A stretch of 64,000 nucleotides of DNA from Saccostrea cucullata (Eukaryota). Positions within the stretch are counted from its first letter, which is position 1; the number at the start of each line of letters is the position of its first letter. Below the pieces are notes generated by a model. That model did no database searches. It was not told where the DNA came from and was given only the letters and a program-made list of their open reading frames with translations. Made by a program: the position numbers and the translations under genes. The stretch lies in contig NW_026926059.1 of the NCBI RefSeq assembly GCF_032062105.1, positions 124,001-188,000 on the forward strand. The letters are read 5' to 3'. Of this stretch, positions 1-64,000 are shown piece after piece.

Positions 1-12800: not shown

Positions 12801-14328
12801 TAGTGTTTTGAGTCTTGGGTAATTAGGAAAGATAACTCTTGAAAGTGGACTTTTTAAACCAAATATTTTTTAAATTGGAATTTTCATTTCGTTAAAACAT
12901 TCTTCATTCAATATGTCACATGTAATTCATTGAAATACATTCCTTGTCTCTTCAGAACTCATTTTATTAATGTTTTATGCATAGATTAAAAAGATAATGA
13001 CATTAATTGTTTTCTATGTGAAAATTATTTTTTCTAATGAAATTATTATTAGGTATTATGAGGTATTTTCACTGTGTGTACTTGTCTTAAGAAGATGCCC
13101 ATCATTTGACACTGAAAGTTCTGAAATTCTATTGATAATAAACTTGAAATGAAGTATTTCACTAAAATTAGACAAAAACTAAAAAATTCTATAAAAAATA
13201 TTTATGATATCAATACCCCCATCTGGATATTTGACATCTACATTATAAGTGGTGCTGTATTGAAATCTAAAATAAACTGTGGATGTAATGAGCCACCTTA
13301 AGTGTCTGTTTTTCATATGCTGAAGTCAAGTTGGCATTGTAACCCATGGGCCTCTTTTAACTACATGTACATGTACTTGACTTTGAGGAGCTTTAGACTT
13401 AAAGGTGCATAGACACAGATTTGAAGTTATATTTTCTTTATAATATCACTTTGCATGGCCTTATATAAATAGCATTTTACACGAAATATATTGAAAATCT
13501 TATTTCATGTAAAAGTTACTGAAAGTTTAAATTTTTGGATGGGTTTGATTGACACACCCTTGCACTTTTACAAATTTTAATTTTATTCTTACTCCTGAAG
13601 AAACATACATGTGTTGCTTATTGGTGAACATGAAATTTTTTGGACATATGCAATTTAGTCTGGTGATTTTTGTTGCACTTTTTTGAAAGCAGCGTTTCCT
13701 CTTCTTCTTTTATTTGTATCTCCCTTTCTCTCCTATAAAAAAGAAAACTCATCTCATGTAGCTTTGTCACATTTGTTAATTTTTTATGTAGAAAATATTG
13801 CGATGTTTGTAGGGGAACAATTCCTTAACTAGATTTTTCAGATGCAGCAGTGGTAGGGGGCATAGTTCTACTCAATGAAGCTAATTCTGTCAAAGGAGAC
13901 CCCGGCAAGAAAAGAAGTAAGAAATGACACACTATCATCAGATACTGGATGCCAATTCTTATAGAATTTGTATACAATATATATGTCTTACCTGCAAAGC
14001 CAAAAAATTTATGGAAAAAATTTGTGTACAAAAATTTATTAAAATGCAATGAATGATGTTATAATGTTAAGAATTTTCACTTCAGAGTGTAAATATGTAC
14101 ATAAGACTTAAGTGTTTTTGTTAATTTTTCAGTTTTATCCATGGTAGGGCTGGGATTAGTGGCAATCTTTTTCAGTCTCCTCTTATCTGTGTTCCGATCC
14201 AAGTATCAAGGTTACCCATACAGGTAGGCTGTTCTTTTTCAGTACAGGTGTATAGAAATACAGTGAAATTCTTTATACCAGTTTTATAACAACTGATCTT
14301 TTCTTTTTCCAGTTTCTTATTCAAGTAG
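6817..14328 (+). CDS. TUSC3: MAGT1/TUSC3 (OST3/OST6 family) oligosaccharyltransferase subunit; exons 6817-6903, 8465-8634, ~9568-9685, ~9799-9880, ~10073-10130, 10575-10715, 10822-10911, 11628-11691 (or 11948-12011), 13842-13916, 14133-14223, 14313-14328
   Basis: Signal peptide, thioredoxin-like domain with [54 protein letters not shown] and C-terminal [15 protein letters not shown]. Likely co-ortholog of vertebrate TUSC3 and MAGT1. Confidence 0.95.
8970..9179. mobile_element. Small TIR MITE (Tc1/mariner-like ends)
   Basis: TGTAGATCACTTAATTTTTGCG ... CGCGAATAAAAAGTGATTTACAGTA inverted ends with internal TTCGCG repeats. Confidence 0.5.
11692..13841 (+). other. U12-type (minor spliceosome) GT-AG intron of MAGT1/TUSC3
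   Basis: Donor GTATCCTT at 11692, branch site TTCCTTAAC at 13821-13829 and AG at 13840-13841, with only a short T run between branch site and AG. Confidence 0.9.
11948..12011 (+). CDS. Alternative (duplicated, probably mutually exclusive) exon 8b of MAGT1/TUSC3
   Basis: 64 nt, same length and phase as exon 11628-11691. Encodes [21 protein letters not shown] versus [21 protein letters not shown]. Flanked by ...CCTTTTAG and GTATCTTT. Confidence 0.8.
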
Positions 14329-14503
14329 AGAAGATGATCGGTGATTGAGACCGTATGTTTTGTTTTATGGATCCCAAATTTCATGTGTCGTCATGGTGGA
14401 AATTAGATGTTGTAGATTGTTTTATTGGGATGAATGTTACTTGAAATTATGTGAATGTACTATATTTGTAAAGTGAATGTGCTGTACAAAATTGTAAAGT
14501 TGT

Positions 14504-14509
14504 AATAAA
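14504..14509 (+). terminator. Probable polyadenylation signal of MAGT1/TUSC3
   Basis: First AATAAA about 175 nt after the stop, followed by a T-rich tract. Confidence 0.5.
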
Positions 14510-15430
14510 GATACAATTTGTTTTATTTTGACCAAATAGCTGCCATATTCATGTGAGAGAGAGAGAGAAAGAGTATAATTTTTGAAAGTGGCAATCTCTA
14601 GGAATATCAAAGTTTTAATAAATTTATCTAAGAAAAAAGTATTGCCTTGTATTTTTTATGATGAAAATTGTTCCATTTCCTCTATGATTTTGGGGTGCAT
14701 AATTACAAATCCATCTGTTAATCTATTGTAGGGTATGATCTATTGAAATAATGCATATACACGTAGCTTATGTGCATATTAATGGGCAAGAAATCCAAAT
14801 CTTTGATGATTTTAAGGAATGGTGTATTCCTAAAACCAGATCACTAAAACTTCTGAAGAGACATTTCTAGAAAATTAAACATCTACATTGTGTCATACAC
14901 AGAGTATACATGTAGGATTTCAAAATATTGTCAATCAAAGCTTCTGAAGGAAGATTTTTTTCCCCTAAAGGGAACATAGACAAATATTGAAAATTTATAT
15001 CCTCAAGAATTTCCCCAACTTTTTATGAATTTTTAGCATTAATGCATTTCCATTCTGTCATGAAAATACATTCAAACCAACACCAGAACCCCAGATCCAA
15101 AGGGCTGGGGGCCATGAATTTCAAATTTTGGAAGCGGCATCTTTGCTCATCATAGCTGCCGTATACTCTGAAGCAGAAAGGACAATTTTCAAAGAATTAC
15201 TGCCTTATCATGACCATTCCAAACCCCCTGATCCTGAGCCATGGATTTTAAAATTTTGCAGGAGGCACTTCTGCTCATCATCTTGTTCACTTTGACTGTT
15301 AAATACTTAAGAGCAGAGAAGACTCTCAAGTATTTATACATTTCCATTTTACAATTAAAAGAGTTCCACCAGAACCATTGACCCAGGGTCTTTTCACAAC
15401 AAAACATAAAATCCATTTTAAATACAAGTG

Positions 15431-15436
15431 TTTATT
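15431..15436 (-). terminator. Probable polyadenylation signal of PFAS
   Basis: AATAAA on the minus strand about 230 nt after the PFAS stop. Confidence 0.5.
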
Positions 15437-15664
15437 GCACAGAAGGCTAAGCTATGTATGTATATTTAGTTATGGCAATAAGAGTTAAACACACTTCATT
15501 TGTTGAGGTAATTCTATTTCATTGTATTATGCATATCTTGAGTTGCATTCAATACCAATTCATATGTTAAATTGAGCTGTAGTGGTGTTGATTTCAACAG
15601 CCCAACACCTAATATCCAATGATTTTCCCTGATATTTTATAAAAACATCCTATGTGAGTGACTC

Positions 15665-18600
15665 TTAGGACTGTGTCCTGCACCAATCAAAAGCATTCTG
15701 GAACATCTTAAACCATGGTGACACATCAAACTTCCTCATTTCCTGTGGCATCCATGCACACTGCCATGGCAGAAAGCACCGCTCGGGATGAGGCATGATG
15801 GCAAGATGGCGGCCGTCTTCTGAACAAATGGCGGCGATCCCGTTACGGGATCCATTGGGATTGAGAGGGTAGACCTCGGTGGGCTTCCCCTGATCATCCA
15901 CATACTTCACAGCTATCAGATTGTCTCTACACATATCCTGATAAATCCCCTCCGAACGGAACACCATTCTCCCTGTAAAATGTTATGAAACATTATTTTA
16001 TCTGTAAATGGATGAATTCAAACTGGGACAAATTCAGAGTAAACAGCATTTTCTGGATGATTTTTAAATGGAGCTAATTATATAAATTAAATGCAAGGGT
16101 GAAAATGATTCTGAATGCACAGTAAATGAAGGTAGACTAAGCTGAAATTTTCATTCTGAATTTTTAAAAAATATTTTACAAAGTTGCTTTCAAACTTCTC
16201 TGCAAACACATTTTACCTATGATATTTTATCTTCATTGCTTTTCCAAGCATCTGATGGTAGTTTATTTAATCTAACATCTATGCCTTTATGTTAAATTAT
16301 AAAGTAGAAATATGTCCATAAGACATGAACGCCCCGCCAAGGATATATTAGTAATGCAACATGGAAAATTTGTATGAAATTTGAATGTCTTGATAATATC
16401 TTGATAAGTGATGCAGTTGAATTGCTTACATCAGTATGTATCAGCATATGAAGGTTTACATTAATTTCTTTAAAGTGAGGTCAAGGTCAAAGAAATGCCA
16501 AGGTCAAAAAATATTGACGCAACTGAAAAGCTCTCATCAGTATGTATCAGCATACCGTATGTCGTTTTAATTCCAGTGTTAATATTTCTTGATTTCTCAA
16601 AAAGTAAACAATCGCGATGGTTTTAATTTCACGATGCAAGAAATTAATTTGAATTTTGTATAAGCATTTAATAAACGTTTTTAAAAATATTGTATATTCA
16701 TGGCGGGGCATAAAAAACTTTCATGACCCAAAATATCAAGAAATTTTTCAGAAACACTTGTATCTATAATTGCATGTGTAGAGATAAATGTTGAGAATGT
16801 AATTCTACCTTCCCCGTGGGCGCTCCACATCCCAAACACTGTATCCTCCATCCCTCTAAACATGATGGCCGGACTCTTCATCACCCGTACAGAACTGAAG
16901 CGACACTCAAATCTCTCAGACAAGTTGTGATCCAGAAAAAGGCCCTGTCCAACACCACTGTTACTGTTTTCTGTGTTCAAAAAAAAAAAAAAGAATGCAG
17001 AGTTTATCTAGTAGTGGTGATCAATTTTATTTTGCTTCATTTATTGTAGAAAAGTAAGGAAGAAAAATTTTATTGCCCATGAAGGGGACATAAAATTGTT
17101 CAGATTGTTATTCAAATTTGATGTGGGAACTACAGCAAATTGGAGCATTCCCTTACAATTTAGGCATGACTGCTACAAACAGGACCATGTCTTTACAATT
17201 TGGCACTGTTACAAAGTGGATCATTCCATCTCAATCTTAACACAGGCCCTGCTACAAAGGGACCATCCCCTCACAATTTTAACAGAAGCAGAGAATTGTT
17301 TTACCTTTGAGGTCCTCGTCGGGAGCGACCCAGCCCAGCAGTGCCATCAGCTGACAGCCATTACAGACCCCCAGACTAAACGTGTCAGGTCTCTCCTTAA
17401 ACTTTAACAGCTGTTCTCGCACACTTTGGTTAAACAGGGCAGTAGCAGCCCAACCTGTAAACAAAAAGAGAAATCAAAATATGTACAATTTGCAAATGTT
17501 CGAAAGGTGGTGCAAATTATTTATCATTCATTTTCAATCATCTTGGATTTAAAAACTTTAAAGAATTCGCAGTTCAAGATTTCTATAGTGCCATGAATAA
17601 TGTAATGTAAATCTCAAACTACGTTGTAGAAACAAACCTTTGGCAGATCCACATACATCAGCATAGCTAAAGCCTCCAACAAAAACTAGTCCCCTAAACT
17701 GGTCCAAGTTTATTTGTTCTGAGCAGAGGTCCTCCATGTTAACATCCCACACCTCAAAACCGGCCATGTGGAGTACGGCGGCCATCTCTCGGTCAGAGTT
17801 ACTTCCCTCTTCTCTAAGAACCGCTACTTTTGGCAAGGGTTGACCTGTCAGGAGCAAAATACATGTCTAGTGTGACTCGTGTATGCAAAAAAATTGTCAC
17901 TGCCACCCAACTGTAATGATATAAAGTGGAAAAAAAGAATTCAAACTTTTTTAACATGTATTCAGTTTTAAAATAGACAATTTCTCTAACAGCATGTTTT
18001 CCCACAAAATAAACTTTTTTTTTTTAAACTGCTTTTAGGATTTCATTGTAAAAAGGGCAGCTGTTTTAACATGAAATAGTGCACGGAACAGTGAAGTTAC
18101 TTTCAACAAACATTTGTAGCTTTGATAAAACTTGTATTATACAAAAACTCATGCATTTCATAACATGCCTTGTAAGCAGTGACGGTGAAAAATCAACACA
18201 TACTTGTTGGTCTACCTCTCTGGGAAAAGGATATAATCTCAGATTCAAATGGCACATGATAAGGAGGCTCTAGCCTCTCTTTCAGTCCTGTTTGTTCCTG
18301 GGTTACACATTTGGGATTGGCTTGAAGAAATTCTAACTGAAAACTGGTTTCTTCCCAGATATCTCTTAACACTGTCATTTTCTCTTTTATTACCTCCAGA
18401 CCTCTTATGGATATATTCACCTAAAAAGACAACATTCAGTAAGATTTAAAAGATTACTCAGTTACAGGTGTATACATTTCATTTGATAATCAATGTTATC
18501 GTATGGCAAAATTTGACATTGTGCTTATAAATGGCATGTTAATCTGCTCATGTACAATAAGAAACAATTTTATTTTATCACATTCAAGATACACATACAT

Positions 18601-21600
18601 GTATTTTATATCATACACAGAGGAATAAGCAGAATAAGGATAAAAACAAAAGCAACAAGAGATGTTTGTAAAATACTTATGCCCCCTACCCCAAACTGGA
18701 ATTTTTCCAAGTCCAAGGGGCATAAATCTGTTAAAAAGATCGCAATGGTATTCAAAACAGAACTTGATCTAAATTTTCATCTGATAATTCTGTACATGTA
18801 TACTAAATTTCATTTCAGTATGTGAAACTTCTGCGAAAAAAAATGAACGGAAACTGCAAATAATTGGAATTTTTCTAAGTCCAAGGGTTGTAACTCTGTC
18901 AAAAATGGTGCGATTGTACCCAAAACAAACTTGATCTAAATTTTTATCTGATAAATCTGTAAACCAAATTTCATTTCAGTATATGCAACCTCTGCGAAGA
19001 AAATTAACGGAAACTGCAAATAATTGGAATTTTTCTATGTCCAAGGGGCATAACTCTATCAAAAATGGTGCGATCGTACCCAAAACAAATCTTGACCTAG
19101 ATATTCATCTGATAAATCTGTGTATACCAAATTTCATTTCAGTATGTGCAACAGTTGTGAAGAAAATGAATGGAAACTAAAAGGACCGACAGACCGAAAT
19201 ACCGACCGACAGACAGCAGCAAAGCAATATGCCTTCCCTTCTTCGAAGGGAGGCATAAAAAACTCTCTCCCAATGTATGGCATTATTTCTGATCAGATTA
19301 CACATGTAGGACATGTACATTGCATCATTCTTTAATAACAGTACCAACCAAAGAGTCCTTGCCGCTCTTTGAAGAATGACCAATCAGATAACAGGGTACA
19401 TTCTGTGCGGCATATTCTCCCAGTACAGTTGTACTCTCAATGAATGGCACTTCCAGGATCAACCCAAGTTCTTCTGAGAACAACACATCTATGGCACTAA
19501 ATTCTGAAATACATGTATCAGTATCATTTACAAAAATACTACAATCAAAGGTTTTCATCATTCAACTCTACAGAAGTTTATCAAAATTTGAAATGATTAA
19601 AATATCAGCAACATTAAATGATTTATATCTCTTTTCTCATTGAAGCACCATAAATGAATACCTTCCTGAATGAATTCCAGGTTGACATCTATTCCACAGT
19701 TTCCAGCAAAAGCCATTTCCATCATGGCTGTGATAAGTCCCCCATCACTCACGTCATGTCCAGCAGATATCTTCCTCTCTGAAGACAATTTTTTTTGTAC
19801 ATAGTCTTTGTAAATTCAATTAAAAGCTGTAGATAGCTGGTCAGACAGTGATAAATATTGGGCAGATGTGCACCACTGTCAGGCAAACAAAAGTAAAAAA
19901 AGTACAGTAAAATTTGTCTAATCCGGACTCTGTGTACTCCGGACTTTTGTCCATTCCGTCTATAAATTTTAGTCCCATGCACTTCTTTAACAAATTCATT
20001 AGAAAAAATTCTGTGTAGTCCGGATACTGTCTATTCTGTATTCCAAACGGCCATACTGGTCCCAACTGCTCATAAATAACGGTAATTATTTCCTCTAATC
20101 CGGCCACACCTGAGTTACTTCAAAGCAATTAACACCTTTCGTGGTGGATTTGATAATCTGTGTTTACATAAGCAGTGCCATGAAACGAACTCAGTGAAAC
20201 GCGGCGGTGACACAGCCCAGTTGAAAAAAAAATTACTAGTATATGATTTAATTACAATTAAAAAAAAGATAATTTTGTTTTAACTCGATCCTTTTACCAC
20301 ATTATAACAAAAAAATAAATACGTAAGCGATTTACAAATCAATATATAAATCGGGATCGAAAATCGGACGCATTCAAAATGGCGCCATAACACTGTGGGG
20401 GAAGATGTAATTTTTTACATAAAAATTAAAAGTTCAGTCTAATAATTAGCACATCGTAAATAATTGTGCATTACTGTTTTTACATTGAATGAGCTCTTTG
20501 ACAAGCGAAACATGATTCGCTTGATATATAGTAGGCCTACATGTATATTATGCGTGCCTGTAGATTTTGATTTAGGTTACATTTCACCCGACTTTCACAC
20601 TTCGTGAAAAACAAGAAAATACAGTAAGCATGGTAAGTCATAAGAGACTATTTTATAATTTCTAGACTCCAAAATATTGATTAATTTCATCATTTAATTA
20701 TATTTTACATTATGTATAATAATGAACTTGTAAATAAACAACGAAATTTTCAAAATTAATATTTTCCTGCATTTTTCCTGCACTCCGGATTCTGTCTAAA
20801 CCGGCCAAATTTTATGGAACCAGCGGTAGCCGGTTTGGACAAATTATACTGTACATTCCATTTGCATTTCTTATTCTATGTAAATGACATCCTGATTTCT
20901 TACCTCCAATTAACTTTTGTGTGACATTGAAAGCTTTACAGAAAACATCTGGCTGATCCAGATCAGGACAGAGGTCACCCAGCTGTTTGTAACATTGAGC
21001 AAGGGCGGAGCCACCCATTCGATGGTTCCCACCCCCTAGATCCACTAATAGCAGGCAACCTGTAGCAAAAATGTCTAAATTACACAGTGCTTATATCAGG
21101 TCTGTTTGTAAAACATTCTCTACCAGTCAAGTATGCAAAGAGAGACACTAGTTGTAGTTAAATTTTATGAATGTTACATTAATGTTACATGTCAAAATTT
21201 TACATCAGTATTGTCAAAAAGGGAGTTGGTAGCGAGTTGCGTGCACACAGGATTCGCATTTAAATTAATTATTAATATTCCCTAATTCCTTTTTTTTTAT
21301 TTTTTCATAATCAAATATCCAGGAATGACCTAGATGACTGCATGCAGAACTATGAATTTGATCTAACTGTGAGAACACAAGTGAATTAAACTGGATTAAA
21401 AGAAATAAATGTCCTGTACACAGCTCCTAAGAGCAATGGAAAGGCTGTCTGGGATTATTATTAATGTGAAACACAAGCTGGAAGTATTTAGAATTTTCTA
21501 ACCTTTGTTGTCTGGACACTTGAGATCAGGAGTAACGGTCAGTGTAATATCTGGACAGGCAGCATAGGCAGATATCACAAGTGTACCTACAAAACAAGAG

Positions 21601-24600
21601 TCATTGTAATATCTGGCAGATATCACAAGTGTACCTACAATATTAGAGTCTGTGTAATATCTGGACAAACAGCATAGGCAGATATCACTAGTGTACCTAC
21701 AATACAAGAGTCAGTGTAATATCTGGCAGATATCACAAGGGTAACCTTTGTTGTCTGGACACTTGAGATCAGGAGTAACGGTCAGTGTAATATCTGGACA
21801 AGCAGCATAGGCAGATATCACAAGTGTACCTACAATATTAGAGTCTGTGTAATCTGGACAAACAGCATAGGCAGATATCACTAGTGTACCTACAATACAA
21901 GAAAGATATCTATACAAGCAGCATAGGCAGATATCACAAGGGTACCTACAATACAAGAGAGATATCTATACAAGCAGCATAGGCAGATATCACAAGTGTA
22001 CCTACAATACAAGAGTCAGTATAATATCTGGACACGCAGCATAGGCAGATATCACTAGTGTGCCTACAATATGAGAGATATCTATACAGGCAGCAGAGGC
22101 AGATATCACAAATGTACCTACAATACAAGAGTCAGTGTAATATCTATACAAGCAGCATAGGCAGATACCACTAGTGTACCTACAATACAAGAGTCAGTGT
22201 AATATCTGGACAGGCAGCATAGGCAGATATCACAAGTGTACCTACAATTCAAGAGAGAGATGTCTATATAAGCAACATAGGCTGATATCACTAGTGTACC
22301 TACAATACAAGAGACAGTGTAATATCTGGACAGGCAGCATAGGCAGAGTATCACAAGTGTACCTACAATACAAGAGTCAGTGTAATATCTGGCAGATATC
22401 ACAAGGGTAACCTTTGTTGTCTGGACACTTGAGATCAGGAGTAACGGTCAGTGTAATATCTGGACAAGCAGCATAGGCAGATATCACAAGTGTACCTACA
22501 ATATTAGAGTCTGTGTAATATCTGGACAAACAGCATAGGCAGATATCACTAGTGTACCTACAATACAAGAAAGATATCTATACAAGCAGCATAGGCAGAT
22601 ATCACAAGTGTACCTACAATATTAGAGTCTGTGTAATATCTGGACAAACAGCATAGGCAGATATCACTAGTGTACCTACAATACAAGAAAGATATCTATA
22701 CAAGCAGCATAGGCAGATATCACAAGGGTACCTACAATACAAGAGAGATATCTATACAAGCAGCATAGGCAGATATCACAAGTGTACCTACAATACAAGA
22801 GTCAGTATAATATCTGGACACGCAGCATAGGCAGATATCACTAGTGTGCCTACAATATGAGAGATATCTATACAGGCAGCAGAGGCAGATATCACAAATG
22901 TACCTACAATACAAGAGTCAGTGTAATATCTATACAAGCAGCATAGGCAGATACCACTAGTGTACCTACAATACAAGAGTCAGTGTAATATCTGGACAGG
23001 CAGCATAGGCAGATATCACAAGTGTACCTACAATTCAAGAGAGAGATGTCTATATAAGCAACATAGGCTGATATCACTAGTGTACCTACAATACAAGAGT
23101 CAGTGTAATATCTGGACAGGCAGCATAGGCAGATATCACAAGTGTACCTACAATACAAGAGTCAGTGTAATATCTGGCAGATATCACAAGGGTAACCTTT
23201 GTTGTCTGGACACTTGAGATCAGGAGTAACGGTCAGTGTAATATCTGGACAAGCAGCATAGGCAGATATCACAAGTGTACCTACAATATTAGAGTCTGTG
23301 TAATATCTGGACAAACAGCATAGGCAGATATCACTAGTGTACCTACAATACAAGAAAGATATCTATACAAGCAGCATAGGCAGATATCACAAGTGTACCT
23401 ACAATATTAGAGTCTGTGTAATATCTGGACAAACAGCATAGGCAGATATCACTAGTGTACCTACAATACAAGAAAGATATCTATACAAGCAGCATAGGCA
23501 GATATCACAAGGGTACCTACAATACAAGAGAGATATCTATACAAGCAGCATAGGCAGATATCACAAGTGTACCTACAATACAAGAGTCAGTATAATATCT
23601 GGACACGCAGCATAGGCAGATATCACTAGTGTGCCTACAATATGAGAGATATCTATACAGGCAGCAGAGGCAGATATCACAAATGTACCTACAATACAAG
23701 AGTCAGTGTAATATCTATACAAGCAGCATAGGCAGATACCACTAGTGTACCTACAATACAAGAGTCAGTGTAATATCTGGACAGGCAGCATAGGCAGATA
23801 TCACAAGTGTACCTACAATTCAAGAGAGAGATGTCTATATAAGCAACATAGGCTGATATCACTAGTGTACCTACAATACAAGAGTCAGTGTAATATCTGG
23901 ACAGGCAGCATAGGCAGATATCACAAGTGTACCTACAATACAAGAGTCAGTGTAATATCTGGCAGATATCACAAGGGTAACCTTTGTTGTCTGGACACTT
24001 GAGATCAGGAGTAACGGTCAGTGTAATATCTGGACAAGCAGCATAGGCAGATATCACAAGTGTACCTACAATATTAGAGTCTGTGTAATATCTGGACAAA
24101 CAGCATAGGCAGATATCACTAGTGTACCTACAATACAAGAAAGATATCTATACAAGCAGCATAGGCAGATATCACAAGTGTACCTACAATATTAGAGTCT
24201 GTGTAATATCTGGACAAACAGCATAGGCAGATATCACTAGTGTACCTACAATACAAGAAAGATATCTATACAAGCAGCATAGGCAGATATCACAAGGGTA
24301 CCTACAATACAAGAGAGATATCTATACAAGCAGCATAGGCAGATATCACAAGTGTACCTACAATACAAGAGTCAGTATAATATCTGGACACGCAGCATAG
24401 GCAGATATCACTAGTGTGCCTACAATATGAGAGATATCTATACAGGCAGCAGAGGCAGATATCACAAATGTACCTACAATACAAGAGTCAGTGTAATATC
24501 TATACAAGCAGCATAGGCAGATACCACTAGTGTACCTACAATACAAGAGTCAGTGTAATATCTGGACAGGCAGCATAGGCAGATATCACAAGTGTACCTA

Positions 24601-27600
24601 CAATTCAAGAGAGAGATGTCTATATAAGCAACATAGGCTGATATCACTAGTGTACCTACAATACAAGAGTCAGTGTAATATCTGGACAGGCAGCATAGGC
24701 AGATATCACAAGTGTACCTACAATACAAGAGTCAGTGTAATATCTGGCAGATATCACAAGGGTAACCTTTGTTGTCTGGACACTTGAGATCAGGAGTAAC
24801 GGTCAGTGTAATATCTGGACAAGCAGCATAGGCAGATATCACAAGTGTACCTACAATATTAGAGTCTGTGTAATATCTGGACAAACAGCATAGGCAGATA
24901 TCACTAGTGTACCTACAATACAAGAAAGATATCTATACAAGCAGCATAGGCAGATATCACAAGTGTACCTACAATATTAGAGTCTGTGTAATATCTGGAC
25001 AAACAGCATAGGCAGATATCACTAGTGTACCTACAATACAAGAAAGATATCTATACAAGCAGCATAGGCAGATATCACAAGGGTACCTACAATACAAGAG
25101 AGATATCTATACAAGCAGCATAGGCAGATATCACAAGTGTACCTACAATACAAGAGTCAGTATAATATCTGGACACGCAGCATAGGCAGATATCACTAGT
25201 GTGCCTACAATATGAGAGATATCTATACAGGCAGCAGAGGCAGATATCACAAATGTACCTACAATACAAGAGTCAGTGTAATATCTATACAAGCAGCATA
25301 GGCAGATACCACTAGTGTACCTACAATACAAGAGTCAGTGTAATATCTGGACAGGCAGCATAGGCAGATATCACAAGTGTACCTACAATTCAAGAGAGAG
25401 ATGTCTATATAAGCAACATAGGCTGATATCACTAGTGTACCTACAATACAAGAGTCAGTGTAATATCTGGACAGGCAGCATAGGCAGATATCACAAGTGT
25501 ACCTACAATTCAAGAGTCAGCATAATATCTGAACAAGCAGCATAGGCAGATAACACTAGTGTACCAATAATACAAAAGTTAGAAAGATATCCACACAAGC
25601 AGCAGATGTATGTGTATCTACAATATGAGAGTGTAAAATATGGACAAGAGGCGTTAGCAGATTTCGTGTGTTAACTACAACATAAGAGTTAGTCAGATAT
25701 CCTTACAAACACCATAGGCAGATATCACAAATGTATACTTTCACTCCACAATCAGTGAAAACCTGGACAAGCTGAATAGGTAGATATCACACAAGTACCT
25801 CTGACACAAAAGTAAATGGGAAAGTCTATACATACATTGTAAGCAGATATCTTAAGTGTACACCCTTGAAACAACAAGCAGTGTAATATCTGTGGAAACA
25901 GCACAGAAAGATATCAAAATGTTCTTTCAACACAATATTATAATTTTTAAGTTAACTTGAATTTCTTGACCACTCACAGGTACAGCAAAACTCGTTTAGT
26001 ACGAACACGGATATTGCAAATTCACGGATATAGCAAAGTTATCTTGGATCCCCAGCTATGTAAATTTAATGAATTCCGTATATGGATATAACGACTTACG
26101 GATATAGCGAAGTAATTTTACAGGTCACAGTGACTTCGCTATAACAAAGTTTTACTGTATATATTTTTTAAAAACAACAGGAATAAAACATTTATATGAT
26201 AATTCCATGCTCTCATAACATGACCTCTATATTTTAAACGATTTTGATCATTCATTCTTTCCTTCCTGCAGTACCTGGTGCCTTAACAGTTTGATCTCCC
26301 ACTCTGGCTGCCATGCTCAGTGAATCTTTCCCACCATCCACAGCTATCCCAAGATGCTTCATGATATCACACATGGCTGAGCATGCCTCCAGTAAAGCAG
26401 CACCCTCTCCTGGAAGTTTGGCAGGCCACATCCAGTTTCCACTACATTTAATGTCCTGTATAGTGAGAAAATTTGAACTGTCACATTCCCAACAATAGAA
26501 GGATTATATATGTAATTGCTAAACCTCACTCACATAATCAAGTACATGTACAAGTATTGTTTGATTGCATTAAACATTGTGAAAACTGCTCAATACGTCA
26601 TCCTTGTAGACGAATTTTAGTTCCAAATATTATTTCCCCTATTTCTATCAATTCATGTTTAAAAACCAGGGATTAAAATTTTTTAGTTTTAAATGAACTA
26701 TGTGTATAAACAATTTACCTTGATGCCTGTGACTTTAGCAAACACCAGGTTTGTGAGAGCCTCTGCTACAGACAGGCGAGCTCCACAGGCTGGACTTATC
26801 AGGCCTTTGATTGGCTGTTCTCCTATAGCAGTACAGGAACCAACCTATCACAGTAAAGAATCACATTAAGGATGTATTAGTTATCAGGCCTTTGACTGGC
26901 TGCTCTCCTTTAGCAGTACAGGAACCAACCTATCACAGTAAAGAATCACATTAAAGACTTACCAGTTATCAGGCCTTTGACTGGCTGTTCTCCTATATCA
27001 GTACATGTACAGGAGCCACTCTATCACAGTAAAGAATCACAGTAAAAAAACTAATCAGGAAATTGATGTAACTACCTTGTCAAGGTAACTAAGTGCTGTC
27101 ACACCAACATCTGCCAAAGGTGTATGAAGAGGACCAACACACTGTTGCTGGGCAACCAGACCTGTCACACACCTGTCTACCTACACAAACAAAATATAAT
27201 CCAGAAAATTTGTAATCCTTATATTAGTATCATAAAATTTCCATCACAGTAAAGGCAGAATCCCTACTGAAAAAGTACATACCGGAATCTTTAATAATAA
27301 ATTTATCATAAAGTAATTTTTCTTCTTTCCACTTTTATCTATCCATTAAGTGCCCTGACCTTGTTGGTGAGATATCTCTTACTGGCCACAGAGGGTAACC
27401 TCAGGACTCGCTCTACACTGTCTCTGACACGGAGATTCTCAGGTAAGGATAATGTACTGGGGCTAGGTGTGATCCTTTGAAGCTTGAAAACCTACAGGAT
27501 TGAGTTGTCGAATATTACATTCACACAAAGAAAAACAGTTGTTAACTCATTACACATTATCTTCATTCCAGAAATTAAATCCGAAACAAAATTGAAATAT

Positions 27601-30600
27601 AACTTCAATCAAATAGCAAATAAACTTTCTAATTCATTTACACCTCATATAAATGTGCCCCCTTTTGTCAAACCTTTCTGGGCATGGATCCCAGGACATG
27701 TTCTAGATCCAGATCCACAGGGAAGTTTATCGTCTTTTTCCTCTTCTTTGAAGGTGTGGATATGTCTTCTGTTGTTTCCTTCTTAAAACCCTCCAACTTA
27801 ATCTGAAAAAAATATTCCACCACACTACTACATACAAGATAATTCTTATTAAAACCATAGGCCCCTGAGTCATGATGCTCACCTAAGTCACAATTCTCTT
27901 CCAAGTAATTTAACGAAAGGTAGAAACTTACTGACACAGGAGGCAAAACAAAATAGATTAAGTAAAGTGCATATTGTTTTCTAATTACTACTAACAATGG
28001 AAAGTGAGCAGGTATAATTCAACTTGTTCAAAACATGCATAAGATTTTCAAAATTAGCTTAATTAAAACTTTTTTGCTTAAGGTGTTTGGCTTCTGACAT
28101 TAAAAATAATTGAAAATTATTTTTTTCTTTTTTAATTGTAAGAATAAACATAATAAATTATTTTAAGCCAGGAAAATTCATATGAATATGATTTAATTTT
28201 CAAGCTATAGGTGTTCCTGACAAAGGGAGGTAATTCTCGCATTTTAGTAAAGAAAAAGACCAAATTTGTGTTCAACATATTTAATATTTATTTTAAACAA
28301 TGAAATGTTTTCAAATCATTCCAACCTTTTGCTATCTTTTAAAAGTAGTCATAGGGAATATAAATATTGATAAAATAAGAATGATAATTGATAGAAGATA
28401 AAATTTAATTCTTATCAAAAAGGACACACCCTCATACTAAAAAATGCCTTTTTTTCCTTTCACAGGGCTTATAAAATGAGCTTGGAAAATAAATTAGAAA
28501 TAATTAAAAAGTATTTTTTTTTCTATACATTTGTTACTAAGATAAAGTGCTTAAAAATGGTGTAAAAAATTGTATATCAATATGAGTTACTTTTAAAGAT
28601 ATTTTAACATGAATTTCCTCTGACCCATTTTTCTCAAATTTTGACCAGAGGAAATTCGGATTGATTCTGTTTGCCTCTTCCATGATTTTGGGGGATTTTC
28701 TATTTGCCTAAATGAATAAGTGTATTGAAACTCAGTCTTTTTCTTTAAAAGAAAAGGGACATTTCATTTTTTGGGGGGACTATTTAAGACTTAGGGGAAA
28801 GAGGGGATGGTGGGGGGGGGGGGTGGTTAATATCTATTTTCATGCCCACTCACATTACCTGAGGATAATTCTTTAATAGTTTGACTAATCATGGCTTTGC
28901 CTGTTCTGAGTTGAGAGAATTTTACAGACATTTCAAATATTTTTCTATGCATACTTTGCTCCACTTGTGGCCCATCCTTCCCCCAAGAAGTATTGAATAT
29001 AGGGTATGCAATGAAGCTAAATTTCACGTAAATGTCATCTTTTCTTCAGTGGTTCTTCAGAAGATTTTTGAATAATGCCACCAAAATTCTTAATTACCCC
29101 CCACTTCAAAAGGGCGAGACACTTCCTATGAACAAAGTTAAATCCCCTTAATTGAAATTGGGCCAGTTGGTCTTTCAAAGAAATAAAATATATCAAACTT
29201 TACACACCCCTGACAAAAGACCGATTGCCAGACAATCTTTGATCAGAAAAGCTCACTCGGGCTTCCGTGTCAGGTGAGCTAAAAACCACCACCTAGTAAT
29301 CATTTCACTATAAACGTTTCACAGCAAATTTCCAGTTATTGAAAATGAAGGGAATAAAAAAAAAGACTAAATGAATGTTTTGAACTACTAGTTGTACCAA
29401 TAACAGCTAGTTTAATTTGCGTCATGCAATGTAAATTTCTCTTGATTTCATTGTATCAAACAAAATGTTCTTTATTCAAGATGAAAAATGATCAACTATT
29501 TAACTTTATTGAAGTTTATTCAGATCCATGTTTCTTGTGATAGAGATCTATCAAATTGTTACCTTTACAAGTAACATACAACATTTTTATATACTGTAAA
29601 CATTAGATTATTTGTGCCTTTGACAGAAAACTGCTGTTGCTATATCAAGAACATCGCTAACTTTATGACCTGCGTATTTATAAGTACACAACAAAAATTT
29701 TGCTAGAAATCAAACCTAGCCCGATTGTTGAAAATAGATTACTGCCAAGTATAGGTCATACACAATATAAAACATTTACAGAATGTCCATTCATATTCAT
29801 TTGTGCATGTTTCAATTTAATATGCACATAGTCTTCTTCAATAAATATCAAAGAACACCTTTTAATTTTTCAGGTATGCTCAAAATATGGGTAATGAAAA
29901 TAAATTGTTGTCAATTTCTAAATAAGGATTTATTTTGAATGGAAAGAAAATGATTTGTTCAACTACAAACTACCTATAACAATAAACATTGAAAAAAACA
30001 ATAGTACATGGCATAATTATACCCCTGCTCTGAAGCACAGGGTTTATACTGTTTTTCTTTCTACACTTGTGTGTCTTTCTGTCAGTAACAAATTTTTGTC
30101 CAATTTTTCTCAGCAATCACTCATCATGCTCAATTGCTCATCACAGATGTTTTAAGTTTTAGCACACTCTTTCTTTAGACATGCCGTATGTTGGAATTGG
30201 TTTTAGACGAATCTGATGTCAACTTCCTAATTATCTGTGCATCTGTCTGTACCACAAATAGTAAATTTTTGTCACAGTTTTCTCCACAACTACTCATCAC
30301 AGTTGGAATTGGTTTTAGACGAATCTGATGTCAACTTCCTGTGTATCTGTGCATCTGTCTGTACCACAAATAGTAAATTTTTGTCACAGTTTTCTCCACA
30401 ACTACTCATCACAGTTGGAATTGGTTTTAGACGAATCTGATGTCAACTTCCTGTTTATCTGTGCATCTGTCTGTACCACAAATAATAAATTTTTGTCACA
30501 GTTTTCTCCACAACTACTCATCACAGATGCTTGAAATTTTTTAGACATGTAATATGGTTGGATTCATTTTTGTACGAATCCATTGTCAATTAACTTTGTT

Positions 30601-33074
30601 TATTCCTGTCTGTCCATATTCACATCAGATTGAGGGTATTACTAGTGAGCACTGGCTCACAGAAATCAAACAAACAAACAAACAAACAACCAAACAAACA
30701 ATAATATAGTTACATACAAAGAACATCATACAACTGCGTTACTGCTCAGATCTGAGAAAATCTGCAACAGAATCAATGATTTTTCTAGATTTTGTCACAC
30801 GCACACTGTTATCTGTTATCTCTGTCAGCACATCCTGTACTCCCTCCCTACCATTTCTGCGATAAGCCAGTTGTAAGTGTGATAAGGAGAGTCCACTGCT
30901 GGCAATCTTATTTGCCATTCCATTCGAAATCACCTTTTGGTCCAATAAAGGCTTTAGTGTGCTCATTAGACTTTTTGTTGTGTTCTTGTGATGGAATATG
31001 GCAAAGGCAGAGTTTGAAGTGAAAGATGCAGCAAGTTTGACTTCAGGGGAAGGTCCTGTATGGTCCAACAATCTCTTCAAGGCTAAGACATCCTGTAATG
31101 AGTCATGCGCACTGTATTTGTCTTGTAGAATTTCTTCGAAGAGGTGTAACTGTGAGTATGATGAAAGGTTTGGATGCGAAATTTTGAAAAGAGGTAAGGT
31201 ATCAATGAAACCAATGACTGCAGATGAGAATGCCTCCAAAATGTTTAATTTACTCAAAATGTTGAACAGCACAGGAAGGTCAAACACTTTGGAGTTGTGT
31301 CCAACTAGAACAGCATCTGACTCCGATTTCTTTATGAAGCCGATAAACTGGATCAGTGCATCCTTAATGCTGACTGTCTCAACTTCCTCATCATTGTGGT
31401 ACATTTTATTGTTGACTACTTTTATTCCAGTAATTTCTGTAGCTTTTGAGGACATTGGTTTTTCTGGAATGATGTATTTGTTGAAAACCTCATCATTTCT
31501 AACTGCAGACAACTGCACAATATGAGAATCCCTTGCTAAAAATAAAAAAACAAATAATTTAATTTTGATTGTAACGCATCATTTGATTGGATAAAAAATT
31601 AATCTAAATTGTATAATCTGGTTTGCTTACGTCACAATGACTTACATCAAATTGTATCAATCCGCTTGACGTTACGTTTAAAATATGAACTATTTGAAGG
31701 CATTATAAAGAGAAAATCTGTCTTGTTTTATATTCTTGATGATTGAAAATTAAATCATAAGGAGTGAATTAAATGGCAACCCAAATTATACTGCTACAAC
31801 CTGGGTTGGAGCAGTTTACGCTTTTTTATAAACCGCTTTGAGGTTTAGAAAGCATAAACTGCCCCAACCCAGGTAATACAGTATAATTTGGGTTGCTATT
31901 TAATTCATTCCGTAAGTAAATTCAAGTTTTTAAAATTAAAAGCATTAAAAAAAAATACATATAAAAATTGATATATTGTAAATGTATTATATTTAGCATG
32001 TATGATATTTGGAAGAAATTGACTTTTGAATAAGTAAGCGTAGATTTGATTTAGTGCATTTCTTCATTTTCTTCTTTATGTGTATATGTGCAAGACATTT
32101 AGCGTTGTACTTGATTTAGCGGTCCGCTATTAGAATACACAGCCAAATGTAATCCGTTTACAGTATGCATGATTTAAAAAATTTTGAAACATTATAATAA
32201 TAGTAACCCTCTTCCCCAAGACTTAACTCCTTCAAAGATGCTTGAATTCTTTCAGAATATGCAATTTCTTTTTAATCAGTGTCCTCAGAAGGAAGGGTAA
32301 AGTTTTGAAAGATATAAAACATGCTCAACTACTTGTACCAATACTGGAATTATGCAAGAGTCTCCATTTCTATTTGTTTTCTATGATAACTCTAGTATTA
32401 TTATTTCAAAATGCATACAAAAAAATACCGGAAGAGGGCCATAACCATCAGCATTGACTTAACATTTAAATCTAGGTTCTTACCGAGTCCAGTAGTTTCC
32501 AAATCAAAATAGATCTCTTCAGCATTTAAGAGCTGACTTGAAGGGAGATGATCATACTTTGGAATTGTTTTTGGAGCTGGAATTTCAACGATGTCAGAGG
32601 CCTGCTGGAGATCACATCCTGTTAAATAACTGATGCCTTCCCTTGTTTCTTTTGTAGAAATACTTTGAATTCTGTAAAGAAGATGTATACTGTAAAACAA
32701 ATGATTCTAAACTGAGGTCTTACTAAAGGCCTAGCAAAATAAACAATCACCTAATGTACAGCTAATGAATTAGGAGTTGTAAATAAATGAAAATCCTGAG
32801 CACATCGGCAAGGAAAGAGCACAAAGTAGACCAGAATAGAAAAGTTATGGTACATGTAATTTACTGAAGGGGGGGGGGCTTATATTTTATCACTACTTAA
32901 GAATGCCTCCATATCAATACAGCATATAACTTTTTTAACATTTTGTTCGTATATATTACTTAGTAATAATTTGAATTTGATTCCCCACCGTTTCCCTCCC
33001 TACCACAAAGGATCAGGATTGAAACAAATTTAAATCTTCAATTTTCATTTCCATATGACTAAACATAGCTTCTC

Positions 33075-33107
<33 letters not shown>

Positions 33108-36100
33108 ATTTTTTCCCTTTATTTTCCTATGTAAAACTTTGATCCACCATGTATGATTTGAAAAAAAAATTAATTCTACTTTACCTGAGGATGCTTCCAT
33201 ATTAATATCACCAATCATAGCTTTGCTATTCTTGAGAATTTTTTTAAAAATATATTGTACTGTAAAATGCAATTGTGGCCCCGCCCTATCCCTGGGAGTC
33301 ATGATTTAAACAATCTAGAATCTACACTACCTGAGGATGACTTCATATCAATATCACTTATCATGGCTTTGCAGTCCTTGAGAAGAAGATTTTTAAAGAT
33401 TTCAAATTCTCTATATATTCCTGTGTAAAACTTTGATTGGCTATGTGGTCCCACCCTATCCCCCAGGGTCAAGATTTGAACAAACTTGAATCTACACTAC
33501 CTGAAGATGATTCCATATGAGTTTCATCTTACCTGGCCCAGTGGATACTAACTTTGTAGCAAGTTTGGTTGAAATTGGCCTAGTTGTTCTTGAGAGAAAG
33601 ATGAAAATGTGAAAAGTTAATGACAACAGATACATTTTTATCAGTAAAGCTCACTTGAGCTTTCCGCTAAGGTGAGCTAAAAAAACTGGGTATGTAGGTA
33701 GGTAAAATTTTTATTTTAAGATTGCAGCAAAGCAATATGCCCTCCCTTCTTTGAAAAAAATATTTATCAAACCATGCTATTTATACAAGCATACCGTAAA
33801 TCTTTGGTGATTCAGAAAACAAATCTTAGTAACATGCAAGATATTAATTCCCACTTAAATTCATACTTATCATCATTCACTTGTTCTTGGTTTATTTTCA
33901 TTTTTGAGGTTGTCAAAAGGTTTTTTACACCTGACAAATGACAATCAAAGTATACTAGTACGTACTTCCTGGCTTTCAATTCTCTCCTTCTCCTTTTAAA
34001 TTTTTGTGTCACTGAAATGGCCTTCTGTCGCTTTCTTTGTAAATCCCTCAGAATGCACTGTCGTCGAGTATAGTAGCCAGGAGAGAGGCCCAATTTCTTG
34101 TTAACCTTTAATAAGGATAAAAGAATCTATTATGTACAACTACAATGTACATACATATACAATACAATTTGCTTTTGATTAAAATTTGCAGAATTTTCAA
34201 ATGTAAGAGATAACTTGAGTGGTTCAACTCATATATGACACAATAAGCATGAAAAAATAAAAATTTACAAACCTTTACAAGATATTTGTGTCCAACATTT
34301 TTCTGGGCTACACATGCAGCAACTCTATATCTGAGGCTTGAAGAAGAGCTGTAATGATGGGTCTTTGGGGCTTTTGCAGACACCATTCTGTGAAAACTCT
34401 CATTCGACTGTGTGCTTCCTAAGCATGAAAGACGATCAGAATGACTTGCATATGAACTGAAGACTTCTTTCAGATCATCCTGAAGGAACCTATCTTTCAG
34501 GGGTTTTCCATGTGGAAGTGACTTGTACTTCAGGTTAGGGTTGTTAATGAAGTTGCACCACCTTGAGGAGCAGTGTTGGTGATCTCCAAATATGTGTAAT
34601 GGAATTGATGAAAGGTCTTTGATTTGAGAAGCATTTCCTTTTCCCTGTGCTATGGAGTAACTGAAGCATTTCTGAATGTACTTTATCACAGACAAAGTTA
34701 GAGTTGAATGTTTTTTCTTTAAGGTAAACAAAGAGTTTGTAAACAGTTTCTTTAGATGATTTTTATCAGACAACTTCTTAATATCAGCATTGACATTAGC
34801 TTTCAGTCTTGCAATAGTGGTAGAGTCCTCATCTCCAATGATTCCATCAATGGTTATTCCTTTACTTTTCTGTAGATCTTGGACCATCTCAATAACCATA
34901 TCTGCCTCCATGGCCTTTGAACTACCCTCCCAATTCTTTGAGCACTCATGGGCTGCTGGATTCTTGTTGGTTGATTCAGCTACACTGCATACTCTGCAAT
35001 TCTTAGACCTCAGAGAGTATGACAATACTTTGTCGGAGAGAGGACCAACCATGGAACAATGACCTGAAAAATTACAAATTAGAAAAACTGTATAACTTAT
35101 AGATGTATTCGTTGTTTTTATTAAAGCATTTTTCATGCATTTCTTAACTTAATAAAATGTATGTCTTAATACTTTGGCAAGGAAAATCATACTCGATCAC
35201 TGATGTTACATGTATGCATTTGGTAATAACCTTTAACCCCTTTAGTCAGCAATGAACCTGTGCGTCCAGTGCACTATAGCATAATTGGGTCAAATATTTA
35301 TTTTTCACGAGGGGTGCTGTATAAATAATGGAAATCGTTCAACTTTAAAAAAGTAAACAGTTGCTTTAAAACGTGTTTGCAGAATGCAATAGGGACCAAA
35401 TTCCTACTTCTTTGAAGTTAAGTGTTCTAAGTATTGACAATGCTTTGGTAAATAATGTTTCTAATAAGTGTCGTTAAAAATTGGTTGCGTGCCATAGAGC
35501 GATTAGCGAATACGCTAACTGTGTAAAATCACCTAATATTTTAATATTTTGATTTGACTCATTATGAGTCTTAATGATTTTTCTCCTATATATATTTCCG
35601 TGTAAACATTATATCTTTTTTTGGCTCCATTATCCCACCTTGGGTCCATATTTCGAACAAAACTGAATATGCTTTACCTGCATGAGCAACATAACTATTC
35701 ATGGCTGTTCTTTAGAAGAATATTTTACAATTTATATGGACAGTTGAACTTTGAGATATGTGCCTTTCTAAATTTATTGCATCTGTTTGCATACATATTT
35801 AATGGAATCAAGTCCTAAGCAAACTTAATGCATAGTTTATGTTGGGCACAAGCGGAAAGTAATCACTCTAATCATCAATATTTTTTTTTATTTTCCTAAA
35901 ATTTGTCTACTGTAGAAGCATAAATTTTCGTGGGCATAAAATTTTTTTGTTCTGACATCAAAAATAATCTCGTCGTTGTTTTAAAACTAACCCTAGGTCT
36001 AAAAAAAAATATGTTTGTTTCCTGTAACCCGACCGACCCATTCAAATTACCCCCCGGGTGAATTTTTTTATTGACAAATGGCAAAACTTCGTTTGATCAA

Positions 36101-39100
36101 TCAGCTGATTCCATTTATTAAAAAAAGAAAATTAGCTTGTAGCTTAACTTGAGACATAAAATATGTCAACTTAGTTTACATCTAAGTTTGATTAGTTATA
36201 AAGAGTAATCATTATTATAACAACAATTTCCCCCTACAACTTTCTGAAGATCGTTTTCTGCCGCTAGGTAGCCATTTTGGATGCCATGTTGGGTGTCCAC
36301 TGTAGATATGACACCTGGTATATTGAATCCAGGGATGTTTGACAATTCATAAGAAAAAAAAGAATCCAGACCTACCGACCCTTAATTTTTTTTTAATGTT
36401 ACAGGAAACAAACATATCTTTTTTAAAGCCCTATTCAATATATAGTCATATAAAATTTCGTGTGGGATTTAATTTTGTTGAATTTCCCCCCCCCCCCCCC
36501 CCCCCCCCGAATATTTGTGCTTTTACAGTATTTTTACCTGATAAACTATCATATGTCTTTCCGCTACCCCGTTTTTGCCATCCAGCATCTACAGCAACAA
36601 CTAGTCCATTTTCGTTCATCTCTCTGAAAAATAGATAAATAACAGACATCAGTTATTAATTAACTGTGAACCTGTCTTCTTTAGAACACCCCCTAATGTG
36701 CATAACATTCTGCATATTTATCAATACAAATTATACTGTACATGATTAAACCTTATATTTATCAGTATATCAGATTCTATTAACTTGATCACTATCAATT
36801 ATTATTAGGTATTCCCTATGATAATCATTTGGGGATCAAAACTAAAACACAAGGCTCTTGGGGCTTGGGCCACAATACTCTAGGAAGTCACTGTCTCTGT
36901 CCAATCTAATTAAAACTTTTTAATTTTTCCTTTTTTAATTCATTCTAGGAATGAATTTAATAGCTACCCAAGTTATACTGTATATCCTGGGTTGTGCCAG
37001 TTTTGGCTTTCTATACAGCGAGGCTTTCATTTCAAAGCAGGTTACACTAATATAACTTGGATAACTATGAAGTTAATTCCTTATAATTTAATTCTCCATC
37101 AATAAGTAAAGAAAATATAAACTTAATAAGACAATTTTTCCTTCAAAAATGCATGCAATTAGTACATACATGTATCTTATATGTAAAATTAAATGGGTTG
37201 TTATGTTTGTGACATACATGTTAGTAATTGTGACTTAACCAACACAGGTTATACCATATGACCACTACACATGTATGCTGGACACCCATTGATCTGATCA
37301 GAAAAGCTCTATTGCGCCTTTGGCTCATTTGAGCTAAATAGTGAGATTTAAACTGAATTTATATTGTTTACACACTCATTCATCATTTCCAGTTCCTTCT
37401 GCAAAGCATCAGACATAGACTCTGCAGCAATGTCTTCAACAGCTCTGCCTATCTCTTTCTGTCTTTTGTCCAGCATGGCATGGCTTACAGGTGGTATATT
37501 CAGCTCAGAAAGGAGACTGTTGACTTGCGTTGCACCAATACCAACATGTACAATTGCTGTAAATACAAATTCATAAATGTAAAAAAGAAATCAATCTAAT
37601 CACTTTAAACAAGAAGCTTGTGAAATACAACACTCACCTTAGTCTCATTTATTTTCTCTCTTTATTACCAGAAATTAAAAATAGAACCCATACTTTTAAC
37701 AAACTAAACCCCTAGGGGTAATGGCAACAAAACTGGAATTGATCTACAAAGAAGCTCTTGGATTCTAGAGGTTTTGTAGGGTAAAAATGAGGTCTACCGA
37801 TTAGACATCAGAAACATTTCCTTGACAAAACTATGTTTTATGCTAACTTTGACAATTTCAGGAGGGGTTCGTGCCGGGTGTGCCCCCCATTAAGTCTGCC
37901 ACTGATTATATCAATTTATAGATACATATACCTATTTACTGGCTATGAGGACAAAAGCAAGTTTATTGTCCCCCATGACAGCAACAATTTCTCAAGGTGC
38001 GTCCAAGTTGCTGTTGAGGGGGGGGGGGGGGGGACAACAAACTTGCTTATATTGGAATAGACAGGTAAAACTCAATCAGGCTCTTGTGACTTGACAATAA
38101 TAAATATACATGTAACTGATGTATGGGATGTGTAGGTTAAACTTCTTACCTGCTGAAAACTTTGTATTTACATCCCACACTCTTCCATGTTTTTTCCCTG
38201 TTTTTACATGGTTAATATGATTACACTTTGTATTGCTGCAACAGACCTGAAATGTTTATGTAAAATCAATGAATTCCTAATTACAGGTCACTGTTCTAAA
38301 TTCATTCACCATTAATGAAATCAAATGCTTGGGAAAAAAGAATTTAAATATGCATTACTTCAAATTATTTCAAAGAAAAAAATGTAACATCTTTCAAAAC
38401 TAAAAATATGGATATATGGAATACTGCCTGTTTTATATGGAGTAAAATTCAAGGAAAAACCTTTCAAGGTTGTTTTTATACAAACTGTGCAAAAATTGGT
38501 GAGTTCATACCTTTAACAAAGAAGCTAAACCATATGTCAACACAGAAATAGTGTGTGAAAGTTGTAATGGTAAGCCACATTTACAACATCCCCGCAAGCC
38601 CTCAGCTAACACTCCAAGTTCTACTACTCTCCTCCCCTCCTTCCAATCCTTAGATGTAGTCACTTCTTCCCCATCAACCACCTCCTCTCTTTCCAGTATA
38701 TTCAAATTTGGCAATTCTATGAATAATTAATAAAAATTATCACCATTACACATTCTTTATTATCTACTGTAACACATCCTGACTAGTTGACAGTTTAGAT
38801 ACACTATGACTTACTAAATTCCAAGAACCAGTTTTCAAAATAATTCATTGTGCCGATATACAACATATTTTTCCATATACCGATATTTCTCAAGATATTC
38901 TGAAATCAATCTTAAATATGATCTACTAAATTCTTTTACTCGACATTTGCTTGGAACCTGGTCATTCACATGTAAACAGACGGTGTATGAGGTGCAGCGA
39001 AGAGTTGCATAGCATTTGCAAGATCTTTCAACATTTTAAAGTTGATTTCTTACTCCAGATTGTAAGGTTAAGTAGTCTGTATTAATAATAATAAGTTAAA

Positions 39101-42100
39101 ATCTGGATCAACAACTACACCGCCATTTTGATTATGAATGTAAAAGAAGCTATATGGTTGAACAATTTTTTCCTGTAATGCATTATCATGTCAGATTATA
39201 TACCTTTCTATTTTCAAAACAATTAGGCCTAGACCGCTTACATTTTGTTTGTGACTTAGTAAGATCATATGATCCAATTAAAGAAAAATCATGTAAATCT
39301 CAAATTCAAATGAGCAAATATTCATTGAGTTTAGAACAGACTTTAGAGAAAATTTGTCCTGTCGTTCCCGCTTAACAATTAGTGTTGGGCCCATTGGCAA
39401 GCTGATCGATGTCAATTAAAAAAATTTAGGTCAATTTCGGAATTGATTTCATAATATCTTAATAAGTATAAAGAATTACGGAATGAAATTTGAAGGAATG
39501 AAGATTGTTTATATATGGATAGATATGGATAAACAGTAAATTTGTAAAGCATTCAATTTAAAAGAATTTTATTGGGGAAAGTAGGTACCCTATGAAAAGA
39601 GTTCCATACCTTTATTTTTTTTAACACCTCAATTTTTTTTCTAAGTGATCTAAAGGCCTGTGGGTCAAATGAGTATATCTTTCATCACGTGCAGTGCATT
39701 AAAATAAAATACAGTAATTATCTTTGATTAGTATTGTCATGTAAGGTAAGACATCAGCAAATGTAATTTTTTTTTTTGTAACAGCTAGGCTTAGTATATA
39801 TATATTTTATTGAAATCCACATATGACATCATGTATAGTTAAGTTTATTATCATCAAATATGATTCAAATTTCCATGTTGCATTTTGATTACAATAGGCC
39901 ACGTGGTTTTCAATAAAATACCCCCCCCCCAAAAAAAAAAAATTATATTTTAAAAACTTTGTTGTCAATCAGATGAAATTGTTTTTATCATTGAAATATA
40001 TCGTTGAAAATTCAATTATATACTTGATAAAAACAAGTTTTCAATGTCTTAGTTATGTCATTCGTCTGTCATGTTGTTTTTCAATGAAATATTGAGAAAA
40101 ATTCAATATCTTCTCTTTTGGTGCACATCTTTAACTATTATAAATTTTTTTTAAATAGCTACACGAAGTCATAGTTCAAAAAGTCTTTAGATTGGACCTG
40201 GTATATAAAATGAACATCAACAAATTCATGTACCTCCCTTTAATATTTCTAATAGACCTATGTGTAATCATGGTAATTTAGATGCAGATATGAAAACGAG
40301 TCTTTTAGATTACGTATTTTACATGTACAAACCGTGATCGTGATCAACGCTGACAGGGGTTGCACTGGCGGAGTAATTGTGGTCTGTAAGGATAGCTCCC
40401 CTAATCCATCGAGTCAATTGCCCTGCAGATACTTTATCATATCTCTCCTTCTGCTTTTTCGAGACGAACCCATGGCGTCTGTACTTTGGTTTCACCATCT
40501 CAACCAAAGTTACCGCGCAGACCTTGACTTCTCGTCTGCTTTTTGTTTACATTATCGTAATCCGGTTCACATCCGCGAAATGTAAAATGCTTAGTATATG
40601 TTTGTTTTCTGGCATAAAAAATCGTTATTATGTTACTTTCTATGGATGATGATAATAATTATTTGTAGAAACTATTAATTCTCTGCCGTATTGAATTCTT
40701 TATTATAACGACATTCAGACCAATATCCGGCAGTTCGAGTTGCGCGGTGAATTCAATTTCGTCAGAAGCGAAACACCTTAAATTAATTAAAATTTTTGCT
40801 TCCCTCTTGATCTGTCTTACCCGTCCATCCCCGGTGATAGTCCCCACAAAGTTGACAGGACACCTCTCTCTGTCTGCTATCTTCTGTACCAGGCCCTGGT
40901 CCCCGGGGCTGATCAGGAGGGCGTTACTCTCCTGGTACTCGGCCCCCCACAGCTCTAGGACACTGAGGGTCGGGTCGCCCAGCTGAAACTTGGAGGCCTG
41001 AATGAGAGCACCTGCTGGTTCAGCTATCTCCTTCAGGACATTACCTGTAAATTAAACTTATCATTAACACGACTATGACATCTTAACAACCCAAAGAAAA
41101 TGATAAAGAACTTCATTAAATATAGCTGAATCTTCAATCTTTTTGGTTAAATGAACAATGAAAAATTTTTCTTCATTTCTGCTGTTGGCTACTTGTTGGC
41201 TTAAACCAATGCATTTTTGCAAAGTGAATAAAATTTTGAAAGTGAATCACTTTCAGTTAGACCCTTCCTTTGTTATATATTTATGTGACCTCTCTTTTTA
41301 TAAAATATTAATGTAATTTAAGACTCAATCTCACACTAGATCTCACCGTTTCCCCCTGCCCCCTGGTCGTGGACACTAGCTATGGGGTTCCTCTCCCTCC
41401 TCTCTATACACCCCCTGATGACACGGTTCAGTTTCTGTTCCATCTCTGGATCCCCTCGCTGGACAGCTCCGAAGTCGAGTTCCTCCTTATTGTCCCCCTG
41501 GACCTGGACAGAGGAGGCAGCCCCTCCCCCCACACCGATTCTGTAGACGGGGCCACCTACTTTGGTCACCAACATCCCTACAAAATCATACTCATTCAGA
41601 GTTGTACCATACGTCCACTACAGTGATGATGAATGCATGTACTTCTTTAATGTCAATATATAGTAAAACATTCTATTTTTATCCCAATTTGACATTCATT
41701 TCCCCAGAAGGTACACACTGAACTTTTTTTTCACAGATTCTTCACCTGGTTGAGGTACATCCTTTTTAACATGGATGTCTTCCATCTGTCCAATCCCCCC
41801 GCTGAACATGATGGGTTTGATATACTCCCTCCTCTCTCCCCCTCCGTCCGTCATACCAAAGGACCGAGCGAATCCTGCCAGTACTGGTTCTCCAAACTTG
41901 TTCCCATAGTCTGAGGCTCCGTTACTGGCCTCTATGGCTATATTTAGAGGTGATGCAAAGTTACCTGGGTAAACATAAGATGGGTCCTCCCAGGGTTGGA
42001 TGTAGCCTGAAAATAGTTTGGCTACTAGTGAAAATCTAAGCAAAGTTTTTATAAGAACTTTTTTATCTCTTAAATGGAGTTTTTAAAAGATTCTCTTATC

Positions 42101-45100
42101 AAGTTTCATTTGAGAACATTACATTATTTTTTCTGCATGTAAAAAAAAAAACATGTATACATGTCAATTGTTAAGATGAGGGTAAAGTACATGTAATAGT
42201 TACCTAAGCACGTAAATGTACTTGATGTGTACATGATACATAAAAACCAAAGACTGTGAAACATGTAGTATTACTGTCTCTTTAAAAATGTATAAATTAT
42301 GGAATATAAAAGTAATGTAATTGACCAGGAATTTTGAGATTTCCAAAGCTGTATCCAGCGGTGCCTGCCACCACATGTGCCCCCCGCCCTGTAGACTGGA
42401 CGTCTCTGATCCTGCCACCTGTCCCCGTGGTGGCCCCAGGAAAAGGAGCCACTCCTACAAAGAACAGATTACATCAGATCAGTATGAAGAAAATGTTTTT
42501 AAAAAAACACTTTTTTTCAGAAACCTGTTAAGTTATAAAGCATCTTTTTTTATATACATAATTATGAACTTCCTTTTATTTGTTACAGTGTAAGGAAGTC
42601 AGTAATATTTAACCTGTTGGGAAGTTATGAGTCTCTGCTGTGAAGATAACATGTCTTTTGATATTTTCTAATTCTGACATGGCACTCGGCGCTGTAGGGT
42701 CACTAGGAACCAGAACTGTCGTCTCAAACCCCTCAATGGCACTGAAACAAGCAAAGCGAGCAATCAAATGGTCAACTAGAAATTCCTAAACATTCCTTTA
42801 ACTATACATTGATATATCAATATCACTAAGAATGAAAAGTTTTTATATGTAAGATAACCACAAAAAGACCAGCATACCTGCTATTATCTGAGAATTTAAT
42901 GACATTATTTGAGTTTGAATGTTTCTGAGTCTCCATTATCATTTTGAACAGGGAATCAGGATGTTCCTTCCCATCCACCTCTAATCGCCCGCGGAAAAAC
43001 CAGTGACGGCTATGCTCACTGTCAAAAGGAAAAAACATTCATGTTAACACTGAGATACACTTTTAATATATATATTTTTATTCTTTTAAACAATAAAATG
43101 CTTTCTTTGTTTGTTGTTACTGGAATGAACGGAAGCAGCTGTTGCAGAAAAAATACATAACCCGCGTAAGAGGGTTATGTAAATTTTTTCTGCAATAGCT
43201 GCGACCGTTCATTCCAGTAACAACAAACAAAGAAAGACATTTTATTGTTTATATTTATATCTGTTTAAATTATCATTTTATTAAGGCCAGCATTTTTTTA
43301 TTTTTAGGTTTACAAACCCGCCGCTCAAGTTTTTGAATTTTCAGAAAAAAAATAAAATTGAGAAAAACAGATTTTTTTCTTTCCGATCTAAAATTTGAGT
43401 CGGGATCGAGATTTCAAATTTACGAACTCGTACTTCCGGTTTTGAATTGAACATGGCGGGTAAATGAAGAAAGATTTGTAAAGTCCATAGCAGCACTAAA
43501 GCTTGGTTTAATGTAAATATTTATCAATAGGAGTGCCATTCAAAACGTTTCACCCGTTCAGAGAACATTTACAATGCTGACGACTTTGTTGCACAATGAC
43601 ATGTTGGTGAGATATTTATGTATCCGTATTCAAAAGTATCTGTTGTAAATTATTTTCCTCCCACAGGTTTAAAACTGCCCATGGTAGCTATTGCCAGAGA
43701 CATTGTTTAGGTTTCTGTAACTTATAGCTTACAGTCTTAGATCTAGCATCATTCTTCAGAATAGGGTCGCTTATTAAGAATCAGATGTAATGAATAAAAC
43801 TATGGGAGAAGTTAAGTCCATTTGAGGAAGAAATAAACAATGGCCCAAAGAAATAAAATATTTCAACTATTTAAAAACAAGGATATACAAATATATACAG
43901 GCATGTATAGTATCGTTTATGACAGCCAGAAAAATTAAATTATTTTACACTTAATTGAAAAAATTCCACCCTACTCCCCAATACTCCCTGTCTGTTTAAT
44001 GTTTTATGAGAGAAATTATTATTTTAGGTCTCAAGATTATTAATATTTTAGAACAATTTCTACACATTCACCTAACACATATTAAAAACAAAAATGAAGA
44101 TGTATTGAAAGAGTTCTAAAAACTTGATTTTTTTTAAAAAATCTGTATTTTGTCCAACATCACAAGATTTATATCACTGGCCCCAACTGGTAGATGATTT
44201 AATAAACAATTAAAGGTTCTATTTTCCCCTTTTTTAATCCTTATGTGTCCAGTGGCAAGGAGCCTGTTAGGAGAGCATAAAAAAAGAAGCAAAAATTAAT
44301 GTAGAAAAGTCGATAATGTATCCGAAATATGATTTTATTTTTTTTTTTTATTTCCTCCTCCTACGGGACTTTTTCATTCTGATGTTCATAAACCTAAAAA
44401 TAAAAAAATGCTGGCCTAAGTAGGATTAAAATTATTAATTATTGTGTTAATGATGCGAACGTCTTTGTACGTTTCATTGATGGAACGGCCACTGATCAAG
44501 AAATATGTACAGGTGATATGCCTAATGTAGTTTATGCAGGGATGAACGCAATGGGTTTTCTTAAGAAATAAAGAAGAAAATATTCAGTGGATGTAACTAG
44601 AAAACTGACCAGTCAGCAAGGGCCCCACCATGGGATAGAATTATAAGGGTGCAGCTTGCGGAATGATTCAAAACAATTCAAAACAACTCTATATGTTCCT
44701 TCAATGAATGCAAATATCATGAAGGCTTGACCTTAACTTCAAAACAAACAGCAATTGCAGAAAAAGGTTTTCATTAATCTTAAAGTGACAGCTAAAGATA
44801 AGCCTTCCAAATTTTCTACAGCAGGCTAGTCTGGCTAGATAATTAATCCCAAGGGATTAATTGTACTTCTCTCTCATCATTTTCATTTAAATTTACAAGA
44901 AGAACTTTTTCATTAATGATAGAATGAGGTTTTTATCAAGGTACCTTAAAAATTGATAATAATATTCTTGAATTTACATAAAGCAAATATTTTTAAAATT
45001 CAATGAAATCAGAACTCATTGTGTAGGATATTTTAACAAAAATAAAGTATAAACATTTATACTTAACTCCACGTTTCAGAGTTTTCATAGCATTCCAAAT

Positions 45101-48100
45101 TGACTACAAATTTCATTTGCAGACAGAGGTGGTAATTCATCTCAATGTGACAGATAAAGATAATGCTCTGGATTTTCTTCAGGAGGAAAGCTAATTAATC
45201 TCAAGGGACTCATTGCAGTATTCCGTTTACAATGGGAACATATTCAGCAGTTATCTCTCTTTGCCAATTCATTCTTATATAAAGTTAAGGAATCTACCCC
45301 ACCACCCCAGCTCCAAACCAGAGGACATAGAGAAACAAACTTAGCATCAAAATATGTCTTTCTGCCTACTGAACTACCATACCAAATTTGAACTTATTTG
45401 GTCAACCATAAAAAAAATTATTAGGAAAAAACAGAAAATTTGTGGACGGAAGAATGACAGACGGACAGACGGACAGACAGAGTGATTACTATAGGGCACC
45501 CGCAAATCCTTGCGGGGCCCTAAATATTTCACTATAAATGAAACTTTAAGAAAGCAATGGGGTATGATACAAGTATCCAGAGAAATTCCAATTGCAGCTA
45601 CTCAGCCCTCCTTACATCAGGGTCCTGTGTCAACTTGTTGCTGTGGAATCCCTGAAAAGTTTCATTTGATATCTTACCAGCATATATTTCATTAGTTGTT
45701 TTTTTTTTGTTTTTTTTTTTGGAAGGGGGGGTCATAGACCTACAGCAATGGGTTGATATAGGTCTCTTGATGTTGTGAAGATGCTTCACAGCTGTACATA
45801 CATATGACTGTATTTTTATGGTGTTGATGTCTGTAAAGAATGGTTACTTCTCTGACTGGGGAGATACTGGGCATTTACCAGATAGTCTGGCGAGTTTCCT
45901 GTTAGAGTGGACAATTACCAGTTAGAGTAATGTTACCTGTTAGACTGGGTAGTTAGAGTAATAAGTTACCTGGGGTCAACTCCAATATAAGGGTATGTAG
46001 TTCCTATGCGGAAGCTTGTACATATATAAAAGTAGTGATTCGGTTCTATTGTTGACCGTGGACAGTTGACAGTTGACATTTAACTATTTCTACTGTCGAC
46101 CGGGGACAGTTGACAGTTGACATTTAATCATTTCTACTGTCGACCAGGGACAGTTGACAGTTGGTTGGTCTCGCATTTATAACTGTGATAAGGGTTAGTC
46201 TTGCATTCATAAGTGTGACTAGGGTTAGTCTCGTATTAATAGCTGTGATTAGAGTTGGTCTCGCATTAATAGCTGTAATTAGGGTTAGTCTCCCATTAAT
46301 AGCTGTGATTAGGGTTAGTCTCGTATAAATAGCTGTGATTAGGTTAGTTTCGTATAAATAGCTATGATTAGGGTTAGTTTCGTATAAATAGCTGTGATTA
46401 GGGTTAGTTTCGTATAAAAGCTGTGATTAGGGTTAGTTTCGTATAAATAGCTGTGATTAGGGTTAGTCTCATATAAATAGCTGTGATTAGGGTTAGTTTC
46501 GCATTTAAAGCTGTGATTAGGGTTAGTATTGCATTAATAGCTGTGATTAGGGTTAGTTTCGCATTTATAGCTGTGATTAGGGTTAGTTTCGCATTTATAG
46601 CTGTGATTAGGGTTAGTTTCGCATTTATAGCTGTGATTAGGGTTAGTGTCCCCAGTCGAGAGAAGAACATATAGAAAGTGTCAACTGTCAACCGTCGACC
46701 TGTCCCCTGTCGACACTAGAACACAAGGGAAGTGTCAACTGTCAACCTGTCCCCGGTCGACACTAGAACACAAGGGAAGTGTCAACTGTCAACCTGTCTC
46801 CGGTCGACACTAGAACACAATGGAAGTGTCAACTGTCAACCGTCGACCTGTCCCTGGTTGACAGTATATCATATAGAAAGTGTCAACTGTCAACCGTCGA
46901 CCTTTCCCCAGTCGACACTAGAACACAAGGGAAGTGTCAACTGTCAACCGTCGACCTGTCCCCGGTCGACACTAGAACACAAGGGAAGTGTCAACTGTCA
47001 ACCGTCCTGTCCCCAGTCAACAGTATATCATATGGAAAGTGTCAACTGTCAACCATCGACCTGTCCCCGGTCGACACTAGAACACAAAGGAAGTGTCAAC
47101 TGTCAACCGTCGACCTTTCCCCAGTCGACACTAGAACACAAGGGAAGTGTCAACTGTGAACCATCGACCTGTCCCCAGTCGACAGTAGATCATATGGAAA
47201 GTGTCAACTGTCAACCGTCGACCTGTCCCCGGTCGACACTAGAACACAATGGAAGTGTCAACTGTCAACCGTCGACCTGTCCCCGGTCGACAGTATATCA
47301 TATAGAAAGTGTCAACTGTCAACTGTCGACCTGTCCCTGGTGGACACTAGAACACAAGGGAAGTGTCAACTGTCAACCGTCGACCTGTCCCTGGTTGACA
47401 GTAGATCATATGGAAAGTGTCAACTGTCGACCTGTCCCCGGTCGACACTAGAACACAAGGGAAGTGTCAACTGTCAACCGTCGACCTGTCCCCGGTTGAC
47501 AGTAGATCGTATGGAAAGTGTCAACTGTCAACCGTCGACCTGTCCCCGGTCGACACTAGAACACAAGGGAAGTGTCAACTGTCAACCGTCGACCTGTCCC
47601 CGGTTGACAGTAGATCGTATGGGAAGTGTCAACTGTCAACCGTCGATCTGTCCCCGGTCGACACTAGAACACAAGGGAAGTGTCAACTGTCAACCGTCGA
47701 TCTGTCCCCGGTCGACACTAGAACACAAGGGAAGTGTCAACTGTCAACCGTCGACCTGTTTCCGGTCGACAGTAGATCATATGGAAAGTGTCAACTGTCA
47801 ACCGTGAACCCATCCCTGGTCCCTGTGTGGAATGTAGAAATATTTAACTCCATAACATTACTACAATATACAGTGATGTATGAATATGTTAATATTGTTT
47901 CAGTCAAAGTACTACTTTATCCTTATATTGGAGTTGAGCTGTTACCTGTTAGACTGGGTAGTTAGAGTAATGTTACCTGTTAGACTGGGCCAGATCAAAA
48001 CACTCCACATTGGTAGGGTTTCTTTTTATCTTCTCTCTAAATAACTCCGTGTAATAATCCAAATCCCAGTTATCGAAAGCCAACCCTGTTAAGAGACAGA

Positions 48101-49914
48101 ATAAATCAACTGCAGTTTTATCGATTGAAAGAAACCTTCCAATGTTATTCATAGCAGATCAAAGTAAAACAAAATAAATTTGACAGAAATATAGGCATAT
48201 ACATGTACATATAAGTACTTCTGACTGGAAAGAAGATATTTTTAACCCCCAAATTACAGAAATGTGTACTAGTATTAGTGAAAATTTTCTGTCAGCGAAG
48301 ACACTCTATTGGTTCTTATTTTAGATGGTTATTTCCCCTTTAAATACATATATGAACCCCACAAAAAAACTTTCTTCCTATTATTGGCACTGTATCATTG
48401 TTTTACCTAAAAATTACATCAGGAAATTCAGGATAGAAGTATTCTTGCGATATCACTCACTTTCTATAATTACCTTGCTTTTCACTGGCTTTTTCTAAAG
48501 CCTCTCTGCCTTCCCCCATAACGTCTATTTCATAAACATCCTCAGGCTTGACCTCGAGGTTAAAGGTCTCCACTGGGGTTAAATAACGACACTGGGTCAT
48601 TTTGTCGTGAATACTGTCTACAACCTTCTGTTCTTCCTCGCCATCTAGCTGGAAATCCTCCGTAAACGTTAGGAGATAACGTGTGGAGAATTCGATTCTA
48701 GTCACGTCAGTAATTCCCACCGATTTACAGATAGACACTGTGTTTGTGGAGAATGGAGTAGAAAAATTTAATCTGAAATGGAACATTTCTCTGTTACTGC
48801 CTGAAATTTTTTATTTCATGTAATTTCAGAAGTATCATATCTCCTGGTTTGAAGCAAAAATAAAGGAAAGAAAATGTGCATTCCTAAATATTTCAATTTT
48901 CATGTTTTTAAAATTTATACAGTGTGGTCTTGTTAATACAATGTACCAACATTATTGATGTTAACCCAAAAATATAATTCTGATAAAATTTCACCAAGAA
49001 TTCTTACTTTAAGTAGCCATGGCTATGTTGTACTGTTCATTGAAATCCTAAACTTTTATACCGAATTAAGCATGTTTACAAAAATTCCTGGTGTAACAAG
49101 ATTTTATCAAAATCAGGCCGTGCAAACTGAAAAGTTTCAGAGAGATAGAAAGCCAGATACATGTAGCTAGATAAATGGCCAGTTAGACAGATGACGGACA
49201 CAAAAGAAATGTGTAAGCTCTTACAATTAACAGTAAGTTAAATTATGAATGCATCAGGGATGCAGGTGGACTTCTAGTGTGACACAAACCTTGGTCCAAT
49301 TTCTATGAGGCAGGTGTTTCCCCCTGGTTGTTCAAATGAACTCTTTCTGGTGACATCATTTTCCAGGAATGGGGTGCTTAGTACCCAAACAAGTCTGGAA
49401 TAAGTTTCCAAATCCACATCTGAAAATATCAGTATGAAAGAGCTGTGTATACATCAGAAATACAAAACATTAAAAATATAGCTGTATCTGCTACAACAGC
49501 TATATAAAAACAATACAAGACTTTCCTCTCTGGGAAGAAAGATTATTTTCACTGAACCATTAAAAGATTATTATAAAACATTAATCACTTAGAATACCTG
49601 TGGCAGTCTGTCTTATGATACAAGCTATTATTATTTTATTAAATGTTTGAATCATCATATAAAAACACATTTACGTCCTGACTGATAATTTACCCTCTGA
49701 TGTAAACTGGACATAGAAGCATGTCTCGATCTGGACTTTACGCAGATCGTCTCCGATGAGAGATTTAATTTTCTGGTAGGTCACGTCCTCCGCTCGGGGA
49801 TAACTGCAAGATTTTTTGAACAGCTTCAGCAACAGAGGTTTCACCTAAAATAGTTTTTAAAGAAATATTAAATTTTCAAGATGAAAAAAAACATAATTGC
49901 ATATCACATACCAT
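15665..49914 (-). CDS. PFAS: Phosphoribosylformylglycinamidine synthase (FGAM synthase), about 25 coding exons, including 49914-49912 (ATG), 49844-49694, 49419-49290, ~48772-48474, ~48086-47977, ~43018-42878, ~42741-42613, ~42455-42324, ~42006-41746, ~41577-41347, ~41044-40821, 27802-27674, ~27492-27360, ~27180-27076, ~26844-26719, ~26456-26275, 21586-21503, ~21059-20904, ~19777-19662, ~19503-19345, ~18420-18215, ~17845-17638, ~17454-17305, ~16973-16809, ~15972-15665
   Basis: PurL motifs [100 protein letters not shown], and glutaminase GVCNGCQ and MPHPER. Confidence 0.95.
18652..19262 (+). mobile_element. HINE/Helentron-like repeat with internal ~167-bp tandem units
   Basis: Starts AACAAGAGATGTTTGT, has three related units, a GACA/GACC tract and a 3' hairpin GCCTTCCCTTCTTCGAAGGGAGGC. 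Confidence 0.6.
19905..20852. mobile_element. Tc1/mariner-like non-autonomous element
   Basis: TA-CAGTAAAATTTGTCTAATCCGG ... CCGGTTTGGACAAATTATACTG-TA, i.e. CAGT termini with TA flanks. Confidence 0.7.
21503..25900. repeat. Exon-derived tandem array: ~47-62-bp monomers in a 785-bp higher-order repeat
   Basis: The monomer is the PFAS acceptor plus the first part of exon 21586-21503. Full exon copies have low ends at 21746, 22412, 23197, 23982 and 24767. The tail degenerates out to about 25900. Confidence 0.95.
25983..26158. mobile_element. Short Tc1/mariner-like MITE
   Basis: TA-CAGCAAAACTCGTT ... AACAAAGTTTTACTG-TA. Confidence 0.6.
26796..27050. repeat. 3 x 85-bp tandem duplication of a PFAS intron/exon junction
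   Basis: TTATCAGGCCTTTGA starts at 26796, 26881 and 26966. Confidence 0.85.
30190..30528. repeat. 3 x 112-bp tandem repeat within a HINE-like insert
   Basis: GTTGGAATTGGTTTTAGACG at 30190, 30302 and 30414. Confidence 0.85.
30739..40498 (-). CDS. DDE transposase fused to a DEDDh 3'-5' exonuclease, ~883 aa; exons 40498-40333, 38716-38511, 38246-38150, 37556-37376, 36623-36538, 35063-34273, 34105-33966, 32671-32484, 31535-30739
   Basis: All GT-AG junctions are phase-compatible and the exons sum to 2652 nt. Motifs: Cys-rich N-terminal region, [15 protein letters not shown]...[48 protein letters not shown]; exonuclease [25 protein letters not shown]. Confidence 0.85.
35994..36432. mobile_element. 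MITE nested in a transposase intron
   Basis: Inverted ends AAAAAA(A/G)ATATGTTTGTTTCCTGTAAC and GTTACAGGAAACAAACATATCTTTTTT. Confidence 0.65.
43285..44416. mobile_element. PIF/Harbinger-like non-autonomous element
   Basis: About 28-bp TIRs GGCCAGCATTTTTTTATTTTTAGGTTTA with TAA on both flanks. Confidence 0.7.
44595..45523 (+). mobile_element. HINE/Helentron-like repeat, copy 2 of the 3405-4680 family
   Basis: Colinear similarity to 3405-4680, including the same 3' hairpin; lacks the internal duplication. Confidence 0.75.
45973..47940. mobile_element. Satellite-bearing TIR element with an 8-bp TSD
   Basis: GTTACCTG at 45965-45972 and 47941-47948. TIR core TCAACTCCAATATAAGG / CCTTATATTGGAGTTGA. 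Internal 30-bp array (about 46165-46647) and 54-bp array (about 46650-47805). Confidence 0.8.
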
Positions 49915-52499
49915 ATTCAGTGGATTCCTATTTTATATTTATAACCTGATAAAATTACTCTGCTTTAAGTCATACCACTGAAATACATGTAAGTTCAAGC
50001 TCTCTTGATTTGAAGTCAATGAGTCAACTTTTGATATCAACAATTTCTAAAATAATGCAAGCTATTGGCAAATAAGTTAATGACACAAGTTTGTCAACAA
50101 TCTCATTTTAAAGTCAAATTTTCAGGAATTCTATGTTCAATACAATAACCTTGTCAACAAATACAATCTATAATTGTTAGGTCAAATGTTGATTAACATT
50201 TTTCATGCAATTTTTTGTTGGGCAATTTCTTTTCACATTTCCACAAATTTTTTTGTTTGCTTGATTATGAAAAGGAGCACACAGCAGCTGTGACTGGAAG
50301 ACAGGGGGTGTTTACTCCTCCATAGCACCTGCTCCCTCGCCTGATGGTTTTAGAGGTTCATGTTTACTTTTCTTTCAATTTATCACTTTTAAACTTGATT
50401 ACTGTTTATTATCCTTATTTTTTTACATCAAAATTCAAGTACTGGCATAGAATTATCTACAATATAATATATGCAGTTTCTAGTTTACAGAAGATTAAGA
50501 AACATTCATGAATTGAAGCTGATTATTTAAACAGGTTTAAATTAAAGAAAATGGATCCACAGTATATTGTTTGTTTTTTTACCAAAAAAAAAAAAAAATT
50601 AAGCTGTTCTTTAGTTATTTCATACATTTACCTCTTTTTTACTTGCACCGTCCTCCATGCCCCTCAGGGTACAAGGCCCTCACTGAAAAAAAAAAACAGT
50701 TTAAATGCTATAATAGTTTTTGTTCATATTAATAACCAATTGAAAATTATTCTGCAACAAAAAAAAATATTCAGCATGGAGAACTTTTGTTTCAAAAGCT
50801 TTTAAAAGTCCTACTATAGATGTTTAAGACCAGAAATACCTGCAATATGGTCATTTGCAAACAGTGTGAATATTTTAATTCATGAATATGAAAGTGGTTT
50901 ACATTCATGAAAACAGAGAATAGCACTACATTTGAATATTCAAGATTTAGATTTAAGATAATGAAAAGGCTATAAATCTTGCAATCAGAAAGATATTTAG
51001 TAGATGGAAAGAGGGTTAGGTGGTATGAGTCTTTGTCAACATTTTACTACTAGTTTCTCCACTTTATACATTTCACACAATTCTTTTTAAAATTCATGCT
51101 TAATCACAGCAGAGGTTAATCAATATTAAACCTCCCCTCCAAATTCTAGATTGAACTTTCAACTACAGATTGACTCAGACAATTTTTATTTTTTATAGAC
51201 TAAGCTTTCTAAAATACTATCCAATATCAGACTTTTGGAAAAAAAAATTTAAATTGTTCGGGATGTGCGTGTGCGTGTGTGGGTGAGGGGTGTGTGTGTG
51301 TTGAAAGCAACACTTGAATAGTTTTACTATTTGACTATGACATTGAATTGATGGATTGACAATTGACACTGCACAAACATTGGCTGATGGTTCAGAAAAT
51401 TTTTGAGTCCTGATAGTTTGGATCTCCAAAATATAATTGAAATGATAAAAAAAGTCAGATAAAATTGGTTAAGAGAAAAACTAATAATTCTCAAAAGATG
51501 ACATGTATAATAATCAAAAGCAATGCCCCAACAAGTTTATCCTCTGTGGCTATTGACAGGGATTGGAAAAAAAAAGTTGCTTGATAAACCTTGCTGGTAA
51601 ATCAAAATGGAAATGTTTTATTAGCACGATTGGCACTAATGAAGATTGTCCAAGTGAAAATCATACATTTATTTTTTAAATGTATGAAGATTGTCCAAGT
51701 GAAAATCATACATTTATTTTTTAAATGTAAAGTTAGGGTTGTCCCCAAGACCAGGGGACCTGGGAATTTCCTTTACCCTAATGAAATCAACCCCCGATTA
51801 AACTGGTGTTACCCCTCAATCCTCTATTATTTGGGAGAAACCCTAGATCCCTCTACTTTAAATGTCCCATTATTTCAGTTCTTAAGGAAACCAGGTCCTG
51901 TAAAGTACTGCAGGTAATAAATACACCAATGAACCTAAAATGTATATTCAAAATATAGGTTCATGATTTAAAATACACAGCATACAATTATCAAATCTGG
52001 GCAGAGACATAGTTAATGTCATATCCATTAATATCTACTAGCGTGTTGATCTACTATTACCTAAAAATGTTTAGCCCGATTTTCGATTATTGATGGCGGA
52101 AACAAACAAGATATATTACTCAAACACTGCAGAGAACGCTGCTTTTTTTCCTAACGGGCAAAATATGCAGCCTGTGCCTGTGGCGAAAACCACGAGCCAA
52201 TGTGCGTTCGTATGTTATTGATAACAGTTACCTTAATATTCGTCCAATAAATAAAATCAGGTATAAGTGCATAAAATATATAGCTGTATACATAATAGGA
52301 CAATGACTGATTAATTTAACTCGTCACATAGCAAAGAGGTTACTGAGTCCTGACTCCTGTCACGTCTGGGAAAATAAAAAGAGAAAATACGAAATATCTC
52401 TGGTTAAAACTGGATAAATCTGTGAATGTTTTAACATACATTAAATCCTTACAAAATAAAAATACTTGGATCCTTTCTGAATATTAGGCCTAAACTTAC

Positions 52500-52560
52500 G
52501 TTGCTATATAAATTCAGCACACGTGTTTTGATTTTCCCGTTCGGAAAGGTTGAATGATTT
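52500..52560 (-). promoter_or_regulatory. Candidate non-coding first exon/promoter of PFAS with an E-box
   Basis: Minus-strand donor GTAAGT just below 52500 and CACGTG at 52520-52525. The ATG mini-exon 49945-49912 has an acceptor, so an upstream exon is expected. Confidence 0.45.
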
Positions 52561-53844
52561 TTGCCGCTTATCCATTAAAATATCTTCTTCGACTGAAGAG
52601 CTATTCAATTAGAATTACCTCCCTTAGACTACAACAAATTCCGAATGTGACCCAGTGACAGGCATAAATGAAAATAAACATTTAAGTTATTTTTATTTTA
52701 AAAAGGAAACGACCTATTTATGTCAATAATTTAATTAAAAGGAACCTGGTGAAGATAACTAACAGTAATCGATCTCTTAGGGGAAAAAACACAATACAAA
52801 ACCTGTGAGGTCATCTTTAAAATAATGTTTGTTTGCCCTCTCCCGACTCAGGATAAAAAAAAAATTGGGTCGATAGGTATGTCACTGTGTGAGAAAAAAA
52901 ATTTTGTCTGAAAATTTCATTTCAATGATTAATTTTTTTAAAAAATGTATATTTAAATATTTTTCCAGAATACATTAAATATAATGAATTGCTTCCTGGA
53001 GGTAAAAAAAACTTTTGAGTCGGACCAGGGGGGAGAGGGCAACCTTGAAACATTTTTTTAAAAAAAACAAAGTTGGCTTGCAGTGAATGTGCATAAAATC
53101 CGGAGCTCTTAAGGTGGGATCAGGTGCCAGGATGGAGTATAAGTAAAATGTTTGAAACGTCAAATGCGATAAACCTGTGGACCCAAAGGTTAACATTTAC
53201 TTGAGAATGTCCAACTTTGCTGTTTTCATACAGACTTAAACCGACAGATCATGATGTATTTACAGAATATAATTATTATACCAAATCATGCAGGACACAT
53301 TTTAGCAATTTTTACACACACGACACGGTCCTTACCATTTAAAGAGACCCTAAGTTTCAAGAGTTTTGTTTCCCAGGTCATTTTTTTTTTGGTTACTTCT
53401 ACAAATGACTCTGAAATTTACTGAAGAGGGATCATCGCCCCACATCAACCCCGTGACACTCTTGCTTTGGCGCGCCCGAATTTACTATTTCCAGCGGGGA
53501 TCCAGTATTTCTTGAATTTGTTTAAAAACATTAACAGATTCTAAAAAACAATTTCGTCGGAGGATCAATTTTCTGCAGATCCACGGCTCCCTTTAATATT
53601 TAAAGAATGGTCTCTGTTTTCTTACGAAGAGGGGGACCAAGATGATTATTATTTATTTCACGTTGAACTTTTTCAAAGGGGGAACCATGGATCCCCTATA
53701 GATTTGTTCACACATGCATCTAATACCCATGTTTATGGCATAAACTACAATGGTCATACATCATTGGAGGATCCAAAATTCTTTATAAAAAAGGGAGGTA
53801 CCCAAAAGGAGGAAAATCCGAAAAAATAAATATTTTGCCTCCGT

Positions 53845-55333
53845 ATGCCACCGTACTCGTAATAAAAGATACCCTGTCCGTCCTTCTGTCTGTTTGTCTG
53901 CAAAAACTTTAAAATTGCCCCAAACTGTTGATAGGTTGAAGCCATGGTTTTTATGTTTCTCATGTCTATTCCTTGCGACAAAACCTTTTTTTGGTTGCTA
54001 ACATATTTGATCATTTATCCTTAAGGACAGATGATACAAACAAATTTTTTCTTTGAAAAAGTTTTGATATCATGTCACAAGTTTAGAAAAGTGGATGGTT
54101 CTTAAAATTTTTTCTCCGAAGAACTGGAAAATGAAATAGACTTGGAAAATATTAGTAATATTTCAATAAAAAAACAAATATAGACAAATCACATTCAGTG
54201 AAGGTTTACAGGTGAAAACAAATTTCAGAATATGTGTTACCTTGGTGCTAAAAGTGTAATTTAAACTTTAGAAAAATATACCAAGCCGGGTGAATTTTAA
54301 GAGGAAGATCAAAATGACAAAAAATTAGCAATATCACAAAGGCTGATTTTTACCATTTAGCTTTTCCTAATTAAATTCACCTGGCTTGGTATATTTTTCT
54401 AAATTTATATTACACTTTTAGCACCATGGTAACATATTCTGAAAGTTGTTTTCACCTGTAAACCTTTACTGAATGTGATTTGTCTATATTTGTTTTTTCA
54501 TTGAAATATTACTAATATTTTCCAAGTCTTTTTCATATTCTCATTGTTAGGAGAAAAAATTCTTGTTATGATACCACTTTCGTATATTAACTTGTGACAT
54601 ATATTAAAACTTTTTGATAAGAAAAAATTTGTTTGTATCATCTGTCCTTAAACTTGGAGTTTGACCCAATTTTGAAAGAATTTAACCAACTACCTTTGCC
54701 ATATCTTTTGAACAGTTGGTACGAAGATTTTCATACTTTACATTTGTATTAACTCAGATAAGTATGAATATTTCTTTTTTACCTCTTACCGTTCACCTTG
54801 AAATTCGACCCACTTAAAAAATAACATTGAGTATAACTTTTGGACAGTTTAATAGTACCAGGGTCTTAATACTTCACAGGTGTGATCCACGTTACAAAAA
54901 AATTCTTCTGTAATCCAACATTTTTTACCTGTTGACCTTGACCTTTTGCATTGACCTTCTTTAGAAAAAAAATTAACCTTGGGCAAAACTCTTGAACAGT
55001 TTGTGCAAAGGCTTTAATATTTTAAATATATTGTGCATGTACATGTATGTATATCTGATGAGAGGACCTTCTCCTGGGTATATTTAGATTGTCCCTTTGA
55101 TCTTGACTATGGAGTTTGACCCATATTAAAAAAAAAAATCTTAGCCATAATTTTTAATGGATAGTGCTTGAGCTTTCATATTTCACAGATATATCCATGC
55201 AAGGAGAACAAGTCCTTCTACCGGTAAAATGTTTCAGATCCCTTGAGTTTGACTTGCATGCATTTGAGAAACTTCAACCTTCGCCAAAAGCTGTCATACG
55301 GCGGCATCATTGTTTCACAAACATATCTTGTTA
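53845..55333 (-). mobile_element. Degenerate HINE/Helentron-like repeat in reverse orientation, interrupted by a foldback MITE
   Basis: Ends CACAAACATATCTTGTT (reverse of an AACAAGA start), has a (GTCT/GTCC) tract near 53875 and recurring TTGACC motifs. Confidence 0.5.
54025..54647. mobile_element. Foldback MITE with TTAA TSD and GG termini (Kolobok-like)
   Basis: TTAA-GGACAGATGATACAAAC ... GTTTGTATCATCTGTCC-TTAA; arms are inverted over about 280 bp. Confidence 0.8.
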
Positions 55334-58300
55334 TGACTTACCAACTTTACGTATATTAAATTTAATATATTTTTAAAACATTTGATATACTCGTATTTGA
55401 TCACCGTGGCAAATTTTAAGGGGTGGGGGCGGGGTATAAATATACACAGTGTGCATGGTAATTAACTAATGACCTGCATTCCTGATCAATAATTCCCTTT
55501 CCCAAGCCTTTATTTCTTTATTTATTATTATTATTTAAACAATTTATTTTACCTCCAGTTACTATACGAGTGATTAATTTCAAAGAAGCCACACGGAGAT
55601 ATTTGCGCGTTCTTTCCTTTTTTTTTTACCAATATAACCGCATAGTATTACGCACAGGCCCTAAAACGTTCCAACGGAATGCACTTTTAGCCGCTATCTT
55701 CTTCAAATCGTTTTTATCTTTATTTTATTTTTATAAAGTAGGTAAAGTATGAAAAGTGCATTTTGTTATTGTCAAATCGATCGCGCAAAATGGCGCGCAC
55801 TTTTCTAGCGACAGGCCGGAAGTAGAGTAGTCGCTTTCTAATGACAAACATTTGTATAAACCGAAGGCAATTAAATTGGTGAAAAGTCAATGAGTCGATG
55901 AAAATGTAAAACAAGTAGGGTTTTTCGGCCGTATTGGGTGCAACGTGTAAAATTTGTTGCACGGAATTCAATTTAATTCATTCCACTGACGATTGAAACT
56001 TAATACATATATTTGTACGGATTTGGCATTGAGTGACATTCATAAAATATTTTCCTTTTTAAGCCCTTTTGCTTGAGTACCCGTGTTCCTTATCAAAAGT
56101 AGGAGTTATAAAAAGGCCTTCCCTGCAAAATCAATATCAAAACGGAAAGAACTATTCTTTAATGTTCTGTGTAGCAAAGATTAGGATGTGTCTATCGACT
56201 ATAAATAAATGTGTCAAGGTTAAAATGCATGTTTTACTTGAAATTACATATGTTTTCACAAATTGTTAAGAAATAATCTGTCGTGTTGTACATAAGTAAA
56301 ACTCTGCTGCCCAGAAACTCCCTAGGGCAAACATGAGCAAGCACTGCACGTACAGCGTAAGAAAAACCACATCTTTTCATGAGGGTTACATAAGTTTCCA
56401 TTTTCTCGGTTTTCATCGAAATAATGAGTTTCCCTCTGTCAGATTACACGGTAAATCCATTGAAATTGTCGAAAGTAGAAGATAAAACCCACCGGGACGA
56501 CAGCGCTCTGACGGATCAGAGGTTTATGTGTCCCCATGGTCCAAGTTGTAAATGTTCGACAAATGGCCATAAATCAGAAGGAATTCTTCTGAACCATGCC
56601 GCTGTCAAAGTTATCAGACTCAATACACCTCTCTCTTTCTCTCTCTCTCTCTGTAAGAAGTAATTAACTTACATCTATTTTTGATTTAATCATCTGTGAA
56701 ATGCAGTAAACGCACACCTATTTGACTAAGAAATGGGTCAATATTTAAATTTGAACAATTTTTGGCTAAACTTGATGACCGACATTTTGTAATCGTCTTT
56801 TGGGCATATGTAGGTGGTATATTTTGTCTTGGCGAAGGTCACCCCAGATTATGTTGTTTTTCGCTCGCTACTTAAATTCATTCACAAAAACTCTCAAACT
56901 GAATTCACAAAGACGAGATTAAGTGAAGACTTTAAAAATCCCCTAGGCTCTTGTGTTCGTCAATACACACAAGAATTCAATTTGGACAGTGTCCGAAAAA
57001 ACAGATTAATTTTCCTTTAAAATACAAAATAACTTACTAGCAAATAATACAGTTGGCATAAGGACTTGGTTAAAATTAGTGCTCGAAAATAACATGTTTA
57101 TTCCCTTGATTTTAGATGTTTGCACATTTCATTCAAGGTATTTATTTGGGGACACAAAACAACTTATTTTTAGAGAATCTTTATCAGATGACAAAGATCT
57201 TTAAAAAAAAAAAAAAAAAAAGAAAATAAACCAAACATATCAAACTGTCTAGATCAATTAAAGAAAAAGAGTAGGAAAACATCTGGTGCGCTGTTTTAGG
57301 GAATCGTTTCCAATTAAGTGGCCACTATAGTTGAAAGTCAATAAGTATATCTAAAGGAATCTAAACTTCTACTGAGTAAAACAAACAGGAAATGACCCGA
57401 TGGTCATTGTATTGATTTTTTGTGACTTGTTTCCAGTTTCTTTCATTTGTCCGGGGTGATATGTGCGGAAGTTTGGATAAGTAAACGAGCGACACCGTTA
57501 CGTAACCTCACGTCCAGATAATCTGCCCATTGACAAATTGCAGGAAGGTCCCAGGGATCTTGTCTATTTAACTGCAATATACACCAACTACTGTCAGTAT
57601 TCCATAAATTGTGTCGTACAGTAATATCAATATTTTAGTGAAAGACATGTACGATTACGCTTATCTACCAATTTTACATAAAACAGAAAATGTTCAGAAA
57701 TTAGAGTCCATAGAAAAAAATATTCGGCGAAGAATGTAAATCCGTAATTTTTATTTGCATTCAAAAGAGTATGCAACATGTTGCCTAAGATTTCCAAATA
57801 AACACCCTCTGGGTAAGTTATTTATAAAACAGTGTATGAGGTTTAGATCAAATTGTGATAAAATGGGATGTAAAAGGCAAATAAAGAATAATGATATTGA
57901 GAGTCTAATGATGATAAATATTTTTATTTTAAGTGACAATACTTATGAATTTAAGTCAATATTTTGACTATGCTTCCTGTGTTAGGAGTTCAAAGTTTTT
58001 GCAAGTCATCGTACAAATTTAGTCTGCATTTTCAGACCCTTCTTACGACTAAAACTAGAAAAATTACCTGCATTGAGCCTTTATATGTATTCACCGTCGT
58101 AAATTTTTTTTTAAAATAAAGTACTTTAAAAAAAACCACATTTCCACACCATAACTAAGTTTGATTTTTAGAATTAAGCAATGTGTTGAGCTAAAGTCAA
58201 TTGCAAAACCTTTTTTTGTAGTTTTTGACAATTCTTGAAAGGTTTAATCCATAAAATACTCTAGAACTTTTTTCACATTTTGCGAGATAACAGCTATACT

Positions 58301-59612
58301 CAGATAAAAAATACTGCGATGTCGTGACAAAAAGAAGATATTATGCAGTTATTGGTGCCTTAGTGAGATCTAATACTTATAATAATAACATTGCGGCATG
58401 GGGAAGCTAACTCAAGTTTGACAAAACTGACAGAATCTACATGTGACTGCTGCGAAGTCCTCAGACCCAGCAGTAGAACGACTTGTCATTGACGTCATGC
58501 GTATCACGAAGCCGCCGTAATCTGTAGAAAGGGACACCTGAAATTTTATCCCAAAAATTAATAATTTGCTGAAATGTGATCAGAAATTACCACATTTCTC
58601 ACCCTGGTCCCTGATAACACTGCTACAGCACGTATCTCAGAGCAGGGAATAATACCGTCTGTTGATATAGGAGATCGGGTGATAATGCAATTCTTTGAAG
58701 ATGTTTTGCTAAATATTTTGTCCTAATGCTATCAGTTTATACATGTATAAACAGGGTCTCAATCAGGTAAGAAACCAAAGTATTGTATGATTTATAATAA
58801 TAATCCGACCAAGAAGCCAAAAACTATAATCACAGATTTGGAAATGATCTCATTGTCATAATTAAGTTTGTTTATTTTTTCCAAATTTTCGGATGTACGA
58901 TTTACGTCAAACTACATGCAAGAGGAAGTTTTTCGATGTGTCTCACTTGAAACACTACGCAGCATACACATGTATTGTCCTTATTTACGAGTGGTTGTTT
59001 ATATGTACATTTAAAAAAAAAAAGTTTAAAAACAACTGCACAAAAATTAAAGTTGCGTCTTCAGACAGTGAATTTACTAGAATGATACATGTAAACATTA
59101 ACGCTGGATATCCTTTGTTGCGATGCATGTAGTGTATATTTCTATCACTCAAAATGTTATGAATTTAGAATTTAAAAAAATACTTGTAGCATTTCAAGTT
59201 TTTTTTTAAGATAAAGCAAATGCTGGTAAATATATCGACAATGACGCCTTGTTTTTGTTAAGTGCTCCTAAGTTTCGTTAATTGTAAGTTGATAATAAAA
59301 CTACGTGATATACCAACTACCAATTAACAGCTGTTTTCATACGTGAAGATTAATATTTCTTAGACAAAGAATATCAGAAACAAAACCTGTCATTAAAAAG
59401 GAAAAAAATCCCCCTCCTCCAACCTCATTGAATCTTTTTTTCTCTATAAGACCGTTTCTGGAAAGGGGTGAGATGGGGGACTGGCTATTCCCGGCTTCCC
59501 TACGGAAAAAAATATAATTTTAATGTGTCCTGTCTCTTTTTTTAAAAAGACCTTTTTCATATAACAGATGAACAAAATCTGTTTAGGTTTAAAGGTAGCT
59601 ACTTAAATTTAA

Positions 59613-59874
59613 GGACAGATGATACAAACAAACAAAATGGATGCCTGGATTGGTATATATTTTTTGGCCTAATTTCATTGCAAATGATGCAAACAATAAA
59701 TTTCTAGAATATAAAGAATTTATACACCTTCTTTGATGTTCAAAAGTCTGCCCTTCTGTAACCATCCTTATTAATCTATACAAATAATTTTCACTTCAAT
59801 TCCCATTTTTGTGAAACTTTGAATAAAAAATTCCAAACTACGCTATGACAAAAGTTTGTTTGTATCATCTCTCC
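59613..59874. mobile_element. Second MITE with the same TIR family and TTAA TSD
   Basis: TTAA-GGACAGATGATACAAACAAAC ... GTTTGTTTGTATCATCTCTCC-TTAA. Confidence 0.75.
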
Positions 59875-60744
59875 TTAATATGTTTTAACCCTCTCGGAAA
59901 GCGATTATGAATCCATGTACTTTACGATCTTCAGTTTTTTCTCCAATAACCGATATTGCTTTATTTTAAATTAAAAAAATGTATATGTAAAGGAAATATA
60001 AAAAGAATATACCATAAAGAAATCGGAGTTGTATTATGATTATATGTATTAATAGGAGTCTACTTAAGATTATTGTTAGATCAAAGAGAAGATTCGTATT
60101 TTTTTAAGTGCAAAATTTTACTCGTCTACTCTCTTTTTAAGAAAAAAAATTATAAAACAATTGAATAATACCTTATGTAAACTTTCTTAAAAAATATCAT
60201 TATTAGTACTATAGTTTATCACTTTTAAGAGGGGGGAAATCATATAACATTGACCATTTTCGGTAAACTTTTTAAAACGTCTCGAATTTTTATATCTTAC
60301 TGTCTTTTTTTTCACTTTTTTTGTCTTCTTCTTTTTAATCTATTTTTTATTTATCTTATTTTTATCACTTGCGTAAGAATAGGAAGTATTTTATTTACTG
60401 TGACCAGGAACTCAGTCTGTCTTATCTGGAGACAAAATTCTCCGGAAAGACGTATACAAACGAAGTACTTTGTTTTCCGAAATTGTGTACCGAAGTACCT
60501 GAGCATCATTCTCCATTCTGACCCCCCAAATATAAAACTGACTATAACAGATTCATCGAGAACTACTTTTGACCTACTCGTTTTATCAATGACGTCATTA
60601 CGTATTTGAAGTTTTATTTACCAAAGTTATCAAAAAGTATCCATAACTTTTAATTTTTTTGGAGTTGTAATGCACACTGCACTCTCTTGACAATTTTATT
60701 ATTCTACAACAATTTGTAATTTGTTTTTTACTACAGCTTGGATT

Positions 60745-60895
60745 TCAGCCAATTTCAGATTGAAGTAAACAACATCGCAAGGTCAGCCCCGCCCCCTCCA
60801 ATTATGATTGGTTGATGATACTTCTACTAATATAGCGCATACGTGTGTAGGTTCATTCATAAAATTTGACGCGCTCTAGAAGACAAGGTATATAG
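60745..60895 (+). promoter_or_regulatory. Candidate KLF5 proximal promoter
   Basis: CCAAT (~60749), CAAGGTCA (~60778), GC box CCCCGCCCCC (~60787), inverted CCAAT (~60807) and TATA-like elements, all upstream of the ATG at 61017. Confidence 0.55.
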
Positions 60896-61016
60896 CATTT
60901 AGCTGAAGGATATCGTACAGTTAACACAAACTAGCAGGTGTCAAGTGAACTACAGCAGTTTAATATAGTGTAAAAGGAAGTTAGATATTCTTGAGTGTAA
61001 TTGTGGACATTAATCC

Positions 61017-64000
61017 ATGGCCCTTATAGAAGAAGATAGCATAGAGTTTTTAGAAGATCAAATCGTCCCAGACCAAGACGATTTGTTTCTACCACCAACC
61101 GAAGCTGCCTGGAATGTAAGTCGACGAAAATTTGTTCTCTTATTTTTCGATCTGAAGAAAAAAAGAAAAAAAAATCGGTTAAAGTTAAATATATCATTAT
61201 CATATGCTTCTTTCTGTAGAATGATGTAATCTTTATATTACGGTCACAATGTATGTACATGTATATTATAAAAGAAAAAGATATTGAAAAAAAGTCAGTT
61301 AAACCTTCTTCACATATGTCATTCCAAAGGAGATTATGAATGGCGGAGTAATATATGTTACCTAAACCCCCATTTTACTGAATGCGTGATTCGGTCGCAG
61401 ACTGCTGGAAATTTGCGTCGATAAGACCGGAAGATAATCGATTTTAGTTTGCTCTTTGTGCCATTGCAACAAGGAAATCAGAAATCGTTAGTGTATTATT
61501 CTGTTGCGAACTAAAGTTGGCAATAAATTTTAAAAAAACACACACACATGGGATTAAGTCAGGGGCTCGATTCGGGTCAGTTGGCTTGAATGCCTTCATC
61601 ATGTGATCTCTATCTGCCTATTTGCTCGTCTGTGTATTGCGAAAGCACCCGAGGGTGCATTAGTCAGCCTCGTTATCGCGACACAAGATAATCTACCGTG
61701 GAGGCAACCCATACCAGAAAATTATTATCTAAATCTGCCAAAAATTCCATTGATTTTCTTAGAAACAAATCGTTCTAATTCCCTTTTCCGTATTTACGGA
61801 ATAAAACTAAAGAATATTTCTTTACTAGCGTATTAAGTGTATTTTTAAAGTTTATTCTGACAATCGATTTTAATTAACCTCGGCATTGAAATGAGATGTG
61901 AGATTTGATTGGCTGTCGATAAAATCTCATGGACGTTGTGAACTTTTCATTCATCGTTTCTGCGTTGCCAAGAATTCATTCATAAATCGCCAAACGCGTA
62001 GGTGTCTCGTAAAGCTCTCGCGGGCTTTATTGATTTACTTTAACAAACATGTTTTCAAACGAATGCTGTATATTGGGGTTAGTCATCCGTTACAAAATAG
62101 GTTGATTACAATATATATATATATACTGAACTTAATTAACACTATAATAATAACTGTTTATAAAACTCTTGGAAACTGAAAACACGGTATCACAGTCTTA
62201 ATACGTTTAGACTTAAGTGTAATAAACACAGTTCATTTTTTTTAAACGAAATGTCTTTTTCTACACAGGTAAAATCCGGGGATTTCGACAGGTACCTACA
62301 CCTTACCGACCAAGGCCCTGCTGCCAAGAAGCTGCGCCGTGAAAGCTCGTCACTTGTCGACGAGTTTTTCCAGGATGACTTCAAAGGCACCCCGGAACTC
62401 AACAATGCCAAACACATTGTTAACCAGGGGCTGCTGGGAAGGAAACGATTCCTGGACCTGAACAACCTGAGAACCGGGCTGTTCAACTCCCCGAAGTCCG
62501 ATGTCTTCAGAAGAGAAATCTCGCCCTTGGCCGAGGAGGTCCGAGAAGACGGTTTACAACGAGTGGGTCTCATCAAGTCACCGGCCAAGACGACGAAAAT
62601 TGACCTTAGTGAAACGATGATGGACCCCGCCTCTATGATGAGCGGGGGTTACGTGGATCTGCGAGAACAGAGTAAACATGTGGACGATTCAATCTGGGAG
62701 GACGTGAAAGACAGTATTGATATGGTGAATTCTAAAGACTCAAATTCAAATGACCCCATAGTGATTAAACAAGAAGATTCAGACATTTCATTTAAACCAG
62801 CATGCCAGTTTCAAAATTCTAGAATCCCTTCTTTTGAGAACATTTCTGTGAAAATTGAACCATCCACTTCAAGTTGTCTTTTGGCGGGTTCCAACTCGAC
62901 AGAGAGCTTGACCACTAGGCCTAAGTCTCTCTCTGTGTCCCAACAACAGATGATGTTCTCTCAATCACCCTCTCCTGTCGCCCAATACATGGCACAGTTA
63001 AATAGTATTGCAATGAACAAATCCCATATGACGTCATCGACATTTTCGACGGCAACGCCCCCACATATGGTCCCAGTATTCCTCCCTCCAACGCCCCCTA
63101 ATTCGGAGCCCAACAGTCCTAGTCAAGACGTGCCCATGAGGCGCACTCCCCCTCCGCCGTACCCAGGGGTTCAGCGACATCAGAGCTACAACACCCTCAA
63201 CATCCAGCCCATTCCCTACACCCCAGTCCCCCCTAGGACCTCCAACAAAGTCCAGGCCACTCACCCAGGGTGCTCCACAATCAAGTACAACAGAAAAAAT
63301 AACCCTGACCTAGAAAAAAGAAGGATCCATTTCTGCGAATTTCCAGGTAATTATTTTAAAAGTTTACAAATCAAACGGCTCTTTACAATAGGATATAGTC
63401 TGCAAATAATTCATATTTCATACAAAAGTCATGACAGTGGTTGAGGACCCGAGGAAGCGATTCAGTAACTTTCAAGAGCTTTCAACATTTGTAACAGACC
63501 ATTAATGAGCTTTATAATTCTAACCAAACGGAAACGACTTTTTTGCTATCTTTGATTCACTCGGCGAACAACGAAACGATTTGAATCAATCAATGGAGAG
63601 ATGCATTTCCGCTGAATCCTCTATTGGGACTCTGTAGCGAAAGCTTGTGTCTAGAAATCAATATTTTTCCATTGCAAAACTATATATCTAGAAGTACAAA
63701 GCCGTGTGATCAAGTCGCATCGATTTCTTTGTCTGCTAGAATTTTTTATAGGTAAATTGGATCTAATTTGTTTTATTTCTTGTTTTTCGCAGGTTGCAGA
63801 AAAGCCTACACAAAAAGCTCACATCTGAAAGCTCACCAGAGAATTCACACAGGTAAACAGACTTCATAAATAAAACTTAGAAATAAACTTTAAAGACAGA
63901 TAAACAAACAGACAGACAAAAAATTAAACCAGCAAATATTAACAGTACTTTTATTTATTCTATAGGTGAAAAACCATACAAATGTCATTTCCAAAACTGC
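61017..64000 (+). CDS. KLF5: Krueppel-like factor 5; exons 61017-61115, 62269-63346, 63793-63852, 63966->64000
   Basis: [18 protein letters not shown] and [47 protein letters not shown] match the KLF5-type pre-finger region and first C2H2 finger. Confidence 0.9.

What the first reader, a model, noticed from the sequence alone, without database searches (positions are those of the whole stretch)
21503..25900. Satellite born from a PFAS coding exon, with five extra in-frame exon copies and dozens of decoy acceptors
Seen: the monomer is the 3' splice site plus the first ~50 nt of the 84-nt exon [28 protein letters not shown]. Complete copies lie at 21746-21829, 22412-22495, 23197-23280, 23982-24065 and 24767-24850 (785-bp period for the last four). 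Each has an AG acceptor and a weaker GTTACC donor, versus GTTAGA for the terminal copy. Divergence rises toward 25900. Inference: because 84 nt preserves frame, any copy could be substituted or added in an essential purine enzyme. This is a natural test of exon definition and a possible snapshot of tandem exon birth.
Basis: partly seen in the sequence, partly recalled or inferred. Interest (0 to 1): 0.7.

Follow-up and report, generated by a model that had tools for sequence, protein, structure and literature searches.

The report
PFAS "mirage" satellite carrying whole-exon copies
An intron of a purine-synthesis gene, likely from an oyster, is filled by about 70 tandem copies of the start of the next exon, five of them the whole exon with splice signals at both ends; this repeat type is known from lancelets and humans, and the cell likely still splices only the last copy, though no RNA from this species was available to test that.

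Summary
PFAS intron 15 carries a 4.3-kb array: 66 monomers (13 intron nt + 49 exon nt) and five whole copies of the 84-nt, phase 1-1 exon 16, inside a 785-bp higher-order repeat. Raw DNA reads matching the window's letters contain the internal-copy junction (4 reads), so at least one extra copy is real; the number five is unverified. Two related taxa have monomer sequence here but single-copy depth on the exon's 3' half: the array is old, the whole-exon copies recent. RNA of relatives (4 runs) joins exon 15 to one exon 16; no RNA of this species was found. This is a 'mirage' (exon-boundary minisatellite), described in amphioxus and paralleled by human F7 and CBS. The scan noted such arrays before, in this genome and others; PFAS itself has two more boundary duplications. 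The twist is whole in-frame copies whose splice sites score within the gene's own range. They encode an identical peptide, so substitution is silent; only extra inclusion would matter. Interest modest.

The parts
21503..21586 (-). PFAS exon 16 (window numbering), 84 nt, phase 1-1; the terminal copy, donor AAG|GTTAGA (top-scoring of 23 donors)
   Evidence: spliced to exons 15 and 17 in relatives' RNA
21587..21634 (-). last monomer, 48 nt; supplies the working acceptor; its own upstream acceptor would add 16 codons in frame
21746..21829 (-). whole exon copy 1, donor GTTACC
   Evidence: this junction type in 4 raw reads
22412..22495 (-). whole exon copy 2
23197..23280 (-). whole exon copy 3
23982..24065 (-). 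whole exon copy 4
24767..24850 (-). whole exon copy 5
22349..25509 (.). 785-bp higher-order repeat, four periods with no mismatch (each full unit: 1 whole exon + 12 monomers)
21830..22495 (.). 666-bp variant unit (lacks a 118-bp monomer pair; one substitution, two small indels)
25565..25925 (-). old, diverged monomers at the 5' end of the array; the same end point appears in a relative's contig
25981..26159 (.). small element with terminal inverted repeats in the same intron, unrelated to the array
26275..26455 (-). PFAS exon 15; weak donor CAG|GTACTG
20904..21059 (-). PFAS exon 17
26796..27046 (-). second acceptor mirage in the same gene: 85-bp unit, about 3 copies, acceptor plus first 49 nt of exon 14; both decoys lead to stops
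15665..49844 (-). PFAS gene, 24 exons found in the window (start exon not placed)

Best explanation
This is a 'mirage' minisatellite built from the acceptor and first 49 nt of PFAS exon 16, in which one recent join likely captured the whole exon and a 785-bp block then multiplied it, and splicing likely still uses only the last copy. Inferred order: (1) an old duplication across the intron 15/exon 16 border seeded the 62-bp monomer before three related taxa split; (2) in this lineage a join at AGGT(T)A microhomology linked the exon end to a monomer start, giving a whole copy with the chimeric donor GTTACC; (3) unequal exchange amplified the block. The real exon would win by exon definition, because it alone has the strong +5G donor; its acceptor is not special. 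Stray use of most decoys would put a stop in frame within about 20 codons and would be cleared by nonsense-mediated decay. No new protein function is predicted.
For: Shown: anatomy, identical units and one shared chimeric junction. Raw DNA reads with the window's letters hold six monomer or copy junction types, including the whole-copy junction in 4 reads from 3 starts. Relatives: organism A's contig runs from the acceptor into monomer-type sequence; organism C has monomer contigs and the same 5' array end; both show single-copy contig depth on the exon's 3' half (13.2 vs 13.4; 5.7 vs 6-8). The internal copies carry the window's letters at exon nt 50 and 53, where all six relatives' runs mostly show other letters. 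RNA of relatives: 9 reads join exon 15 to exon 16 (X23), 10 and 7 reads join exon 16 to 17, depth 0 on the monomer in both raw RNA runs, no go-back joint listed, and one 586-nt contig runs exons 15-16-17-18 with one exon 16. Terminal donor 10.0 bits vs internal 6.8; 6 upstream AGs outscore the real acceptor and 14 nearly equal it. 6 of 8 donors with a pyrimidine at +3 have +5G vs 4 of 15 others (p 0.039), so GTTACC is in a rare class, 2 of 23. 43 of 71 units put the next TAG in frame as a stop. Precedent: mirages do not disturb splicing (PMC3087553, PMC3902484); the duplicated CBS junction uses the distal site (PMC2630376).
Against: No RNA from the window's species was found; the RNA laid comes from relatives that appear to lack whole copies, at depth about 13, so it cannot test the copies and cannot see rare events. 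On the rough matrix the internal sites are not dead: 9 of 23 real donors and 6 of 23 real acceptors score lower, and the exonic sequence is identical. Copy number is open: read depth gives 3.1, 5.2 or 7.8 exon copies depending on the baseline, and six copies are rejected (P 0.009) under the highest baseline. Contig depth is a poor copy-number measure, and each relative is one sample.
Confidence: 0.7

Rival explanations
1. Internal copies are real cassette exons and are included in a minority of transcripts, giving PFAS with one or more extra 28-residue repeats, at a level set by array length.
For: Both splice sites are canonical and score inside this gene's own range; exonic sequence is identical to the used exon; double inclusion keeps the frame with no stop.
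Against: GTTACC lacks the +5G that usually accompanies +3T here; internal acceptor 3.4 vs 6.5 bits; the repeat duplicates a segment conserved between animal and bacterial PFAS/PurL chains, so purifying selection is expected (inference).
Confidence: 0.15
2. The array is removed stepwise by recursive splicing: each unit starts AG|GT, so joining exon 15 to any unit rebuilds a donor that could be reused, erasing wrong choices until the copy with the strong donor is reached.
For: The rebuilt donor scores 5.4 bits, above the native exon-15 donor (3.7), with the same 6 of 9 matches to the U1 consensus; donor competition governs recursive-exon skipping in Drosophila (PMC8605326, passages read).
Against: 10 of 24 PFAS exons start with GT, so the layout is a by-product of an ordinary acceptor; the site is far from a consensus donor; the intron is only 4.7 kb; no intermediate was observed or testable; the matrix has 21 training sites.
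Confidence: 0.08
3. The assembly over-expanded the identical 785-bp units; the real allele has only one or two internal copies.
For: Zero differences over 3.2 kb; whole-copy junction in 4 reads, about the same as the single-copy junction next to it (5 reads); P 0.004 for five copies at the highest baseline.
Against: At the two lower baselines five copies fit (P 0.11, 0.42); the run differs from the window at 19569 in 5 of 5 reads and may be another animal with a shorter allele; recent block expansion also gives identical units. This rival changes the number, not the kind, and can hold together with the best explanation.
Confidence: 0.3

Closest known systems
Amphioxus 'mirage' minisatellites (Adh3, globins BflGb6/BflGb9, troponin C, PGBD5); PMC3087553 and PMC3902484, passages read; the Adh3 paper was not held
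   Same: Tandem copies of intron end plus exon start, upstream of the real exon; splice signals kept; homogenised interior with a diverged edge; normal splicing where tested.
   Different: About 70 units versus 2-7 in the passages read; a higher-order repeat; whole-exon copies with both splice sites; persistence across three taxa; a mollusc (likely).
Human CBS 844ins68 (PMC2630376, passages read)
   Same: Duplicated intron/exon junction in a metabolic enzyme; the distal site is used; the duplicate is proposed to feed variants into the exon by gene conversion.
   Different: One 68-bp duplicate, no array, no whole-exon copy.
Human F7 intron-7 37-bp VNTR (PMC1557585, abstract read)
   Same: Boundary-spanning minisatellite with identical, potentially functional pseudo-sites that stay silent.
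   Different: Donor side, chosen by 5'-to-3' scanning; here acceptor side, where the last site is used.
Tandem exon duplication / mutually exclusive exons (PMC9013439, abstract and section 6 read; oyster AOX PMC5589949, search listing only)
   Same: Whole-exon copies in tandem, frame-preserving.
   Different: Copies here are protein-identical, lineage-restricted, embedded in a satellite, with a chimeric donor; no inclusion shown; no long complementary pair in the intron.
Recursive-splicing exons / ratchet points (PMC8605326, passages read)
   Same: AG|GT at the unit start and a competing downstream donor.
   Different: Weak non-consensus donor, short intron, no conservation or intermediates shown.

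Membership tests
Mirage minisatellite | Tandem unit spans an intron/exon boundary of the host gene | tested here: met
   13 intron nt + 49 exon nt
Mirage minisatellite | Array abuts the authentic exon and is locus-specific | tested here: met
   (one locus plus a 295-bp stray piece; the search scores few candidates, so a lower bound)
Mirage minisatellite | Units keep splice signals | tested here: met
   60 TTGTAG|G junctions
Mirage minisatellite | Regular splicing is not disturbed | tested here: inconclusive
   met in 4 RNA runs of relatives; no RNA of this species
Mirage minisatellite | Length instability between alleles | tested here: inconclusive
   structure differs between taxa; within-species copy number unresolved
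Tandem duplicated alternative (mutually exclusive) exons | Whole exon duplicated with both splice sites, same phase | tested here: met
Tandem duplicated alternative (mutually exclusive) exons | More than one copy found in mRNA | not testable with these tools
   no RNA run of this species listed
Tandem duplicated alternative (mutually exclusive) exons | Copies differ in protein and are conserved across species | tested here: not met
   identical peptide; single-copy depth in two relatives
Recursive-splicing exon | Acceptor directly followed by GT that rebuilds a donor | tested here: met
   but true of 10 of 24 exons
Recursive-splicing exon | Splicing intermediates or lariats at the site | not testable with these tools
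   no nascent RNA of this species
Intron gain by AGGT tandem duplication (PMC3265369, PMC4974935, search listings only) | The duplication itself creates the intron | tested here: inconclusive
   349 nt of non-array sequence lie at the intron's 5' end and relatives share the junction, which fits an older intron; intron position in distant animals not checked

The most novel reading that the evidence does not exclude
The whole-exon copies are seen by the spliceosome: they are either included, so a satellite allele sets how many 28-residue repeats an essential enzyme carries, or skipped by re-splicing from the rebuilt exon-15 donor, making the array a self-clearing recursive-splicing ladder born from a coding exon.
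Probability: 0.2. Interest if true: 0.65.

Novelty: new variant of a known kind. Interest (0 to 1): 0.32.

Why it matters
As it stands it is a clean natural construct: six protein-identical exons that differ only in donor +4 to +6 context, acceptor tract and position, among 55 further acceptors. One RT-PCR in carriers would say whether donor strength alone picks the exon. It also shows a mirage reaching the whole-exon stage that the amphioxus model (PMC3087553, Fig. 7 legend) only proposed for partial units. It does not show a new protein or a new class of repeat.

Tried and rejected
Dispersed satellite inserted beside the exon: rejected; the unit encodes conserved PFAS sequence and own-genome searches found one locus plus one stray piece. 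Pure assembly artefact: rejected for the monomers and at least one whole copy; not for the number. Smooth divergence gradient: rejected. Special strength of the real acceptor: not supported; organism A has a different monomer type next to its exon. RNA-structure switch: longest exact inverted match inside intron 15 is 11 nt, within the small TIR element; flanking introns not tested. GCC/GCT as a stand-alone marker: rejected; A on the + strand in 10 of 13 reads of X22, 1 of 12 of X23, and in contigs of X1 and X8. RNA of the same species: none among 23 runs listed was shown to be; 7 of 23 were laid, and the four RNA runs carried relatives' letters. Literature: searches listed no paper on this locus or on whole-exon higher-order mirages (listings only; subscription journals are not covered). 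No supplements were read; those of PMC3087553 may show further mirage layouts. Scan look-ups by sequence and by 'full exon copies' words returned nothing.

Full report
Setting. The window is bases 124001-188000 of a contig in a 1.17-Gb eukaryote assembly. Earlier scan notes on this genome call it an oyster; I did not test that. On the minus strand, 24 exons between 49844 and 15665 join into one ORF of 1,339 codons with canonical GT-AG introns. Pfam hits on 8 of 10 exon pieces and a PDB match of the exon-16 peptide to a PFAS chain (E 1.4e-7; bacterial chains align weakly at E 1.9) identify it as PFAS. Exon 16 (21503-21586) is 84 nt, phase 1-1.

Anatomy. Intron 15 is 4,688 nt. From 25925 to 21587 it is an array; one search lists 71 units from 25862 down: 66 monomers of 48-64 nt and five whole exon copies. 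The basic monomer is exon nt 1-49 plus the last 13 intron nt. Three 785-bp units are identical and the exact match at lag 785 covers 22349-25509; a 666-bp variant and a 243-bp piece follow. Every whole copy ends in the same junction, exon end + GTTA + a short monomer, so the donor GTTACC is a chimera of the true donor and a monomer start; a single join at AGGT microhomology followed by block amplification explains all five (inference). Divergence is confined to the five most 5' units.

Is it real? Run X21 (raw DNA, 6% read) shows the window's letters where relatives differ (for example 0 of 12 and 0 of 11 other letters at 21534 and 21537) and holds go-back joints of 46, 53, 54, 62, 103 and 133 nt; the 133-nt joint is the whole-copy junction, in 4 reads from 3 starts. 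It may be the assembly's own sample or another animal (it differs at 19569 in 5 of 5 reads); either way the junction exists in unassembled reads. Depth on the exon's 3' half rejects a single copy at all three baselines tried (P at most 7e-4) but gives 3.1, 5.2 or 7.8 copies depending on baseline, and rejects six at the highest. So 'at least one internal copy' is shown and 'five' is not.

Age. In organism A a 645-nt contig covers exon 16 at single-copy depth and continues past the acceptor into monomer-type sequence; in organism C a monomer contig has about three times the local depth, another ends at the same 5' boundary as the window's array, and the exon's 3' half is at single-copy depth. 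The whole copies carry the window's letters at exon nt 50 and 53, unlike the relatives. Hence an old monomer array and recent whole-exon copies (inference; one sample per relative, contig depth is crude). At exon nt 8 the monomers hold both the window's letter (40 of 66) and organism A's (26 of 66), and at nt 29 both GCC and GCT; this fits exchange between array and exon, as proposed for CBS, but ancestral polymorphism fits too.

Splicing. All RNA laid is from relatives. In two raw runs, 9 reads join exon 15 to 16 and 10 + 7 join 16 to 17, depth on the monomer is 0 and no go-back joint is listed (tables were cut and need 3 reads per row). Two contig runs agree, one with a single contig over exons 15-18. 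So an array of decoy acceptors is bypassed in favour of the last one in relatives. For the whole copies there is no RNA. A matrix from this gene's own sites ranks the terminal donor first of 23 (10.0 bits) and the internal one at 6.8, above 9 real donors; the internal acceptor (3.4) is above 6 real acceptors; the real acceptor (6.5) is outscored by 6 upstream AGs. The matrix ignores dependence: +3 pyrimidine goes with +5G in 6 of 8 donors here versus 4 of 15 (p 0.039), which puts GTTACC in a rare class. The best reading is exon definition by the strong terminal donor, with the internal copies weak but not provably dead. Read-through from any unit meets a stop within 3-81 codons, 43 of 71 at the next TAG; the last, 48-nt monomer is in frame with the real exon and would add 16 codons. 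Use of an internal copy in place of the terminal one changes no residue.

Rivals. Minor inclusion (0.15) and recursive removal (0.08) are not excluded. The second rests on the rebuilt donor scoring 5.4 bits against 3.7 for the native exon-15 donor and on donor competition in Drosophila, but 10 of 24 exons here begin with GT. Over-expansion in the assembly (0.3) affects only the count.

What is known. Boundary-spanning minisatellites are 'mirages' in amphioxus, with splice signals kept, concerted evolution inside the cluster and normal mRNA. Human F7 (abstract) and CBS 844ins68 are the donor-side and single-duplicate parallels. I reached the mirage paper through my own search; scan notes returned at the same time and later list two more cases in this genome and eight in other genomes (unchecked). 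PFAS itself has an 85-bp acceptor triplication at exon 14 and duplicated exon-4 donor pieces. One search gave only an outline and was not used. What I did not find described in eight literature searches or four scan look-ups is a mirage with a higher-order unit holding the entire in-frame exon.

Verdict. Real, correctly described, a known kind of repeat with an unusual whole-exon variant; function most likely none. Interest 0.32; 0.65 if the copies prove to be spliced (probability about 0.2).

Noticed in passing
window 26796-27046 (-): Second acceptor mirage: about three 85-bp copies of the exon-14 acceptor plus its first 49 nt; the most 5' copy ends in a consensus CTG|GTAAGT donor; both decoys lead to stops.
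   Followed up: partly
window 47958-47940 and 45962-45920 (-): The exon-4 donor region is copied 31 nt downstream and again about 2 kb downstream, on the far side of a block of 30-, 44- and 54-bp minisatellites (46044-47805).
   Followed up: partly
L007 1076-1370 (G000:C18547:489575-489869): A 295-bp piece of the array's old 5' end (window 25631-25925) sits on another contig at 96.6% identity, directly beside a 156-bp two-copy repeat; possibly carried by a mobile element.
   Followed up: partly
window 19903-20853: 951-bp TA-flanked element with terminal inverted repeats in PFAS intron 17; high copy in reads, and absent at this site in organism A's contig.
   Followed up: partly
window 25981-26159: 179-bp element with terminal inverted repeats between exon 15 and the array.
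   Followed up: no
window about 28800-40600 (-), PFAS intron 10 (13 kb): Multi-ORF insert: a 346-codon frame (34108-35148) resembling a Mutator/Phantom-type transposase and a 279-codon frame (30739-31578) resembling a DEDD exonuclease; names recalled, not tested.
   Followed up: no
window 539-1540 (-): 333-codon frame resembling a tyrosine-recombinase (Crypton-like) transposon protein; name recalled, not tested.
   Followed up: no
window 62164-63444 (+): 426-codon frame resembling a KLF5-type transcription factor exon; name recalled, not tested.
   Followed up: no
PFAS donors, whole gene: Only 10 of 23 donors have +5G, and +5G is tied to a pyrimidine at +3.
   Followed up: partly

What the first reader, a model, noticed from the sequence alone, without database searches (positions are those of the whole stretch)
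28082..40777. Intact 12.7-kb Kolobok-type transposon encoding a transposase-DEDDh exonuclease fusion
Seen: TTAA duplication, 17-bp GG-starting TIRs (one mismatch), and nine exons that splice into one uninterrupted ~883-aa ORF. The ORF track shows only fragments of it. The DDE triad appears complete (VAVDAGW, IGDEDS, SNESFH), followed by a basic linker and complete ExoI/II/III motifs (DLE, HN...FD, HDSLQD) plus a C-terminal helical tail. Established: TTAA TSD with purine-purine termini is the Kolobok signature, and DEDDh enzymes include TREX1, the PML-like exonucleases and Exuperantia. Inference: a possibly still mobile element carrying its own 3'-5' exonuclease, which could process ends, destroy cytosolic DNA by-products or act against competing elements. 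It may also be related to the origin of PML-like exonuclease domains. Kolobok subgroups with accessory nucleases have been reported, so novelty must be checked.
Basis: partly seen in the sequence, partly recalled or inferred. Interest (0 to 1): 0.9.

Follow-up and report, generated by a model that had tools for sequence, protein, structure and literature searches.

The report
Oyster transposon carrying PML-like exonuclease
This is a young, multi-copy cut-and-paste jumping gene of an already described group (KolobokD) whose enzyme is fused to a DNA-chewing exonuclease; what appears unreported is that this exonuclease is the closest relative of, and shares an intron with, the fish Plex9/PML exonucleases that vertebrates use against retrotransposons.

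Summary
Observation confirmed: TTAA duplication, 17-bp GG-starting TIRs and nine exons giving an 883-aa transposase-DEDDh-PML_C ORF, inside a PFAS intron of an oyster (database models name Saccostrea cucullata). About 25-30 copies with unlinked flanks are ~99% identical in coding sequence; 7 of 10 fetched are intact. A spliced public contig joins exons 5-9, so the fusion is transcribed. dN/dS is about 0.17 against the S. echinata family, exonuclease included. The window copy has a private one-codon deletion. It is not a new kind: Kojima and Bao 2022 (PMC9587614) named DEDDh-carrying Kolobok elements of molluscs KolobokD, and dozens of such fusions are in databases. The scan noted similar elements twice elsewhere in this genome. 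What remains is evolutionary: the exonuclease is far closer to fish Plex9 (rmsd 1.2 A, profile E 1e-51 to 1e-59) than to Exuperantia or TREX, carries a PML_C tail, and has a phase-1 intron at the same codon as three fish Plex9 genes. This fits a transposon origin of the PML exon-9/Plex9 module, which I found in no paper, but the tree did not fix the direction (AU p=0.27) and no PML sequence was obtained.

The parts
28078..28081 (.). TTAA target-site duplication, 3' side of element
28082..28098 (-). 3' terminal inverted repeat (17 bp, starts GG)
30190..30529 (.). 112-bp tandem repeat in the 3' non-coding part; copy number varies between copies
30739..31535 (-). Exon 9: most of the DEDDh exonuclease (ExoII, ExoIII) plus PML_C/SAM-like helical tail; stop codon
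   Evidence: (PML_C 4e-26, RNase_T 4e-10)
31536..32483 (-). Intron 8: phase 1, directly after the ExoI motif; same codon and phase as in fish Plex9 genes
32484..32671 (-). Exon 8: linker and ExoI motif (D612, E614)
33069..33760 (.). High-copy interspersed repeat nested in intron 7
   Evidence: contig depth above 100,000
33966..34105 (-). Exon 7: basic helical linker, probable nuclear localisation signal (14 K/R in 36 aa)
   Evidence: NLS is inference
34273..35063 (-). Exon 6: transposase core (CCHC finger, second D, DxxH, second finger, catalytic E); lacks one codon relative to the family
   Evidence: (PF20700 2e-50)
36538..36623 (-). Exon 5: first catalytic D (D229)
37376..37556 (-). Exon 4: N-terminal part of PF20700
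38150..38246 (-). Exon 3: Cys-rich N-terminal domain
38511..38716 (-). Exon 2
40333..40498 (-). Exon 1 with start codon; predicted disordered; DHNY motif at aa 39-42
40761..40777 (-). 5' terminal inverted repeat
40778..40781 (.). TTAA target-site duplication, 5' side
40821..41044 (-). Host PFAS (FGAM synthase) exon upstream of the insertion; donor at 40820
27674..27802 (-). Host PFAS exon downstream of the insertion; joins the upstream exon in frame

Best explanation
An autonomous, recently amplified KolobokD-type cut-and-paste DNA transposon. Shown: TTAA-specific insertions at many unlinked sites, short GG TIRs, one spliced mRNA for a transposase-exonuclease fusion, purifying selection on both domains, all catalytic residues present. 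Inferred: the DDE domain binds the TIRs, excises the element and inserts it at TTAA. The tethered Plex9-like 3'-5' DNA exonuclease, carried into the nucleus with the transposase, most likely trims DNA ends that transposition creates (broken donor flanks, or excised and abortive intermediates), easing repair or limiting damage signalling (about 55% for this role). The SAM-like tail probably adds nucleic-acid binding. The window copy is a slightly damaged member of a short subvariant sitting in a PFAS intron.
For: TSD/TIR; 25 contigs hold both ends, about 30 ends of each kind at 95-100%; 29 different flanks in 30 ends; CDS 99.1-99.6% identical, 7/10 other copies intact; 20 synonymous vs 19 non-synonymous changes on 576/2076 sites, Fisher p=4e-5; dN/dS 0.165 overall, 0.10 transposase, 0.175 exonuclease against S. 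echinata; spliced contig across exons 5-9; RefSeq model P0248 equals my splice of copy C13027 at 884/884 aa; exonuclease D-E-D-H-D kept in 35-36 of 36 full-length fusions; fold matches zebrafish Plex9.1, Z 24.5, rmsd 1.2 A, an enzyme shown to degrade ss and dsDNA (PMC10123124); KolobokD definition.
Against: No empty-site allele found. Expression in raw RNA is very low (0-3x) and the spliced contig comes from a run only guessed to be RNA and from another copy or allele. No assay of either activity. A 3' exonuclease would harm the 3'-OH ends needed for strand transfer, so its target must be something else or be shielded. KolobokD membership could not be checked on the published tree.
Confidence: 0.85

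Rival explanations
1. Same element, but the exonuclease works away from the transpososome: it degrades cytoplasmic or reverse-transcribed DNA, restricting competing retrotransposons or damping DNA sensing, as fish Plex9 and gar PML do.
For: Closest characterised relatives (Plex9, PML CDE) restrict LINE-1 and clear micronuclei (PMC10123124); closest fold is Plex9.1.
Against: The domain is fused in frame behind a basic NLS-like linker; no separate exonuclease-only transcript was seen, though reads were too few to exclude one.
Confidence: 0.3
2. The EXO-SAM module is mainly a nucleic-acid-binding unit (like the pseudonucleases Exuperantia and mammalian PML PXL) and catalysis is secondary.
For: EXO-SAM arrangement shared with Exu and PML; both bind UG-rich RNA without cleaving (PMC13659232).
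Against: All five catalytic residues are nearly invariant across 36 fusions of 30-55% identity.
Confidence: 0.1
3. Two separate genes (transposase and a passenger exonuclease), or a domesticated host gene, mis-joined by the reader.
For: Junctions 33966-32671 and 32484-31535 rest on one public contig; raw reads did not cover them.
Against: Contiguous spliced contig; identical RefSeq models in two Saccostrea species and the same eight introns in Mytilus; a related family here has both domains in one 690-aa intron-free ORF (35, 67); TIR/TSD and dispersed copies.
Confidence: 0.02

Closest known systems
KolobokD lineage (Kojima and Bao 2022, PMC9587614)
   Same: Kolobok DDD/E transposase with both zinc fingers, TTAA TSD, RR..YY termini, DEDDh exonuclease, mollusc host. 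Core motifs read like Kolobok-1/-7/-9_CGi and Kolobok-1_ADi in the paper's Data S5 (by eye).
   Different: The held text does not say that the nuclease is fused, does not mention the PML_C/SAM-like tail, introns or size, and lists only Exu, TREX and ERI1 as relatives. This Saccostrea family is 12.7-21 kb, nine exons.
Fish Plex9 and the C-terminal DEDDh domain (CDE/PXL) of PML (PMC10123124, PMC13659232)
   Same: Closest solved structure (Z 24.5, rmsd 1.2 A, 33% identity); profile E 1e-51 to 1e-59; phase-1 intron at the same codon in three fish; PML_C tail shared with PML (Pfam 4e-26; Atlas PML cluster TM 0.64 over residues 1-260).
   Different: Host genes without transposase; the Plex9 proteins seen lack the SAM-like tail; PML has an RBCC N-terminus and is catalytically dead in amniotes.
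Exuperantia (Drosophila EXO-SAM pseudonuclease)
   Same: EXO plus SAM-like layout (Z 19; Atlas TM 0.78).
   Different: 17-19% identity, catalytically dead, host RNA-binding protein.
KolobokE, KolobokP, Kol0 and Dada elements with accessory nucleases
   Same: Related DDE transposons carrying an extra nuclease or accessory protein.
   Different: PD-D/ExK, His-Me finger, KolX or DEDDy (inside the transposase) instead of a C-terminal DEDDh; no long terminal direct repeats and no second gene here.

Membership tests
Kolobok superfamily | TTAA target-site duplication | tested here: met
   (all 10 fetched copies; note the search pattern itself included TTAA); also S. echinata, Mytilus, Haliotis and Nasonia relatives found by protein
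Kolobok superfamily | 5'-RR...YY-3' termini with short TIRs | tested here: met
   GG...CC, 17-bp TIR
Kolobok superfamily | DDD/E transposase with C/DxxH motif | tested here: met
   D229, D323, E467, D345xxH348; PF20700 2e-50
Kolobok superfamily | Zinc finger between C/DxxH and the catalytic E | tested here: met
   H402, H407, C410, C415, conserved in 34-35 of 36 relatives
KolobokD | CCHC zinc finger downstream of the first D | tested here: met
   C268, C271, H284, C286 (definition)
KolobokD | Encodes a DEDDh (DnaQ) exonuclease similar to Exu/TREX | tested here: met
KolobokD | Transposase groups with the KolobokD clade of the published tree | not testable with these tools
   Figure 4 is not held and Data S5 has no row labelled KolobokD; closest rows judged by eye only
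KolobokP | Long terminal direct repeats and His-Me finger nuclease | tested here: not met
   no long terminal direct repeat; no such ORF (3, 15)
Kol0 | Second protein KolX | tested here: not met
   no second coding ORF seen in the element or in the extra segments of longer copies; not searched with a KolX profile
Plex9/PML-CDE exonuclease family | Closer to Plex9/PML CDE than to TREX or Exu | tested here: met
   PML itself only through Pfam and Atlas
Plex9/PML-CDE exonuclease family | 3'-5' DNase activity | not testable with these tools
   catalytic residues present; no assay
Domesticated-from-KolobokD origin of Plex9/PML | Vertebrate clade nested inside transposase-fused exonucleases on a rooted tree | tested here: inconclusive
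   fused sequences are one group in 0 of 200 bootstrap trees, but AU p=0.27 does not reject their monophyly; outgroups distant; no PML, Exu or TREX rows

The most novel reading that the evidence does not exclude
The exonuclease-SAM module that appears abruptly in jawed vertebrates as PML exon 9 and as the Plex9 genes was captured, intron included, from a KolobokD transposon by a TRIM gene, much as P2X7 took its ballast domain from Kolobok KolX. A transposon enzyme would then have become a host restriction factor against retrotransposons, and KolobokD would preserve the catalytically active EXO-SAM ancestor.
Probability: 0.45. Interest if true: 0.75.

Novelty: new member of a known kind. Interest (0 to 1): 0.4.

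Why it matters
As an element it adds a young, probably still active family to a lineage known from one paragraph of one paper, so the open question of why some DNA transposons carry a 3'-5' exonuclease can be tested with an intact copy. The larger point is evolutionary: PML and Plex9 have no known source before jawed vertebrates, and recent PML work asks for diverse EXO-SAM proteins. The shared intron, fold and PML_C tail name KolobokD as a candidate donor and give a direct test. It also means that many mollusc database entries called 'protein PML-like' are probably transposon fragments (inference).

Tried and rejected
Empty-site allele: the flank occurs once in the assembly. Non-autonomous MITE family: end searches give only about 30 hits each, nearly all on full-length copies. 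Hidden second gene in the 1.15-kb and 0.29-kb segments missing from this copy: longest open frame 105 aa. Vertebrate PML sequences: two homologue searches aimed at them returned none, so PML is absent from the trees. Published KolobokD sequences: not labelled in the supplements. Haliotis gene mapping stopped early; only the ExoI intron was read directly. Full-length fold search returned only exonuclease hits, so the transposase fold was not placed. Literature searches found no paper linking PML/Plex9 to a transposon; the library lacks most subscription journals and Repbase Reports. The joined spliced model was not sent to any search tool: database searches went exon by exon by reference, and full-length work used stored database proteins. 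The joined model was used only inside local scripts.
Full report
Observation. The ends are as reported: TTAA at 28078-28081 and 40778-40781 and 17-bp inverted repeats starting GG with one mismatch. Nine minus-strand exons with GT..AG introns splice into 883 codons without a stop. The catalytic set is complete: D229, D323 and E467, a DxxH motif, a CCHC finger after the first D, a second finger before the E, and exonuclease residues D612, E614, D704, H762, D767. Exon by exon, Pfam gives Mutator-like transposase PF20700 (2e-50), RNase_T, Exu_RNase_H_like and PML_C (4e-26). The element lies 39 nt inside an intron of the host PFAS gene, on the same strand; the flanking exons join in frame and the empty intron would be 318 nt. 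Database models 98-100% identical to the protein are labelled Saccostrea cucullata.

Mobility and age. The TIR pattern has 63 matches in the genome against 4 for the control. About 30 copies of each end are 95-100% identical and 25 contigs hold both ends; 29 of 30 ends read have different flanks. Ten fetched copies are 13.2-15.1 kb, all bounded by TTAA; their coding sequences are 99.1-99.6% identical to this one, seven are intact and three are broken by indels. Changes among copies are skewed to synonymous sites (20 on 576 vs 19 on 2076, p=4e-5). The same family, with the same TIRs and eight introns, is in S. echinata: dS 0.24, dN/dS 0.165 overall and 0.175 in the exonuclease. The window copy belongs to a short subvariant that lacks two intronic segments, and it has a private loss of one codon (E394) and four private substitutions, none at a catalytic residue. 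No empty site was found. So the family transposed recently; whether this copy is still competent is not shown.

Fusion. A 1927-nt public contig covers exons 5, 6, 7, 8 and 9 end to end with all four introns missing; the exon 6-7 joint is also in a second run's contig and in one raw RNA read. The contig carries the family's extra codon, so it comes from another copy or allele, and its run is only guessed to be RNA. Raw RNA depth is 0-3x. Junctions 1-4 were outside the stretch laid, but a RefSeq model (P0248) equals my splice of copy C13027 at 884 of 884 residues. A related family in this genome has both domains in one 690-aa ORF. Twenty-nine of the first 185 homologues hold transposase, exonuclease and tail in one chain, and about 65 of about 118 exonuclease hits outside this family have a transposase hit just upstream (counted by eye, lower bound). 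Relatives in Mytilus, Haliotis and Nasonia are also bounded by TTAA and GG TIRs.

How it most likely works. Shown: structure, copies, splicing, selection. From established knowledge: Kolobok transposases belong with hAT, MuDR and P (DxxH group; PMC3706591) and cut and paste. Inferred: the fused exonuclease is an active 3'-5' DNase, since its five catalytic residues are kept in 35-36 of 36 fusions and its model (pLDDT 97) superposes on zebrafish Plex9.1 at 1.2 A, an enzyme shown to degrade ssDNA and dsDNA. Because it is tethered behind a basic linker, I favour action on ends made by transposition, at donor flanks or on excised intermediates (about 55%), over a role against other elements or DNA sensing (about 30%) or mainly binding (about 10%). 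None of this was tested.

Comparison with what is known. Kojima and Bao 2022 (PMC9587614) define KolobokD as Kolobok families of molluscs, arthropods and cnidarians that encode a DEDDh exonuclease and carry the CCHC finger, and propose that it degrades DNA intermediates. Every defining feature that I could test is met; placement on their tree could not be tested because the figure is not held and no supplement row is labelled KolobokD. The element is therefore a new member of a known kind. Two first-stage notes describe similar elements elsewhere in this genome.

The PML link. The KolobokD paper lists Exu, TREX and ERI1 as relatives. A profile of the exonuclease scores Plex9-type chains at E 1e-51 to 1e-59, Exu at 1e-15 and TREX at 1e-10; structure agrees (Z 24.5 vs 19 vs 18). 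The tail is PML_C, and the Atlas lists a chordate PML cluster at TM 0.64 over the whole module. Intron 8 falls in phase 1 right after the ExoI motif. It is at the same codon and phase in Plex9 genes of Electrophorus, Anguilla and Muraenolepis and in elements of S. echinata, Mytilus and Haliotis; Nasonia and some other families lack it. From memory and untested: mammalian PML exon 9 also begins just after the degenerate ExoI motif. PML is reported to appear first in jawed vertebrates (PMC10123124), whereas the fused module is diverse in molluscs, cnidarians, annelids and arthropods. Neither PML paper mentions a transposon source, and the Kolobok paper gives a precedent in KolX and P2X7. Against over-reading: the tree puts fish Plex9 among transposase-fused sequences in the best tree and all bootstrap trees, but the AU test does not reject their monophyly (p=0.27); the outgroups are distant and no PML, Exu or TREX sequence was available. 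An old host EXO-SAM gene captured by Kolobok and kept by vertebrates explains the same intron. I put domestication from KolobokD at about 45%.

Limits and rules followed. The joined spliced model was left out of all database searches; these went exon by exon by reference, and the full-length fold used a stored database protein (P0248; pLDDT 83.5). The joined model was used only in local scripts. No N stretch lies in the element.

Verdict. Real, intact in frame, recently active, and already described as a lineage: interest 0.4, carried mostly by the testable PML/Plex9 origin hypothesis.

Noticed in passing
G000 contigs C828, C6931, C7297, C10455, C11755, C13623, C15800, C18719, C19927, C20521: A second young KolobokD-like family with transposase and exonuclease in one intron-free 690-aa ORF, at least ten near-identical copies; the genome holds 145 or more exonuclease hits of many families.
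   Followed up: partly
P0110 / L053:8001-10448, also P0101, P0088: EXO plus PML_C module fused to an N-terminal region of about 480 aa with no Pfam, Atlas or Kolobok-profile match; possibly another element type carrying the same module.
   Followed up: partly
P0048, P0080, P0174 (Anabrus simplex); P0218 (Homarus americanus): Tandem arrays of two to four exonuclease domains in a cricket, and a GST-exonuclease fusion model in lobster: candidate independent host co-options.
   Followed up: no
window 40373-40384 (exon 1, aa 39-42): DHNY motif in the disordered N-terminus, also present in the Mytilus relative P0224; resembles the HCF-1-binding motif D/EHxY (own knowledge, untested).
   Followed up: no
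window 31758-31941 and 36918-37081: Two related short hairpin (MITE-like) repeats nested in introns 8 and 4.
   Followed up: no
window 37751 and 36925: Most copies carry 1.15-kb and 0.29-kb intronic segments here that this copy and C7047 lack; no long ORF in them.
   Followed up: partly
window 539-1519 (-): 326-aa ORF with DUF3504 and QRICH1 domains, suggesting a Crypton-type tyrosine-recombinase element (family assignment from own knowledge).
   Followed up: partly
window 46732-47965: GC-richer tandem repeat array inside a PFAS intron that yields repetitive ORFs.
   Followed up: no
window 62251-63444 (+): 397-aa Ser/Pro-rich ORF ending at the start of what looks like a Kruppel-like-factor zinc finger; no Pfam hit in the part scanned.
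   Followed up: partly
G000 C8765, C23634, C18140: Related transposase exons occur as close inverted pairs or tandem repeats on these contigs.
   Followed up: no
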